Assembly: GCA_038209745.1 (NCBI GenBank)
Contig: JBBQXJ010000004.1
Location: 37,882-101,881, forward strand
DNA length: 64,000 bases
Source of the DNA: Verrucomicrobiota bacterium
GTDB taxonomy: Bacteria > Verrucomicrobiota > Verrucomicrobiia > Limisphaerales > CANJSG01
Reading direction: 5' to 3'
Numbering within the stretch: position 1 is the stretch's first letter; each line of letters opens with the position of its first letter. The notes below the pieces were generated by a model. The model had not been told where the DNA came from. It saw nothing but the letters and a program-made list of their open reading frames with translations, and ran no database searches. The position numbers were made by a program, and so were the translations under genes. This document shows, piece by piece, positions 1 to 64,000 of the stretch.

Positions 1-1437
1 GGCGAGAACGGCAATCCGGGCTTCAACACCCACCAGTATTCCGGCTCCGTGTCGCTCGTGCCGATCCCCTCGAAGAAGGATCTTCCAAAGCTCTCGGAAA
101 CCGTGTGGCGCAATCTGCGCCGCGAAGCCATCGCCCAGTCGGCCCTCAAGCCCCGTGCCGACCAACCGCCGCGCGTCGTGCCCGAGCGGATCGGCGAACC
201 CAGCCGGATCAAGCACGTGGTCTACGTCATCAAAGAGAACCGCACCTACGACCAGGTGCTCGGCGACATGAAGGAAGGCAACGGCGCGCCGGAGCTGTGC
301 ATCTTCGGCGAACACGTCACCCCCAATCAGCACAAGTTCTGCCGCGACTTTGTCCTGCTCGACAACACCTACTGCGCCGGGATTCTCAGCGCCGACGGCC
401 ATCAATGGAGCACCACCGCGTTCGGCACCGACTACATGGAGAAGAGCTTCGCCGGATTCCCGCGCAGCTATCCCGACGGCATGGGCGTGGACGAGGACGA
501 CGCGCTGGCCTACTCGCCGGCCGGCTTCATCTGGGACAACGCGCTCAAGCACGGCGTCTCGATCCGCAACTACGGGGAGTTCATGGCGCCTTCGGTCCAC
601 TGGAAGGACGGCCGGAAAGATACCCCCGACTTCCTGACCTGCTATCGCACGTGGAAGGGCGAGAGCGACGAAGCCGTCTTCTCCAGCTACCCGATGGTCG
701 AGTCTCTCGGGGCCTTTTCCCCGACCAACTACGTGGGCTGGGAGATGAACGTGCCCGACCAGTTCCGGGCGGACTTCATCCTGAAGGAGCTGAAGGAATT
801 CGGGGCCAAGGGCGAGTTCCCGGCCCTGACCATCATCTGCCTGCCGAACGACCACACCAGCGGCACGGGCCGGGGAGCCCCGACGCCGGCCGCATTGGTC
901 GCGGACAACGACCTCGCCTTCGGCCGCATCGTCGAGGCGCTCAGCCACAGCCCGTTTTGGAAGGAGATGGCGATCTTCGGCATCGAGGACGATCCGCAGG
1001 CCGGCTGGGACCACGTCAGCGGCTACCGCACGACCGCCTACGTCATCAGCCCCTACGCCAAGCGCAACCAGGTGGTGAGCACCCAGTACAACACCACCAG
1101 TGTGCTGCGAACGATGGAGCAGATCCTGGGAATGCCGCCAATGAACCAGTTCGACGCCAGCGCCACCCCGATGAGCAACTGCTTCACCGAGACGCCCGAC
1201 TTCGCGCCCTACACCGCGTTGGCGAACAACGTCCCGCTCGACCAGATGAACCCCGATCCCAAAGCCATCAACGATCCGGTGATCCGCCGCGACGCGCTCG
1301 CCTCGGCCCGGATGAACTTCCGTGAAGTGGACCGTGCTCCGGAAGACCAGTTGAACCGCATCCTCTGGCGGGCCATGCGCGGCAGCCAAGTGCCCTATCC
1401 CGAGTGGGCCATTACGGCCGGTGCGGACGACGATTAG
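1..1437 (+). CDS. Phosphoesterase/alkaline-phosphatase-like protein (C-terminal part; 5' truncated by window)
   Basis: Frame open from base 1; motifs IKENRTYDQVLGD, SADGHQW, LPNDHT, EDDPQAGWDHV, PPMNQFDA typical of YncE-propeller/phosphoesterase fusion family. Confidence 0.8.
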   Translation, partial: GENGNPGFNTHQYSGSVSLVPIPSKKDLPKLSETVWRNLRREAIAQSALKPRADQPPRVVPERIGEPSRIKHVVYVIKENRTYDQVLGDMKEGNGAPELCIFGEHVTPNQHKFCRDFVLLDNTYCAGILSADGHQWSTTAFGTDYMEKSFAGFPRSYPDGMGVDEDDALAYSPAGFIWDNALKHGVSIRNYGEFMAPSVHWKDGRKDTPDFLTCYRTWKGESDEAVFSSYPMVESLGAFSPTNYVGWEMNVPDQFRADFILKELKEFGAKGEFPALTIICLPNDHTSGTGRGAPTPAALVADNDLAFGRIVEALSHSPFWKEMAIFGIEDDPQAGWDHVSGYRTTAYVISPYAKRNQVVSTQYNTTSVLRTMEQILGMPPMNQFDASATPMSNCFTETPDFAPYTALANNVPLDQMNPDPKAINDPVIRRDALASARMNFREVDRAPEDQLNRILWRAMRGSQVPYPEWAITAGADDD

Positions 1438-1452
1438 AACCGGACCCGTCGT

Positions 1453-1950
1453 TCAGACGAGTTTCTCCAGATAGACCACGTCGAGCCAGCGGTCGAACTT
1501 GTAGCCGACCTTCTTGAAGTGGCCGACCCTCTCGAAGCCGTGCTGCTCGTGCAGGCGGATGCTGGCGGCGTTCTCGGCATCGATGGCCGCGATGACCGCG
1601 ACGAGGTTCAATTCCCGGGCAGACGCGACGAGTGCGGCCAACACACGTCCTCCGATCCCCTGCCTCTGGGCCGAAGGACGGACATACACGGAATTCTCCA
1701 CCGTGAAGCGGAACCCCTTCCGGTCGTGGAACCGGCTCAGCGAGCCCCAGCCCAGCACCGCTCCGGTATCGTCCACGGCCACGAGCACCGGGAGTCCTGC
1801 GGCCATGTGCTCCTCCAACCATCCGGCTTGGCGATCCATCGACCGGGGTTCGTAGTCGTAGGACGCCGTCGTGTTCAGAACCGCCTCGTTGTAGATCTCG
1901 AGGATCGCCGGCAGGTCATCGCTATGAGCAGGACGGACTAGGAACTTCAT
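1453..1950 (-). CDS. GNAT N-acetyltransferase, phosphinothricin/methionine-sulfoximine acetyltransferase (Pat/YncA) family
   Basis: IYNEAV..TASYD, VENSVYV, QRQGIG acetyl-CoA motif, ENAASIRLHE..GF, GYKFDRWLD. Confidence 0.9.
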   Translation of the reverse strand: MKFLVRPAHSDDLPAILEIYNEAVLNTTASYDYEPRSMDRQAGWLEEHMAAGLPVLVAVDDTGAVLGWGSLSRFHDRKGFRFTVENSVYVRPSAQRQGIGGRVLAALVASARELNLVAVIAAIDAENAASIRLHEQHGFERVGHFKKVGYKFDRWLDVVYLEKLV

Positions 1951-2005
1951 GGTTTGGCGGATGACAAAACGGACCGGGCGGATTGTCGAGCGGAGAGCTT
2001 GTTCG

Positions 2006-2824
2006 TCATTTGTTTTCCCGACTCAGCGTGATTCCGTATCCCCGCCACGTGCTCGCGAATTTCTCGCGGGATTCCCGGACCAGTCCCACGTCTGGATCGG
2101 CGACGAGCACGTCCTCGTCGGACACCTTGAGCACCACGACCCAGTGGTCCGTCAGCAGGCCGAACTTCACCACCACCATCGTCAACCCCGCTGCGGCCAA
2201 TTCGTCCAGATCCTTGAACGGGCGCAAATCCACCTTGAGCCCCACGCCGGAGAACTTTTCGCGGAGCACGTCGGCCAACATGTCCGGTGGTGTGCCGGCC
2301 GCCGGACTGGTGAACGCGAGCTGGGCCAGTTCCCCTTCGTCCGCCCGGATTCCAAGTCGCCGGAGCGCGGTCACCGCGGCGGCGGGGCCGCACGTGTAGT
2401 CGGTGTTCTGCCGACAGACCCCGTCGGCATCGATCCGGGTCCGGAGCGCCAGCAGTTCCCGGTTGCTGAGCGCAGCGGAGAGGCAGGGCCAGACGGAGAA
2501 GGCCAGCAGTCCACAGATCATCATCACGACGACCGCGGATCGATCCCGGGGCCGGGGCAGCTTGGGTAAAACGGTCATGAGCAGCATCGGAATGGCCACG
2601 GCTCCCACGAGGTATCGCTGGCGCCCCATGACCACCCATGAAAAGGCCGAGTGGAAGGCCAACCTCGGAAACCGCGCCGCGACCATGAACGCCAAGACGA
2701 CGATCATCGGCCCCACATACCCCGCAATCCACCAGGGCGCCGGCCTGCGGGAAAGCCACCCGCCCGCCATCGCCCCCAGGGCCGATAAAACCACGACGAT
2801 CAAGGTCTCAAGCCACGGGTTCAT
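2006..2824 (-). CDS. Membrane protein with C-terminal peptidase C39-like domain
   Basis: About 4 hydrophobic segments then RQNTDYTCGPAA (Gln/Cys), DHWVVV (His), ADPDVG (Asp); no ABC domain; ATG 2824 preferred (alternative 2857). Confidence 0.8.
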   Translation of the reverse strand: MNPWLETLIVVVLSALGAMAGGWLSRRPAPWWIAGYVGPMIVVLAFMVAARFPRLAFHSAFSWVVMGRQRYLVGAVAIPMLLMTVLPKLPRPRDRSAVVVMMICGLLAFSVWPCLSAALSNRELLALRTRIDADGVCRQNTDYTCGPAAAVTALRRLGIRADEGELAQLAFTSPAAGTPPDMLADVLREKFSGVGLKVDLRPFKDLDELAAAGLTMVVVKFGLLTDHWVVVLKVSDEDVLVADPDVGLVRESREKFASTWRGYGITLSRENK

Positions 2825-2937
2825 GGAACGAATCCCCCACCCATGATCGGACGCCATGGGCTTCGTCGCGGCCGTCGCTCCTCATGTCGAAGAAGGAGGT
2901 ATTGGCGCCCAATGCGCCCAGGCGTCGGGTCCGTATT

Positions 2938-3093
2938 TCAGGGTCCATGCCCATACATGAAGGGGGCAATGGCGCCGTTTTGGCGGAACAGAAGGAGCAT
3001 CGCCAGCCCCGCCAGGATCAGGACCAGCGGCAAGAGCCACCATTTCTTTTCCTCGCGGAGGAATCGCAGGAATTCTTTGCAGAGCTGCCACAT
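2938..3093 (-). CDS. DUF5989-family small membrane protein
   Basis: EFLRFLREEKKWWLLPLVLIL...GAIAPFMY matches the KKWWLxP...APFxY family pattern. Confidence 0.75.
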   Translation of the reverse strand: MWQLCKEFLRFLREEKKWWLLPLVLILAGLAMLLLFRQNGAIAPFMYGHGP

Positions 3094-3253
3094 GCCGCGG
3101 GCAACAAAAGGGGTTTGACGCCGAAAGGCAATCGACAATCAGTTTCCCCGAAAGTCGTTGTCACCGCGTCCCGCAGGCAACGAAGCCGTGGTCTTTGTCA
3201 TGACCCGGCCAGTTTTCTCTGTCGCGCGAATCGACCCCGGAACAGACTTTCCC

Positions 3254-5530
3254 ATGCCCCGGTCGAACCACGAGAAGCCCGCGCCAGCGGACGGCCCAGC
3301 AGACGTCAAAACGCCTTCGCTCTCCGCCGGTCGTCGCTGGATCTTTCGACTCGCCGCGCTTCTGATCATTCCCGTTCTGTTCATCGCGGTCCCCGAGATC
3401 GGGCTCCGCATCGCCGGCGTGGGCCACCCCACCGGATTCTTCCTGAAGAGAAAGATCGGCGGCCGGCCCGTCTACGTGGAGAACGCGGATTTCGGCCTGC
3501 GCTTCTTTCCACCGGAACTGGCGCGGACCGCTTCGCCGGTCGTGATGCCCGTGGTCAAAACTCCCCGCACCTATCGGATTTTCATCCTGGGCGAATCCGC
3601 GGCGTTGGGGGATCCCGAGCCGGCTTTTGGCTTTGGCCGATATCTCGGCGCATTGCTGGGCGATCGCTATCCGGGAGCCAAGTTCGAGGTGGTTTGCACG
3701 GCTGTGACGGCGATCAACTCCCATGTGATCGTGCCCATCGCGCGGGATTGCGCGCAGCGCGACGGCGATCTGTGGATCGTGTATATGGGCAACAACGAAT
3801 TCGTCGGACCGTTCGGGCCGGCCACGGTGTTCGGAGCCCAAACCCCAAGCCTGGGATTCATCCGGGCCAACGTGGCGTTGAAGAAACTCCGCCTGGTCCA
3901 ATGGTTGGAGGCCGCGCTCGACAAGGAGAACGACGAACCGGGCAAAGCAGCTTCATGGGGAGGAATGAAGATGTTCCTGGACCACCAGGTCGTCCCGGGA
4001 GATCCGCGGCGGGAGACGACCTATCGCTATTTCCAGAGGAACTTGGACGACATCCTCGACCTCGCGGCGGAAGCCGGCGCCAAGGTTGTGCTCAGCACCG
4101 TCGGCAGCAACATCAAGGACTGCGCGCCCTTTGCCTCCACGAACTCCGCCAGCCTGACCGCAACGGCCGCCGCAGACTGGCGACGCGCCTATTCGGACGG
4201 CCTGACCGCGCTGGCCAACGGGAACCACGCGGCGGCGGCGGCGCAGTTCCAGGTCGCGGCCCAACTCGACGACACCTTCGCCGCCCTGCACTACGCCAAC
4301 GCCCGGTGCCAATTGGCGCTGGGGAATCGCGACGAAGCCGCCCGGGAATTCGAACGGGCCCGCGATCTGGACACCCTCCCCTTTCGCGCCGATACCCGGC
4401 TCAACAAGATCATCGGCCAAGTCGGGGCCCGGCGCGCGGGGCCGATGCTGGCATTTGTGGACGGAGCCGCCGCCATCAGCGCGGCCAGCGGGCAGGGAAT
4501 TGCGGGAGGAGAATATCTCTACGAGCACGTCCACCTTAACTTCGAAGGCAACTACCTCCTGGCCCGCTCAATGGTGGACTCCGTGGCCCGGCTGCTGCCC
4601 GCATCGATCACGGACAAAGCGCGCCCCGGCGGGGAATGGGCATCCTTCGACGAGTGCTCGCGCCGGCTTGTCCTGAGCGACTGGGATCGGCGACGGGTCT
4701 ACGACAACATCTCCCATCGCCTGGCGGAGCCGCCCTTCATCAACCAGCTGGACCATACGAATCAGGTCGAAAAGATCCTGGCGGAGCTGGCCGCGGTTCG
4801 GTCGCGCATCGATCCCGCGGCGGCGCGCCGGACCAAAGCGCTTTATGAGGAGGCTCTCAAGGCTGACGCGAGCGACTTCCACATCATGGGTAACGACGCA
4901 AAGTTCTTGGAGGACATCGGCGACCTCGACGGAGCGATCGCCGCGTGGCAACGGGAGAGGGACCTTCTGCCTTTCGAAGCCGCCCCCTACTTCTTCCTCG
5001 GCAAACTCCAAGCACGCAAAAAGCGAACGGACGAAGCCTTGGCCAACCTCTCGGCGGCCCTTAAAATTCGGCCGGACATCGAGGAGGCACTGGAAGAAAA
5101 AGGCCGCCTGCTGATCGAAACAAAGCGCCCTGCGGAGGCGATTCCCCCGCTCCTGGAAGCCCTTCGCCTGCAGCCGAGCAACGCTCGGATCTACCTCCAT
5201 CTGGCGAACGCCCACGCCGCCAAGGGCGACCGCGACAAAGCGTTCACCTACCTCCAGCAAGCCTTGGTGGCGCAACCAAACCTATGGGAGGCGCATTACT
5301 TTCTCGGGGTGGAACTGGCCGCCCAGAATCGGTTCAAAGAGGCACGCCAGCACTTCGCCGACGTGGTCCGGCTTCGGCCCGACTATGCGCTCGGACGTTT
5401 CAACTACGCGGTCACTTTGGCGAAGGAAGGAAAAAGAGAACAGGCGATCATCCAGCTCCAGGAAACGGTGCGGCTCGACCCCGGCAACCGCCAAGCCGCC
5501 CAATACCTCAGAGCGTTGCAGCCGCAATGA
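3254..5530 (+). CDS. Membrane-anchored SGNH-like hydrolase domain protein with multiple TPR repeats
   Basis: N-terminal TM; FILGESAALG (block I), YMGNNE (block III), EHVH (block V); C-terminal TPR array; start uncertain (3158/3200/3254). Confidence 0.75.
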   Translation: MPRSNHEKPAPADGPADVKTPSLSAGRRWIFRLAALLIIPVLFIAVPEIGLRIAGVGHPTGFFLKRKIGGRPVYVENADFGLRFFPPELARTASPVVMPVVKTPRTYRIFILGESAALGDPEPAFGFGRYLGALLGDRYPGAKFEVVCTAVTAINSHVIVPIARDCAQRDGDLWIVYMGNNEFVGPFGPATVFGAQTPSLGFIRANVALKKLRLVQWLEAALDKENDEPGKAASWGGMKMFLDHQVVPGDPRRETTYRYFQRNLDDILDLAAEAGAKVVLSTVGSNIKDCAPFASTNSASLTATAAADWRRAYSDGLTALANGNHAAAAAQFQVAAQLDDTFAALHYANARCQLALGNRDEAAREFERARDLDTLPFRADTRLNKIIGQVGARRAGPMLAFVDGAAAISAASGQGIAGGEYLYEHVHLNFEGNYLLARSMVDSVARLLPASITDKARPGGEWASFDECSRRLVLSDWDRRRVYDNISHRLAEPPFINQLDHTNQVEKILAELAAVRSRIDPAAARRTKALYEEALKADASDFHIMGNDAKFLEDIGDLDGAIAAWQRERDLLPFEAAPYFFLGKLQARKKRTDEALANLSAALKIRPDIEEALEEKGRLLIETKRPAEAIPPLLEALRLQPSNARIYLHLANAHAAKGDRDKAFTYLQQALVAQPNLWEAHYFLGVELAAQNRFKEARQHFADVVRLRPDYALGRFNYAVTLAKEGKREQAIIQLQETVRLDPGNRQAAQYLRALQPQ

Positions 5531-5552
5531 ACGCAACTTTGGAGACCAGAGA

Positions 5553-6686
5553 TCAGTTCCCAGCCGCCATCGCCCGGCGGAGCTGGCGAGAAGCGACCAG
5601 CGGATCCAGTCGGAAAAGGACGTAGTAGGCCAGCCGACCGCGGAGTCGCTGCCACCACGAGCGGGACCGGTTCCACGACTCGAACTCCAGCGACACCGAG
5701 TGCTTCATGTCCTCCACCAAGATCGCCCGGCCTTCTGCGGCGACCCGCGCATCGGCGATGCGCAACATCACCTCGTAGTTGATGTGGAGGCTGCGGGTGT
5801 CAAGGTTCAGCGATCCCACATACACGACGTCGTCCACCACGATCATCTTGGTGTGCATGATCTGGGGCTGGTATTCCGCGATCTGGATCCCGGCCTTCAG
5901 CATCCGCCGGTAGAGGCTCCTGGTCGCCATCTGCATCACCGGCACATCGGACTTCCCCGGCAGGAGCAGCTGGACTTTCCCTCCGCGTTTAACCACCCGT
6001 CGAAGATCCCTTCGGATTCGCGCCGTGGGCAAGTAGTAGGCGGACGCGATTGAGACATCCCGGGCATGGCTCAGATCCGCGTGGAGCATGCTCTTGAACG
6101 GTGTTCGACCAAATCCCGGCGCTGTCAGGAACAGCAGGCCGCTTTGATCGAGACGTTCCGCCCGTCGAAGACTGCGACGAAACTGCGCCAGCCGGGTATG
6201 CCGATAGTCCGCAGCCTCGAACATCTGGTCGACCGACCGCGCCAAAGCCGCAGCGCCGGTCCCGGTGATCTTCATCCCAAGGTCCCGCCAACCTGATTTG
6301 ATCCCGTCGGACGCATACTCCCTGCCCATGTTGAAGCCGCCGATGAACGCCACCCGCTCGTCGCAGACGAAGATCTTCCGGTGATCGCGAAAACTGAACC
6401 TCTTGAGCTCGATCAGATTGAACCACCGCACCTCGCCGCCAACCGCCCGAAGGGGGTTCCAGAATGAGTCTCTCAGTTCCACGCTGCCGAAGGCGTCCAC
6501 CAGCACCCGCACCGTCAATCCCCGTTTCCGCGCCTTCACCATTTCTTCCCGTGCCCTCCGCCCGATCGTGTCGTCCTGGAAGATGTAGGTCTCCAGCCGC
6601 ACCGACGACGTGGCCGCACGGATGGCCTTGAGCATCTGCCCATAAGCCTCGCGTCCAGTCCTGAGCCAGCAAAAGTCCGACGGCAT
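5553..6686 (-). CDS. Cardiolipin synthase ClsB-like phospholipase D family protein
   Basis: Two HKD motifs (HRKIFVCD, HTKMIVVD), GSLNLDTRS; no N-terminal TM. Confidence 0.85.
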   Translation of the reverse strand: MPSDFCWLRTGREAYGQMLKAIRAATSSVRLETYIFQDDTIGRRAREEMVKARKRGLTVRVLVDAFGSVELRDSFWNPLRAVGGEVRWFNLIELKRFSFRDHRKIFVCDERVAFIGGFNMGREYASDGIKSGWRDLGMKITGTGAAALARSVDQMFEAADYRHTRLAQFRRSLRRAERLDQSGLLFLTAPGFGRTPFKSMLHADLSHARDVSIASAYYLPTARIRRDLRRVVKRGGKVQLLLPGKSDVPVMQMATRSLYRRMLKAGIQIAEYQPQIMHTKMIVVDDVVYVGSLNLDTRSLHINYEVMLRIADARVAAEGRAILVEDMKHSVSLEFESWNRSRSWWQRLRGRLAYYVLFRLDPLVASRQLRRAMAAGN

Positions 6687-6925
6687 GGATCGGAGTGTGC
6701 CGAAGCGCGGCCGGCGGGCAAGAACCCGCTGAAACTCGGATCCTTCGGTCCATCACAGAATCCACTCCGAACCGCAGGTCGACGCTCCGGCCCCCGGGGT
6801 CAAGTCGTTCCATCCGGGCACTCTTCGCCCAGAGGTTCGACAGCCGCGATTTCCGGGTGGCTGGCAAGGAATCCGCTGGTTTGATCCCGCGTCGACAAAC
6901 CAGAAACCTCGGGCGATCCTTTTAT

Positions 6926-9079
6926 ATGCTGCCGTTTCGAAAGTTCCTCTCCATCGGCTTGTTCCTGCTGTTCGCGTCTCTCGGACTACAGGCTGCCAAT
7001 ACCACTGCGGAGCTCTTCCTCGACGCGGCCCAGGCACGCCCCGGTGACACGATCATGGCCGCCGTGCGGCTCAGGATGAATCCCGGCTGGCACACCTATT
7101 GGGAAAATTCCGGCGACTCCGGCTACGCCACGAAGATCAAGTGGACCCTGCCCCAAGGTGTAACCAACGGCGCCATCCAGTGGCCCGTTCCTGAGAAGGT
7201 CGTCATCAGCAGCGAAACCACTTTCGGCTACCACGACGAAGCCGTTCTCCTGGTCCCCCTGCGGATTTCCGCCGACGCCCCCGCCGGCCCGGCCAAGCTC
7301 TCCGCCAAGGTCTCGTGGCTCGAATGTGAAAAACTGTGCCTGCCCGGCGGCGCCACCGTGACGGCGGACGTTCTCATCGGTGACAAGATCCTGCCGTCCG
7401 AACACGCCCTTCTCTTTACAACCGCCAAGGATCACCTCCCGAAGCAATCGAGCATCGATGCGCGGGCCTACTGGGCCGACTCCAACCCGACCAACCGTTC
7501 CTTGGTGATCGAATGGAAAACCGCCGCATCCGGAGCCGACTTCTTTCCGGCGTTGAATCCGGATGTCACGGTCTCGGCCAAGAGCGTCGTGGGACAATCG
7601 GGTCCGGACGCCCATCAGATCCGCATGGACGTCACCCGAGACGGAGCCGGCTGGCCCAAAAAGATCGCCGGCGTCCTGACCGAGAACGCCCACAACGCAA
7701 AAGCGGCCGGATACGCGGTCGAACTCCCGATTGGCCCCGCCGCCGGAGCCGGTGCCTCGGCGCCTTCGACGTCGGATTCGGCAACACCGGCCCCCACCGG
7801 ATTTGGCACCCTGCTCCTTCAGTTGAGCTTCGGTTTTCTCGGCGGATTGATCCTCAACGTCATGCCCTGCGTCCTGCCCGTCATCGCCCTGAAGATCCTC
7901 GGCGTCGTCGGACAGAACCGATCGAATCCAGCCATGGTCCGCCGGCACGGAATGGTCTACGCGCTGGGCGTTCTTGCCTCGTTCGCCGTGATGGCGGGCG
8001 TGATCCTCGGGCTCCGTTCCGCCGGCAAAACCTTTCTCTGGGGCACGCAGTTCGGCAGCCCCGTTTTCCTCGTGGTCCTCTGCTCGCTCATGGTCCTGAT
8101 GGCCCTGAGCCTCTTCGGCGTCTTTGAAGTGACCCTCTCCGGCAAGGTGATGGACGTGGCCAGTCGCGCGGGATCGCACGAAGGCCTCGGCGGGGCCTTC
8201 TTCAACGGCATCTTCGCCACCGTCATGGGCGTCTCCTGCACCGCCCCGATCCTCAGTGCCGCCGTCGGCTTCGCCCTCGCTCCGGGACGTCCGGTCTGGA
8301 CGGTCTTCGCCATGTTCCTCTCCGTGGGCGCCGGGTTGGCCGGTCCCTATCTGTTGCTCAGTTTCCAGCCCGGTTGGCTGAAGTTCCTGCCCAAGCCCGG
8401 CGCGTGGATGGAGCGGTTCAAGGTCGCGATGGGCTTCCCCATGTTGGCCACGGCCGTGTGGCTGTTCACGCTGGTTTCGCCGATCTTCCCGGGGAAGGCC
8501 CTGTGGCTCGGGCTCTTCCTCGTGCTCCTGGCCGCCGCCGCGTGGGTCTTCGGTGAATTCGTTCAGCGTGGCCGCAAACGCCAGGGTCTCGCCTGGGTCT
8601 TCGTTCTCCTCCTCCTCGGCACTGGCTACGGACTGGGGCTCGAGCGCGAGCTCAACTGGCGCAACCCGCCGGACGCACTTCCTGCGGGGAGCCTCGCCCA
8701 CTCGAAAGACGGCATCCAGTGGCAGGCGTGGAGTCCCGCCGCCATCACTGAAGCCCAAGCCGCCGGCCGGCCGGTGTTTGTCGATTTCACGGCCGATTGG
8801 TGCGTGAACTGCCAGGTCAACAAGCGCAATGCCATCGAGGTCCCCGCAGTCGAGGCACGATTGAAAGAATTGAACGTCCTGAGTCTCCTCGCCGACTACA
8901 CCCGGACCCCGGAAGAGATGAGCCGGGAGATCCTCAGCCACGGTCGCGCCGGGGTGCCGCTCGTCCTCGTCTATCCTGGCAGGCCCGGGGCCAAACCCGA
9001 GATCCTGCCGGAGCTGTTCACCCAGGGAATGCTCCTCGGAGCGCTGGCACGGGCGACCGCCGACCCGAAGGCGAACTGA
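6926..9079 (+). CDS. dsbD: Thiol:disulfide interchange protein DsbD family
   Basis: Signal peptide; GWHTYWEN and CEKLC N-domain; LNVMPCVLPV and SCTAP membrane cysteines; thioredoxin DFTADWCVNC. Confidence 0.85.
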   Translation: MLPFRKFLSIGLFLLFASLGLQAANTTAELFLDAAQARPGDTIMAAVRLRMNPGWHTYWENSGDSGYATKIKWTLPQGVTNGAIQWPVPEKVVISSETTFGYHDEAVLLVPLRISADAPAGPAKLSAKVSWLECEKLCLPGGATVTADVLIGDKILPSEHALLFTTAKDHLPKQSSIDARAYWADSNPTNRSLVIEWKTAASGADFFPALNPDVTVSAKSVVGQSGPDAHQIRMDVTRDGAGWPKKIAGVLTENAHNAKAAGYAVELPIGPAAGAGASAPSTSDSATPAPTGFGTLLLQLSFGFLGGLILNVMPCVLPVIALKILGVVGQNRSNPAMVRRHGMVYALGVLASFAVMAGVILGLRSAGKTFLWGTQFGSPVFLVVLCSLMVLMALSLFGVFEVTLSGKVMDVASRAGSHEGLGGAFFNGIFATVMGVSCTAPILSAAVGFALAPGRPVWTVFAMFLSVGAGLAGPYLLLSFQPGWLKFLPKPGAWMERFKVAMGFPMLATAVWLFTLVSPIFPGKALWLGLFLVLLAAAAWVFGEFVQRGRKRQGLAWVFVLLLLGTGYGLGLERELNWRNPPDALPAGSLAHSKDGIQWQAWSPAAITEAQAAGRPVFVDFTADWCVNCQVNKRNAIEVPAVEARLKELNVLSLLADYTRTPEEMSREILSHGRAGVPLVLVYPGRPGAKPEILPELFTQGMLLGALARATADPKAN

Positions 9080-9205
9080 CCGCCGCAGCGCCCTTCCCTG
9101 CTTCCGAATTGCGCCGCCAAATCGTCCTCGGACCGAACAGGTCCGGGAGCGACGCGGAAACGTCACTTCCCTGTCCGCCTCGGAACTTCATAGGTTCCAC
9201 CAACC

Positions 9206-10351
9206 ATGAAGCTCCCGCTCCTAAGCCTCGTCGCCGTCTTCGCTTCGTTGACCCCGGCCCTCTTCGCCCACGATCCGGTGACCAAGGCGAGAACGCCGGT
9301 GAACATTCCCGACGTCGCCGGCTACCTGACGCTGAAGTGCGACTTCCACATCCACACCGTCTTCTCCGATGGCCAAGTCTGGCCGACCGTGCGGGCCGAG
9401 GAAGCGTGGCGCGAAGGACTCGATGCCATCGCCATCACCGACCACATCGAATATCAGCCGCACAAGAAGGACATGAACGCCGACTTGAACCGCCCCTACG
9501 AGATCGCGAAAGAGACCGGCGACAACCTCAAGGTCCTCGTCGTCCACGGCTCCGAGATCACCCGCTCCATGCCGCCCGGCCACATGAACGCCATCTTCCT
9601 GACCAACTCCACCCCGCTGGAGCAGAAGGACTGGATGGACGCGCATAAAGCCGCGCAGGCGCAGGGCGCGTTCGTCTTCTGGAACCACCCCGGCTGGGAA
9701 CGCCAGATCACCAACGGCCTCGTGAAATGGTATCCCGAGCACACCCGGTTGCTCGAAGCCGGCATGCTCCACGGCATCGAAGTGGTCAACGGCCGCGACT
9801 ACTACCCCGAGGCCCATCGTTGGGCGGTCGAAAAACATCTCGCGATGTTGAGCAACTCCGACATCCACGCCCCGTTGAACATGGACTACCACGTCCACGA
9901 CAATGACCACCGTCCACTCACACTCGTCTTCGCCAAGGAGCGCTCCATCGACTCGTTGCGAGAAGCCATGTTCGCCCGCCGCACCACCGTCTATTCCGGC
10001 AACCGCCTGATCGGCGACGAACAGTTCCTCCGACCCATCTTCGAGAAGTCCGTCCGTTTCGACCAGGAAGCCATTCGGTTCCTGAAGAAGAAGCGCGTCA
10101 CCGTCCAAGTCTCCAACGACTCGGACATCGACTACGAACTGGAGCTCGTGTCCGCCCCTGAAGGTTTTGTCGCACCAAAAAAAGCGATTCTGGCGGGCCG
10201 CAAGACCGTCCTCATGGCACTCGAAAGCGGCCACCGTCCGCCCGGCGCCGCCAGTCAGAACGCGCTGGTCTATCGGGTGACGAACCTCTTGGTCGGACCG
10301 GACAAGCCAATGGAAGTCACGCTGCCGATCAAGCTGACCTTTGGGAACTGA
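9206..10351 (+). CDS. Secreted PHP-domain phosphoesterase
   Basis: Signal peptide; CDFHIHTVFSDG, AITDH, WNHP, NSDIH motifs. Confidence 0.85.
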   Translation: MKLPLLSLVAVFASLTPALFAHDPVTKARTPVNIPDVAGYLTLKCDFHIHTVFSDGQVWPTVRAEEAWREGLDAIAITDHIEYQPHKKDMNADLNRPYEIAKETGDNLKVLVVHGSEITRSMPPGHMNAIFLTNSTPLEQKDWMDAHKAAQAQGAFVFWNHPGWERQITNGLVKWYPEHTRLLEAGMLHGIEVVNGRDYYPEAHRWAVEKHLAMLSNSDIHAPLNMDYHVHDNDHRPLTLVFAKERSIDSLREAMFARRTTVYSGNRLIGDEQFLRPIFEKSVRFDQEAIRFLKKKRVTVQVSNDSDIDYELELVSAPEGFVAPKKAILAGRKTVLMALESGHRPPGAASQNALVYRVTNLLVGPDKPMEVTLPIKLTFGN

Positions 10352-10479
10352 ACAGGTGCGGGGCCAAGTTGCTGCGCGGCCCATTCCTCCGGAGGAAACG
10401 CCAGGCACGTCCGATTCCGGGCCGACCAAAGCCAACCTTGAGCTTGCCAAGGCCCGCTTGCTCACGATGATTCCGACCC

Positions 10480-10869
10480 GTGGAAACGCAGCTTTCACAG
10501 TATATTCCCGTCCTGATCCTCGCGCTGGTGGGCATCGGCTTTGCCGGCGGCAGCATCGTGATGTCGTGGTTGTTCGGCAAGATGGCCGCCCGCTTCGGCA
10601 AGGTCACCGTGACGAAGAACGTGCCCTACGAGTGCGGCATGTTGCCGGAGGCATCGAACAGCCGGCTTTCGGTGAAATTCTACCTCGTGGCCCTGCTCTT
10701 CGTGCTCTTCGACATCGAGGTCATCTTCATGTATCCGTGGGCCGTCATCTACCGGGACATGATCGTGGCCAAGGGCTTCTACATCCTGGGCGCGATGATC
10801 TCCTTCCTCGGCATCCTTCTCGTCGGCTACGTCTACGCGCTCAAGAAGGGCGCGCTGGACTGGAAGTAG
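10480..10869 (+). CDS. nuoA: NADH-quinone oxidoreductase subunit A
   Basis: PYECG, KFYLVALLFVLFDIEVIFMYPWA, KKGALDW; GTG start. Confidence 0.95.
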   Translation: METQLSQYIPVLILALVGIGFAGGSIVMSWLFGKMAARFGKVTVTKNVPYECGMLPEASNSRLSVKFYLVALLFVLFDIEVIFMYPWAVIYRDMIVAKGFYILGAMISFLGILLVGYVYALKKGALDWK

Positions 10870-10893
10870 TTGGCGGGAACCCATGCAGGGCGG

Positions 10894-10976
10894 GATGCCG
10901 GATGCCAGATTCTCGATACCGGTTTGGCACGAGGAGCCGCTTTTGAAATCCGACCTCAAGTATCCGGCATCAGCAT
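10894..10976. repeat. Miniature palindromic element built from 7-bp GATGCCG-like units
   Basis: gatgccg gatgcca gattctc gataccg ... gtatccggcatcagcat (imperfect inverted arm) between nuoA and the mutase gene. Confidence 0.55.
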
Positions 10977-10981
10977 TTCCC

Positions 10982-12415
10982 ATGTCCTCCCCCATCAAAT
11001 TCGGAACCAGCGGATGGCGCGGCCTCGTCGCCCGCGATTTCACCTTCGACAACGTCCGCCTCGCCACGCAGGCGATCGCCGACTACCTGAACGCGGAGCG
11101 CAAGAACCCCGAGTCCGAAGTCTCGAAGCGCAAGCCCGTGGTCATCCTCGGTTGCGACACGCGATTCCTCGGCAAGGAATTCTGTCTCGCGGCCGCCGAA
11201 GTTCTCGAAGCAAACGGCTTTACCCCGCTCGTCTGCAACCGGCCCACGCCCACCCCGGTCATCGCCCACACGATCCGCCACAAGAAGGCCATCGGCGGCA
11301 TCAACATGACCGCCAGCCACAATCCGTCCGAGTATCAGGGGTTGAAGTTCTCCACTTGGAACGGTGCGCCTGCGACGACCGATGTCACCAGGCCCATCGA
11401 GGCCAATGTGGCGAAGCTGGAAGCCAAAGGCTGGACGTTCAAAGCCGCCGTCGTCGGCACCTACCGTTGCAAGGAGATCGATCCCAAGCCCGACTACTTC
11501 AAGGAGCTCCACAAGTTCATCGACTTCGCCACGCTCAAGAAGGCGAAGCTGAAAGTAGGCGTGCAGCTCATGTATGGCACCGGCGCCGGTTACCTCGATG
11601 AACTGCTGAAGGAGAACGGGGCGACCGTCACCGTCTTCAACGCCCAGCCCGATCCGATGTTCGGCGGACATCATCCGGAGCCGAACGCAGAAGGCATGGA
11701 GGAAGTCAGCGCGCTCGGCCGCAAGGGTAGGATCCAGCTCGGCCTCGGGCTCGACTGCGACGCGGACCGTTTCGGCGTCACCGACAAGAGCGGCACCTGG
11801 CTCTCGCCGAACCAAATCCTCGCGCTCACCCTTTATCACCTGAAGAAGAACCGCCGCTGGACCGGCGCCGTCGTCCGCACCGTGCCCACCAGCCATCAGG
11901 TCGACGGAGTGGCCGCGATGCTCGGCGTGACCGTCCATGAGACCCCGGTCGGCTTCAAATACATCGGCGCCCTGATGCAGTCCGAACCCATCATCGTCGG
12001 CGGCGAAGAATCCGGCGGCCTCAGCGTGAAGGGCCACGTGCCCGAGAAGGACGGCATCCTCGCCTGCCTGCTCATGGCGGAACTCGTCGCCACGGAGAAG
12101 AAATCCCTCGGCCAGATCCTCAAGCAGCTCGAGAAGACCCCCGGCCCCTACTTCACCGACCGCATCAACGTGAAGGTCGCTCCCGAGCGCAAGCAGGTGA
12201 TCCTCGACCTGTTGGCGAAGGGTTTGGCGAAGGTCGGCAAGTTCAAGGTCCACCAGTTCATCACCACCGACGGCTACAAGTTCCTCCTGCCCGGCGGCGA
12301 ATGGGTCGCGTTCCGCGCCAGCGGCACCGAGCCGATGATCCGCTGCTACATCGAAGCCAAGTCCGAGACCAATCTGAAGGCGCTCCAGACGGCTTGCCGC
12401 AAAGTGTTGGCTTAA
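10982..12415 (+). CDS. Phosphoglucomutase/phosphomannomutase family protein
   Basis: FGTSGWRG, TASHNP phosphoserine loop, DCDADR metal loop, GEESGG, RASGTEP. Confidence 0.92.
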   Translation: MSSPIKFGTSGWRGLVARDFTFDNVRLATQAIADYLNAERKNPESEVSKRKPVVILGCDTRFLGKEFCLAAAEVLEANGFTPLVCNRPTPTPVIAHTIRHKKAIGGINMTASHNPSEYQGLKFSTWNGAPATTDVTRPIEANVAKLEAKGWTFKAAVVGTYRCKEIDPKPDYFKELHKFIDFATLKKAKLKVGVQLMYGTGAGYLDELLKENGATVTVFNAQPDPMFGGHHPEPNAEGMEEVSALGRKGRIQLGLGLDCDADRFGVTDKSGTWLSPNQILALTLYHLKKNRRWTGAVVRTVPTSHQVDGVAAMLGVTVHETPVGFKYIGALMQSEPIIVGGEESGGLSVKGHVPEKDGILACLLMAELVATEKKSLGQILKQLEKTPGPYFTDRINVKVAPERKQVILDLLAKGLAKVGKFKVHQFITTDGYKFLLPGGEWVAFRASGTEPMIRCYIEAKSETNLKALQTACRKVLA

Positions 12416-12440
12416 ACCTCCATTCGAGTCCGCACCGTCA

Positions 12441-12511
12441 AAAAGGGCAGGCGATCGGCCTGCCCTTTCGATTTTCCAAAAGCAAAAGGGCGCGGCCCAA
12501 GCCGCGCCCTT
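12441..12511. terminator. Two tandem GC hairpins between convergent genes
   Basis: aaagggcaggc-N5-gcctgcccttt and aagggcgcggc-N4-gccgcgccctt with A/T flanks. Confidence 0.7.
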
Positions 12512-12540
12512 CGACTGAAATCCTTCTCGAATGGGAACGC

Positions 12541-13575
12541 CTACGCGCCCATGCCGTCTTCGAAGCTGCCGCCGGCGACCGGGAAGCAGAGGTTGTCCTT
12601 CACGTAGCGGATGCCGTCGGCGCTGCAATAGTCGAGGTCCTTGTGGGCGCTCTCGGCCTCGACGATGAGCGGCGCGGTGTCGTGGCCCGTGAGTTCACAG
12701 TAGCGCTGGGGATAGCCAATGGTGACCAGCAGCTCGACGTAGCGCTGCATGTTGAGATCGCCGCTCCCAAGGTCGGTGAACTGCATGGCGCGCTTGGTCC
12801 AGTTCGGCTCCATTGTCCGCAGAGGAAGGCCCCGGCGGATGACGAAGTTCTTCACATGGCAGGCGTAGACATGCTTGGCCACTTTGAGGAATCGGGTTTC
12901 CCAGTCTTCGCCTTCCCAGCAGTGCGACGGATCGGCGTTCACCTGAAGCGAAGGGTCGCCGTCGCAGAGGTCGACCAGCATGAGAAAATCATCCGCCGTG
13001 GAAGCGCCGGTGCCCGGATGGATCTCGTGGCAAAGTTTCAGACCAAGTGAATTGGCGTGCTTGCGCAGCTTGGCGGTCTTCTTGACGAAACGTTCCTGGC
13101 CTTCCTTGAGCAGATCGAAGCCGCCGCCGCCCCAGAAACCCCACGGGTAGCCGGTGGCCATTTCCCAGCCGAACGCCACGCCCCAGAACATGGGAATGGT
13201 CTTCACGCCGAGTTCGGCGGAGAGATCCATCAGCTTCAGCAGATACTTTTCGTGCCACGCCTCGTTCTTCTCGAGCGAGAGCTTGGCGACATCGGGCGCG
13301 GTGAAAGGATGGCCGGACTTGGTGCCGGTCCAGGCGCTGGTGTGGACCCAGAACGGGCAGTGGGCGGAAATGCCGTCCAAGATCATGCCCCGGTCCTCGA
13401 ACGCGGCCTTGATCTGTTTGGCTTTGCGGAACCCGCCCTTCCCGTCGTTGAGCATGTAGTTGCTCGGCTGGACTCCCGTCGCACCGGCGTTCTGGGCGTA
13501 GTCGAGGAACTGTTCCAGCGACTTTGCGCCGTGCTGCGCGCCTTCAACGCTGGGATGGTAGCAGATTTTTGCCAT
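12541..13575 (-). CDS. Sugar phosphate isomerase/epimerase (xylose-isomerase-like TIM barrel)
   Basis: HEIHPG, NADPSH, CHVKN, IVEAE metal-binding pattern. Confidence 0.8.
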   Translation of the reverse strand: MAKICYHPSVEGAQHGAKSLEQFLDYAQNAGATGVQPSNYMLNDGKGGFRKAKQIKAAFEDRGMILDGISAHCPFWVHTSAWTGTKSGHPFTAPDVAKLSLEKNEAWHEKYLLKLMDLSAELGVKTIPMFWGVAFGWEMATGYPWGFWGGGGFDLLKEGQERFVKKTAKLRKHANSLGLKLCHEIHPGTGASTADDFLMLVDLCDGDPSLQVNADPSHCWEGEDWETRFLKVAKHVYACHVKNFVIRRGLPLRTMEPNWTKRAMQFTDLGSGDLNMQRYVELLVTIGYPQRYCELTGHDTAPLIVEAESAHKDLDYCSADGIRYVKDNLCFPVAGGSFEDGMGA

Positions 13576-13732
13576 AATACGTCGGTGATGAAAGGGTTAC
13601 GGGACGGAGAAGGATTTAGCGGCCCGCTCGCCCGAACGCAAGCACCCGATGCCTTGAAATGACCCCGCAGCTGGATTCACCGCTTGCCTCGGTCTACCGC
13701 GTCCGGTTGACTCTCCGCACTTTCGATTTTCG

Positions 13733-15523
13733 ATGAACGCTGACCAGCTGGCCAAAGCCAAATCCCTCGGGTTTTCCGACCGCCAAATCGCCCATTTGAC
13801 CGGCCAAACTGAAGACGCTGTGCGGGCCGAGCGCAAAAAACTGGGCCTTGTTCCCAGCTATCGACTCGTGGACACCTGCGCCGCCGAGTTTGAGGCCTAC
13901 ACGCCCTACTACTACTCGACCTATGATCGCGGCGACGACGAGGTCACCAAGACGCCCAAGAAGAAGGTCATGATCCTCGGCGGCGGCCCCAACCGGATCG
14001 GCCAGGGCATCGAGTTCGACTATTGCTGCGTCCACGCCGCCTTTGCCCTGAAGGAAGACGGCTTCGAGACCATCATGGTCAACTCGAACCCCGAGACCGT
14101 TTCGACCGACTACGACACCTCGGACAAGCTCTTCTTCGAGCCGCTCACCCTGGAAGACGTCCTCCACATCTACGAGCGCGAAGGCTGCTGGGGTGCGATC
14201 GCCCAGTTCGGTGGCCAGACACCGCTGAACCTCGCCCTCGGCCTCCAGCAAAACGGCGTCAACATCATCGGCACCACGCCCCAGAGCATCGAGATCGCCG
14301 AGGACCGGAAGCTCTTCGCCGCGATGCTCGACAAGCTGGAAATTCCCCAGCCGAAGAACGGCCTCGCCACCACCGAAGCGGAAGCCCTCGTCATCTCCAA
14401 GCGCCTCGGCTACCCGGTGCTCGTCCGGCCCAGTTTCGTGCTCGGCGGACGCGCCATGCAGATCGTCTTCAGCGACGCCGAGCTCTCGCACTACATGCGT
14501 TTCGCGGTCGAGGCCTCGCCCGAACGCCCCGTGCTGGTGGACAAGTTCCTCGAAGACGCCACCGAGGTGGACGTCGACTGCATCACCGACGTCGGCAACT
14601 TCGCCGATCCCAAGGACGGCACCATCGTCATGGGCGGCGTGTTGGAACACATCGAGTTCGCCGGCGTGCATTCCGGCGACGCTGCAATGGTGCTTCCGCC
14701 CCACACCTTGTCGAAGTCCACCATCGACACCATCCGGGAATACACCCACGCGATGGCCCGCGAACTCAGGGTCAGCGGCCTGATGAACGTCCAATACGCG
14801 GTCAAGGACGGCATCGTCTACGTCCTCGAAGTGAACCCCCGCGCCTCGCGCACCGTGCCCTTCGTCAGCAAGGCCATCGGCAAGCCGCTGGCCAAGCTCG
14901 CCGCCAAGGTCATGGCCGGAAAGAGCCTCAAAGAACTTGGCTTCACCGAGGAGATTTGGCCGAAATATTGGGCGGTGAAGGAAGCCGTCTTCCCGTTCAA
15001 CAAGTTCCAGGGACAGGACATCCTCCTCTCCCCGGAGATGCGTTCAACCGGTGAAGTAATGGGCCTCGACGAGGATCTCGGCATCGCCTACGCCAAGGCC
15101 CAGATGGCCGCCGGCTGCGCGCTCCCGCTCAAGGGCAGCGTCTTCCTCAGCGTCGGCGACGCCCACAAGGGCGAGGTCGCCGCCGTGGCCAAACAGTTCG
15201 TCGATCTTGGCTTCACCCTCGTGGCCACCAACGGCACCGCCACCGTGCTCGAAGCCGCCGGCCTCCAGGTCCGCCGCATCTTGAAGCTCTCCGAAGGCCG
15301 CCCCAACGCCGTCGATCTGCTGAAGAACCGTGAGATCCAGCTCGTGATCAACACCCCCAGCGGAGCCAGCCCCCGCGCCGACGAGGTCAAGATCCGCGGC
15401 ACGGCGGTTCTGACCCAGACCCCCATCATGACCACGCTGAGCGGAGCCAAAGCCGCCGCCATGGGCATCGGCGCTCTCCTGAAGAGCGGTTGGGCCGTCC
15501 GCACGGTGCAGGAGTATCATTAA
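13733..15523 (+). CDS. carB: Carbamoyl-phosphate synthase large subunit, C-terminal half only (split CarB)
   Basis: Begins at AKSLGFSDRQIA; VDTCAAEF, GGGPNRIGQGIEFDYCC, NSNPETVSTDYD, EVNPRASRT, EMRSTGEVMG, MGS-like tail; 596 aa; in-frame stop at 13655. Confidence 0.9.
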   Translation: MNADQLAKAKSLGFSDRQIAHLTGQTEDAVRAERKKLGLVPSYRLVDTCAAEFEAYTPYYYSTYDRGDDEVTKTPKKKVMILGGGPNRIGQGIEFDYCCVHAAFALKEDGFETIMVNSNPETVSTDYDTSDKLFFEPLTLEDVLHIYEREGCWGAIAQFGGQTPLNLALGLQQNGVNIIGTTPQSIEIAEDRKLFAAMLDKLEIPQPKNGLATTEAEALVISKRLGYPVLVRPSFVLGGRAMQIVFSDAELSHYMRFAVEASPERPVLVDKFLEDATEVDVDCITDVGNFADPKDGTIVMGGVLEHIEFAGVHSGDAAMVLPPHTLSKSTIDTIREYTHAMARELRVSGLMNVQYAVKDGIVYVLEVNPRASRTVPFVSKAIGKPLAKLAAKVMAGKSLKELGFTEEIWPKYWAVKEAVFPFNKFQGQDILLSPEMRSTGEVMGLDEDLGIAYAKAQMAAGCALPLKGSVFLSVGDAHKGEVAAVAKQFVDLGFTLVATNGTATVLEAAGLQVRRILKLSEGRPNAVDLLKNREIQLVINTPSGASPRADEVKIRGTAVLTQTPIMTTLSGAKAAAMGIGALLKSGWAVRTVQEYH

Positions 15524-15638
15524 CCCGGATGATTGGGTTTTCTTTCCATCCCCGACCGCTCTCCCTGCTGGTAATTTCGGTCTCTTTTCCAGCCGCCACG
15601 CGGTCGACATCCGTGGTTGAATGAATAATCTTCACGCC

Positions 15639-16226
15639 ATGGAAACTCTGCTGAGCCTTCTGGTGGGTCTCGGGCTGAGTGCCGCCTGCGGATTCCGCGT
15701 CTTTGTGCCCCTTCTCGTCCTGAGCATCGCCGGGTATTCCGGGCAGGTGCAGTTCGCCAAGGGCTTCGAGTGGCTGGCCAGCGAGCCAGCCCTGATCGCC
15801 TTCTCCGTAGCGACACTTCTGGAGATCGCCGGCTACTACATTCCGGTCGTGGACAACTTCCTCGACTCCATCGCCACACCCGCCGCCGTCGTGGCGGGCA
15901 CGCTCGTCACCGCCTCAATGGTGACCAACGTCAGTCCCTTCCTTCAATGGTCGCTGGCCGCCGTGGCGGGCGGCGGCATCGCCGGCGTCGTGCAGGCAAC
16001 CACGGTGATCACCCGAGGCGCTTCAACGGCGTTCACCGCCGGTCTGGGCAATCCCGTTGTAGCCACGATCGAATTGGGGTCTTCAGTCGCGTCCTCCATC
16101 ATGGCCTTCTTCGCCCCGGGACTCGTGTTGCTTGGGGTCTTCAGCCTGCTCGGAGTCGCCGTCTTCGTCGCCAGTCGCCGCCGGAACCGCAAGCCGGCCA
16201 CGATCCCGCCGTTTCCGGTCGCTTAA
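15639..16226 (+). CDS. DUF4126-family membrane protein
   Basis: GLGLSAACGFRVFVP, LEIAGYYIPVVDNFLD, GLGNPVVATIE (alternative start 15621). Confidence 0.85.
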   Translation: METLLSLLVGLGLSAACGFRVFVPLLVLSIAGYSGQVQFAKGFEWLASEPALIAFSVATLLEIAGYYIPVVDNFLDSIATPAAVVAGTLVTASMVTNVSPFLQWSLAAVAGGGIAGVVQATTVITRGASTAFTAGLGNPVVATIELGSSVASSIMAFFAPGLVLLGVFSLLGVAVFVASRRRNRKPATIPPFPVA

Positions 16227-16243
16227 GCCTCCTGGAAAAACAG

Positions 16244-16274
16244 AAAAGGCCGGCCCGAAAGCCCTGCCCTTTTT
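16244..16274. terminator. Imperfect bidirectional terminator
   Basis: aaaaggccggc-ccgaaa-gccctgcccttttt between convergent genes. Confidence 0.5.
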
Positions 16275-16298
16275 CGTGTCCGGACCGGCTTTCTGCGG

Positions 16299-16547
16299 CT
16301 ACTGCTTCTCGTATTCGCCACTGCCGATCTTCTTCAACACGGTGAAGCCGGCCTGCTTGGCGTCGGTAATGGAGAGGGGCTTCAGTTTGGTGGGTGTGCT
16401 GAAGCCGGAGATGATCTTTTTGACCGGTTTCTTGCAGGCTGGACAGTTCGTCAACGGCGGCGCGGTCAACGGACGCCGCAAAGTGAAGCCGGTGCCGCAG
16501 GCGGCGCACTTGGCGCCGTCGCACAGTTCGTATTCGTAGATGGGCAT
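16299..16547 (-). CDS. FmdB-family zinc-ribbon protein
   Basis: MPIYEY start, CxxC...CPAC; AAGGAG RBS. Confidence 0.85.
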   Translation of the reverse strand: MPIYEYELCDGAKCAACGTGFTLRRPLTAPPLTNCPACKKPVKKIISGFSTPTKLKPLSITDAKQAGFTVLKKIGSGEYEKQ

Positions 16548-16563
16548 GGCGGGCTCCTTCGGA

Positions 16564-17568
16564 TCAGATGGCGACGCAGCTTTCGAATCCCCGTTTCAAT
16601 TTCTCACCGTCGAGATCCTTGCCGATGAAGACCAGTTGGCTGCTCTTGGCTTCCCCGACGTTCCACAAGCGATCGGCGGCGGCTTCGGACATCTGCTGGA
16701 CCGCTTGGAAGACGATGCGTTTGGCCGAACCCCTGATGTTCAGAACTCCTTTGCTGCGGTAGATGTTGGCTCCGAACTCGGTCAGCACATCGCTGAGCCA
16801 CGCCTCGGTCTTCTTCATGTCGAGGGGTCGCTCGTCGGAAAAGTAAAAGGACCCGACCGACTCGTCGTGGCGATGATCGTGACCCGCATCTGCACTCAGG
16901 GCGGGACCATCGCTGGTCAGGGTCAAACCGGACTTCTTCGGCAGGTTCAAGGGAGCAAGAACCTCGCGGGCTTTGATGTTCAGGATCACTCCGACGTCGA
17001 TCTTCGAGCGCTCGGTGCGCACGAGCTTGGCAATGGGGTTGATCCTGCGGATTCGGGCCTCGACGCGCTCCAGTTCCTCGGGAGAAACAAGGTCGGTCTT
17101 GTTCAGCAGCAGCACGTCGGCGAACCCGATCTGGGGCTTCGCTTCGGGCGTGTCCATCAGCTCCTTCTCGATGTGGCGCGCGTCCACCACGGTGACGATG
17201 CCGTCGAGCCGCACCTTGTCGCGAAGATCGGGCAGCCCAAAGGTCTGGGCGATGGGGCTCGGATCGGCCAAGCCGGTGGTCTCGATGATCAGATAGTCGA
17301 AGCGGCGGGCCTTGCCGAAGAGATTGTCGAGGCTCTTGATCAGGTCGCCCCGGACGCGGCAGCAGAGGCAGCCGTTGTTCAGTTCCACCACTTCCTCGTC
17401 CGCCCCGACCACGATCTGGTTGTCGATGGAGACGGAGCCGAATTCATTGATGATGATCGCGCACTTGAAGCCGTGGTTCTGGGTCAGGATATGGTTCAGC
17501 AGCGTCGTCTTACCGGCTCCTAGGAAGCCGGTCAGAACGGTCACTGGAACGAGGGCCTTCTGTTTCAT
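16564..17568 (-). CDS. COG0523/CobW-family G3E GTPase metallochaperone
   Basis: GFLGAGKTT, NEFG, NGCLCC, ETTGLADP, LNKTD, short His stretch, YRSKG. Confidence 0.9.
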   Translation of the reverse strand: MKQKALVPVTVLTGFLGAGKTTLLNHILTQNHGFKCAIIINEFGSVSIDNQIVVGADEEVVELNNGCLCCRVRGDLIKSLDNLFGKARRFDYLIIETTGLADPSPIAQTFGLPDLRDKVRLDGIVTVVDARHIEKELMDTPEAKPQIGFADVLLLNKTDLVSPEELERVEARIRRINPIAKLVRTERSKIDVGVILNIKAREVLAPLNLPKKSGLTLTSDGPALSADAGHDHRHDESVGSFYFSDERPLDMKKTEAWLSDVLTEFGANIYRSKGVLNIRGSAKRIVFQAVQQMSEAAADRLWNVGEAKSSQLVFIGKDLDGEKLKRGFESCVAI

Positions 17569-17652
17569 GTCCGCCGAGTCTGCCACATCTGGCATCGGGA
17601 GCAATCAGGGGAAAATTCAATGCAAGGGGCCGAAACCAGAAGAGGATCCGCT

Positions 17653-18516
17653 CTACCGCGCCAAGGCGATCAGATACCGGCCCACTCGGTCGGCCTCCTG
17701 CTGCTGCTCCAACTGGCTGTAGATCTGGTGCAGGTTGGAACACATCCGCTGCAGCGTCCGGCGGGGGCTGACGGGTGAAAGGTAGCCATCCTGGAGCGTG
17801 TGGCCCGTTTCGGTCAGATACTTCACGCACTCGGCCTTGGAGAGAACCTTGCCGCGATTGAAGCAATCGATGAACAGCTCGGCCGAGGGGTCTTGGAACC
17901 GGGCGACAAAGTGGCCGGGCAAAGCGATGCCGGAGATCGGCAACCGGAGCCGGCGGGCCACCAGCATGACAATGGTGCAGAGGCTGACCGGATTGCCGGT
18001 GCGCCGGTCGATGACGCGGTTGAGGTAGCTGTTTTCCGGCTCGTAGTAGTTCTCCTCGTTGCCGCAGAAGCCCTGCTCTTCGAACATGAACTGGTTCAGC
18101 ACGGCAAGGGTCTGTTCCGTCTCCGCCAGGGGATCGATCCGCTCGGCCAACTGCCGCGCGAAGTCGTCGAGGATCGCACCGTACGCCTCGACGTTTGCGT
18201 CGGGATAGCGGGTCTGGGCCAGCCTCCAGACGGCTTCGTCGAGATTGAGCTCCTCGCCGCCCTGTAGACAAAGGCCAAGAAACCTCGTATCGGCCGATTG
18301 GCGCCGCAGGGAGGTGATGATTTCTCGGGCATTGCGGCGAAGGACCGGATCGTTGCTCAACAGGTGCGGTTTCAACCAATCGGAGGCTTCGGATCCAAGC
18401 GCGACAATCTGGGAGCGGATGCTCCGGAACGTGTTGGGGTCGTCATCGCCCAACAGAACCAGCAGGGCCTGCCGTTGACGCTCGGGCACATCGGATTTTG
18501 AAGCGGCCTCATTCAT
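17653..18516 (-). CDS. SirB1-family transglutaminase-like protein
   Basis: GFCGNEENYYEPENSYLNRVIDRRTGNPVSL, GIALPGHF, IDCFNRG. Confidence 0.85.
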   Translation of the reverse strand: MNEAASKSDVPERQRQALLVLLGDDDPNTFRSIRSQIVALGSEASDWLKPHLLSNDPVLRRNAREIITSLRRQSADTRFLGLCLQGGEELNLDEAVWRLAQTRYPDANVEAYGAILDDFARQLAERIDPLAETEQTLAVLNQFMFEEQGFCGNEENYYEPENSYLNRVIDRRTGNPVSLCTIVMLVARRLRLPISGIALPGHFVARFQDPSAELFIDCFNRGKVLSKAECVKYLTETGHTLQDGYLSPVSPRRTLQRMCSNLHQIYSQLEQQQEADRVGRYLIALAR

Positions 18517-18730
18517 CCGCCCTCGACATTGCGCCAACAACGCTCGCGCGCAACTGTGCGTTTGGAAGACCGGACGGTTTCCGCTCCGAGTCGCGATCGA
18601 TCCGGAGATCCGGCGGTGGTTCATTTTTTTCATGATGGATGCGGGGCAACTTTCAGGTCCGGGAGGTCAATTTCCTTTTGCAGCAAACCACAAAGTGCCC
18701 TCACATTTACCAGCTGTGAATTTGCGTAAG

Positions 18731-21700
18731 ATGAACACGACTTACCCGAACCTCCCCGGATCCCTGTATCGGCCCGAGTTCGAACACGACGCCTGCGGTG
18801 TCGGCTTTATCGCCAACACCACCGGCAAGAAAGAATTCCGGATCCTCGAGTATGCGATCCAGGCCCTGTGCAACTTGGCCCATCGCGGCGCCTTGGACGC
18901 GGACGCGAAGACAGGGGACGGCGCGGGGGTCATGACCCAGATCCCCCATGCCCTGTTCCGCCGTGAGGTGGAAAAGCTGGGTGGCAATCTCGGCGAGGAT
19001 TCCGATTTGGCGATCGGCGTGGTCTTCCTGCCCCGGGACAACAAATACCAGGCCAGCGTCGCCCAGGCGATCATCGACGACGCCTGCGCCAAGTTCGGCA
19101 TCCACGTCTTCGGTTGGAGGCCCGTTCCGGTCAATCCGCGCAGTCTCGGAGACAAGGCCAAGGACACCATGCCGGATGTCCAGCAGATCTTGATGGGGCG
19201 AACCCAGGGCTGGAGCGAAATCGAATTCGAACGGAAGCTCTATCTCGCCCGCAAGACAGCGGAACGGCGGGCCCGCGAAGAAAAGGTGGAAGGCTTCTAC
19301 ATCCCTTCCTTCTCCTCCCGCACCATCGTCTACAAAGGGCTCTTCAACGCCCCGCAGCTACAGAAGTTCTACACCGACCTGAAGGATCCGCTGTTCACCA
19401 CCGCTCTGGCGGTCTACCACCAGCGGTATTCCACGAACACGTTCCCGAACTGGCAGTTGTCCCATCCGTTTCGGGTGCTCGCCCACAACGGCGAGATCAA
19501 CACGCTCATGGGGAACAAGAACTGGACCGCCGCGCGCGAACGCGAACTGGTCTCGGAGATCTGGGGCGATCAAATCGACCTGATCAAACCGATCATCGAA
19601 CCGGAAGGCTCCGATTCCGCCGCCTTGGACAACGCGCTGGAACTGCTCCAGTTGAGCGGCCGCGACATTCTCCACAGCATCATGATGCTCACGCCGGAAG
19701 CGTGGGAGAACACGGCCGACCTGGATCCCAAGCTGCGCGGCTTCTACCAATACCATTCCGCCCTCAACGAACCCTGGGACGGGCCCGCCGCCGTCGTCTT
19801 CTCCGACGGCAAGATCGTCGGAGCCACGCTCGACCGCAACGGTCTGCGGCCCGCGCGCTACAAGATCTACGAAGACGGGCTCCTCGTCATGGGCTCAGAA
19901 GTCGGGGTCGTCCAACTCGACGACAAAAAGGTCGTCCGCAAGGGCCGCCTCGGCCCCGGAAAGATCCTCGCGATCGACACGGAAAAGGGAGTCTTCATGG
20001 ACAACGACGAGGTCAAGACCCTCGTCGCCTCGAAGCAGCCCTACGACGAATGGTGCGCCAAGCACCTCTTCTCGCTGAGCGACCACGCCAAATCGTTCAC
20101 AACCGAGGCCGCCCAGGTCAACCTGCTCGACTTCACCCTCCAGCAGATCGTCTTCGGCTGGGACAACGAACAGCTCCGCGAGGTCCTGAAACCCATGGCG
20201 ACCGCCGCCGCCGAGCCGATCGGTTCGATGGGCGACGACACCCCGTTGGCGGTGCTCTCGAAGCGCCCACGCCTGCTGTTCGACTACTTCAAGCAGATGT
20301 TCGCGCAGGTCACGAACCCGCCGATCGATTCCATCCGCGAGAAGATCGTCATGTCCGTGAGCACGGTGATGGGCCAGCGCAAGTCGTGGCTCACCGAGAC
20401 CCCCGAACATATCCGGCTGATCAAGCTCGATTCGCCGTTCATGTTCGACCATGAGCTCGCGGCGCTCCGCCAGATCCCCAACCCCGAATTCAACAGCGAA
20501 ACCATCTTCTGCCATTTCGACGCCCAGAAGGGTCCGGACGACATGGCGGCCGCGCTGAAGGCCATCTGCGACGCCGCCTCCAAGGCCGTCTCGGCGGGGC
20601 ATACCACCATCATCCTCTCCGACCGTGGCGTGGATGCCCAGAAGGTCCCCATCCCGATGTTGCTCGCCGTCGGCGCGGTCCATCACCACCTCATCCGCGA
20701 AGGCCGCCGCCTCAGCATGTCCATCGTCTGCGAAAGCGGCGAAGCCCGTGACGTCCATCACTTCGCCCTCCTCCTCGGCTTTGGCGCCAGCGCGGTGAAT
20801 CCCTACGTCGCCGTCGACTCGATCCGGCAGGCCGTCGAAGCCGGCGACTACGGATCCGACATCACGTTGACCAAGGCGGTCGCGAACTTCCGCAAAGCGA
20901 TCGAGAGCGGGATGTTGAAGGTCATGGGCAAGATGGGCATCTCCACCCTGTCCAGCTATCGCGGCGCCCAGATCTTCGAGGCCATCGGCGTGTCCCAGGA
21001 CGTCATCGACCAGTGCTTCTGCGGCACCGTTTCCCAGGTGGGCGGCGTCACCCTCGACCTCATCGCCCAGGACGCCATCCGGAGGCACGCGGGCGCCTAC
21101 TCGGCACCGGAGAACGCCGCGCTCGACGAAGGCGGCTGTTACAAGGTCGCCCGCGGTGGACGCGGTGAATTCCACGCCTTCAATCCCCAGGTCATCCTCA
21201 CCATGCACCGCTTCCTCAAGAGCGGCGGCAAGCGCGAGGACTACCTCAAATACATGGACACGGTGAACAAGCGCGACCCCGTCAGCCCACGCGACCTGCT
21301 CACCTTCGTTACCTCCGGGACACCGGTTCCGATCGACGAGGTGGAGCCCATCGAGGACATCCGCCGCCGCTTCACCACTGCCGGCATGTCCCTCGGCGCG
21401 CTCTCTCCCGAAGCCCACGAGTGCCTCGCCCTCGCGATGAACTCCATCGGCGGCAAGTCCAACTCGGGCGAAGGGGGTGAAGACCCCGCCCGCTTGAACA
21501 CCGAACGGAACTCCGCGATCAAACAGATCGCCTCCGGCCGATTCGGCGTCACCCCCGCCTACTTGGCGAGCGCACAGGAAATCGAGATCAAGATGGCCCA
21601 GGGAGCAAAGCCCGGCGAAGGCGGCCAGCTCCCCGGACACAAGGTCAGCCCGATGATCGCCAAGCTCCGCTACAGCGTGCCCGGCGTGCCCCTCATCTCG

Positions 21701-23296
21701 CCGCCGCCGCATCACGACATCTATTCCATCGAGGACCTGTCGCAGCTGATCTACGACCTGAAGCAGGTCAATCCCCGCGCGAAAGTCTGCGTCAAGCTCG
21801 TGGCCTGCGCCGGAGTCGGCACCGTCGCCGCCGGCGTCGCCAAAGCCTACGCGGACGTCGTCCTGATCTCCGGACATGACGGCGGCACCGGCGCTTCGCC
21901 GCTCAGCTCCATCAAGAACACCGGCGGTCCCTTCGAGTTCGGACTCGCCGAAGCCCAGCAGACCCTGATGTTGAACGATCTCCGGTCCCGCATCGTTCTT
22001 CGGACCGACGGCGGCATCAAGACCGGCCGCGACATCGTTCTCGCCGCCCTGCTCGGAGCCGAGGAGTTCAACTTCGGCACCGCGGCGGTCATCGCCGCCG
22101 GCTGCGCGATGTTCCGGGTTTGCCACCTGAACACCTGCCCCGTCGGGGTCGCCACCCAGAAGGAAGAGCTCCGCCTCAAGTTCCGCGGCAAGCCCGAAAA
22201 CGTCGTCGCGTTCTTCAACTCCATCTCCCAGGAAGTCCGCGAGATCATGGCCGATCTCGGGATCCGCAAGCTCGACGAGCTCATCGGACGGACCGACCTG
22301 CTCGAACGCAAGCCTTTGACCGAATTCCCCGAGGAACTTCGGCCCAAGATCGCCAGCCTCCAACTCGAACGGCTGCTCTTCCAGGTGGATCCCTCCGGCA
22401 ACTCCACCCGCATCCACACTCGCGAGCGCAACGAGCGGTTCGGTGACAGCTCGCTCGACGACAAGATCATGTCCGACGCCCGCGTGGCGCTCCAAGGCAA
22501 CGGCGTGGCCAAGCTCGCCTACAAGATCAACAACACCCACCGGAACATCGGCACCAAGATCTCCGGCCAGATCGGCTTCACCTACGGCGACGAAGGCCTG
22601 CCCGATGGCTCGCACATCGACATCACCCTGACCGGCAGTGCCGGCCAGAGCTTTGGCACCTTCCTCTCGAAGAGCATCCGTCTGAAGCTGGTCGGAGAGG
22701 CCAACGACTATGTCGGAAAGGGCATGAACGGAGGCGAAATCGTCGTCCGGCCCCCTGCCGGGGTGAAGTTTGTCTGGGCTGATCAGAGCATCGTGGGCAA
22801 CACCTGCCTCTACGGCGCCACCGGTGGACGCCTGTTCGCCGCGGGCCGCGCCGGTGAACGCTTCGCCGTCCGCAATTCCGGAAGCACCGCCGTCGTCGAA
22901 GGCGTCGGCGACCACGGCTGCGAATACATGACCGGCGGCAAGATCGTCGTCCTCGGGGAAACCGGCCGCAACTTCGGTGCCGGCATGTCCGGTGGCCGGG
23001 CCTACGTCTACGACCCGGAGAACGAGTTCGCCACGCGTTACAACAACCAGATGGTCGGCATCGAACCCTTCACTTCGGACGAGGAAGAGAAGGCAGTGCA
23101 GGCGCTCATCTACGCGCATCTGGAGGCCACCGAGTCACCCCGTGCCAACGAAATCCTGAAGAACTGGTCCTCCACCCGGAACGAGTTCCGCGTGGTCGTA
23201 CCCCGTCCGGCCACAGCTCCTCCCGGAGCGGCCCCGGTGCACGAGGTCGAAAAGAAGAGCGAAAGCGGGGACACGGTCGTCCTCAAGAAGGACTGA
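18731..23296 (+). CDS. gltB: Glutamate synthase large subunit
   Basis: EHDACGVGF Ntn cysteine, HQRYSTNT, NSGEGGED, KMAQGAKPGEGG, CAMFRVCHLNTC 3Fe-4S motif, GXGXG domain. Confidence 0.97.
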   Translation: MNTTYPNLPGSLYRPEFEHDACGVGFIANTTGKKEFRILEYAIQALCNLAHRGALDADAKTGDGAGVMTQIPHALFRREVEKLGGNLGEDSDLAIGVVFLPRDNKYQASVAQAIIDDACAKFGIHVFGWRPVPVNPRSLGDKAKDTMPDVQQILMGRTQGWSEIEFERKLYLARKTAERRAREEKVEGFYIPSFSSRTIVYKGLFNAPQLQKFYTDLKDPLFTTALAVYHQRYSTNTFPNWQLSHPFRVLAHNGEINTLMGNKNWTAARERELVSEIWGDQIDLIKPIIEPEGSDSAALDNALELLQLSGRDILHSIMMLTPEAWENTADLDPKLRGFYQYHSALNEPWDGPAAVVFSDGKIVGATLDRNGLRPARYKIYEDGLLVMGSEVGVVQLDDKKVVRKGRLGPGKILAIDTEKGVFMDNDEVKTLVASKQPYDEWCAKHLFSLSDHAKSFTTEAAQVNLLDFTLQQIVFGWDNEQLREVLKPMATAAAEPIGSMGDDTPLAVLSKRPRLLFDYFKQMFAQVTNPPIDSIREKIVMSVSTVMGQRKSWLTETPEHIRLIKLDSPFMFDHELAALRQIPNPEFNSETIFCHFDAQKGPDDMAAALKAICDAASKAVSAGHTTIILSDRGVDAQKVPIPMLLAVGAVHHHLIREGRRLSMSIVCESGEARDVHHFALLLGFGASAVNPYVAVDSIRQAVEAGDYGSDITLTKAVANFRKAIESGMLKVMGKMGISTLSSYRGAQIFEAIGVSQDVIDQCFCGTVSQVGGVTLDLIAQDAIRRHAGAYSAPENAALDEGGCYKVARGGRGEFHAFNPQVILTMHRFLKSGGKREDYLKYMDTVNKRDPVSPRDLLTFVTSGTPVPIDEVEPIEDIRRRFTTAGMSLGALSPEAHECLALAMNSIGGKSNSGEGGEDPARLNTERNSAIKQIASGRFGVTPAYLASAQEIEIKMAQGAKPGEGGQLPGHKVSPMIAKLRYSVPGVPLISPPPHHDIYSIEDLSQLIYDLKQVNPRAKVCVKLVACAGVGTVAAGVAKAYADVVLISGHDGGTGASPLSSIKNTGGPFEFGLAEAQQTLMLNDLRSRIVLRTDGGIKTGRDIVLAALLGAEEFNFGTAAVIAAGCAMFRVCHLNTCPVGVATQKEELRLKFRGKPENVVAFFNSISQEVREIMADLGIRKLDELIGRTDLLERKPLTEFPEELRPKIASLQLERLLFQVDPSGNSTRIHTRERNERFGDSSLDDKIMSDARVALQGNGVAKLAYKINNTHRNIGTKISGQIGFTYGDEGLPDGSHIDITLTGSAGQSFGTFLSKSIRLKLVGEANDYVGKGMNGGEIVVRPPAGVKFVWADQSIVGNTCLYGATGGRLFAAGRAGERFAVRNSGSTAVVEGVGDHGCEYMTGGKIVVLGETGRNFGAGMSGGRAYVYDPENEFATRYNNQMVGIEPFTSDEEEKAVQALIYAHLEATESPRANEILKNWSSTRNEFRVVVPRPATAPPGAAPVHEVEKKSESGDTVVLKKD

Positions 23297-23320
23297 CCCA
23301 AGCACGCTGGCAGCAAACGA

Positions 23321-23352
23321 AACGGGCGGATCCGATCGCGGATCCGCCCGTT
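23321..23352. terminator. Hairpin terminator after gltB
   Basis: aacgggcggatcc-N6-ggatccgcccgtt perfect 13-bp stem between convergent genes. Confidence 0.75.
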
Positions 23353-23392
23353 CTTAAAGAAGGGCTGTTCGTTTCCCGATCGAGTCGTCCCG

Positions 23393-24796
23393 TCAAACGC
23401 CTTTCAACCGTCCCGTCGAATCACCCAGACGCTCGATGCCTTCGGCCCCCATCTGGTCGGCCAAGGTCAGCAGGAGATTGCTCATGGGCTGCCCGCCAAA
23501 TTTGGCGAACCGTCCCGGCGTGATCCGCCCGCCACCGGCACCGGCAAGCAACAGAGGGAGGTTGGAGTGGGTGTGTCGGTTTCCGTCGGAATTGCCGCTG
23601 CCGTAGACGATCATGGAGTTGTGCAGGAGGGACTGTCCGTCCACGTCCTCCGTCGCCTCCATCTTCCCGAGGAACCGCGCGAACCGCTCCATGTACCACG
23701 CGTCGATCTTCGCGACCTTTTCGATCATCTCTTTGTTGTTCTGGTGGTGGGTGAGGTTGTGGTGGCCCTCGGAAATTCCCATTTCTGGAAACGGACGGTT
23801 GCTCCCTTCGCTCGCCATCAAGAACGTCGAGATCCGGGTCGAATCGGTGCGGAACGCGAGCACCATCATGTCGAACATCAGATCGATATGTTCCGCGTAG
23901 TTGGCCGGGATACCGGCCGGCGTCTCCATGTCGGGATCGGGGGTCTTGCCTTGGAACCTCTCGGCCAGTTCGATCCGCTTCTCGATCTCGCGCACGCTGC
24001 TCAGATACTCGTCGAGCTTGGCCCGGTCGCGCGCCATCATCTTGCCTTGGAGATCCTTCGCGTCCGTCAGGACAAAATCGAGGATCGACCTCTGCTGCTT
24101 TTGACGACGCAGAAGATTGTTCGCCCGTTCACCGGGACCGCCGCTCCCAAAGAGTCTTTCGAAGACCAGTCTCGGATTCGGCTCGGGAGAAACAGGCGTG
24201 CCCTCGGACTTCCACGAAAGGTTGTATTGATAGGCGCAGGAATAGCCGGAGTCGCAGTTGCCGGATTTGCGCACCTTGTCGCTGGTCAGCTCCATCGACG
24301 GAAATCGAGTAAGATGACCGATCCGTTGCGCCGTGAGCTGGTCGATGGACGGGCCCGCCTTGATGTCCGACCCTGCCGTTTTCCTCACCCGCACACCGGT
24401 CAGGAACGTTCCACTCGCCCGGGCATGATCCCCGGCTCCGTCGGGCCCGGCGGTGGCGTTTTGGTGGTCCAACCCTCCCAACACCTGCACCTTGCCGCGC
24501 AGCGCCTCCAAAGGCCGCATCGTTTCCGCAAGCTTGAAGTCCGATCCCTCGCCCCCCGGCCACCACGTGCTCTGGATCATGCCGTTGGGCACATAGACAA
24601 ACGCCATCCGCAGCGGGGCTCCTCCGGGAGTGAGCGCGCTGGCGGGCGCAGCGGCCGCTTGCAGCGCCAGCGGGCGGAATGACTCGAACGCCGGCAAAGC
24701 AAGACAGGCGCCCAACCCTCGCAGGAAGGTGCGGCGGTTCAGACTGCCATGGCGCGCGGCGGCGATTTCAGCGGGATGAAGCGGTGTCGGTTTCAT
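23393..24796 (-). CDS. DUF1552 (HXXSHH) family Tat-exported protein
   Basis: LNRRTFL Tat motif, FVYVPNGM, CDSGYSCAY, HHNLTHH, HTHSNLP. Confidence 0.85.
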   Translation of the reverse strand: MKPTPLHPAEIAAARHGSLNRRTFLRGLGACLALPAFESFRPLALQAAAAPASALTPGGAPLRMAFVYVPNGMIQSTWWPGGEGSDFKLAETMRPLEALRGKVQVLGGLDHQNATAGPDGAGDHARASGTFLTGVRVRKTAGSDIKAGPSIDQLTAQRIGHLTRFPSMELTSDKVRKSGNCDSGYSCAYQYNLSWKSEGTPVSPEPNPRLVFERLFGSGGPGERANNLLRRQKQQRSILDFVLTDAKDLQGKMMARDRAKLDEYLSSVREIEKRIELAERFQGKTPDPDMETPAGIPANYAEHIDLMFDMMVLAFRTDSTRISTFLMASEGSNRPFPEMGISEGHHNLTHHQNNKEMIEKVAKIDAWYMERFARFLGKMEATEDVDGQSLLHNSMIVYGSGNSDGNRHTHSNLPLLLAGAGGGRITPGRFAKFGGQPMSNLLLTLADQMGAEGIERLGDSTGRLKGV

Positions 24797-27215
24797 GGAT
24801 TGGGGATTGTTTAGACGTTACCTCGGGTTTGCGGTCCGCGCGAGCCCCGGCGACGAGCTTCGCGGTCTGACGCCGCTGGAACGGCGCCGACTCGATGACG
24901 CCCATCAACAGAGCCGAGAAGCGGCCTTCGTTTGCTTCGAGCCGATGGACAATCTGGTCGACCGTCTCGACATCGTAGTATTCGAGCCCGCGGCCCAGCG
25001 CGAAGGTCAGAAACTTCTCGGTCAGGCAGTCATAGAAATCCTGCCGCCGTGCCGTGGCCAAAATCCGCTTGAGATCGCTGATGTTGGAGAATTTCTCCCC
25101 TGTGATCAGCTGTCCCGTAGACTCGATGGGCTGGTGCCGCTCCTGATCGCGCCAGAGACCCATGGCATTGAAGTTCTCCATGGCCAATCCCAGTGGATCC
25201 ATCCGCGAATGGCACGAATGGCAGAGCGGCGATTTCTGGTGCAGTTCCAAAGCTTCGCGCAACGTCGGCTCGTGGTCCTTCACCGAGGCTTCCGCGGCTT
25301 CCAGCGAAGGGACGTTGGCCGGCGGCGGCGGCGGCGGCGAACCCAGGAGGTTTTCCAGGATAAACAGGCCTCTCTTGACCGGTGAAGTCCGATCCGGATT
25401 CGAAGTCACTACAAGGATCGAGCCCTGGGTCAGGATGCCGCCGCGCGGGCTGCCCTCTGGCAGTGTGGCCAGCCGCATTTTGTCCCCTTTCACGTTCAGG
25501 TTGGTTAGTCCATAGAAGGTGGCCAGTGTCTCGTTCAGGAACGTGTAGTTCGCATCCAACAACTCCACCACGCTCCGATCCATCTTGGCCACGTAGTCGA
25601 AGGCCAGCTCGGTTTCGCGCCGCATCGCCAAGCGGGTCGCGCGGTCCAGCTCGATCCGGGGACGAAAGCGGCCTCCGCTAGAACCGCCTTCATCCCGCGC
25701 CAAGATCGCCCTGGAATTGATCGGCACGCCCTCGACATCGCGCACCTGAAGCCATTGCCCGACGAAGTTTCCCACCATCTCCCGTGACCGCTCGTCGGCC
25801 ATCATGCGGCGCACCTCGCCAGAAAGGTTTTTCCGGAGCTGCCCTCGGTCGGCCAACCCGATCAGCTCGTCGTCCGGCATCGTCGACCAAAGAAAGTAGG
25901 ACAACCGCGAGGCCAGAGAATACTCGTCGACCAATGGATCACCCTTCGACGACCGGGTCCGGATCGTATCCTCCATGCGAAACAGGAAGCGCGGCGAGGC
26001 CAGCACCGCCACCATCGCCCGGGCCAATCCTCCCTCGAAACCCCGCTCCGGAGCGTTGTATTCCCCTTCCGCGAAGTTCACCAAGCGATCCAAGAACGCC
26101 GGATCGACCGGCCTACGAAACGCCTTTGTCGCAAAGCGGAGCAACACCTTCCGGGCGACCGTCCGGCGTTCTTCCGGCGTGCTGGGAGACTCGCCACTGA
26201 AGAAGCGGTCGTAGTTTTCCGGACGTTGGCGGAATTCCGGCTCGAGTGGCCCTTCGATCCGGACGGACACCACCTCCATGTCCACGGACGACTTCTTTTG
26301 ATCCCGGGACACCAAGGGCTTGAGATCGAAGGCCAGCAGTCGTTTCCCCGGCGTCCACTTCTCTTCGGTGCTCCAAGCGATCCGGCGGCCGTCGTCCCAT
26401 TTGAACTCGTCGGATTTCTTTTCCTGTCCGTCGATGCTGAAGGCAAACCGGCTGCGGCCTGGGTCAAAGTCGAAAGCGCCGCGCACGCCCAGCTCGATCT
26501 GGACCCGATAGGTCCCTGGGTTGGCGATAGTGATCGTCCGCTCCACCTTGGCCTCGTCGTAGAAAGACAGCCGCCGGGCGTTGCCCGCATCGTCCTTGCG
26601 CTTGAAATCACGGCCGGAGAACTCCTGCGAAGGGACGACCCATTGGACGACAGGAACCGCGTTCGAGACGATGGTTTCCGCCGCCTTGAGATACTTCTCC
26701 AACAGCAACGGGGACAGGGAGAGCACGTCCCCGATGTTGTCGAACCCGTATCCGGTGTCGTCCGGCGGGAATTCCTCGTCCGTCCGGAACTCGATGCCCA
26801 TCAGGTCATGGATCGTGTTCTGGTATTCGCGGCGATTCAGGCGACGCATCGTCACCCGTCCCGCCGGCGGATTCTTGGGATCCAGATCGAAGGCGTCCCG
26901 CTTGATCCACTTCTCCAACTCGGCGATCTCGCTGGCGTCGGGTCTCGGCTTTTCCAAGGGCGGCATCAAACCCGCTCTTACATTCTTCAACACGACCGAC
27001 CAAAGCTTGTGGTCGCCCACCAGATCCCCCGGCGAAGCGTGTCCATCGAACGCCACCTTGCCCTTGGACATCCCGTCGCCGTGGCAGTCGTAACAATATT
27101 TGATCAGCAAGGGTTCGATGGTCTTGGCATAGCTGGCAGTTGCGCCGTTTTCAGCCATCCCTGAGCTCGTCGACCCTATCAACCCGCAAACAAACAAGAT
27201 CGGGCCGATCTTCAT
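24768..27215 (-). CDS. DUF1592-family c-type cytochrome protein
   Basis: CYDCH and CHSCH heme motifs, RRLNRREYQNT, GFDNIG, LASRLSYFLWSTMPD, RTSPVKRG; start uncertain (27215/27236/27260). Confidence 0.85.
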   Translation of the reverse strand: MKIGPILFVCGLIGSTSSGMAENGATASYAKTIEPLLIKYCYDCHGDGMSKGKVAFDGHASPGDLVGDHKLWSVVLKNVRAGLMPPLEKPRPDASEIAELEKWIKRDAFDLDPKNPPAGRVTMRRLNRREYQNTIHDLMGIEFRTDEEFPPDDTGYGFDNIGDVLSLSPLLLEKYLKAAETIVSNAVPVVQWVVPSQEFSGRDFKRKDDAGNARRLSFYDEAKVERTITIANPGTYRVQIELGVRGAFDFDPGRSRFAFSIDGQEKKSDEFKWDDGRRIAWSTEEKWTPGKRLLAFDLKPLVSRDQKKSSVDMEVVSVRIEGPLEPEFRQRPENYDRFFSGESPSTPEERRTVARKVLLRFATKAFRRPVDPAFLDRLVNFAEGEYNAPERGFEGGLARAMVAVLASPRFLFRMEDTIRTRSSKGDPLVDEYSLASRLSYFLWSTMPDDELIGLADRGQLRKNLSGEVRRMMADERSREMVGNFVGQWLQVRDVEGVPINSRAILARDEGGSSGGRFRPRIELDRATRLAMRRETELAFDYVAKMDRSVVELLDANYTFLNETLATFYGLTNLNVKGDKMRLATLPEGSPRGGILTQGSILVVTSNPDRTSPVKRGLFILENLLGSPPPPPPANVPSLEAAEASVKDHEPTLREALELHQKSPLCHSCHSRMDPLGLAMENFNAMGLWRDQERHQPIESTGQLITGEKFSNISDLKRILATARRQDFYDCLTEKFLTFALGRGLEYYDVETVDQIVHRLEANEGRFSALLMGVIESAPFQRRQTAKLVAGARADRKPEVTSKQSPIHETDTASSR

Positions 27216-27541
27216 CGCTCGTGCACACCGGAACATCATTGCAGCAATATCTAGCGCCATACTTGTGAAACCTAGGATCTGACGATGGTGAAGACGCCGG
27301 ATTCACCAAAAGCGTATCAAAAACATCAGACAATAGGGTCCACTTCATGACAGCCACCCTTCCAGAGCGGGAATCCGCCGAAACTGCCTCGCACCGTCGC
27401 GTCCCGACCGGCCGGTTCCAAGGGGCCTCCCGCCCGTCGGACACGTGACCGCGCAGGAAAGGTTGCCCCGCTTATTCCTTGGAGTTCCCGCGCAACTTTT
27501 CTTAGGTTCGCGCGTTTCCTAGACGAAACCGACCCGGCCAC

Positions 27542-29293
27542 ATGGCATTGCTTTCAATCAAGAACATCCTGGAACAAGAGGGGATAGCCACGGCGAACCA
27601 GTTCGCAGAGTGGGTGCGGGCTTGGCGCTCGGCCTCGGAGAACGGCGGCCATGAAACCCTGCTCGCCTTCATCGCCAGGGAACGCGGCGTGGCCGAGGAC
27701 CAGTTGCTCAAGACCCTCGGCAAGGCCCTCAATTGGCCTGTCCTGGAACTCGGCAAGCTCGACATCCCGGTCGATGCCCGCGCCAAGATCTCCACCAAGG
27801 TCGCCTTCCAATACAACGTCATGCCGGCGGTGCTGGAAGACGGAGTCCTGACCGTCGCCGTCAGCAATCCTTTCGATTCCGGGATGCTCGGCGCCGTCCA
27901 GTTCGACGCCCGCGGTCCGGTCCAGTTCGCCTTGGCCACCAGCGCCGACATCGAGAAGACGCTCAAGAAATACTACGGCGTCGGAGCCGAGACCCTCGAC
28001 GAGATCTCCAAGGACGATCCGATGGAGCTGATCGTCGGCGACAACAAGGAGATCACGGAGGACGACCAGGAGGCGTCGATCATCAAGTTCGTCAACCAGA
28101 TCATCTGGGAGGCCTACAAGACCCGCGCCACCGACATCCATTTCGAGCCCCAGGAGGACGAGCTCCGCATCCGCTACCGCATCGACGGCATCCTGAACCA
28201 GACGCCGATGCCGCCGCAGTTGAAGCGCTACCAGGCGGCGCTCATCTCCCGCATCAAGGTGATGTCCGGAATGAACATCGCCGAGAAGCGACTCCCCCAG
28301 GACGGCCGCATCAACGTCCGCATCAAAGGCGAGGAAATCGACATCCGCGTCTCCACCGTTCCTACGGTTCACGGCGAGTCCGTGTCGCTGCGGTTGCTGA
28401 TGCGCGGCAAGATTCTCTTCAGCCTGGACAAGCTGGGATTCGACGCCGAGGCCGACGCGATCATCCGCGAGATCATCGTCAAACCCCACGGCATCTTCCT
28501 CGTGACCGGCCCGACCGGTTCCGGCAAGTCCACCTCGCTCTACGCCTTCCTTAGCACGATCAACTCCGTCACCAAACGGATCATCACCATCGAGGAGCCC
28601 GTCGAATACGAGCTGAAGGGCATCAACCAGATCGCCGTCCGCTCCGACATCGGCCTGACGTTTGCGATGGGCCTGCGCCACATCCTGCGGCAGGATCCCA
28701 ACGTGGTGATGGTCGGCGAAATCCGTGATTCCGAGACGGCCGAGATCGCCATCCGCGCCTCGCTGACGGGTCACTTGGTCTTCTCCACGCTGCACACGAA
28801 CGACGCTCCCAGCGCCTTCACCCGACTCGTGGACATGGGGATAGAGCCGTTCCTCGTGGCGTCTTCGGTCGAGGCGATCATGGCCCAGCGATTGGTCCGC
28901 ACCATTTGTCCGCATTGCAAGACGCCGCAACAGGTCGATCCGGAGTATCTCCGGAAGATCGGCTTTCCGGCCCACGCAGCGGATTCGGTCACGTTCTATC
29001 GCGGCCTTGGCTGCGAAGAATGCCGCATGCTCGGCTATCAGGGCCGGCAGGGCATCCATGAACTGCTCATCGTCACCGAGGCCATCCGCCCACTGGTCAT
29101 GCAGCGCGCCCCGGCCTCGAACATCGCCCAGAAAGCGGTGGAAGGCGGCATGAAGAACCTGCGCCAGGACGGCTGGCTCAAGGTCAAGAACGGCATCACC
29201 ACCCTGGAGGAAGTCCTCCGCGTCACCCAGTCCGAGGAACACATGAAATCGCTCGTGGACGACAGCCGCACTGAAGTATGGGTGAAAAGCTGA
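27542..29293 (+). CDS. gspE: GspE/PilB-family secretion/pilus assembly ATPase
   Basis: ATDIHFEP, EKRLPQDGR, GPTGSGKS, LRQDPNVVMVGEIRD, TGHLVFSTLHTN, CPHC..CEEC. Confidence 0.9.
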   Translation: MALLSIKNILEQEGIATANQFAEWVRAWRSASENGGHETLLAFIARERGVAEDQLLKTLGKALNWPVLELGKLDIPVDARAKISTKVAFQYNVMPAVLEDGVLTVAVSNPFDSGMLGAVQFDARGPVQFALATSADIEKTLKKYYGVGAETLDEISKDDPMELIVGDNKEITEDDQEASIIKFVNQIIWEAYKTRATDIHFEPQEDELRIRYRIDGILNQTPMPPQLKRYQAALISRIKVMSGMNIAEKRLPQDGRINVRIKGEEIDIRVSTVPTVHGESVSLRLLMRGKILFSLDKLGFDAEADAIIREIIVKPHGIFLVTGPTGSGKSTSLYAFLSTINSVTKRIITIEEPVEYELKGINQIAVRSDIGLTFAMGLRHILRQDPNVVMVGEIRDSETAEIAIRASLTGHLVFSTLHTNDAPSAFTRLVDMGIEPFLVASSVEAIMAQRLVRTICPHCKTPQQVDPEYLRKIGFPAHAADSVTFYRGLGCEECRMLGYQGRQGIHELLIVTEAIRPLVMQRAPASNIAQKAVEGGMKNLRQDGWLKVKNGITTLEEVLRVTQSEEHMKSLVDDSRTEVWVKS

Positions 29294-30666
29294 AGCCCCA
29301 TTCTTCCCGCTGGCCCGTGGCCAACGTGCTGGACATCCGGCCCGGCCACCCGCGCAAGCTGTGGCACTTCTCCGTCGACAAGCAGAAGCCGCAGCTCCGC
29401 GAAGACCGGGTCGTCGAAGACGAAGGTCCCATCTCCCAGGAAATCGTTGGCAAAGACTGGCGGGCCGCCGTCCAAAAGCGGCTGAACATCGCCTGGCTCC
29501 CGGCCGAACGGATCTTCCTCCGCGCCCTCCAACTTCCCCTGTGCGACGAGGGCGAACTCGCCCCGATGCTGGAGCTCCAGCTGGAAAAGCTTTCCCCCCT
29601 GCCCGTCGGCCAGGTCGTCTGGACCCATCTCCGTCTGCCGGGCGGCCTCGAAAACCAGCAGACCATCCTCCTCGTCATCCTGCCCCGGGCCGCAGTGGAA
29701 CAATTCCTCGGGGTTCTGGAAGCCCAGGGCTTCAACGCCGACCGGCTGGATCTTCCCATCCTCGACCAGTTGCTGGCGCTCCAGCCCGCCTCCGACAGCG
29801 CCTGGCTCGTCCCGATCAACGCCACCACGTCGCTCGCCGCTTGGTGGGCCAACGGTGCCTGGCAAAACATCTCCCTCCTCGGCACCGCGTCCGTCGCCGA
29901 CCGCGCCAAAGCCCTCCGCAACCAGATCGCCCAGATCCAGTGGGCCGGTGAACTCGAAGGCTGGCTCCTCGCCGAGCCCGATTGGCATCTGGTCGGAGGA
30001 CCCGAGACCATCAACGAATGGGAGCCTGCGGTCGCCGAAGCCCTCGGCAAATCGCCCGAAGTCCAGCCACCGCCGGCACCGGCCGAGCTGGCCACTCGCT
30101 GCGCCGAGCGTGCGCTGCGTTCCGGCAACGCCGCCGCGCTCCTTCCGTCCGAACGCGCCCTAGCCTACCAACAGCAGCTCAACAACCGCCTTTGGATCGG
30201 TGCTCTTGGCGCCGTCCTCAGCGCCTACGTCATCGGCGTGATCCTCTACGTCGCCGCGCTCCAGGTGGTGAAGTTCCAGCAACAGCGCATCGACGCCAGC
30301 GTGCGGCAGATCGCCGGCAGCTACACCAACGCCTTCCAGATGAAGAAACGCGTCGAGATCCTCGAACAACAGGCCAACCTCAAGTTTGCCGCTCTCGATG
30401 CCTGGAAGACCGCCGCCGTCGAGCTTCCCCAGGAACTTCAGCTCTCGTCCCTCGTCATCTCCGGCGGCAAGAAAATGACGCTCTTCGGCACCGGCCCGGA
30501 ATCGGCCCAAACCAAGGTGACCGACTACAACGAGCGCCTCGCAAAAACGACGATCAACGGCCAGAAGGTCTCCGTCACGCCGCCCGACCAACGCCTGAGC
30601 GGCTCCCCCGGCAACCAGACGTTGAACTGGAACTTCGCCGTCACCATCGGGGAGGACAGCAAGTGA
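29278..30666 (+). CDS. Putative GspL / PilM-PilN-like assembly platform protein
   Basis: Cytoplasmic domain, one TM, coiled coil and short periplasmic domain; overlaps gspE and the next gene. Confidence 0.55.
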   Translation: MGEKLKPHSSRWPVANVLDIRPGHPRKLWHFSVDKQKPQLREDRVVEDEGPISQEIVGKDWRAAVQKRLNIAWLPAERIFLRALQLPLCDEGELAPMLELQLEKLSPLPVGQVVWTHLRLPGGLENQQTILLVILPRAAVEQFLGVLEAQGFNADRLDLPILDQLLALQPASDSAWLVPINATTSLAAWWANGAWQNISLLGTASVADRAKALRNQIAQIQWAGELEGWLLAEPDWHLVGGPETINEWEPAVAEALGKSPEVQPPPAPAELATRCAERALRSGNAAALLPSERALAYQQQLNNRLWIGALGAVLSAYVIGVILYVAALQVVKFQQQRIDASVRQIAGSYTNAFQMKKRVEILEQQANLKFAALDAWKTAAVELPQELQLSSLVISGGKKMTLFGTGPESAQTKVTDYNERLAKTTINGQKVSVTPPDQRLSGSPGNQTLNWNFAVTIGEDSK

Positions 30667-31268
30667 TCCGTTTCCTCGAAAAACTGAACCTCAAGCCGCA
30701 CGAAATCCGCGTCGTCGTCGCCATCGGCCTCGTCGTTTTCGTCTTCTTGAACATCTGGTTCGTCTTTCCGCTGTTTCCGCAGTGGGCGAAGACCAAGAAG
30801 GCCATCAAGTTCGCCACCCAGGACTACGTGACCTATCAACGCGAAATCGGCCGAGTCCCCGGCCCCGCCGGCTACGAAGCCCGTCTTAAAAAGCTGGAGG
30901 GAGACGGTGCTGCCATCCTCCCCGAAGAATACGCCGTCCAGCTCATCCGCACCATCCAAGCCGCCGCTTCGGCCAACGGCATCGTGACTCAGAGCATCCA
31001 AACTTCGGGTCGTGGTGCCGCCACCGCCTCACCCGGTGACGTCTTCGAGGAACAGTCCGTCAACCTGACCTTCAACAACGCCGACGAAAAGCAGCTGCTC
31101 GACTTCATGTATGAACTCAGCAACGGAAAGTCGCTCATCCGGGTCCGGGACATGAACGTCAAACCGGAGGCCACCAAGACCAGGCTCTCGGGCACACTCA
31201 CCCTCACCGCCAGCTTTCAGAAGAACAGCCTGACCAAGAAGTCGGCGACCACCGTCGCCAATAAATAA
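30663..31268 (+). CDS. Putative GspM/PilO-like protein
   Basis: GTGA overlap with upstream stop; N-terminal TM, coiled coil, LLDFMYEL..LIRVRDMNVKP pattern. Confidence 0.6.
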   Translation: MIRFLEKLNLKPHEIRVVVAIGLVVFVFLNIWFVFPLFPQWAKTKKAIKFATQDYVTYQREIGRVPGPAGYEARLKKLEGDGAAILPEEYAVQLIRTIQAAASANGIVTQSIQTSGRGAATASPGDVFEEQSVNLTFNNADEKQLLDFMYELSNGKSLIRVRDMNVKPEATKTRLSGTLTLTASFQKNSLTKKSATTVANK

Positions 31269-31273
31269 TTTCC

Positions 31274-33487
31274 GTGAAAACCACCGCCGCACTTCTTCTC
31301 GGATCGCTCCTCGCCGCCACGGCGGGTGCTCAAACCGATCTCACCGTTCCCGCGCCGCCCGCCACGAACAGCCCCGGCAACGTCCCGGCGCAGACCGTGC
31401 CGACCCGCCGGCCGTTTCCCGCCCGGGCCGCCGCGGCCCAGGCTGTCCCGGCAGTTCCGGCTGCGGTGGCCTCGACGATTCCCGCCCCGGGGGCCGCCGC
31501 CGCGCCCGCCCCGACGGCCGGACCCGCCTTTCCCTCGTTCCCCGGAAGCACGCCGGTCGCCCCCGCTGCTGGCGTCGTCCCACCGTCGGCAGAAGGCGAC
31601 ACCATCCCCGCCGGCGAAGAAGTGCCCAGCATCCGTTTCAGCGCGGAGGCCGCTCCGTTGGCCCAGGTCCTGGACAAATATTTCGAACTGGTTGAAAAAA
31701 CCCCGATCTACGGCGGACAGACCTCGCCACTGAACGTCAATCTCGACACCACAAAAATCCTGCTCAAGGCCCCGCGGCCGATGACGAGGAAGGAGGCCAT
31801 CGTCTATCTTGAAACGACGCTCGGGATGAACGGAATCACCCTCGTGCCCATCGGGGCAAAGTTCGTGAAGGTCGTGCCCGACACCGGCGTGGCCCAAGCC
31901 GGCGGCGAATTCTCCAAACTGAAGGCGGACGAGCTGCCCGACTCCGGCGCGGTCATCCAACAGATCATCCAGCTGAAATACGCCGCCATGGAGGATGTCC
32001 TCGCGGTCATCCAGCCGTTCGCCAAGACGCCGAACAGCATCATCCAGATCCCCAGCACCCAGACCCTCGTGCTCCGCGACTACACGGAGAACGTGAAGCG
32101 CATGCTGGAGGTCATCGCGAAGATCGACACGATCTCGGAGATGGAGATCAAGCCCGAGATCATTCCGATCAAATACGCCCTGGCCGCCGACATCGCCAAC
32201 GTCCTCGGCACCCTCAGCCCCAGCGGCTCCGGCACCACGGTCGGACAGTCCACCCGGACTTCCGGCCTTGGCGGCAGCCGCTCGGGCTCCAGCAGTCGCG
32301 GCGGTGGCTCCTCGTTCGGAAACCGAGGAGGCTCGTCCGGTGGTTACGGAGGAGGAGGAGGAGGATTCGGCGGACAGGTCAACTCGCTCCAGAACAACCG
32401 CACCACCGTCAATCGGGGCGGGGGCGGCCTCCCCGGTGCGAACAACTTCCAGAGCAACCTGCGCAATATCATCCAGCGCGCAGCGGGTGGCGGAGAGTTC
32501 GAGATCCTCGGCAACGTGAAGATCATCGCGGACGAGAGGACCAACTCCCTGCTTATCTTTGCCAGCAACACCGACATGATCATGGTCAAGTCCATCATCG
32601 AGAAGCTGGACGTCGTCCTCGCCCAAGTGCTGATCGAATCGATCATCATGGAGGTCAGCCTCAACAACACCCTCGACTACGGGGTGAGCGTCTACCAACC
32701 GCCCAAAACCACCGGCAAGTTCACCGGCGGCGGCGGCGCCAACAACGGCGGAATCTTCGGAGTGTTGACCAACATTTCCAGCCCTCCCTCCGGCTTCGGC
32801 TACACCGGCACCTGGGGCAACGACCTCGAAGTGGCGGTCAGAGCGGTGGCCGGGAATGGCGACATCAACGTCCTCTCCCGTCCCCGGGTCCAGACCTCCC
32901 ACGCCGTCCCTGCCACGCTGCGCATCGGCGAACAATATCCCCTGGTCACCGGCACCATCACCGACATCAACGGCGGCTCCCGTTCGCAGTATCAGCAGAC
33001 CTTCATCGGCATCGATCTGGAGATTCTCCCGCTGATCAATCCGGACGGCCTCGTCGTCATGGACATCACCCAGGACATCCAGCAGCGCGGCGACAGCGTC
33101 GTGATCGATCGCAACCCCGTTCCTACCACCACCCAGCGCGCCGCGACCGCCAAGGTCGCCGTCAGGGACCGCGAAATCGTCGCGTTGGGCGGGTTCATCC
33201 GGAATGATCGCAGCAGCACCGTGTCGGGCGTGCCTCTCCTGAAGGACATCCCGGGCCTCGGCGCCCTCTTCCGCAGCACCAACAAGAGCAACCGCCGCAC
33301 GGAGATGATGGTCCTGATCAAGCCCACCGTGCTCAAGACCCCGGAAGCGGCTTCACAGGCCGCGATGGACATGAAGGACGAAATGCCCTCGCTCAAAGCG
33401 TCAACCGACCAAGCACGGGTCGAAGAACGCAAAGCCGCCCGGGCCGCAGAGTTGGAGACCCGCCGCAAGCTCGGCCTGAAGGATTGA
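31274..33487 (+). CDS. gspD: GspD-like secretin
   Basis: Signal peptide, Pro/Ala linker, N-domains (IIQLKYA, IADERTNSLLI), QVLIESIIMEV, GVPLLKDIPGLGALFRS, MVLIKPTV. Confidence 0.88.
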   Translation: MKTTAALLLGSLLAATAGAQTDLTVPAPPATNSPGNVPAQTVPTRRPFPARAAAAQAVPAVPAAVASTIPAPGAAAAPAPTAGPAFPSFPGSTPVAPAAGVVPPSAEGDTIPAGEEVPSIRFSAEAAPLAQVLDKYFELVEKTPIYGGQTSPLNVNLDTTKILLKAPRPMTRKEAIVYLETTLGMNGITLVPIGAKFVKVVPDTGVAQAGGEFSKLKADELPDSGAVIQQIIQLKYAAMEDVLAVIQPFAKTPNSIIQIPSTQTLVLRDYTENVKRMLEVIAKIDTISEMEIKPEIIPIKYALAADIANVLGTLSPSGSGTTVGQSTRTSGLGGSRSGSSSRGGGSSFGNRGGSSGGYGGGGGGFGGQVNSLQNNRTTVNRGGGGLPGANNFQSNLRNIIQRAAGGGEFEILGNVKIIADERTNSLLIFASNTDMIMVKSIIEKLDVVLAQVLIESIIMEVSLNNTLDYGVSVYQPPKTTGKFTGGGGANNGGIFGVLTNISSPPSGFGYTGTWGNDLEVAVRAVAGNGDINVLSRPRVQTSHAVPATLRIGEQYPLVTGTITDINGGSRSQYQQTFIGIDLEILPLINPDGLVVMDITQDIQQRGDSVVIDRNPVPTTTQRAATAKVAVRDREIVALGGFIRNDRSSTVSGVPLLKDIPGLGALFRSTNKSNRRTEMMVLIKPTVLKTPEAASQAAMDMKDEMPSLKASTDQARVEERKAARAAELETRRKLGLKD

Positions 33488-33518
33488 TCAAAGTTCGGGC
33501 CTGAACTCAAAACGCGAG

Positions 33519-33547
33519 AAAGCGCAGGCGTTGTGCCTGCGCTTTTT
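33519..33547 (+). terminator. Rho-independent terminator after secretin
   Basis: aaagcgcaggc-gttgt-gcctgcgcttttt. Confidence 0.75.
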
Positions 33548-33584
33548 CCTTGGTGGCCGCCCACCGCGAACCAGTTCGTTCTTC

Positions 33585-33932
33585 TCAGTTCAAAACGTGA
33601 CCCGGGATCGTGCAGGTGACGTTCGTCCCGATATGACCGTAGGAATACGTGCCGCCCGCCGGGCACTCCGGAGCGACCCGGATGTAGAGCGCCGAACCCA
33701 CAAGATCGGCCTCCAAGGCAACATCGCCGTTCTTCTTGCCGTTCTCCATGCCCCAAATCTGTTTGGCGGCCTCGATCTGCGTCATGTTCTCGATGCAGAC
33801 GTTGTAGGCGGCCAATTCACGGGACTTGCGGAAATTCGGAATCGCGATGGCGACCAACAGGCCAATGATGGCGACGACGATCATGATCTCGACCAACGTG
33901 AAGCCGGAGTGGGATGGGCGGAGATTTTTCAT
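33585..33932 (-). CDS. Short type IV pilin-like protein (paralogue 2)
   Basis: G|FTLVEIMIVVAIIGLL prepilin cleavage/methylation site; mature C36, C80, C97, H102. Confidence 0.9.
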   Translation of the reverse strand: MKNLRPSHSGFTLVEIMIVVAIIGLLVAIAIPNFRKSRELAAYNVCIENMTQIEAAKQIWGMENGKKNGDVALEADLVGSALYIRVAPECPAGGTYSYGHIGTNVTCTIPGHVLN

Positions 33933-33971
33933 GGGATTATCGGTTTATCGGCAATGCGACCACACCTCGAA

Positions 33972-33988
33972 AGCAGGAACGGTTCCGC
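33972..33988 (-). promoter_or_regulatory. Candidate sigma-54 (-24/-12) promoter for pilin paralogue 2
   Basis: Minus strand GCGGAACCGTTCCTGCT, exact GG-N10-GC spacing, about 40 nt upstream of ATG. Confidence 0.4.
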
Positions 33989-34045
33989 TTCCATTCCTTG
34001 GAACCATCCGTTTCTTCGCTCGCGTCACACCGACCTCCAAAAACT

Positions 34046-34077
34046 AAAAAACCCGCCAAAGCAGCGCTTCGGCGGGG
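34046..34077 (-). terminator. Rho-independent terminator after pilin paralogue 1
   Basis: Minus strand cccgccgaagc-gct-gctttggcggg-TTTTTT. Confidence 0.8.
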
Positions 34078-34102
34078 CAAGAAGGGCTGAAAACTCGATC
34101 GC

Positions 34103-34462
34103 TCAGATCGAGTGGCCCGCGACCGTGCAGGTCGGCACGTTCGAGACCGTGGTCAGTCCATAGGTGCCGCCCGCCGGGCAGGTCAGATCCGTGTTGATCA
34201 GGGGGCGAATACCCTTGTCGGCTCCTCCCGAGACATCACCGACGGTGACGGCTGCGGAGGGACCCTTCTTGGTCTCAAGCGCCCACATTTCGATCGCGCC
34301 CTGAATCTGCTTCAGATTGGCGATGCACGCGTTCGTCTGGGCCGTGGTGCGGGCCTTGACGAAGTTGGGAATGGCGATGGCGGCCAGCAATCCGATGATG
34401 GCGACGACGATCATGATCTCGACCAGAGTGAAGCCTGAGCGACGAGTGGACTGAATCTTCAT
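34103..34462 (-). CDS. Short type IV pilin-like protein (paralogue 1, probable major pilin)
   Basis: G|FTLVEIMIVVAIIGLLAAIAIPNF; own terminator; mature C36, C85, C102, H107. Confidence 0.9.
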   Translation of the reverse strand: MKIQSTRRSGFTLVEIMIVVAIIGLLAAIAIPNFVKARTTAQTNACIANLKQIQGAIEMWALETKKGPSAAVTVGDVSGGADKGIRPLINTDLTCPAGGTYGLTTVSNVPTCTVAGHSI

Positions 34463-34657
34463 GGTTACGATTTTGTTGGTTTTCCGGAGCGGAACGCCGC
34501 GTGGCGCCAGCAGCTACGGGAGTTTGCATCATGTCCGTGATTTGGCCAGTTTCGTGTGCCTGTCCGCCAGCTCACGGCCAGCTTCCCGTGAAAACGCCAC
34601 CGAACTTGAAAAGTTGCGCCTTTTCTCTGCCCTGTCCGTTCTGGGATAACCCCGCGC

Positions 34658-35614
34658 ATGAGTTTTTGGAAAGAACACAAGGTCTTCGTCGCCGGGCATC
34701 GCGGATTGGTTGGAAGTGCCATTTGGCGCGAGCTGGAGCGCCTCGGAGCCACCCGTTTGATCGGTAAAACCCGCAAGGAGCTCGATCTGCTCGACTTCCA
34801 TGCGGTGCGCGACTTCTACATCGCCGAAAAGCCCGACTACGTGTTCGTAGCGGCGGCCAAAGTGGGCGGCATCCTGGCCAACCACAATTTCCCTGCGGAT
34901 TTCCTCTACCAGAACCTCCAGATCCAGAACCACCTCATCGAAGGCGCCCGCCTCGGCGGCGCCAAGAAGCTGCTCTTCCTCGGCAGCTCCTGCATCTATC
35001 CGAAGTTCGCCGAACAGCCGATCAAGGAAGAATCGCTCCTGACCGCTCCGCTGGAACCGACCAACGAGTGGTATGCCATCGCCAAGATCGCCGGGATCAA
35101 GATGTGCCAGGCCTATCGTCGCCAATACGGCAGCGACTTCATCAGCGCCATGCCGACCAACATGTATGGCGACAATGACAACTACGACCTGAACAACTCG
35201 CACGTTCTGCCCGCATTGATCCGGAAATTCCACGACGCCAAAACCGCCAATTGTCCAACCGCCACCTGCTGGGGAACCGGTTCGCCGCTGCGGGAATTCC
35301 TGCACTCCGACGACCTCGCCAGAGCGTGTGTCTTCCTGATGGAGAACTTCAGCGACGAGACCCACATCAACGTCGGTTCCGGCTCCGAGGTGACGATCCA
35401 GGCGCTGGCGGAACTGGTCGGGAAGGTCGTTGGATTCGCCGGTGAAATCGTCTGGGACAAGACCAAACCCGACGGCACCCCGCGCAAGCTGATGGACAGC
35501 TCCAAGCTCTTCGCGCTGGGCTGGAGGCCCCAAGTCGATCTGGAACTGGGCATCCGAATGGCCTACGCCGACTTCCAGCGGCAGCAGGAACGCGGCGCGC
35601 TGATCACTCGCTGA
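34658..35614 (+). CDS. fcl: GDP-L-fucose synthase
   Basis: AGHRGLVG, AAAKVGGI, GSSCIYP, YAIAK, MPTNMYG, SHVLPALIRK, PDGTPRKLMD. Confidence 0.95.
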   Translation: MSFWKEHKVFVAGHRGLVGSAIWRELERLGATRLIGKTRKELDLLDFHAVRDFYIAEKPDYVFVAAAKVGGILANHNFPADFLYQNLQIQNHLIEGARLGGAKKLLFLGSSCIYPKFAEQPIKEESLLTAPLEPTNEWYAIAKIAGIKMCQAYRRQYGSDFISAMPTNMYGDNDNYDLNNSHVLPALIRKFHDAKTANCPTATCWGTGSPLREFLHSDDLARACVFLMENFSDETHINVGSGSEVTIQALAELVGKVVGFAGEIVWDKTKPDGTPRKLMDSSKLFALGWRPQVDLELGIRMAYADFQRQQERGALITR

Positions 35615-35617
35615 AAC

Positions 35618-35714
35618 GGTGCTCGGACGGTCCCGTCCGCGAGACCGCGTCCCAGTGCCCTTCGGCCCCAATTCAATTCTCAGCGGAACTCGCGGACGAG
35701 GCCGTCGGCGCTCC
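35618..35714. repeat. REPIN-like element (GGAG-type 26-bp inverted arms)
   Basis: ggtgctcggacggtcccgtccgcgag (35618-35643) versus reverse complement of 35689-35714 ggagcgccgacggcctcgtccgcgag. Confidence 0.7.
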
Positions 35715-35720
35715 TCCAAT

Positions 35721-35755
35721 AAAAAAAGGCGCGGAATCGCTTCCGCGCCTTTTTT
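35721..35755. terminator. Bidirectional terminator between fcl and gmd
   Basis: aaaaaaaggcgcggaa-tcgc-ttccgcgcctttttt. Confidence 0.85.
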
Positions 35756-35775
35756 CATTGAGATTGATAAGTCGC

Positions 35776-36789
35776 TCAGGTCGTCAGCTTCGTCCGGCCT
35801 TCGCGGTGCGCCTTCAGCAGGGCCACGTCGGAATCGACCATCAGCCTGGCCAGTTCGTGCATCTTGGTCTTCGGTTCCCAGCCCAGCTTCTTCTTCGCCT
35901 TGCTGTAGTCGCCGATGAGCAGGTCCACTTCGGCGGGACGGAAGTACTTGGGATCGATCTCCACGTATTTTTGCCAATCCAAGCCGACATGCCCGAAGGA
36001 TGTTTCGAGGAATTCCTTGATGGAGTAGGTCTCGTTGGTGGCCAGAACGTAGTCGTCCGGCTCGTCCTGCTGGAGCATGAGCCACATGCCCTCGACGTAT
36101 TCCTTCGCATAGCCCCAGTCGCGTTTGGAGTCGAGGTTGCCGAGGAAGATCTTGTCCTGAAGCCCCGCGAGGATGTGGGCCACGGCGCGGGTGATCTTGC
36201 GCGTCACGAACGTCTCACCACGGCGCGGCGACTCGTGGTTGAAGAGGATGCCGTTGCTGGCGTGCAGGCCGTAGGACTCGCGGTAGTTCACCGTGATCCA
36301 ATACGAGTACACCTTGGCCGCGCCATACGGACTGCGAGGATAAAATGGGGTGGTCTCCTTCTGGGGCACTTCCTGCACGAGACCGAACATCTCGCTCGAA
36401 GACGCCTGATAGAAGCGGGGCTTGATGCCGGCGTCGCGGATGGCTTCAAGCAAGCGGATCGTGCCCGTGCCGGTGATATCGGCGGTGTATTCCGGGCTGT
36501 CGAAGCTCACCCGCACATGGCTCTGGGCAGCGAGATTGTAGACCTCTTCCGGCTGGATCTTCGCGATGAGACGGGCAAGGTTGCTCGCATCCGAGAGATC
36601 TCCATAGTGGAGAAACAGCTTGTGCTTGGGGGCGTGCGGATCGCTGTAGATCGCGTCGAGCCGATGGGTATTGAAGGTGCTTGCCCGGCGGATGATGCCG
36701 TGGACTTCGTAGCCTTTGGAGAGCAGAAGCTCCGCGAGATAGGAACCGTCCTGTCCCGTGATGCCGGTGATGAGAGCCTTTTTAGCCAT
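35776..36789 (-). CDS. gmd: GDP-mannose 4,6-dehydratase
   Basis: [48 protein letters not shown]. Confidence 0.97.
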
Positions 36790-36874
36790 AATTTCGAAGC
36801 GGAACTAACCAATGTCCGCTGCTGCAAGCAAGCTCGGATCATCCGCTTCCCGGCTTGAGCGAATCCGCACGGAA

Positions 36875-39436
36875 TCAGTTGATGAACGAGGCTTCGTTCG
36901 TCTCGAAGAGCGCCTGCGCCAGCTTTTCCCAGGCCCCGAGCGGCGCCCGGTGCCGCGTCTGCTCGTCCTGAAGCTGCTGCTTGATCCGTTGCTGGAGCTG
37001 AGGGGGCGTGCCGGAATCCTTCATTCGCGCCTCCAAACGAGACCGCTGAACTGGGGGCATTCGGCGACCTCCGGCAAGCTCGGGAGCCGAATCCTTCTCC
37101 GGTGTCACCGCCACGAACTGCAACGCCAGCTCCATTTCCAGCCTTGAAGCCGGCCGTTGGAATATCTGCCGAAACAGCGCGTTGACGCGGTCCTCCTCGC
37201 CGGTCAATCCGACGAATTCATCTTTGTTCACCAGCTTCCTTGCCTGCTCGGCGACCAACGGGCTGTTCATCATGAACAGTGTCTGCTGGGGCACGATCGT
37301 CACGTGCCGTCTGCCCGTCGGACTGTCCGGATTCGCGAAGTCGAACTGAGTCATCACCTCCGAAAGGTTTCGGCGATCGACATAGCCGTAGACCGCTCTC
37401 CGGGTGACATACGGTTCAGCCCCAAGGTCGACCGGCTTCCCGCCCATCGTCGCGTCCAAAGTGCCCGCGATAGCGAGGATCGAGTCCCGCAACGCCTCGA
37501 AGTCCAATCGCCGCAGGTTCGCCCGCCAGAGCAAGCGGTTCTGCGGATCGATCACGGCAAACTTTCCGTTCACTGCGCTGCTCTGCTGGTAAACGGCCGA
37601 GAGCATGATCTCGCGATGCAGCTTCTTCAGGGACCAACCCTTTTGCATGAACTTCACCGCCAAATAGTCCAACAATTCGGGATGTGAAGGCTTCTCCGAC
37701 TGGTTCCCCAGGTCATCGGGGGTCGGTACAAAACCCTCCCCGAAATGCTCCTGCCAGACCCGGTTCACGATGACCCGCGCCGTGATCGGGTTGTTCTTGC
37801 TCGCAATGTCGCGGGCCAGCTCCAACCGCCCACTGCCGTTGCGATACGGCGGATCGTTCGGGCCGGCCAACACATTGATGAAACTCCTCGGGACAACCGC
37901 TCCCAGATTCTTCGCCTCGCCCCGGATGAAGAGCGGCGAATCCTTCGGCTTGGCGCTGTCCACCAGCACATTTGCCCGCGCCGGCGCTCCCGGATGGTTT
38001 ATCTCCAGATCGGTCGCACCCCGCAGTTGTCGTTGTTGTTCCCGCTGCAATTCCCGCCGCTTCGTCGGATCGGGGTCCTTGCGCAAAGCCTGCAACTTCC
38101 GCCGCATCTCCTTTGGATCCACTTCGAACTCGGCCGCTTTCTTGAGGTAATCCTGGTACTCGGCGGTGTTCGCTATCGGCTTGAGCGCCGGGAGTTTGTC
38201 CGGCTCGTAGCTGCTGCTGAAGATGCCATAGAGCGCGTAGTAGTCCTTCTGCGAAATGGGATCGAACTTGTGGTCGTGGCATCGCGCGCAAGTCACCGTC
38301 AGCCCAAGGAATCCCTTCGTCACCAAGTCGATCCGGTCGGCGACGATATCCGGCACCATTCCGTTGAAGTGGTTGCCCAGCGTGAGGAAACCCAGCGCCG
38401 CCAATGCGCTCTTGTCCGTGCCGAGATTGAGCCGGTCAGCGGCGATCTGCTCGATGATGAACCGGTCGAACGGCTTGTCCTTGTTGAAGGCGTCGATCAC
38501 ATAGTCGCGATAGGTCCATGCGAAGGGATAGCGCGGATCTTCCTGTTGCCGGCGCACCTCGCCCTTGGTGTCGGCGTAGCGAGCGACGTCCAGCCAATGC
38601 CGCCCCCAGCGTTCCCCGTAGCGCGGCGACGCCAGCAGTTCATCGACCACCTTGGCAAACGCGTCCGGTGATTCGTCCTTCACGAACGCGTCCACCTGCT
38701 CCGGCGTCGGAGGCAATCCGATCACGTCGAAATAGGCCCGCCGAAGGAGCGTCCTTTTGTCGGCGCGGGGATTGGGCGCCATCCCGTTCTCCTCCAGTTT
38801 CGCCAGCACGAAGCGGTCGATGGGTGTCTGTCCCCAGAGTTCGTCCTTCACGGCGGGGATCTCCGAAAGCTTCGGCTTCTGGAAGGCCCAATGGGCCCGG
38901 CCCGCTCCGCCGTATTTCTTGGCGGTGGATTCGCGCGGATCCGGCGCGCCCATCTTGATCCACTGGGTCAGGTCCGCGATTTGCCCGGCGGAAAGCTTTT
39001 CCCCTTTCGGCGGCATTTCGAGGTCCGGGTCCGTGTAGGAAATCGCCTTGATCAGCAGGCTCTCCGCCACGTTTCCCGGCACGACCGCCGGTGCCGTGTT
39101 CCCTCCCCGCAGCCCGCCCTCCCGACTGTCCAAAACCAGACCGCCCTTGATCTTCTCCGCAGAGTGGCTGTGGCACTTGTAGCACTTCGTTTCCAAGATC
39201 GGCCGGACCTTCTGCTCGAAGAAGTCGGACTGGGCTTTGGTCAGAGTCGTCGTCGGTTCGGCTGCGATGGCAGATCCCGCGAAGACGGAGGTCACCGCAA
39301 GGAAACATCCAACATTCAACGCCCAACGGCCAACGCCCAACCACCTCCGCAGCCGACCTTCGGCGTTCAGCGTTGGTTGTTCGATGTTCGTTCCTTCCCG
39401 TTTTTCCAAAGGTGCGGCCATGTCTGTGGTCTCCAT
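36875..39436 (-). CDS. PSD1/planctomycete cytochrome c domain protein (DUF1549/DUF1553 type), 853 aa
   Basis: ATG overlaps upstream TAA (TAATG); CYKCH, YGERWGRHWLDVARYADT, CARCHDHKFDP, PSHPELLDYLA. Confidence 0.88.
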   Translation of the reverse strand: METTDMAAPLEKREGTNIEQPTLNAEGRLRRWLGVGRWALNVGCFLAVTSVFAGSAIAAEPTTTLTKAQSDFFEQKVRPILETKCYKCHSHSAEKIKGGLVLDSREGGLRGGNTAPAVVPGNVAESLLIKAISYTDPDLEMPPKGEKLSAGQIADLTQWIKMGAPDPRESTAKKYGGAGRAHWAFQKPKLSEIPAVKDELWGQTPIDRFVLAKLEENGMAPNPRADKRTLLRRAYFDVIGLPPTPEQVDAFVKDESPDAFAKVVDELLASPRYGERWGRHWLDVARYADTKGEVRRQQEDPRYPFAWTYRDYVIDAFNKDKPFDRFIIEQIAADRLNLGTDKSALAALGFLTLGNHFNGMVPDIVADRIDLVTKGFLGLTVTCARCHDHKFDPISQKDYYALYGIFSSSYEPDKLPALKPIANTAEYQDYLKKAAEFEVDPKEMRRKLQALRKDPDPTKRRELQREQQRQLRGATDLEINHPGAPARANVLVDSAKPKDSPLFIRGEAKNLGAVVPRSFINVLAGPNDPPYRNGSGRLELARDIASKNNPITARVIVNRVWQEHFGEGFVPTPDDLGNQSEKPSHPELLDYLAVKFMQKGWSLKKLHREIMLSAVYQQSSAVNGKFAVIDPQNRLLWRANLRRLDFEALRDSILAIAGTLDATMGGKPVDLGAEPYVTRRAVYGYVDRRNLSEVMTQFDFANPDSPTGRRHVTIVPQQTLFMMNSPLVAEQARKLVNKDEFVGLTGEEDRVNALFRQIFQRPASRLEMELALQFVAVTPEKDSAPELAGGRRMPPVQRSRLEARMKDSGTPPQLQQRIKQQLQDEQTRHRAPLGAWEKLAQALFETNEASFIN
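39304..39389. repeat. 7-bp-unit (AACRYYC-like) palindromic element inside the 5' end of the PSD1 gene
   Basis: aacatcc aacattc aacgccc aacggcc aacgccc aaccacc ... ttcggcg ttcagcg ttggttg ttcgatg ttc. Confidence 0.7.
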
Positions 39437-40860
39437 TAAGCGATGATCCCCTTCACCACTTCGCCCGACACGTCCGTCAACCGGAAGTCGCGCCCGTTGT
39501 AGCGGTAGGTCAGCTTGGTGTGGTCGAAGCCCAGCAGCCTCAAGACCGTCGCGTGCAGGTCGTGCACGTGCACCTTGTCCTCCACCGCCTTCGATCCGAA
39601 ATCGTCCGTCGCTCCGTAGGTGATCCCGCCCTTCACGCCCCCTCCCGCCATCAAGGTGGAGAAGGCGTTGTTGTTGTGGTCGCGGCCCGGATTGTCGTTG
39701 CCGTTGCGATCCTTCGTCGGCTTGCGGCCGAACTCTCCGCCCCAGATGACCACCGTGCTGTCGAGCAGGCCCCGCTGCTTCAGATCCGTGAGCAACGCGG
39801 CCAACGGCTTGTCGATCTCCTTGGCCTTTTCCGGCAACCGAACCTCCAGATCCTGGTGATGGTCCCATCCGCCGGCCCAGACCTGCACAAAACGCACCCC
39901 GCGTTCCACCAAGCGTCGAGCGAGCAGCATCTGCTTCCCCTGCGGCGTGTTGCCGTAGAGGTCGCGCACCGACTGCGGCTCCTTCGAAAGGTCGAAGGCG
40001 TCCGTCGCCTCGGTCTGCATCCGGAAGGCGATCTCATACGCCTCCAGCCGGGCTTCCAGGGCCGCGTCCTTCTGGAGATTCTGCGCGTGCATCGCGTTCA
40101 ACTGCTGCACCAGATCGAGCTGCCGACGCTGTTCCTTCGGCGACGAATACTGGTTCCGGATGTTCTGGATCATCCCGGCCACCGTGCCGGCCTGGGTATT
40201 GATGCTCGTTCCCTGGAAAGCACCCGGCAGGAATGCCGCCTGCCAGTTCGCCGTTCCGCCCACCGGGAGGCCGCCTCCGCTCCGCAGCGAGATGAAGCCG
40301 GGCAGGTTCTGGTTCTCCGAGCCCAGTCCATACACCGTCCACGATCCAAGGCTCGGCCGCGCCAGCCGCGTAGATCCGGTGTTCATCATCACCGTCGCCA
40401 CGTCGTGCGCGGGGATGTCCGTCCACATCGAACGGATCACCGCCAAGTCGTCCACGTGCTGGCCCAGCTCCGGAAAGACCTCGCTCACTTCGATCCCGGA
40501 CTTCCCCATTTTCTGGAACTTGAAGGGCGACCCCATCGCGATGCCGCCGGGAATGGTCTGGCCATCCATCCGCGTCAGCTCCGGCTTCGGATCCCACGTG
40601 TCCACATGAGAGGGCGCTCCTTGGGCAAAGACATGGATGACCGCCTTGGCTTTGGCCGGGAAATGGGGAGCGTGCGGTCGGAGCGGATGGGTCGATTCCA
40701 TCACCGACGCTCCAGAAACAAGGCTGTCGCCCCCCAGGACCGTGGCCAGGCTCAACGCCCCGAAACCCATCCCGAACCGGTGCAGGAACTGCCTCCGCGT
40801 CAGGAAGAAATCCTCGGTCTTGGCGCAGTGTTCGCAGGCGTATTTCTCGGAGGGATTCAT
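39436..40860 (-). CDS. DUF1501-family Tat-exported protein
   Basis: LTRRQFL Tat motif, GAPSHVDTWDPKP, LARRLVERGVRFVQ, WDHH, GEFGRKP, GRDH, HVHDLHAT. Confidence 0.9.
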   Translation of the reverse strand: MNPSEKYACEHCAKTEDFFLTRRQFLHRFGMGFGALSLATVLGGDSLVSGASVMESTHPLRPHAPHFPAKAKAVIHVFAQGAPSHVDTWDPKPELTRMDGQTIPGGIAMGSPFKFQKMGKSGIEVSEVFPELGQHVDDLAVIRSMWTDIPAHDVATVMMNTGSTRLARPSLGSWTVYGLGSENQNLPGFISLRSGGGLPVGGTANWQAAFLPGAFQGTSINTQAGTVAGMIQNIRNQYSSPKEQRRQLDLVQQLNAMHAQNLQKDAALEARLEAYEIAFRMQTEATDAFDLSKEPQSVRDLYGNTPQGKQMLLARRLVERGVRFVQVWAGGWDHHQDLEVRLPEKAKEIDKPLAALLTDLKQRGLLDSTVVIWGGEFGRKPTKDRNGNDNPGRDHNNNAFSTLMAGGGVKGGITYGATDDFGSKAVEDKVHVHDLHATVLRLLGFDHTKLTYRYNGRDFRLTDVSGEVVKGIIA

Positions 40861-40994
40861 GGTACGAATGGATGTTCTGCCTCAATGGACGGAACAATTG
40901 GACCGAAGGTTTCGCGAAAAATTGAAAAGTCCTCCGGGTCAGGATGTCTGCCACGCGCGCGCTTCGGGGATCAAAACAGGAGAAGAAGGAGAGG

Positions 40995-41069
40995 TGGTGC
41001 GCGATGCAGGGTTCGAACCTGCGACCCCTACCGTGTCAAGGTAATGCTCTACCACTGAGCTAACCGCGC
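40995..41069 (-). tRNA. tRNA-Val(GAC)
   Basis: GCGCGGTTAGCTCAGTGGTAGAGCATTACCTTGACACGGTAGGGGTCGCAGGTTCGAACCCTGCATCGCGCACCA; full cloverleaf with encoded CCA. Confidence 0.97.
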
Positions 41070-41224
41070 AACCGGGCGGGGGCAGATAAGGCCACAGCAA
41101 AAGGGTCTTTGGCAAGTGGCTATTTTCATCGGAAACCCGGCCTGTCTCTTCGGACTTCGCCCATCGGCCGCGTCCCACCATTTCCCATTTGCCAACCCCG
41201 GGTCCGACACTCCACTTTCCGCTC

Positions 41225-41315
41225 GTCAGGGGCCATGGGGCGCGGACTTACGAATCCCGCCAGGGCCGGAAGGCAGCAACGGTAGTTTGCTCTGCGCAGT
41301 CGTGGTTTCCCTGAC
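41225..41315 (+). ncRNA. ffs: Signal recognition particle RNA (small 4.5S type)
   Basis: CCAGGGCCGGAAGGCAGCAACGG domain-IV motif with GGAA tetraloop in a long hairpin closed by gtcagggg...tccctgac; TTGCCA -35-like box at 41189. Confidence 0.9.
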
Positions 41316-41318
41316 ACT

Positions 41319-44300
41319 TCAATTCTTCTCCCGCGGCCGGCGCTGACCGATGGCGAGACCGGTCCCGAACAGCACGACCAACCCCGCCACCAATCCGGTC
41401 TTCATCCAGCCCGACGCGGCCCGCACCGCCTCCGCCTCCAGCCCGATGTTCAGGTCCGCCCAAGTATCGACCATCACCGCCCGCTTGAAGGTCAACAACC
41501 GGCCCTGCTCCGGCACGTTCGCCCGGATCACCGCCGGATTCGCCACGGCTGCGTCCTGCTGTTGTACGATGCGCTCCGCCAATCGCATGAGCGCCGCGTT
41601 GTCGTCCGCCCCGCTCCGGTCCATCAACCGTTTCGCGTCCTCCTGCGTGTAGTTGATGCGTCCCTGCACGGCCACGCCTCCCACGGCGGCTTCCTGCAGA
41701 TTGTTGAGCCCCATCCAGGCCTGCTGTTTCTTCAGGTTGTTCAACTGCACCCGCGCGTCCTCGTTGAACGCGTCGTCGTGCTGCGAAAGTCCGTAGGCGT
41801 TCTGGAAGGCCCTCCGCGCCTGTTGCGGGTCGCCCTGCGCCAGCGCCCGGTTGCCCAGCACCAGCATCTGTTCGGCCTCCCTGGTCTTCTCCTGCCGCTG
41901 GCTCGCCTCCTGTTGCAGATAGCTTCCCAGCTCCGCCGACGCCGGCAGGGACACGACTTCCTCGCGCTCCATCTGCAACGCGCCCGTCCAACGGGTCACG
42001 TTCCACTTGTCGCCGAGAAACACGCGCCAACGGATGTCCTCCAAGGGCAGGTCGAACTTCGGCGCCAGCAGTTCCAGATCGAGCGAGCTCCCACCCGCCA
42101 CGCCGACCCGGCTGGTGAAGAAGATCTCGACCGTCACCGGCTTTCCGCCCGCCGCCTGTTGTTCCAGGGGAATGAGGATCTGGTCCTTCTCCGTCCACGG
42201 CCACACGCCGTTTTGATTCACGAAGGCAAACCAGAAGGTCGCGTCTTTCGGCAGCGAAAGGTGCAGCAAACGCTTGTCGCCCGGCAGCAGCTCCAACCGG
42301 GCCTGCGTCAACATCGCGCCGGTGTCCGAGACGACCGAGGTGAAGGTCACATGGGTCACCCGCGCCGGCAGCAGCTTCGCCGCCTCGTGCCGTTCCAACG
42401 TCAATGGCAACAGAAAGCCGGGTTCCACCAGACGAAAGGCGAAGCTCGCCGCCGCATCCGGGAGGTCTTTCAGGAGATTGCGCGGAATGCCCTGCCACTC
42501 CGTCGGCTGGAGCTGTTGGGGCGCCGCCGCCCGCACCTGCAAACGCCCGCCCGCCTGCACGGTCACATAGCCTCTCTGCAGATTCACGCCCGCGACCTCC
42601 ACTCCTCGCAAAGTCGTCCCGGTCGCCTGGGCCGTGACGGGAATCTGATACGTCGCCTGGAGCAGATACGCTCCGATCACGCGCCGCTGCAGCTTCACTT
42701 CCCACGTCCGCAATCCATTCGTGCCCGCCTCTTCGACCGGCAGGAAATCCGCCACGTGTTCGCCCTGGAAGCGCACGTTCTCCGCGTTGGTGGCCAGCAT
42801 CACGCGGAACGCCTTCAGTCCGGTGTTCTCGATCTGGAACTGCAGGTTCGCCGTCACCTTCATCTGCGCCTCGCCCACCGTCGCATGTTGGAGACCGGTC
42901 ACCTGGATCCAGGGATCCACCTGCTCGATCTCCAGCGCGACGGTCCATGCCGCCTGCAAAACGCGGAACGCCAGCACGCCCTTCTGGCGAATGCCGGACT
43001 TCTGCGGATCGAGCTGCGTCACGCCCTCGCGCGTCCCCACCTGCAACCGCATCCCCTGCTCCGGCACCAGCACCAGCGTCCCCCGTTGCTTGCTGGCTTC
43101 GCGGAGCGACAGCCTCGGCACCGTCCAGGCGTTCGTCGCCCCGACGCCGCCACCGACCAGATTGATCTGGAACCGTTGCGGCCCTTCGGTGCGGCCTTTG
43201 AGGTTCAGGGTCACGACGCGGTTCGTCTCCGTTTTCAATTCGGTCCAATGGCTCAACGCCTCGCCGCTGATCGTCTCCACGTCCATGCCCTCGGGCAGCA
43301 CGAAGCTCAGACGGAAGATCCCCGCCCGCGTGATGGCCACGTCCAGGGTCGAGGCCAACACCGTCCGGTCCTCGCTCAAGGATACCGTGTCCTGCGCCTC
43401 CACCCGGATGTCCGGCTCCATCGCGGAAGCCTTGATCAACGCCGTCGCCTTCAGATCAGGACAACGGAACGCGCGCCGCACGGTCAGTCCCGGAACCTGC
43501 CCCGCCATCAGCGCCGTCATCGCCGCCGGATAATCCTCCAGATTGATCGGAGAAAGCCCCTCGGCTTCGACCGAATCCAGCTGCACTTCATTGCCCGTGG
43601 CCACTCCCAGCATCCCGACCTGCGCGGCCGCGCCCTCCACCACGACCAGTCCGACAGTCTCCGCCACCGGCAGCGTGCTCGTAGCCCGTTGAGAGCGGAT
43701 GACCAAGGCGAACGGCTTGGACTGCGCCGTCGACAGACGCACCAACAACCGGTGCCGATCCGGGTCGAAGCGCCACTGCGCCACCAATCGGTCGGCCCCC
43801 TGCACATCCGTCACCGTCACGCCCGTCGGCACGGTGAACGCCAGCTCCGCCAGTTCGCCCTGGGCCGGTCGGATCGATACCTGGTGCGCCCCTTCGATGA
43901 CCCCGGCCGACGGCACATAGAGATGGGTCAGCTCCGCGTAGAAGACCGGCTTCTCGCGCCGCACGTCGCGGCTGAGGGGCTTCCAGACGATCCACGTCCC
44001 GACGGTCGGCCGCAGAACCAGATTCGCCACCGTGTTGCTGCCCACGACCTCGCGCTGGATCGACGCCGCACCCGTGGAAACCACGTCCACGTCTTGGTTG
44101 AGCACCGTCAGCTTGAGCCGGTTGACCAGACCGAACTGCGTCGGCAATTCGATCCCGGTTCCGCCCATGCCAGACGGTTCAACATCCCTGAATTGGACAC
44201 CCACCTCATACTCCACCACCACGTCGAACCGCCCGGTCTCCAGCGCGACCAACTGCTGGACCCGCCTTCCCTGAATGGCCGCGGAGACAAGTTTCAAGGC

Positions 44301-47300
44301 GTTCGTCGGATACTGGACCCGCGTCAGCACCGCCGGCTCGAACAGCAACGGCAACACCTGTCCCTTTTCCGCCGTCCAGCGGATCGTCGCCACCGCCGTG
44401 GCGGAGTTTTCATCCACCCGGATCTCCTGCACCACCGACTCCGGCAAACGGGCTTCACGCGGCAATGCGCCCGGCGCCGTCGCGGCCGCCGCGCCACCGG
44501 CTGATCCAATCCACAGTAAGCCCGCCAATACCGCCGCCGTGGCGGCTCCGGAAACGCCCCCGGCGGGAGGCAGGGTCGACGACGCGTCCGGCCGCTTCGG
44601 CACCGCGAACAGCCGCCGCAGTTCCGGGATCACGATGTGCCAGCCCACGAACACCGCCAGAACTCCCAGCAACCCGCCGCCGCCGTTCGTCGCCACCAAG
44701 GCCGCCAGCGCCAGCAGCGTCCATCCCACCACCGACGTTGCGGGACGTCGCATCCCTCCGGCCGCCGCACCATAGCCCCACGCCACAGCCGCGAGCACCA
44801 CGAGAACCCAGCTCGCCAGACTGCTATCTCCCGCCTCTTCCGCGATGTTCCCCACCTCCACCTGCAAAGCACTGTTCGCCTGCTGCACCGGCGCCACCAA
44901 AGTCACCTCGTGCGCCGGCCACTGACGCTGCTGCGCGACCACCCCGGCCAGCTCGACCCACGCCACCGTCGCCATCGCCATCGCCGCGAGTCCGACGACC
45001 AGTCCAACAAGGTGCCGGGCGCTGAATCGATGGACTCCCTCCCGCACCGTCAGGCGCCAGACTCCCACCGCGATGATTACGAGGACCAAAGCGGCGCCGC
45101 CGATGAAGACCGCTTGAAAGGCCCGACCGCTCGAAAGCACCCGCCCCCATTGCGCAAAGCCCGTCCTATCAGGAATTCCGCCGACCGGCTGGAGCGACCC
45201 TTTGCGGTAGACCAGTCGCCGCCCCGTATCGGGCTCCAGCTTCCATTCGGCCAACATCACCGGGGCCGCCACCACCGGAGCGGCCAACGAGATGCGCGCC
45301 GGATTCTTCGACCGCGAAGCCAGCTTCAGATCGACCACCAACACGGCGTCCGGCGCCGCGTTCTGGGGCAGTGGAATCAGGTTCGCCTTCTTGTCGATCA
45401 CCGGCACCACCGGCTTGCCGTCCACCGTCGCCGACCAAAGCTGCGTGTCCTGCGGCAGCGTCACCCGCAGATGTGTGTTCCCCCGGTTCTTCACGTAGTA
45501 GCGCACGTCCGTCAGCACCTGCCCTTCCTGTGAGATGCGGGACACGAGCGACGCGCGGTCCACCACTTGACTGAGAGAATCCCCCTGGGTCAGCGGACTG
45601 AGAGCCAGCCGCAGGTTGAACGGCCGCGCGGTGTAGCGATAGGCCGCGAGGATCGGCGCGTCGAAAAACAGGCGGTATTCCGCCGGCACTTCACCCGGCT
45701 CCAGCACCAGCAGGCCGGGCGACACTTCCGCCGGTTGCACCCGGAACTGGTACGCGCTCGTCACCAGGGTGTAGCCCTGCTCGGTCTGGGCGTCGAGCGG
45801 CCTCGCACCGGAGAAGGTCAGTGTCTCGCCCTGGCCCTTGAACGGCCGCTCATACGTCGCCAAAAGCGTGTAGCTCCCGGCGACCGGCGTCTGGAGCTGG
45901 ACCGCATAGCCGTTCGTCGTCTTCTGCCAGTTGCGGATGTCCTTCCCGGCGAACTCGACGTTGAAATATTCGTCCGACAGCTCGATCTGGAAGGCCGATA
46001 CCGGCGCGCCGGACACGACGTAGTTCAGCACGCTGCTGCCATACGCCACACCCTCGCCGATGGAGAAGAGGTGCAACGCCTCGGCCTGGACGGTCTGGGG
46101 TAAACGCTCCACCCGGATCGCCGCCGCCCAAACCCCGTCGGCCAGCCGGAACGCCGTCTGCAAGCCGGTGGTTTTTCTTGGAAAGAACGCCGTTGCGATC
46201 TCGTTCAACGACTCCGTCCGCTCCGGCGTGAGCCGAAAGCCCGCGTCCGCCGAAAGTCCCACGAATCCGCGCACCGACTTTGCGCCGACCACTGCGATCC
46301 GGGGCAACGCCCAGTTCGTTTCGCTCCCGCTCTTGTTCCGCTCGAGCCGCAGCTGGATCACCTGCCGTCCCAGCACTGGCTGGCCGTAGACGAGCCTAAG
46401 TTCGGCCTGCGCCGCATCGGCCGGGTCACGGAGGAAATAGTCGCTCATGCCCGCCGCGTTCAGCCGCACCACGGAGTAGCCTCTGGGCACCGAGAGCATT
46501 AGCTCGCGCAACGGCGCCTCGCGCACATCGAGTTCGAGCTCCGCTTCGATGGCCCGCTCGTTTTCGCCATGGTGGTAGGTCAGCACCTCGGACACCGCGA
46601 CCTCCGGCTGGATCGAATCCGCCTGGATCCGCAGCGCGAGATCACCCCCGGAAAATCGATAGGCGAAACGCTGGTTGCCCGACGATCCGAAGGCCGCCTT
46701 CGTCGCGTCCGTCTCCGGAAACTGCTCCGGCGAAATCTGCGAGAGCCCGGTCGCCTGCACCACTTCGAGCCGCACCGCGCCGTCGTTGACGATGCGATAG
46801 TGGCCCGAGAACCGAGTCGCCCCTTCCGGCCGCAGCAGCATCGGCTCCACCGCCAAGGGAAACGCTGTCAGAGGGGTCTGCATCTGCACCTGGAGCGTGA
46901 ACCCTTCCTTTTGCGGCTGGTTGAACTGCACGACCAATCGCCGGTCGGACGAGCCGTCGATCGGTTCCAGATTCCACGCCAACACCGCGTCGCCCAGCAC
47001 CCGCGTCACCTCGCCCTCTCCGTGCAGACGCAGCGTCAAACGGCCGAGCTCGCCCTGCATCACCTTCCCGTCCAGCAGCGCCACCTGCCGCATCAATCCC
47101 GGCGCGAGGCTCACTTCCGCGAGCATTTCCGCCGCGTAGAAGAGCCGCCCCTCCGCCTCCGGCCTCGCCGTTTTCCACGCGAGGCGGACCGCGCCGTCCG
47201 GAGGAAGATGGCTGACGAACGTCGCACCCACCCGCTCCGGTTTGGCCGCGCCGTCGAACTTGAACTCCGTCGCCTCCGGCAATCCCTCCAGCACCACCGG

Positions 47301-48557
47301 CAACAACGTGCTGGCACCCACCGAAAAATCGACGGCGTCCCAGCCCTCCTTGCGCTGGACCGCCGCATTGAAGCGCAGCGTCACGGGAAAGTCTCCCGCG
47401 TGATCGAACACCAGCCAGAAACGATCCCCCGAGAAGACCACGCGCCCTCCGGATAGAGGATCGATCTCCGTCAGCGCCACTCCGTTCCCGGCCAGCACCA
47501 CCGCCGAACCCCCTTCGGGCCGATCCACCCGGGCCGTCGCCGTCACCGTGAAGCTCGCCGCGTCGTCCCCCAGACGCCCGACCATTTTGAAGTCGCGCAA
47601 CACCACGCGTCTCGCCTCCGGATCCGCCACCGTGACGGACAGCGGCAACGAATAGCCCGCCCCTAGGATCTGGAACGCCAGAGGCTCCGCCTCGTCGCCT
47701 TTGCCCAACCAGCGAAGTGCCGTCGGCAAATACTTCGCCTCGACCGGGAGCAAGCCTTCGGGATGGACGACCTGTACCAACAGCCCAGGACCCACGTCGA
47801 TCCGCACCGAACCGCTGAGCAAGGATTGGGGCGACGAAAGCGTGAAGCCCGGCAGGGGATCCGGGTAGGCCTTCAACTCCCGCACCGCCACGAGGTCCAC
47901 GACCAGTCGTGTCGCGGGTTTGTCGCCGCGCTTCGGCCGGAGCACCAGGCTCCGCGCACCGTCGGCCCCGCGTCGCAGGCTCCAGTCCTGCAAGTCCGGC
48001 CCGGTCACCGACAGGATCTCGCCCTCCCCGGACACGCCGAGCACCAGCTCCTTGGGATCGCCCTGGAGAATGTCGAGATTCGCCGAGATGCGGTTCGTCA
48101 CTCCGAGCCGGCCCACCTCCACCCGATGCTGGAGCGTCGTGGAGAAGATCACCTTGTCGCGATCCGCGCCGGACCCGTTCAACAACGCCTCGATCACCAA
48201 CCGCGCCTTGCCATCTTCGATCCCGCCAGTCACCGACACCGACTTCGCCTCGGCCGCGCGGCCCGCCATGGACGCGCCGATCAAAAGCCCCAGCACCACA
48301 AGCCCCCAACAGCCCCGAAGAATCCGTGACGGTAGGGCGAAAGCTCCCGCCGAGCCGCCGCGCGATCCCCTCGAAAGCAGAGCGCCACACTGGCGACTCC
48401 AGAACGCCCGACGGACGCCAGAACCGCTCTCTTGGAGGAGGCCCGCCCCAAGGCGGCTCGGGAGGAGCCTTCGTCCTACCGTCGACCGGGAGTCGCGTTG
48501 TTCCGGTCCGGACCGCTGCCCAGCCGCGCCGAGTCGTTCGTTGGATTCAGGTTTCAT
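41319..48557 (-). CDS. Giant (2412 aa) hypothetical membrane protein with repeated beta-rich modules
   Basis: Uninterrupted 7.2-kb ORF; signal-like segment ending about residue 100, about 9 related modules, central hydrophobic block, TPR-like helix and C-terminal TM plus basic tail; start uncertain. Confidence 0.85.
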   Translation of the reverse strand: MKPESNERLGAAGQRSGPEQRDSRSTVGRRLLPSRLGAGLLQESGSGVRRAFWSRQCGALLSRGSRGGSAGAFALPSRILRGCWGLVVLGLLIGASMAGRAAEAKSVSVTGGIEDGKARLVIEALLNGSGADRDKVIFSTTLQHRVEVGRLGVTNRISANLDILQGDPKELVLGVSGEGEILSVTGPDLQDWSLRRGADGARSLVLRPKRGDKPATRLVVDLVAVRELKAYPDPLPGFTLSSPQSLLSGSVRIDVGPGLLVQVVHPEGLLPVEAKYLPTALRWLGKGDEAEPLAFQILGAGYSLPLSVTVADPEARRVVLRDFKMVGRLGDDAASFTVTATARVDRPEGGSAVVLAGNGVALTEIDPLSGGRVVFSGDRFWLVFDHAGDFPVTLRFNAAVQRKEGWDAVDFSVGASTLLPVVLEGLPEATEFKFDGAAKPERVGATFVSHLPPDGAVRLAWKTARPEAEGRLFYAAEMLAEVSLAPGLMRQVALLDGKVMQGELGRLTLRLHGEGEVTRVLGDAVLAWNLEPIDGSSDRRLVVQFNQPQKEGFTLQVQMQTPLTAFPLAVEPMLLRPEGATRFSGHYRIVNDGAVRLEVVQATGLSQISPEQFPETDATKAAFGSSGNQRFAYRFSGGDLALRIQADSIQPEVAVSEVLTYHHGENERAIEAELELDVREAPLRELMLSVPRGYSVVRLNAAGMSDYFLRDPADAAQAELRLVYGQPVLGRQVIQLRLERNKSGSETNWALPRIAVVGAKSVRGFVGLSADAGFRLTPERTESLNEIATAFFPRKTTGLQTAFRLADGVWAAAIRVERLPQTVQAEALHLFSIGEGVAYGSSVLNYVVSGAPVSAFQIELSDEYFNVEFAGKDIRNWQKTTNGYAVQLQTPVAGSYTLLATYERPFKGQGETLTFSGARPLDAQTEQGYTLVTSAYQFRVQPAEVSPGLLVLEPGEVPAEYRLFFDAPILAAYRYTARPFNLRLALSPLTQGDSLSQVVDRASLVSRISQEGQVLTDVRYYVKNRGNTHLRVTLPQDTQLWSATVDGKPVVPVIDKKANLIPLPQNAAPDAVLVVDLKLASRSKNPARISLAAPVVAAPVMLAEWKLEPDTGRRLVYRKGSLQPVGGIPDRTGFAQWGRVLSSGRAFQAVFIGGAALVLVIIAVGVWRLTVREGVHRFSARHLVGLVVGLAAMAMATVAWVELAGVVAQQRQWPAHEVTLVAPVQQANSALQVEVGNIAEEAGDSSLASWVLVVLAAVAWGYGAAAGGMRRPATSVVGWTLLALAALVATNGGGGLLGVLAVFVGWHIVIPELRRLFAVPKRPDASSTLPPAGGVSGAATAAVLAGLLWIGSAGGAAAATAPGALPREARLPESVVQEIRVDENSATAVATIRWTAEKGQVLPLLFEPAVLTRVQYPTNALKLVSAAIQGRRVQQLVALETGRFDVVVEYEVGVQFRDVEPSGMGGTGIELPTQFGLVNRLKLTVLNQDVDVVSTGAASIQREVVGSNTVANLVLRPTVGTWIVWKPLSRDVRREKPVFYAELTHLYVPSAGVIEGAHQVSIRPAQGELAELAFTVPTGVTVTDVQGADRLVAQWRFDPDRHRLLVRLSTAQSKPFALVIRSQRATSTLPVAETVGLVVVEGAAAQVGMLGVATGNEVQLDSVEAEGLSPINLEDYPAAMTALMAGQVPGLTVRRAFRCPDLKATALIKASAMEPDIRVEAQDTVSLSEDRTVLASTLDVAITRAGIFRLSFVLPEGMDVETISGEALSHWTELKTETNRVVTLNLKGRTEGPQRFQINLVGGGVGATNAWTVPRLSLREASKQRGTLVLVPEQGMRLQVGTREGVTQLDPQKSGIRQKGVLAFRVLQAAWTVALEIEQVDPWIQVTGLQHATVGEAQMKVTANLQFQIENTGLKAFRVMLATNAENVRFQGEHVADFLPVEEAGTNGLRTWEVKLQRRVIGAYLLQATYQIPVTAQATGTTLRGVEVAGVNLQRGYVTVQAGGRLQVRAAAPQQLQPTEWQGIPRNLLKDLPDAAASFAFRLVEPGFLLPLTLERHEAAKLLPARVTHVTFTSVVSDTGAMLTQARLELLPGDKRLLHLSLPKDATFWFAFVNQNGVWPWTEKDQILIPLEQQAAGGKPVTVEIFFTSRVGVAGGSSLDLELLAPKFDLPLEDIRWRVFLGDKWNVTRWTGALQMEREEVVSLPASAELGSYLQQEASQRQEKTREAEQMLVLGNRALAQGDPQQARRAFQNAYGLSQHDDAFNEDARVQLNNLKKQQAWMGLNNLQEAAVGGVAVQGRINYTQEDAKRLMDRSGADDNAALMRLAERIVQQQDAAVANPAVIRANVPEQGRLLTFKRAVMVDTWADLNIGLEAEAVRAASGWMKTGLVAGLVVLFGTGLAIGQRRPREKN
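48328..48483. repeat. GTAG-type REPIN-like element within the 5' end of the giant ORF
   Basis: gacggtagggcgaaagctcccgccgagccg versus reverse complement of cggctcgggaggagccttcgtcctaccgtc; 156 bp. Confidence 0.8.
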
Positions 48558-48645
48558 GGTTGCTCAAAAAATCTTGGTTGCTTGCCGCCGACTGCCTGCC
48601 TGTTCCGTGTAGATTCTTCGACGGCGTTTCCGCCGTCGTCTTCCT

Positions 48646-48781
48646 AGTGGCACAGGTGCCCTCGCCTGTTCCCAGTCCCGCAGGCGCCTCCGCCTGCGGA
48701 TTCTCTTTTTGTTCGTCCGTCCGAAACACCACCGGGCGGGGCGCCCGATGGACGGATACTGGCGGGGGCGCCTGTGCCACT
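48646..48781. repeat. GTGG-type REPIN-like element between vWA gene and giant ORF
   Basis: agtggcacaggtgccctcgcctgt versus reverse complement of actggcgggggcgcctgtgccact; internal hairpin ccgcaggcg-cctc-cgcctgcgg. Confidence 0.8.
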
Positions 48782-51700
48782 TACTTCCCACCCAACCGCG
48801 TCGCCGTCGCGATGGCCTCTTCGAGCGCCTTGGCGCGGCTGTTCGCTCCATAGAACTCCGGCACGCCGACGAGGATCTTCCGCAGCGCATCCGGCGACAC
48901 CTCGCCGGCGAACGCGCTGTCCGAAAGCCACTCCGCGAACTCCGCAGCCGTCGCCGCCAGCCGCATCGCGGGCGCCGCCTGTTCCAGCGCCGGAGCTGCG
49001 CCGTTGAACGGCACTTCCCAGGCGTGTTCGCGATAGTCCTGAGTGCCCGGCACCCGGTAGCGCACCCGCACCGTCGCCAGCGGCCCTTCGCCCTGCGGAT
49101 TCACCTCCATCGTGTAGAGCGCGTTTCCCGCCTCGGCCGCGCCGATCTCGGCCGCATCGACCGAGTTGTCGCGGAACTGTTCCTTGGTCAGCTGATGTTT
49201 CGCGTAGCCGATCTGGCGATAGGCCGTGACCCGCTTGGGATTGAACTCCACCTGCACCTTCACGTCCGACGCCGCCACTCGGAGCGCTCCGGCCAGCTGC
49301 TGCGCGAAGCCGGAAGCCGCTTCCTCCGGCGAATTCAGGAAGCCATAGCGCCCGTCGCCATTGCGTGAAAGCGTCTCCAGCAGGTCGTCGTTCAAGCCCT
49401 CCCAGCCCACGCCGAAGCAGTCCAGCGCCACGCCCTGGCGCCGGTTCGACTCCACCGTTTTCTTCAACGATTCCGGATCCACGTTGCCGAGGTTCGCCGC
49501 GCCGTCCGTCAGCATGACCACGCGGTTCACGCCGTTGGCCAACAGGTGCCGGAGCGCCGTCTGATAGGCCAGGCCCATCGCCTCTTCAAGGTTTGTTCCG
49601 CCTTCGGGCGTGACCCCGTCGAGCAGGTCGAAGACCGCCAAAGCCTGGTCGCCGGACACCCCGTCCGCCCGCAGATGCGCCGTCCGCGCAAAGGTCACCA
49701 CGCTGAGCCGGTCCTGCGGCCGCAGCTGCGTGGCCAAAACGCGCAACGCTTCCCGCCGGATCCGCACCCGATCGGCGCGTTCCATCGAACCGGAGTTGTC
49801 GAGCAACACCACCAGGTTCAGCGGCTGTCCCGCCGACCGACCCGCCGCCGCCGTCTCGACGGAAAGGCGCAGCAGATCGCGGTTGTGCTCGAAGGGGGAC
49901 CGCGCCCGGTCCCACGCAAAGGCCAACGGCGCGCCCGCCGCCGGTGCCGGATCACGATAGTCGAAGGCGTTGATGAACTCCTCGCTCCGGATCGACGCCG
50001 GTTCCGGCATCTTCCCCTGCTCCAAGCTCGCCGTCGCCAGCTTGAACGACACGTCGCTGACATTGAGCGAGAAGGTCGAGAACGCATTGTCGGCCGCCAG
50101 CACTTCAGGCTGCGGAATGGGCGCGGCCGCTTTGGGTTTGGTCGCCGCCACATCGTCCGGAGCCTTCTGCTGGAGCGCCGGCAGCTCCACCAACGCCTCC
50201 GCGAGCTGCGCCAGCTTCACCTCCCGCTCGGCCAACTGTTTCTCAAGGACCTCGACGTCCTTGACCTTGATGTCTCCCTTCGACTGCAACCGGCCATCCC
50301 GGTAAACCTCCGCCGCCTTGTTCGTGATCTTGGCCGCTTCGTCCTTGTTCACGCTCAGGGTGGCGACCGCGTCTTTCTGGCCACTGAGAGCTTCCCCGAC
50401 CTTGGCGAAGAATCCCTTTTTCTCGGCCGAATCGGGTGAAGCAAGATCGTCGATCGTTACCGGGCCGGCCGGAGGAAGCGTCGGCTCATTCTTCTCCTGT
50501 TCGACCGGCCGCTTGAACTCGGAGACGATGCGCCTGGTCTGATCCAGCTGTTCCGATGCCTGCCTCTGCGGACTCGACTTCTTGGCGCCCTCGGCCACCT
50601 CCCCAAACTTGGCTTCCTGCAACGGCTTTTCACCCAGGAGCCGCCGGGATTCGTCGCTGAACCCCGCAGCTGCCGCATCCTTCGTCCGGGACACCTCCTG
50701 ACTGGGCAACCGTCCACCGGTCTGCGCCGGACTTTCGCTCTCGCCGCGGGCCAGCTCCTCGTTCCGGACCCCGTTGCTGATCTTTCCAGAGCCGAACCCG
50801 TAGGACAGGTTCTGGCGGTGACCCGGTTGCTGGGACGGGATCAGCGCGGCCGCCGATTCCGCGTTTCCGGCGAGTTCGGAAAGATCGGGACGCACCCCGG
50901 CATCTAGGCGGGTCTTCAGTTCAACCTGGATCTGGTCCTGCACCCCTTTTCTCCGGCCCGCGACTCTCACGTCCGCCGCCACGCCGGGCAACGGCCTGGG
51001 AGAGGCGGCGCCACCACGACCGCCAAAGCCTGCACTCCCAGCCGACAGAGACGCTTCGGAAGTGGCGAGCGGGGTAAACGCCGGCTCAAGACCGAAACGA
51101 TTCACCGCCACTTCGGACCTGGGCCACCCGCTTGCGACCGGCGGTGGATTTCCAGCGGTTTCAGCGGACAGCTCGGCCTTGAAGAGCCGGCCCAGCACCG
51201 GGAGATCCCCGACCACGGGTGTGGCGGAGTCGGACTCGGCTGGCAGGTTCGCGGAGGGCTCCGCCTTCTCCAACAGGCCGAGGTTTTGCGGATCCTGGAT
51301 GTCTGAAAAATTCCCTCGCACGGACCCCAAGACCGTCTGCGGAACGCCGGCCGGCGGAATCACCGGTTGGAGCGAATCGAGCAGCTGGTTTTTCGCGTAA
51401 AAGTCAAATGCCCCCGATTCCACGGCTCCATTGGCCGTCGCCGATCCGTGGATCGTCGTATTTTTATCCACGGAATCCCGGGACCGCTCCGATCCTGCAG
51501 CTCGGCCACTTGCCGCTTGTCCGCCAAAGGCCCAGTTGTTTCCGATCTCGTTTGCGAGTCGCGATCCGGCTTCTCCCACTCTTCCACTTTTCGATTCGTC
51601 GACCGTTGCCGCGGTAGAAAGCGCATCTCCAAAACTTTCCCCGGCCGTCGCGGTGCGGCCGAATTCCGCCAACTTTTGAGCCGCCTCCGATGCGCTCGCC

Positions 51701-52404
51701 TCTTCCCGATCCGCCAGCCCCAGTTGGATCGAGAGCGACGTCGGCATTCGGGTCGACGTCGGTGGCGAAGCCGGAAGTGAAGGCGTGGGAGCGCCCAACC
51801 CGGAACGGCGCGCGTCGGCGGCGAAGTCATCCGCAACCGGACCGGCAGGCCGAACGGCGCTCAACCGCGCGGAGTTGGTCACGATCAAATAGCCAAGCCC
51901 TTCAATCGCCGAAGCGGCCCTTCCGTTCCGGGAATAATGTTTGGCTTCCGCAGATTGCAGACCCGGATCCGAAGTTCCTCGGAGCTGGAAGGCGAATTCT
52001 TCGCCGCCGGCCGCTCCCATCCTCCCGAACCGGAACACGGCCACGCTGATCAATCCAACCAGCGCCGCCGCCAGGCCCAAAGGCGCGTATCGCTTCCATT
52101 CGGACCCACGAGCGGATCCACCCATGGGCACCGTTTTGAACCGCTCCAGCAGGCGCGTCCGCCGGTCGTCGGAAAGCTTCAGCGGGTCGGCTTGGGAAGC
52201 GCTTCCCTCCAGCGGTTGGGTCGCGGCTTCCCGAACGAGTCCGAGCGTGGCGGCCAGTCGGTCTCGCATCGCCTTCAGTTCGGCGTCCGCGTCGATCCGG
52301 GCCTGGAGTTCGGCTGCGTCGGTTTCGGACAGCTCTCCCAGCAGGAGCGCGAGGATCCGCACCTCCAGGTCGTCTTCGGGAAGGATGGATTCGGGCGGCT
52401 TCAT
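48781..52404 (-). CDS. Anti-sigma-like membrane protein with C-terminal YfbK-type vWA module (vWF_A + VWA + DUF3520-like), 1207 aa
   Basis: LALLLGELSETDAAELQARI anti-sigma-like N-terminus, one TM, long low-complexity linker, FSTFSLNVSDVSF/IRSEEFINAFDY, MIDAS LDNSGSM, GGTN, LTDG, YRQIGYAKHQL. Confidence 0.85.
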   Translation of the reverse strand: MKPPESILPEDDLEVRILALLLGELSETDAAELQARIDADAELKAMRDRLAATLGLVREAATQPLEGSASQADPLKLSDDRRTRLLERFKTVPMGGSARGSEWKRYAPLGLAAALVGLISVAVFRFGRMGAAGGEEFAFQLRGTSDPGLQSAEAKHYSRNGRAASAIEGLGYLIVTNSARLSAVRPAGPVADDFAADARRSGLGAPTPSLPASPPTSTRMPTSLSIQLGLADREEASASEAAQKLAEFGRTATAGESFGDALSTAATVDESKSGRVGEAGSRLANEIGNNWAFGGQAASGRAAGSERSRDSVDKNTTIHGSATANGAVESGAFDFYAKNQLLDSLQPVIPPAGVPQTVLGSVRGNFSDIQDPQNLGLLEKAEPSANLPAESDSATPVVGDLPVLGRLFKAELSAETAGNPPPVASGWPRSEVAVNRFGLEPAFTPLATSEASLSAGSAGFGGRGGAASPRPLPGVAADVRVAGRRKGVQDQIQVELKTRLDAGVRPDLSELAGNAESAAALIPSQQPGHRQNLSYGFGSGKISNGVRNEELARGESESPAQTGGRLPSQEVSRTKDAAAAGFSDESRRLLGEKPLQEAKFGEVAEGAKKSSPQRQASEQLDQTRRIVSEFKRPVEQEKNEPTLPPAGPVTIDDLASPDSAEKKGFFAKVGEALSGQKDAVATLSVNKDEAAKITNKAAEVYRDGRLQSKGDIKVKDVEVLEKQLAEREVKLAQLAEALVELPALQQKAPDDVAATKPKAAAPIPQPEVLAADNAFSTFSLNVSDVSFKLATASLEQGKMPEPASIRSEEFINAFDYRDPAPAAGAPLAFAWDRARSPFEHNRDLLRLSVETAAAGRSAGQPLNLVVLLDNSGSMERADRVRIRREALRVLATQLRPQDRLSVVTFARTAHLRADGVSGDQALAVFDLLDGVTPEGGTNLEEAMGLAYQTALRHLLANGVNRVVMLTDGAANLGNVDPESLKKTVESNRRQGVALDCFGVGWEGLNDDLLETLSRNGDGRYGFLNSPEEAASGFAQQLAGALRVAASDVKVQVEFNPKRVTAYRQIGYAKHQLTKEQFRDNSVDAAEIGAAEAGNALYTMEVNPQGEGPLATVRVRYRVPGTQDYREHAWEVPFNGAAPALEQAAPAMRLAATAAEFAEWLSDSAFAGEVSPDALRKILVGVPEFYGANSRAKALEEAIATATRLGGK

Positions 52405-52688
52405 GGCCGGGCCTCCTGTCCGTGTTCCATAGCCACCGAAAACAGATTCCCTATCCGGGCGAAAACATGAACCACAGATCGACACAGAAGAGCACATATG
52501 GAACGAACCCCTTCGAGCGAGCCCGCCCCCGATCCGGCCGCTGGATTCTCCGTGCCATTTCCAGCCTGGCTCCGACGTTCCATGAATCTATGTCCATCTG
52601 GGTCCATCTGTGGTTTCTCCCGGTTTCCGCGACAGGAGGCCCGGACCCTGGCTTCGGCTTTTGGCGTTCCGGCTTCGTGCTTGTTCAT
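52401..52688 (-). CDS. Putative 95-aa bridging ORF largely derived from a palindromic element
   Basis: ATGA overlap with sigma stop (52685-52688) and ATGA overlap with anti-sigma start (52401-52404); no recognisable domain. Confidence 0.3.
   Translation of the reverse strand: MNKHEAGTPKAEARVRASCRGNREKPQMDPDGHRFMERRSQAGNGTENPAAGSGAGSLEGVRSICALLCRSVVHVFARIGNLFSVAMEHGQEARP
52470..52615. repeat. ACCACAGAT-type decamer palindromic element
   Basis: aaccacagatcgacacagaagagcacatatggaacg ... cgttccatgaatctatgtccatctgggtccatctgtggtt. Confidence 0.75.
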
Positions 52689-53308
52689 GGCTTCACCCCT
52701 GTCTTGGCGAGTTCTTCGCCGACCGTCTTGAGCGCGTGATGGAGGAGATAGCCGACATGGCCCGGGGTCAGGCCGGTGCGTTCGGCGATCTCCTTGTAGG
52801 AAAGATTCTCGGTGAACTTCAGCCGGATCAGTTCGCGGCTCCGTTCGTCCAGCGTCTCCAGCGTGAGACGCACGAGCCCGATGCCTTCCCAGCGGGCGAC
52901 CTGTTCATCGGGCAAGGGCTGGGTGTCCGCCGTGTCGTGCTCCCGATCCTCACCGGATCCGTCGTCGACCACGGGGTGGAGGGAGACGACTTTGTCCGCC
53001 TGGCGGCGGTGGTTGAGAGCCTGGTTATGGACCGTGCGATAGAGCCACAGGCGGGGCTCGCGGACGGTTTGGAACTGGGCGTGGAGTTTCATGAACGCTT
53101 CCTGCACGAGGTCTTCCGCCGCGTTCCGATCGCCCACCAAGCGCAGCGCATAGGCGAGGAGCGGCGATTCCAGCGCCTCGAAAAGCGCCTCGATCGTCCG
53201 GTCGCCGGCCGACTCCGCCCTGGCTTCGTCTGGTCGCGTCATGGTGCTGCCGGGTGGCATGGCCTGTGGGATTTCAGTCCGCCGTTCCGGTGATGGGATC
53301 GCAGTCAA
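52685..53308 (-). CDS. ECF-family RNA polymerase sigma factor
   Basis: Region 2 AEDLVQEAFMKL, WLYRTVHNQALN; region 4 LSYKEIAERTGLTPGHVGYLLH; start TTG 53308 or ATG 53260/53242. Confidence 0.92.
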   Translation of the reverse strand: MTAIPSPERRTEIPQAMPPGSTMTRPDEARAESAGDRTIEALFEALESPLLAYALRLVGDRNAAEDLVQEAFMKLHAQFQTVREPRLWLYRTVHNQALNHRRQADKVVSLHPVVDDGSGEDREHDTADTQPLPDEQVARWEGIGLVRLTLETLDERSRELIRLKFTENLSYKEIAERTGLTPGHVGYLLHHALKTVGEELAKTGVKP

Positions 53309-53319
53309 ACATCGTGCTT

Positions 53320-53362
53320 CACCCGTTACGACACCGGAGCGGACGGTTTCTTAGACGAATTC
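53320..53362 (-). promoter_or_regulatory. 43-bp direct repeat copy 1; candidate ECF promoter upstream of sigma gene
   Basis: Minus strand gaattcgtctaaGAAAC-N15-CGTAAcgggtg; 42/43 identical to 54054-54096. Confidence 0.7.
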
Positions 53363-53432
53363 ATCAAATGACCGCCACGACTTCCGGGCAGGGCCGGGTT
53401 CAACGGATTGCCCACTGACGACGTGTTCTTCA

Positions 53433-53975
53433 TCAGTCCCTTTTTACTTCGATGTTCTTCGGCACATCGACCTGATCCAAGGCGATGCGTCCTCCAGTCC
53501 AGAAATGGACTTCCACCACATACCCGGGCTCTTTGGCGGCCTTCTGAAGCGCTTCAACCGAATTCGTTCCTTGCCGTGATAGAGTCGCCAAGTTGCGCCA
53601 GCCCTTGGGGCAAGCGGTTAGCTTCCAATCGCAAGGCCGTCCTTCCTTGGCCCACGGCGACTTCGCCTCGCCGGCGCCGTCGTGGAGCAACAGGCGCGTC
53701 TCCACCACGCCCTCCAGCTTGGCGAATTCGCCTAGAAACTTCGTCAACTGGGCTGCACTGCCGGAATAGAAGAACACGTCCTCCTGGTTCACAAAAAACC
53801 CATGGATCCGGTTGGTGGCGTTCACCATTTGCTCCAGTCCCTTGGGCCAAGTCGCCAAGCCGACGACCGGCTGGTCGTTGGGATGGTCGGCCCCGAGGGA
53901 AAAGGCGTCGCGGGCCGAGGCGAGCAGCACCCAGGCGAGGAGTATCTGAAAAATGCGGAGTGGCTTCGTCTTCAT
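53433..53975 (-). CDS. Hypothetical secreted protein (180 aa)
   Basis: Sec signal MKTKPLRIFQILLAWVLLASARDAFS; globular composition; bracketed by the 43-bp repeats. Confidence 0.75.
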   Translation of the reverse strand: MKTKPLRIFQILLAWVLLASARDAFSLGADHPNDQPVVGLATWPKGLEQMVNATNRIHGFFVNQEDVFFYSGSAAQLTKFLGEFAKLEGVVETRLLLHDGAGEAKSPWAKEGRPCDWKLTACPKGWRNLATLSRQGTNSVEALQKAAKEPGYVVEVHFWTGGRIALDQVDVPKNIEVKRD

Positions 53976-54053
53976 AATGTCTAAGGGCACACTTGTTGTT
54001 TGTTGACCGGTCAGGCTCCTGAGCCGGCCTCTTGACCGACGTGGCCAGCAAAC

Positions 54054-54096
54054 CACCCGTTACGACACCGGAGCGGACGGTTTCTTGGACGAATTC
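54054..54096 (-). promoter_or_regulatory. 43-bp direct repeat copy 2; candidate ECF promoter upstream of secreted protein gene
   Basis: Minus strand gaattcgtccaaGAAAC-N15-CGTAAcgggtg. Confidence 0.7.
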
Positions 54097-54173
54097 TGCG
54101 AACGATTGCTCCCGCCAGAAACAATCCCCGCGCTTGGCTTCCATCCGGGCCATTCGTTAGCGTCCGCCAGCCG

Positions 54174-56357
54174 ATGAAATCCCTGAGCCTTCTTGTTCCC
54201 CTGGTCGTGGCCGGCGCCTCCTGGTGCGTCCGCGCCGGAGAACCGTTTCCTTTGCTGCCCGGAATGACCGTGAAGAGCCTGAACGCGACTGGCCGGGCCG
54301 AGTTCAGCCTCGACGGCAAGGGCGGCACCATGACCGGCCCGCTTGAGCTGACCTACAGCAACGTCGTCCTCCGTGCGGACAGCATCACTTCCCCGAATTT
54401 CCAAGAATACCACGCCAACGGCCACGTCTCGATCCTCCAGAACGGCGCCGCCTGGTATGGCGACCACATTGTCTGGAATCCGACGACCAAGGAGATCTCG
54501 GCCGACTCGTTCAAGGCCGGCTACGACCCGCTCTACGTCTACGGCGAAGGCCTGCACTTCGACACCGCCACCCAGACCTATCAGGCCACCAACGCGGTCC
54601 TCACCACCGACAACGTCGCGGACCCGGCCCACGAGCTCCACGCCAAGACGATCCGCATCGTCCCGGGCGAATACATCGAGGTGGACGGGGCCAAGATGGT
54701 TCTCGGCACGGTGCCGGTCTTCTACTGGCCCTACTACCACCGGTCTCTCGGACGGCATCCGATGAACTTCTCCTTCGTGCCGGGCTACCGCTCGCGCTAC
54801 GGGGCCTTCCTCGAGTCGAAGTTCAATTTCCAGCTCAACGACACCGTCGACGGCGCGCTCCGGTTCGACATGCGGAGCAAGCGCGGATTCGCCGGCGGAC
54901 CGGACGTCTTCTTCCACCTGGACCGCTGGGGCGAAGTGGGTCTGCGCTACTATTACCTGACGGACGATGCGCCGGGAGTGGACCCGCTCCTCCAGCCGAT
55001 CCACGACAAGCGCGACCGGCTGAAGTTCACCTACGACGCGACGTTCATGACCAACCTCACGGTCAAGAGCCAGATCCGCTACCAGCGGGACGGGTACATC
55101 GTCCGCGATTTCTTCGAGAGCGAATACCGGGAGAACGTCCAACCCAACAGCTTCGTCGAGGTCAACCAGCAATGGAGCAACTGGGCCCTGGACGCCTACG
55201 CCCAGCCCCGGGTGAACCACTACTTCGAGACGGTCGAACGCCTCCCGGACCTCCGTCTCACCGGCCTGCGCCAGCAGCTCGGCGACACCCCGCTCTACTA
55301 CGACAGCGAATCGTCCTTCGCCTATCTCCAGCGCTCGTTCGCCAACGTCTCGACCAACGACTTCTCCGCCTCCCGCGCCGATACGTTCCACCAGGTCACC
55401 CTCCCGTGGAACTTCTTCGGCTGGCTGAACGTCACCCCCCGAACCGGGGCCCGCTACACCTACTACACCGCTGCGGACGGTCCTGGTGCCGCGACATCGT
55501 CCCAAAGCCGCTGGGTCTACCACACCGGGGCCGAGATCAGTCTGAAAGCCTCGCGGGTCTGGGAAAACGCCGCGAATCAGCTGCTCGATGTCCAAGGCCT
55601 CCGGCACATCATCGAACCGTCGCTGAACTACGTCTACGTCCCGAGCCCGAGCCGCCCGCCGAGCCAATTGCCGCAGTTCGACTACGAAATCCCCAGCTTG
55701 CGCCTCCTGCCGATCGAGTATCCGGACTACAACGCCATCGACTCGATCGATTCCCAGAACGTTCTCCGCCTCGGCCTGCGAAACCGCCTCCAGACCAAGC
55801 GCGAAAACAAAGTGGAGGACCTCGTCGCGTGGAGCCTCCTTGTCGACTGGCGCCTTGATCGGCGACCCGGCCAGGCCACCATTTCCGATGCCTTCTCGGA
55901 TCTGGATTTCAAGCCCCGCTCCTGGATCACCCTGAACTCGGCCCTGCGCTACAGCGTGGAGGACGGCACTTTCCGCGAGAGCTACCATCGGATCTTCCTC
56001 CAGCCGTCCGACCGATGGAGCATCGCCCTCGGCCAGCGCTATTTCAGCGATCCCGCCACCTACGGGCCCGACTCCGGACACAACACCCTTTTCAGCAGTT
56101 TCTTCTTCAAGCTGAACGAGGAATGGGCCTTCCGGACCTCGCACTTTTTCGAGGCCCGCGACGGCGTCATGGAAGAGCAGTTCTACACGCTGTATCGGGA
56201 CTTCCGCAGCTGGACCTCCGCCCTGACCTTCCGCGTCCGGGACAACCGCACCAGCGCCGACGACTACACTCTGGCGGTCACCTTTTCCCTCAAGGCCTTC
56301 CCCCGCTACGGCCTGGGGGAAGACCGGGACAATCCCGAACGCCTGCTGAGCCACTGA
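54174..56357 (+). CDS. lptD: LPS-assembly protein LptD
   Basis: Signal peptide, jellyroll-like N-domain, VPVFYWPY, PGYRSRYG, ERLPDLR, HIIEP, aromatic-rich beta-barrel. Confidence 0.8.
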   Translation: MKSLSLLVPLVVAGASWCVRAGEPFPLLPGMTVKSLNATGRAEFSLDGKGGTMTGPLELTYSNVVLRADSITSPNFQEYHANGHVSILQNGAAWYGDHIVWNPTTKEISADSFKAGYDPLYVYGEGLHFDTATQTYQATNAVLTTDNVADPAHELHAKTIRIVPGEYIEVDGAKMVLGTVPVFYWPYYHRSLGRHPMNFSFVPGYRSRYGAFLESKFNFQLNDTVDGALRFDMRSKRGFAGGPDVFFHLDRWGEVGLRYYYLTDDAPGVDPLLQPIHDKRDRLKFTYDATFMTNLTVKSQIRYQRDGYIVRDFFESEYRENVQPNSFVEVNQQWSNWALDAYAQPRVNHYFETVERLPDLRLTGLRQQLGDTPLYYDSESSFAYLQRSFANVSTNDFSASRADTFHQVTLPWNFFGWLNVTPRTGARYTYYTAADGPGAATSSQSRWVYHTGAEISLKASRVWENAANQLLDVQGLRHIIEPSLNYVYVPSPSRPPSQLPQFDYEIPSLRLLPIEYPDYNAIDSIDSQNVLRLGLRNRLQTKRENKVEDLVAWSLLVDWRLDRRPGQATISDAFSDLDFKPRSWITLNSALRYSVEDGTFRESYHRIFLQPSDRWSIALGQRYFSDPATYGPDSGHNTLFSSFFFKLNEEWAFRTSHFFEARDGVMEEQFYTLYRDFRSWTSALTFRVRDNRTSADDYTLAVTFSLKAFPRYGLGEDRDNPERLLSH

Positions 56358-56363
56358 GCCGCA

Positions 56364-56885
56364 ATGTCTGAACCGCTCGACATGCCCGACTTCCACACGC
56401 TGCGCGCGGTCAGCGGCTGGATCGAGCTCGGCAACCTGGCCGAAGCGGAGCTCGAGCTCGGGCGCATCCCCGTCCGGCGGCGCCAACAGCCCGATGTCCT
56501 GGAGGCGGAATGGCTCCTGGCCGCCGCCCGGCGCGACTGGGCCCGCGCCCTCACCGTCGCCGAGCGGCTCGTCTCCCTCGCTCCCGACCGGGCCAACGCC
56601 TGGATCCACTCCGCCTACTCCGCGCGCCGCACCGAAAGCGGTGGTCTGACCTACGCCCGTCTGATCCTGCTCCAGGCGCTGGATCGCTTCCCCGACGAAT
56701 CCGTCATTCCCTACAACCTCGCCTGCTACGCCGCCCAGCTCGGCGAACTGGACGACGCCCGTCGCTGGCTCGAAACCGCCCGTCAACGGGGCGGTTCGGC
56801 CATGATTCAAGACATGGCCCTTGCGGACGAGGATCTCCTCCCCCTGCGCGCCGAAATCCGCCGCTGGAAAACCAAGAAGCGTTAA
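56364..56885 (+). CDS. Tetratricopeptide-repeat protein
   Basis: GWIELGNLAEA, IPYNLACYAAQLG, MALADEDL; 6 nt downstream of lptD. Confidence 0.75.
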   Translation: MSEPLDMPDFHTLRAVSGWIELGNLAEAELELGRIPVRRRQQPDVLEAEWLLAAARRDWARALTVAERLVSLAPDRANAWIHSAYSARRTESGGLTYARLILLQALDRFPDESVIPYNLACYAAQLGELDDARRWLETARQRGGSAMIQDMALADEDLLPLRAEIRRWKTKKR

Positions 56886-56970
56886 GCGCGGACTGGAATC
56901 ATCCGATCCTTAGCATGGAGCAGTGTTGTCTCAGGCCCGATAAGGGCCTCGGGTCGCTCCATGAATCCGG

Positions 56971-59028
56971 ATGAGTCCACGCACGCGAGCGCCCAGAAAA
57001 CCACGCCATACCGTCCTGCCGGCCAAGGCTCTGCTGTCCGGCTTGGTCGCGCCGTTCCTTGGCGGCGTTGTCTCCGCCGCTGAATCTGGTGGCACGGATC
57101 TCACCCGGCTGACTCTCGCCGAGCTGCTCGAAGTGCCGGTGACCGTTGTTTCCAGAACCTCCAGCCCGCTCAACCAAGTGGCCGGAGCCGTCCATGTGAT
57201 CACGCAGGACGACATCCGGAGATCGGGCTCCCAAAGCCTCGCCGAGGCCCTCCGTCTGGCGCCCGGAATGGAAGTGGCCCAGGTCAATTCGGCCAACTGG
57301 GCCGTCGCTTCAGCGGGTTTCAACGACACCTACGCCAACAAGCTCCTCGTCCTTCGGGATGGTCGCAGCCTCTACACCCCGCTCTTCTCCGGAACCTACT
57401 GGAACCAGCAGACGACCCTGCTGCCGGACGTCGAAAAGATCGAGGTTGTCCTCGGGCCGGGAGCCAGCGTCTGGGGCGCGAACGCCGTCAACGGCGTGGT
57501 CAACGTGGTTTCCAAAAGCGCGTTCGACACTACCGGCACCCTCGTGCAGGCGGGTGGCGGGAACGAACTGCTCGGCCGGGCCTCGGTGCGGTCGGGTTCT
57601 CTCATCAACGAGAACCTCGCCTTCCGGGTCTACGCCCAGCAGGACGTGCAGGACGATTCGGCCACTCCTTCCGGAGGCCGTTCCCACGACGCGTCCGAAT
57701 CGACTCTGGGCGGTTTCCGCCTGGACTGGCGGAATCCGGACGAAGCCGAGTTCATGCTGAACGGCGAACTTTCCCGGACAGCGGCCGAAGCTTCCGCCGT
57801 GCTTCCCCAATTCACTTCGCCCTATAGCCAGAGCGTCCGCGCGACTGATCGGAGCTTCAGCGGATTCATCCTCGGCCGCTGGCAACGCCACTTCTCCCAG
57901 ACCTCCACCCTGAGCCTTGAGGCCTACTACGACGGCGCCCGGGTCGACCACCCGGTCCTCTCCGAAAAGCGCGACACCGGCGAGATCGGCCTCCAATACG
58001 TCACCGAGATCGGCGACACCCAGCGCTTTTCCGCCGGGGCGAACTACCGGATCACCTCCGACGACTATCCGACCACCGGGGCCACGTTCCTCAATCCACA
58101 GTCCGCGGTTCGGCAGCTGCCCAGCGCGTTCCTACAGGACGAGATCACTCTCGTCGCGGACCAACTGGTCCTGACTCTCGGGACAAAGATTGAAGGTGTC
58201 GAAGGCAACCAGGCCGAACTCCAGCCCAGCGCGCGCCTCGCCTGGCTCCCAACGAAAGCCGTCACCCTCTGGGTCTCCGTGGCCCGGGCCGCCAGGACTC
58301 CCTCCCGGGCTGAACAGAACGCTTCGGCCCTCTTCGGCGTGTATCCCCCCGGCACCTTTGACCCGGCGCTCCCCGCCGTCGTCATCGCGACCGGCGATCC
58401 GAACCTCAAATCGGAACACCTCGTCGCCATCGAAACCGGCGCCCGTTGGCAGGCGAGCGACACCCTGAGCTTCGACGTGGCCGGCCACAGCCACCTTTAC
58501 GACAATCTTCGGACCATTTCGCCGGGAACGCCCTACTTCGATCAGGTCAACTCCATCATCGTCCTGCCACAGAGCCCCGCCAATTTGATGCACGGAGTCA
58601 TCTGGAGCGGCGAGGCCGGCGTCCAATGGAGTCCGACGGCCCGCAGCCGCCTCCGCGCCAGCTATTCGATCTTCCAGCCGCATCTGGAGCGAGACCAGGA
58701 TTTCGCCGGTTCGCAGGATGTGGCCATCGCGGTCGACCGCAGTCCGCGCCACCAAGCCATGCTCTGGGGCAGCCTCGATCTTCCTGGCTCGGTGGAATTC
58801 GACACCCGTCTGCGCTACGTCAGCGCACTGACCTATTCATCCATACCGGCCTATTGGGAACTCGACGCCCGCATCGGGTGGAAGCTCGGAAACGGTCTCG
58901 AATTCGCGCTCATCGGCAAGGGTCTCCTCCACTCCACCCACGCCGAATTCGGCGACTCCCAGTATGGCGGCTCCCCCGTCTCGGTCATCGAACGGAGCGT
59001 CTTCGGGCAGATCACATGGCGTTTCTGA
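56971..59028 (+). CDS. TonB-dependent receptor
   Basis: LTLAELLEVPVTVVSR, VITQDDIRRSG, EALRLAPG, GPGASVWGANAVNGVVNVVSK plug; C-terminal QITWRF. Confidence 0.9.
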   Translation: MSPRTRAPRKPRHTVLPAKALLSGLVAPFLGGVVSAAESGGTDLTRLTLAELLEVPVTVVSRTSSPLNQVAGAVHVITQDDIRRSGSQSLAEALRLAPGMEVAQVNSANWAVASAGFNDTYANKLLVLRDGRSLYTPLFSGTYWNQQTTLLPDVEKIEVVLGPGASVWGANAVNGVVNVVSKSAFDTTGTLVQAGGGNELLGRASVRSGSLINENLAFRVYAQQDVQDDSATPSGGRSHDASESTLGGFRLDWRNPDEAEFMLNGELSRTAAEASAVLPQFTSPYSQSVRATDRSFSGFILGRWQRHFSQTSTLSLEAYYDGARVDHPVLSEKRDTGEIGLQYVTEIGDTQRFSAGANYRITSDDYPTTGATFLNPQSAVRQLPSAFLQDEITLVADQLVLTLGTKIEGVEGNQAELQPSARLAWLPTKAVTLWVSVARAARTPSRAEQNASALFGVYPPGTFDPALPAVVIATGDPNLKSEHLVAIETGARWQASDTLSFDVAGHSHLYDNLRTISPGTPYFDQVNSIIVLPQSPANLMHGVIWSGEAGVQWSPTARSRLRASYSIFQPHLERDQDFAGSQDVAIAVDRSPRHQAMLWGSLDLPGSVEFDTRLRYVSALTYSSIPAYWELDARIGWKLGNGLEFALIGKGLLHSTHAEFGDSQYGGSPVSVIERSVFGQITWRF

Positions 59029-59626
59029 CCCTCCATTTCTCCAGGAGGTGGCCTCGCCTGCGCCGTCTCCTTTTCGGATGTCTCGCCCTCTCGGCGACGC
59101 TTCTCCTCTGTGGAATTTTGGAGGACCGCGCCTCGGCGGGCGAGCCCGCCCCGGAAACCCGGCTCAAGGCCGCTCTCATCTACCGGTTCACCACCCTGGC
59201 CGAATGGCCCGCCGAATCGTTCCCATCCCCGGAAGCTCCCGTGCTCATCGGCGTCATCGGCCGTGAACCGCTTGAAGAGGCGATCCGCGGCGTTGTGGAT
59301 GGAAAACGGATCGGTGCCCGCCCGATCGTCGTCGTCGCCAAAAAGGACCTCGCGGACGTCGGCCCGCTCCACGTGCTCGTCTTTGCGGAGGGCACGAAAG
59401 AGGTGTTCGAAGAACAGCTCGCCCGCCTCGGAGACAAACCAGTCCTGACCCTCAGCGACCTCCCAGGATTCACCGCGGCTGGAGGGATGATCCGACTCCG
59501 ACGGGATGGTCCCAGGATGAACTTCGACATCAATATCAGGGCCCTGCGGCAAGCGGAGCCTGCCGGTCTCAAGCTCAACCCGCAGATCCTCAAACTGGGT
59601 CGAATCGTCGAGGGAGACGACGATTG

Positions 59627-59627
<1 letters not shown>
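59016..59627 (+). CDS. yfiR: YfiR-family periplasmic protein
   Basis: Signal peptide; [47 protein letters not shown]. Confidence 0.85.
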
Positions 59628-62089
<2,462 letters not shown>

Positions 62090-62175
62090 AATTTGATGCC
62101 TGCCCAGACCCGTTCCCGGCCGATCCCGCGCGGCATTGCGTTTGACACTTTAGGCAGGCCGGCAAACTTCCCGCA

Positions 62176-62922
62176 GTGACCTCCACCCAGGCCCCACGGC
62201 TCTCCATCGTTGTTCCCGCCTTCAACGAGGAGAAACTGCTGCCGGCCACCCTCGCAGCCATCCGCGCCGCCGCCGCCGCCTCGCTCACCCCCGCCGGCGT
62301 CCACTACGAGCTCATCGTCTGCGACAACAACTCCACCGACCGCACCGGCTCCCTCGCCCGCCTCGCCGGCGCCCGGGTCGTCTTCGAGCCCGTCAACCAG
62401 ATCGGCCGTGCCCGCAACAGCGGCGCCGCCTTCGCCCTCGGCGAATGGATCCTCTTCATCGACGCCGACTCCATTCCCTCCGCCGAGTTGCTCACCGACG
62501 CCGCGACCACCATGGACCGACCCGACGTCATGCTCGCCGGCTGCACCCTGCGCATGGACGACGCGCCTCCGGTCGCCCGTCTGTTCACCCGCGGTTGGAA
62601 CGGCCTCAGCCGCCTGTTCAAGTTCGTCGCGGGCAGCTTCATCCTCGTCCGCAAGGACGCCTTCCGCGAAGTCGGCGGCTTCGCCCCCGGCATCTTCGCC
62701 GGAGAAGAGCTCGACCTCGCCAAACGCCTCCAAAAACTCGGACGAAAACGGGGCCAGAAGACCGTCATCCTCCACGCCCATCCGCTGGTCACCTCCGCCC
62801 GCAAGCTGACCCTCTACAAACGCGGCGAACTCCTCCGCTTCATGCTCCGCGCCATGATCCTGCCCAAGCGCACCATGACCAACCGCGACGCCTGCTCCCC
62901 CTGGTATGATGGCCGACGCTGA
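62176..62922 (+). CDS. Glycosyltransferase family 2
   Basis: SIVVPAFNEE, CDNNSTDRT, ARNSGA, FIDAD, TSARK. Confidence 0.88.
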   Translation: MTSTQAPRLSIVVPAFNEEKLLPATLAAIRAAAAASLTPAGVHYELIVCDNNSTDRTGSLARLAGARVVFEPVNQIGRARNSGAAFALGEWILFIDADSIPSAELLTDAATTMDRPDVMLAGCTLRMDDAPPVARLFTRGWNGLSRLFKFVAGSFILVRKDAFREVGGFAPGIFAGEELDLAKRLQKLGRKRGQKTVILHAHPLVTSARKLTLYKRGELLRFMLRAMILPKRTMTNRDACSPWYDGRR

Positions 62923-62928
62923 TCTCCC

Positions 62929-62953
62929 GTAGCGGCGAACGGGGGTTCGCCGC
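62929..62953. repeat. Single GTAG-type REP-like hairpin between convergent genes
   Basis: gtagcggcgaac-gggg-gttcgccgc. Confidence 0.5.
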
Positions 62954-62967
62954 CAACTTCTTCCCGC

Positions 62968-63999
62968 TCACGGCCTCAACGCCTCCAGCCGGATCTCCCC
63001 GAGATCGATGCCCTCCGGCGGCGCGGGATCGGGGACGGTGAAGTTGGATTGGGCGATGGCCAGTGGCCCATTGGCGGACGCAATGATGCGATGCCCCGCT
63101 TCATCCCGAGCGGCCGGCAGGACCATGATTTGAATCGTATAGGTTCCCGATGGAACCTCCTCCGCCACAAATTCGCCGTTCGCGAGGACGCATTGAAACC
63201 GCTTTGCGTCCATAACTTTGACCTCGGGACGACGATACCATGCGCCCACCTGCTTCATATCCTTCCAAAGTTCCTTCGGCGGAAGGCTGCCCGCCGTGGC
63301 GATGAATCCGACGGTTGCCCCGTTCTCCATGACGCCCGGCGGCATGGAGCCCACCTTGGCGACGATCCGGCTACCGCTGCCGCCAAGAACCACTTCCAGC
63401 GTCTCGCCGGGCGGGATGATGACCCGCTGGGAGTTACCGGGAGACCCGGTGGAATGACCATCGGCTGTTTGTATCTGGGGAACCGGCACCAGCGCCCACT
63501 CACCCGATGGAACCATTGGCAGGACGAACCGTCCGTCCTTCTCTGCCTTCACTTTGAAGCTCCAATAAGAGGTCTGAAACGGAACCTCGGCCAGCGGGGG
63601 AACCCCGGCTCGTTGCAGGGTCACATGATTCTCCACCGGCTGGTTGTCCGGAGCCGGCCCCCAGAACTTGGGAAATGCGCTTCCCTTAAGTTGTCCCTTG
63701 ATCCTCGACCACGGCTGGAGGTGAAGGGGCTCTCCCGGTCGGATGTTGCGAGGCGAAAACTCGCCGTAGCCTTCCGCTCCCGCCGCGACCACCAGCAGAG
63801 CCAATTCATCCAGCGCCAGTTTGATCCGTCCGTGCGAATCAGAGCGCCTTGGCGCTTCCGACGCATCGGTGGCCGAAGAGGGGTAGGAAAGCAGGAGCGC
63901 ATGAGGGAGGAGAACGAGCCAGGAAGAGCGTTCCGCGCGTCGTGTTGAGCGGGGTCGCCGGGAGGTTGTTTTCTTGGGAAAACCCCGCGAACGCCCGTA
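62968..63999 (-). CDS. Hypothetical protein with carboxypeptidase-regulatory-like beta domains (5' end beyond window)
   Basis: Frame of the 62968-63804 ORF stays open to the window edge; repeated D/E-x-x-G-x-F...VPSG-x-W/Y motifs. Confidence 0.55.
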   Translation of the reverse strand, partial: YGRSRGFPKKTTSRRPRSTRRAERSSWLVLLPHALLLSYPSSATDASEAPRRSDSHGRIKLALDELALLVVAAGAEGYGEFSPRNIRPGEPLHLQPWSRIKGQLKGSAFPKFWGPAPDNQPVENHVTLQRAGVPPLAEVPFQTSYWSFKVKAEKDGRFVLPMVPSGEWALVPVPQIQTADGHSTGSPGNSQRVIIPPGETLEVVLGGSGSRIVAKVGSMPPGVMENGATVGFIATAGSLPPKELWKDMKQVGAWYRRPEVKVMDAKRFQCVLANGEFVAEEVPSGTYTIQIMVLPAARDEAGHRIIASANGPLAIAQSNFTVPDPAPPEGIDLGEIRLEALRP

Positions 64000-64000
64000 T

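Follow-up and report, generated by a model that had tools for sequence, protein, structure and literature searches.

A conserved three-gene module of ECF sigma factor, anti-sigma/vWA protein and giant membrane protein in Verrucomicrobia

The window analyzed here is a stretch of 64,000 nucleotides from a contig of a Verrucomicrobiota bacterium (JBBQXJ010000004.1). ORF inspection places four co-oriented genes on its minus strand, in agreement with the preliminary description of the locus: those for a 180-aa secreted protein (sec180), a stress-type ECF sigma factor, a 1207-aa anti-sigma protein with a vWA head, and a giant protein. The last three constitute a unit that is conserved across many Verrucomicrobia; the earlier four-gene set is upheld for these truly linked genes, but not for the 180-aa gene, which falls outside the conserved unit. 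The features are, in the direction of transcription:

54054–54096, minus strand: upstream promoter copy before the 180-aa gene, a 43-nt repeat, TCCAAGAAAC ... GTGTCGTAA
53433–53975, minus strand: sec180 gene, with signal peptide MKTKPLRIFQILLAWVLLASA (MKTKPL...)
53320–53362, minus strand: ECF promoter before the sigma gene, very probably autoregulatory; -35 TCTAAGAAAC at 53355–53346, -10 GTGTCGTAA at 53334–53326
52685–53242, minus strand: ECF sigma factor, 185 aa; the ORF extends to 53308
52405–52684, minus strand: 280-nt spacer between the sigma and anti-sigma genes, containing a short dispersed repeat
52093–52404, minus strand: predicted cytoplasmic anti-sigma domain, residues 32–135 of the 1238-aa ORF
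52033–52089, minus strand: single transmembrane helix, residues 137–155 (hydropathy scan)
50158–52032, minus strand: predicted periplasmic tether, ~620 aa, low-complexity and hypervariable
48784–50157, minus strand: predicted periplasmic head, vWF_A + VWA + YfbK_C (Pfam, all above cut-offs)
48645–48781, minus strand: palindromic dispersed-repeat hairpin directly 3' of the anti-sigma stop codon
48326–48486, minus strand: second palindromic dispersed repeat, within the 5'-extended part of the giant ORF
41319–48299, minus strand: giant inner-membrane protein gene, 2326 aa from GTG at 48299
45123–48272, minus strand: predicted N-terminal periplasmic arm, ORF residues 96–1145, paralogous to the C arm
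44502–45122, minus strand: predicted membrane core, a five-helix bundle (AlphaFold2 model, hydropathy scan)
41406–44477, minus strand: predicted C-terminal periplasmic arm of about eight beta-sandwich domains
41349–41405, minus strand: predicted C-terminal transmembrane anchor (hydropathy scan; model helix 1023–1044)

Linkage of the three genes across the phylum

Giant homologues unlinked to ECF and vWA genes would, by the preliminary description, have refuted the system, but a synteny check found them linked. In all 45 public loci with at least 6.5 kb of sequence upstream of the giant, a vWA gene with the anti-sigma N-terminus is present on the same strand, and the sigma gene accompanies it in 43, the contig ending there in the other two. 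Loci with 1.5–6.5 kb upstream carry the vWA gene in 8 of 8 cases, and the triad is kept in 14 of 20 distant loci whose giants are 22–37% identical. Among the other flanking genes none is conserved, the largest flank cluster comprising 12 of 73 loci.

The giant is encoded in 71 of 401 sampled genomes of the phylum (52 of 185 genera). Cultured carriers include Chthoniobacter flavus Ellin428, in which the giant is CfE428DRAFT_2824. Counted over 67 robust giant-bearing genomes, G000 being left out, the vWA gene lies just upstream of the giant on the same contig in 50, 11.7 kb upstream in one (G197), and, where the assembly is fragmented, on a different contig in 10. The sensor was not found in the remaining six, i.e., five genomes of ~2 Mb from one genus, and G296. 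Conversely, the best 50 vWA matches among the 401 genomes are all in giant-bearing genomes. The distance from the end of the vWA gene to giant residue 96 extrapolates to 79–182 nt in several loci, and insertions leave gaps of 1.2–5.6 kb between the two genes in five (L040, L041, L073, L074 and L061).

sec180 has no match in Pfam or NCBIfam, is present in 0 of 80 related loci, and occurs in only two of the 401 genomes, G000 (two copies) and G062. The paralogue (G000:C13:46023–46568) lies behind an ECF-type motif. sec180 is a lineage-specific addition behind a duplicated promoter and is predicted to belong to the regulon.

The sigma factor, its promoter and the anti-sigma/vWA protein

The sigma gene probably starts at 53242, the start common to the aligned orthologues. 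Its product has Sigma70_r2 and Sigma70_r4_2 domains (Pfam) and scores 90.8 bits against TIGR02937 (cut-off 42.9). The duplicated ECF-like promoters claimed earlier are borne out by a direct repeat of 43 nt whose two copies differ at a single position. These copies, at 54096–54054 before the 180-aa gene and at 53362–53320 before the sigma gene, score 42.3 and 49.1 bits, respectively, with a matrix derived from 34 orthologous loci; the rest of the window contains nothing that reaches 12 bits. The motif is found upstream of the sigma gene at the same distance in 46 of 46 loci, with a spacing of 17 in 43 and of 18 in three, as well as in 9 of 14 distant triads. Judging from this pattern, the sigma factor is very probably autoregulated, as ECF sigmas commonly are, from a promoter conserved throughout the phylum.

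The motif also occurs before genes for other exported proteins. At G000:C13:45530 a small secreted ORF and the sec180 paralogue lie behind it; in G348 it precedes the gene for a 2016-aa bacterial alpha-2-macroglobulin, and there it agrees with the sigma promoter of G348 itself at 26 of 30 positions. Orthologous genes for a DUF4140/DUF4139 protein are preceded by the motif in both G309 and G138, as are those for a secreted protein of ~175 aa in both G141 and G138. In a second set of five genomes, extra-operon matches were no more numerous than those of a reversed-pattern control; the matches that count are those recurring in two genomes.

The sigma and anti-sigma genes abut in many orthologous loci and are 280 nt apart in the window, where the repeat core of the spacer (~35 nt) matches at least 20 other places in the genome. 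The 1207-aa length given earlier for the single-pass anti-sigma protein is correct: translation starts at 52404, and the 31 codons by which the 1238-aa ORF extends further upstream do not look like coding sequence. Its N-terminal domain has the conserved motif ELExRLTALLLGELSxEEAA and matches no anti-sigma family in Pfam. Structure prediction is in agreement with the anti-sigma role that had been claimed. The modeled complex of the sigma factor with residues 32–135 scores 0.66, compared with 0.02 for the best control, and passes a mark that 116 of 157 solved complexes attained, as did 2 of 215 mismatched pairs; because sigma/anti-sigma complexes have already been solved, this pass signifies likeness to known complexes and is not proof of binding. 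Three runs share at least 78% of contacts (partner pLDDT at least 73), and the contacts fall on sigma regions 2 and 4. The N-terminus is thus predicted to clamp the sigma factor as anti-sigma domains do.

The tether varies strongly, with column identities of 7–20% and orthologues between 923 and 1639 aa long. At 51175–51216 the tether has a short motif like that of secretins, VVGDLPVLGRLFK; the pattern G-D-[VIL]-P-x-x-G-x-LF is shared by 20 of 46 orthologues, compared with 0.1 expected after shuffling, and the Amuc_1098 secretin family matches weakly over the same stretch. The head is 60–92% identical among orthologues, and the nearest solved sequences are the inter-alpha-trypsin inhibitor heavy chains H4 and H1. 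Its three Pfam domains (vWF_A PF12450, E = 2e-14; VWA PF00092, 2.7e-12; YfbK_C PF12034, 5.1e-31) and the MIDAS sequence DNSGS at 49786–49800 (residues 900–904, 1238-aa numbering) confirm a vWA module with an intact MIDAS. Such a head would bind its ligand in a metal-dependent way.

The giant protein and the junction before it

The giant ORF (41319–48557) is open up to an ATG at 48557 and has the 2412 codons reported earlier, but the conserved protein is shorter. The first ~86 codons do not show the GC3 signature of coding sequence (GC at the three codon positions is 0.71/0.65/0.69, versus about 0.70/0.45/0.85 further in), and the repeat at 48326–48486 within them recurs, in both orientations, in more than 30 of the genome's contigs. 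Since these 86 codons are a dispersed-repeat insertion, the conserved giant is taken to be ~2326 aa, and a database protein with 99% identity indeed starts at GTG 48299. The ATG at 48557 is kept in the nearest relative, L003, with which the ATGAAAC block and a block just before this ATG are also conserved. Database searching retrieved more than 954 full-length homologues of about 2350 aa, and 2421 representative clusters; searches of Pfam and NCBIfam matched no family.

The internal repetition that had been noted is evident in every locus, the N half matching the C half with about 24% identity. In the predicted architecture, a five-helix membrane bundle is flanked by two periplasmic arms that are paralogous and of beta-sandwich type. 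The first ~220 residues of the N arm are missing from some relatives. Besides the bundle, the core model (pLDDT 83.0, pTM 0.69) shows a conserved beta hairpin on the periplasmic side (APVQQ...VEV.N), a cytoplasmic loop that is basic, and an internal helix resembling a signal sequence; structure comparison returned only generic helical-bundle matches (Z ≤11.4). For the C arm (AlphaFold2 model, pLDDT 83.8, pTM 0.41), Foldseek matches are Ig-like arrays with TM-scores ≤0.33. The last domain of this arm resembles the N-terminal domain of M1 aminopeptidases (VIA-align Z 12–14 over ~150–165 residues) and ribophorin I (Z 15), and has a helical insertion that is TPR-like by profile match.

About 480 nt separate the anti-sigma stop codon from the likely giant start. 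The preliminary description saw no T-tailed terminator between the genes, which has to be qualified: a very stable hairpin at 48645–48781 (MFE -90.7 kcal/mol, z = -6.6) and a weak terminator-like site at 48395–48383 are present. Overall, the region has no more such sites than chance would give (13 found, 10.6 expected). The hairpin arms match at least eight other places in the genome, in both orientations. No ECF motif was found before the giant in the window (best score -13.4 bits); across loci it is absent in 51 of 54 and strong in three (39.6, 37.1 and 26.6 bits, with a background maximum of 0.1). Before other targets, unlike before the giant, the motif is easily found. One clade has a different conserved element ~60 nt before the giant start in 9 of 9 loci, which together with the block shared with L003 suggests separate expression signals for the giant.

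Proposed mechanism and relation to known systems

The reading we favor, and regard as fairly probable, is a dedicated, autoregulated envelope module with the giant as its cargo and perhaps its ligand. The ECF sigma factor would be made from its own promoter (TCTAAGAAAC, 12–13 nt, GTGTC(A/G)TA) and retained at the inner membrane by the anti-sigma domain at the N-terminus of the protein encoded next, which would cross the membrane once and present, on a disordered periplasmic tether of ~620 residues, a vWA head of the YfbK/ITIH type with complete MIDAS. The cargo, encoded by the third gene, would be an inner-membrane protein running from a cleaved or anchoring signal through periplasmic arm 1 and the five-helix bundle to a cytoplasmic loop, and thence by way of an internal signal helix to periplasmic arm 2 and the C-terminal anchor. 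We infer that the head would report the state of the giant, or of the envelope layer that it occupies, and that the anti-sigma would be switched off when the head loses or gains its ligand, regulated proteolysis, known from other single-pass anti-sigmas, being the most likely route. Once released, the sigma factor would boost transcription from its own operon; this would presumably extend to the giant through read-through or, where a lineage has a second promoter copy, from that copy. The sigma factor would also activate a small lineage-specific set of exported proteins, here sec180 and the second locus with its paralogue.

It is conceivable, if rather unlikely, that the sigma/anti-sigma pair controls the giant and other exported targets while the head senses something else, be it a component of the outer membrane or the cell wall, a ligand from outside, or foreign-protease damage to the exposed tether; the giant would then be a protective or structural effector and not the ligand. 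The predicted extra targets are exported, and one is a periplasmic protease trap (alpha-2-macroglobulin), albeit in a single genome, G348. The tether, long, disordered and hypervariable, has the character of a bait or reach-across spacer, its secretin-like motif may indicate a partner that is not the giant, and vWA/DUF3520 anti-sigmas (ECF226, ECF289) exist in phyla for which the available part of the catalog records no conserved partner gene (Casas-Pastor 2021). However, the restriction of the best 50 vWA matches to giant-bearing genomes ties sensor and giant more closely than would be needed for sensing the envelope in general.

We consider it improbable that the genes are neighbors by descent, the giant working and being transcribed alone within an old, slowly decaying linkage devoid of regulatory or physical ties. 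The usual lack of an ECF motif before the giant, the conserved elements of its own that precede it, the strong hairpin in the window, the inserted genes in five loci and G197, and the giants that have no sensor all point that way, but order and strand persist in the distant loci while every other neighbor turns over, the intergenic distance is very short in several loci, the sigma factor's own promoter motif directly precedes the giant in three, and the high-scoring sensors (the best 50 matches) never occur without a giant. Very little credence is given to a mechanical role, in which the TM-tether-vWA protein would couple the inner membrane to an outer structure, with sigma binding as a secondary read-out. 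TolA/TonB-like vWA 'force transducers' have been proposed for PVC bacteria, and the anti-sigma shares their three-part layout of membrane helix, disordered proline-rich linker and YfbK-like vWA head, described in Verrucomicrobia and Planctomycetes (PMC12204202). Its membrane helix, YAPLGLAAALVGLISVAVF, however, has neither the SHLS/His motif nor an Asp, the conserved neighbors include no tolQ/tolR/exbBD-like gene, and a sigma-binding N-terminus is not described for the force transducers in the available part of that source.

The regulator type itself has precedents. ECF226 and ECF289 are cataloged ECF sigma factors, with no bench test in the part of the catalog available, that have a single-pass anti-sigma bearing vWA and DUF3520 (i.e., YfbK_C) at position +1 (Casas-Pastor 2021). 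The earlier statement that no characterized system has this composition is therefore too strong for the sigma/anti-sigma pair; the giant partner, unlike the regulator type, is uncataloged.

Gene content, linkage and distribution of the module

The ECF sigma factor, the anti-sigma factor carrying a vWA sensor head and the giant membrane protein form a triad that is a real, widespread envelope module, and the giant belongs to no described family. In the window, which has a G+C content of 60-67%, the triad lies within a set of four co-oriented minus-strand genes in 41319..54096, in agreement with the preliminary description, whose interpretation is supported in part:

53433..53975, minus strand: sec180 gene, 180-aa secreted protein with signal peptide
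52685..53242 (open reading frame to 53308), minus strand: ECF sigma gene, Sigma70_r2 and Sigma70_r4_2
48781..52404, minus strand: anti-sigma gene, 1207 aa
41319..48557, minus strand: giant open reading frame, first 86 codons without the coding GC3 signature
48645-48781, 48326-48486 and 52405-52684: dispersed repeats (REP/MITE-like, mostly palindromic) at both gene junctions and at the 5' end of the giant open reading frame

The sigma protein has regions sigma-2 and sigma-4 only and is an ECF (group IV) sigma-70 factor; it scores 90.8 bits against TIGR02937 (cut-off 42.9), and all narrower sigma models stay below their cut-offs, e.g., TIGR02989 with 62.9 vs 124.55. No family was found for sec180 in Pfam or NCBIfam. 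Each of the three dispersed repeats recurs at 8 to more than 30 further places of the source genome in both orientations. One of them lies inside the spacer between the sigma and anti-sigma genes, which measures 280 nt in the window and is near zero in many loci, and a 160-nt palindromic repeat with copies in more than 30 contigs of the source genome lies within the first 86 codons of the giant. Translation of the giant may start at GTG 48299 or at ATG 48557, since each site has its own support: the GTG is the start of a 99%-identical database protein, giving a giant of 2326 aa, and the ATG together with the ~60 nt preceding it is conserved in the nearest relative.

Two further open reading frames, of 199 aa (53554..54153) and 916 aa (54060..56810), are Arg/Gly-rich, have no family and were discarded as antisense or composition artefacts. 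The latter, on the minus strand and antisense in appearance, overlies a 727-aa plus-strand frame (54174-56357) that diverges from the module and matches LptD_2 with 19.6 bits, below the cut-off of 22.5. On the 3' side of the giant there are a DUF1501 gene (39436..40860) and a PSCyt1/PSCyt2/PSD1 gene (36875..39868), a pair usual in Planctomycetes and Verrucomicrobia; DUF1501 and PSCyt/DUF1553 genes are near the giant in few of 80 loci and were rejected as members of the module.

The 80 loci were retained from a pattern scan using one genome per species, which yielded 263 confirmed relatives of the giant. Where at least 6.5 kb of sequence was available upstream of the giant, the vWA head and the anti-sigma N-terminus were both present in every case (45/45 each) and the sigma gene in 43 of the 45, with strand and order kept, the two misses being loci where the contig ends at that point; with 1.5-6.5 kb upstream, the vWA gene was found in eight of eight loci. 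The sec180 gene was found in none of the 80 loci, and clustering of flanking open reading frames revealed no other conserved neighbour (largest cluster, 12/73 loci). The linked four-gene unit proposed earlier is therefore reduced to sigma factor, anti-sigma factor and giant, which recur together in public genomes. The synteny search suggested in the same description also finds the triad at greater distance: among 20 loci fetched by hand, with giants 22-37% identical, 14 retain sigma, vWA and giant genes, one is cut by a contig end, one is the locus of genome G197 with separated genes, and four are without the regulator pair.

Sampling of 401 genomes of the phylum gave matches to the C half of the giant in 71 genomes and 52 of 185 genera, and the protein is almost always encoded in one uninterrupted frame of 2000-2400 aa that includes both halves. 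In a joint count covering 67 genomes, with the source genome and three weak matches set aside, the vWA gene is located just upstream of the giant on the same contig in 50 and on another contig of a fragmented assembly in 10; in G197 it lies 11.7 kb upstream with unrelated genes between. No vWA sensor was found in the remaining six giant-bearing genomes: G296 and five genomes of ~2 Mb from a single genus. The best 50 vWA matches, with at least 232 bits, all come from giant-bearing genomes, and the weaker matches that occur in giant-less genomes are limited to the N-terminal ~350 residues of the head. Within this sample the giant thus sometimes occurs without the sensor and the sensor never without the giant, a distribution that would be expected for a dedicated regulator with its cargo.

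Architecture of the anti-sigma factor and the giant

The anti-sigma factor (residues numbered in the 1238-aa open reading frame) consists of a conserved N-terminus of ~105 residues, a TM helix (residues 137-155), a low-complexity tether of ~620 residues that is 7-20% conserved, and a 450-residue head; orthologue lengths of 923-1639 aa are accounted for by the variable tether. The head comprises vWF_A (PF12450), VWA and YfbK_C (PF12034, formerly DUF3520), all three above cut-off, and shares 60-92% identity among orthologues. It is a YfbK-type vWA domain with a complete MIDAS site, DNSGS at residues 900-904 and the downstream GGTNL and LTDG motifs being read from the translation, and its nearest solved relatives by sequence are inter-alpha-trypsin inhibitor heavy chains (ITIH). 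The tether carries a motif, (V/L)LGD(V/I/L)PxxGxLF(K/R)S, in 20 of 46 orthologues (0.1 expected); the window copy, the secretin-like VVGDLPVLGRLFK at 51175-51216 (residues 428-441), lies in unconserved surroundings, and the same stretch gives a weak secretin-family match.

The N-terminus matches no Pfam anti-sigma family at E up to 0.01 and contains the usual LTALLLGELSxEEAA helix. The structure prediction with the sigma factor, one of the checks named in the preliminary description, turned out positive: the complex scored 0.66 compared with 0.02 for the best control, a score to be read as likeness and not as proof that this copy binds, since sigma/anti-sigma complexes have already been solved. 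Of 157 solved complexes, 116 reach the mark applied to such scores, as do two of 215 mismatched pairs. At least 78% of contacts agree between runs, the partner has a pLDDT of at least 73, and the predicted contacts involve both sigma-2 and sigma-4 (sigma residues 16-55 and 117-178). By this prediction the N-terminus is a Class I anti-sigma domain that contacts both sigma regions.

For the giant, Pfam and NCBIfam searches returned no family (a sub-threshold TPR match being the only Pfam result at E up to 10), a literature search found no published function, and the C arm retrieved only unnamed Verrucomicrobiota clusters from the ESM Atlas. Homologues are numerous, with more than 954 near-full-length sequences and 2421 representative clusters at 50% identity. 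Some clusters consist of single units of ~1100 aa, each with a signal peptide and a C-terminal anchor of its own, so that the giant is most readily understood as two paralogous genes fused into one. In the model of the membrane core between the arms (pLDDT 83.0, pTM 0.69), five helices form a bundle that bears a conserved periplasmic hairpin; a basic loop and an internal signal-like helix come after it. Structure searches with the core gave generic helical bundles only (Z ≤11.4). The core model and the positive-inside rule place both arms in the periplasm, with seven membrane helices after the signal.

The C arm is predicted to contain about eight β-sandwich domains and, after them, a TPR-like helical insertion, a pair of closing strands and a membrane helix (pLDDT 83.8; the pTM of 0.41 is what a beads-on-a-string arrangement would give). 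Foldseek matches to this arm, with E down to 3e-11 for a giant arm, were confined to Ig-like arrays, i.e., ribophorin I, PrgB, integrin alpha legs and alpha-2-macroglobulin, at TM-scores of at most 0.33. With VIA-align, the last domain (model residues 703-1016) superimposes on the N-domain of M1 aminopeptidases with Z 12-14 (rmsd 3.0-3.8 over 142-165 residues) and on ribophorin I with Z 15; the value for ITIH1, Z 8.9, is in the range of common arrangements and serves as a lead only. When the C arm was searched by profile against solved structures, the matches were all designed TPR proteins and covered a single helical motif. The arms thus resemble ribophorin I, tandem β-sandwich ectodomains and the M1 N-domain in fold, but differ from them in having no sequence similarity, no thioester and no catalytic domain, and the shared fold shows no function for the arms.

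Two family assignments were considered for the giant and rejected. Membership in the alpha-2-macroglobulin family is suggested by the UniRef name of the C. flavus homologue, "alpha-2-macroglobulin domain protein"; the name has no Pfam support, and a structure match to 6tav_C (probability 0.57) represents generic fold likeness only. MG, A2M and TED profiles are absent (P0001 and P0074 are without a Pfam family), and the open reading frame has three cysteines and no C.EQ thioester motif. A relationship of the arms to DUF4139/DUF4140 (MuiA-like) proteins received a probability of 0.13 when the C arm was compared by hhalign with such a protein from genome G309. Weak leads from the ESM Atlas for sec180 (0.80-0.86), several of them to small VWA proteins, were given no weight.

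Promoter motif, predicted regulon and control of the giant gene

A count of gapped words in the 350 nt preceding the sigma genes identified one dominant motif, TTTCGTCTAAGAAAC followed after 12-13 nt by GTGTC(A/G)TA, with a Chthoniobacter-type variant, TTCTAACAAAC ... TCGTCTCA. When both variants are counted, 43 loci out of 46 share a fixed spacing and the remaining three are wider by one base; the motif is also present in nine of the 14 distant triads. That it keeps its position 5' of the sigma gene speaks for autoregulation. The window contains it twice, as a 43-nt direct repeat whose copies differ by one mismatch, 5' of sigma (53362-53320) and 5' of sec180 (54096-54054), so the duplicated ECF-like promoters of the preliminary description are confirmed. 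A conserved GA(A/G)CACGATG(TC) block is seen ~10-15 nt past the -10 element of the sigma promoter, at 53300-53320 of the window and in orthologous loci, in a frame different from that of the sigma gene; it could be a transcription start region or a tiny leader open reading frame.

The source genome has only one further good match to the motif (contig C13, position 45530; 24.8 bits), followed within C13:45530-46568 by a secreted open reading frame of ~140 aa and a 62%-identical sec180 paralogue. Another match, at C12:21014 (18.9 bits), was dismissed for lacking the CTAA core. The sec180 family is confined to the source genome and G062 among the 401 genomes, and together with the promoter copies this marks it as a local addition to the regulon; the G062 copy has no recognisable motif on its 5' side, and the sigma promoter of that genome is also divergent.

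An exact-pattern scan of ten other triad-bearing genomes recovered the sigma promoter of each. In the second set of five genomes the total of motif matches was the same as that of the reversed-pattern control, and for this reason only matches that recur in two genomes or share spacer sequence were counted. In G348 the motif precedes a 2016-aa bacterial alpha-2-macroglobulin and matches that genome's sigma promoter at 26 of 30 bases; an M28 peptidase gene follows the alpha-2-macroglobulin gene (locus L110, G348:C1:2514300-2522300). The motif also precedes an orthologous 483-aa DUF4140/DUF4139 secreted protein in G309 and G138, which belong to different genera, and an orthologous secreted protein of ~175 aa in G141 and G138. 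All counted targets outside the operon are exported proteins. Among the matches set aside, G309:65805 is a terminator hairpin, those at G309:2095489, at G378:3634085 and in G370 have no plausible gene behind them, and those on G138:C7, G141:C20 and G249:C66 are at the level of the reversed-pattern control.

How far the sigma promoter controls the giant appears to differ between loci. Between the vWA gene end and giant residue 96 the extrapolated distance is as small as 79-182 nt in loci where the giant start is clear, which fits an operon; other loci have vWA-giant gaps of 300-700 nt or inserted genes. Three of 54 loci carry a strong second copy of the motif in this interval (39.6, 37.1 and 26.6 bits; background maximum 0.1) and one further locus scores 10.7; the best score in the corresponding interval of the window is -13.4. 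All nine loci with a short N arm (L011, L014, L024, L029, L033, L038, L043, L044 and L048), whose giants are without the first ~220 residues, share a conserved element ~60 nt 5' of the giant ATG, CTGACAA ... TTTTTACAAACCTTTGACC ... CTGACAAC, alternatively written CTGACAA...TTTACAAAC...TTGACC, with two direct CTGACAA repeats. In this clade the element probably serves the giant gene as promoter or operator; the three ECF motif copies before the giant sit upstream of it. A scan of 40500-55000 in the window for sigma-70-type promoters gave no sites. The statement that no T-tailed terminator is evident between the genes holds only in part: the palindromic dispersed repeat at the anti-sigma/giant junction has no T tail, but folds into a stable hairpin (-90.7 kcal/mol, z = -6.6). 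The most economical reading is that the giant is under dual control, by basal signals of its own and by the sigma promoter through read-through or direct drive.

Possible function and relation to known systems

In a speculative reading, to which we give a rather low probability, the module would act as a checkpoint that monitors its own product, a giant periplasmic scaffold, with the vWA head docking and the sigma factor reporting the state of the scaffold. The head, on its tether of ~600 residues, would dock through the MIDAS metal to an acidic residue of a giant arm, by analogy with vWA domains of the integrin/ITIH type binding their partners, and sigma activity would reflect the presence, assembly and integrity of the scaffold. 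Loss of contact, with the scaffold missing, displaced or cut by foreign proteases, would lead to degradation of the anti-sigma factor, and then to production of more scaffold and of lineage-specific periplasmic protectants such as alpha-2-macroglobulin. If this were true, the module would be a bacterial device for outside-in signaling that combines a vWA domain with Ig-like 'legs', and its carrier would be a protein family described in no database. The apparently autoregulated sigma/anti-sigma pair beside the giant offers a practical handle on an otherwise opaque protein, and the promoter motif predicts a small exported regulon.

In cell-surface signaling of the FecI/FecR/FecA type, an ECF sigma factor is paired with a single-pass anti-sigma factor that reaches across the periplasm and with a linked gene. 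By analogy, the product of the linked gene in the present module would be both the target of the sigma factor and the sensed partner; the module differs in having a vWA/MIDAS head and a candidate partner in the inner membrane, and in having neither a TonB-dependent transducer nor a FecR domain. Assignment to the Bat (BatA-E) aerotolerance operon is not supported, the BatA model giving 41.8 bits against a cut-off of 380 and the neighbours not being Bat-like. PVC proteins with a TM helix, linker and vWA domain are proposed, in a 2025 study (PMC12204202), to be TolA/TonB-like force transducers beside TolQR-like motors, and they occur in Verrucomicrobia. The anti-sigma factor resembles these in its helix, long disordered linker and YfbK-like vWA head, as they are described there, but unlike them has a cytoplasmic anti-sigma domain; its helix has no SHLS/His or Asp and there is no motor-like conserved neighbour, and a role as force transducer of that kind is considered very unlikely.

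The closest counterparts are two ECF groups described in the accessible sections of Casas-Pastor et al. 2021 (PMC7826278). ECF226 (Acidobacteria 56%, Planctomycetes 33%, Verrucomicrobia 11%) has an anti-sigma factor at position +1 with one membrane helix, with DUF3520 and a von Willebrand domain in ECF226s1 and s3; the group is reported there as uncharacterised at the bench, and the supplement describes genomic context beyond the anti-sigma factor and promoter motifs as not conserved. ECF289, 100% Proteobacteria, has an anti-sigma factor with one helix and a C-terminal vWA plus DUF3520, a trimethylamine methyltransferase or aldehyde dehydrogenase as conserved neighbour, and predicted -35 and -10 elements of CCCAAGGA and CGTCTxA (PMC7826278). 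The window pair has the anti-sigma layout of both groups, as judged by family description. Going by the same sections, the predicted -10 element of ECF289 agrees with CGTCTCA of the Chthoniobacter-type loci and its -35 element resembles TCTAAGGA/TCTAAGAA of the triad loci, the promoters as a whole being similar, not identical. In contrast to ECF226 as described, the third gene and the promoter are strongly conserved in the present module, and in place of the methyltransferase or dehydrogenase neighbour given for ECF289 there is a giant membrane protein. A literature search found no further paper naming ECF226 or ECF289 and no functional study of DUF3520/YfbK.

The earlier assertion that no characterised system has this composition consequently needs qualification in the light of these group descriptions: the regulator pair is of a catalogued type, and the giant is the part for which no family is described. 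As far as the catalogue's accessible text goes, the pair is of a known kind without bench work; the present analysis adds to it a conserved third gene, the promoter and a predicted regulon, and with the triad the vWA/DUF3520 class of anti-sigma factors would for the first time be placed in a functional context.
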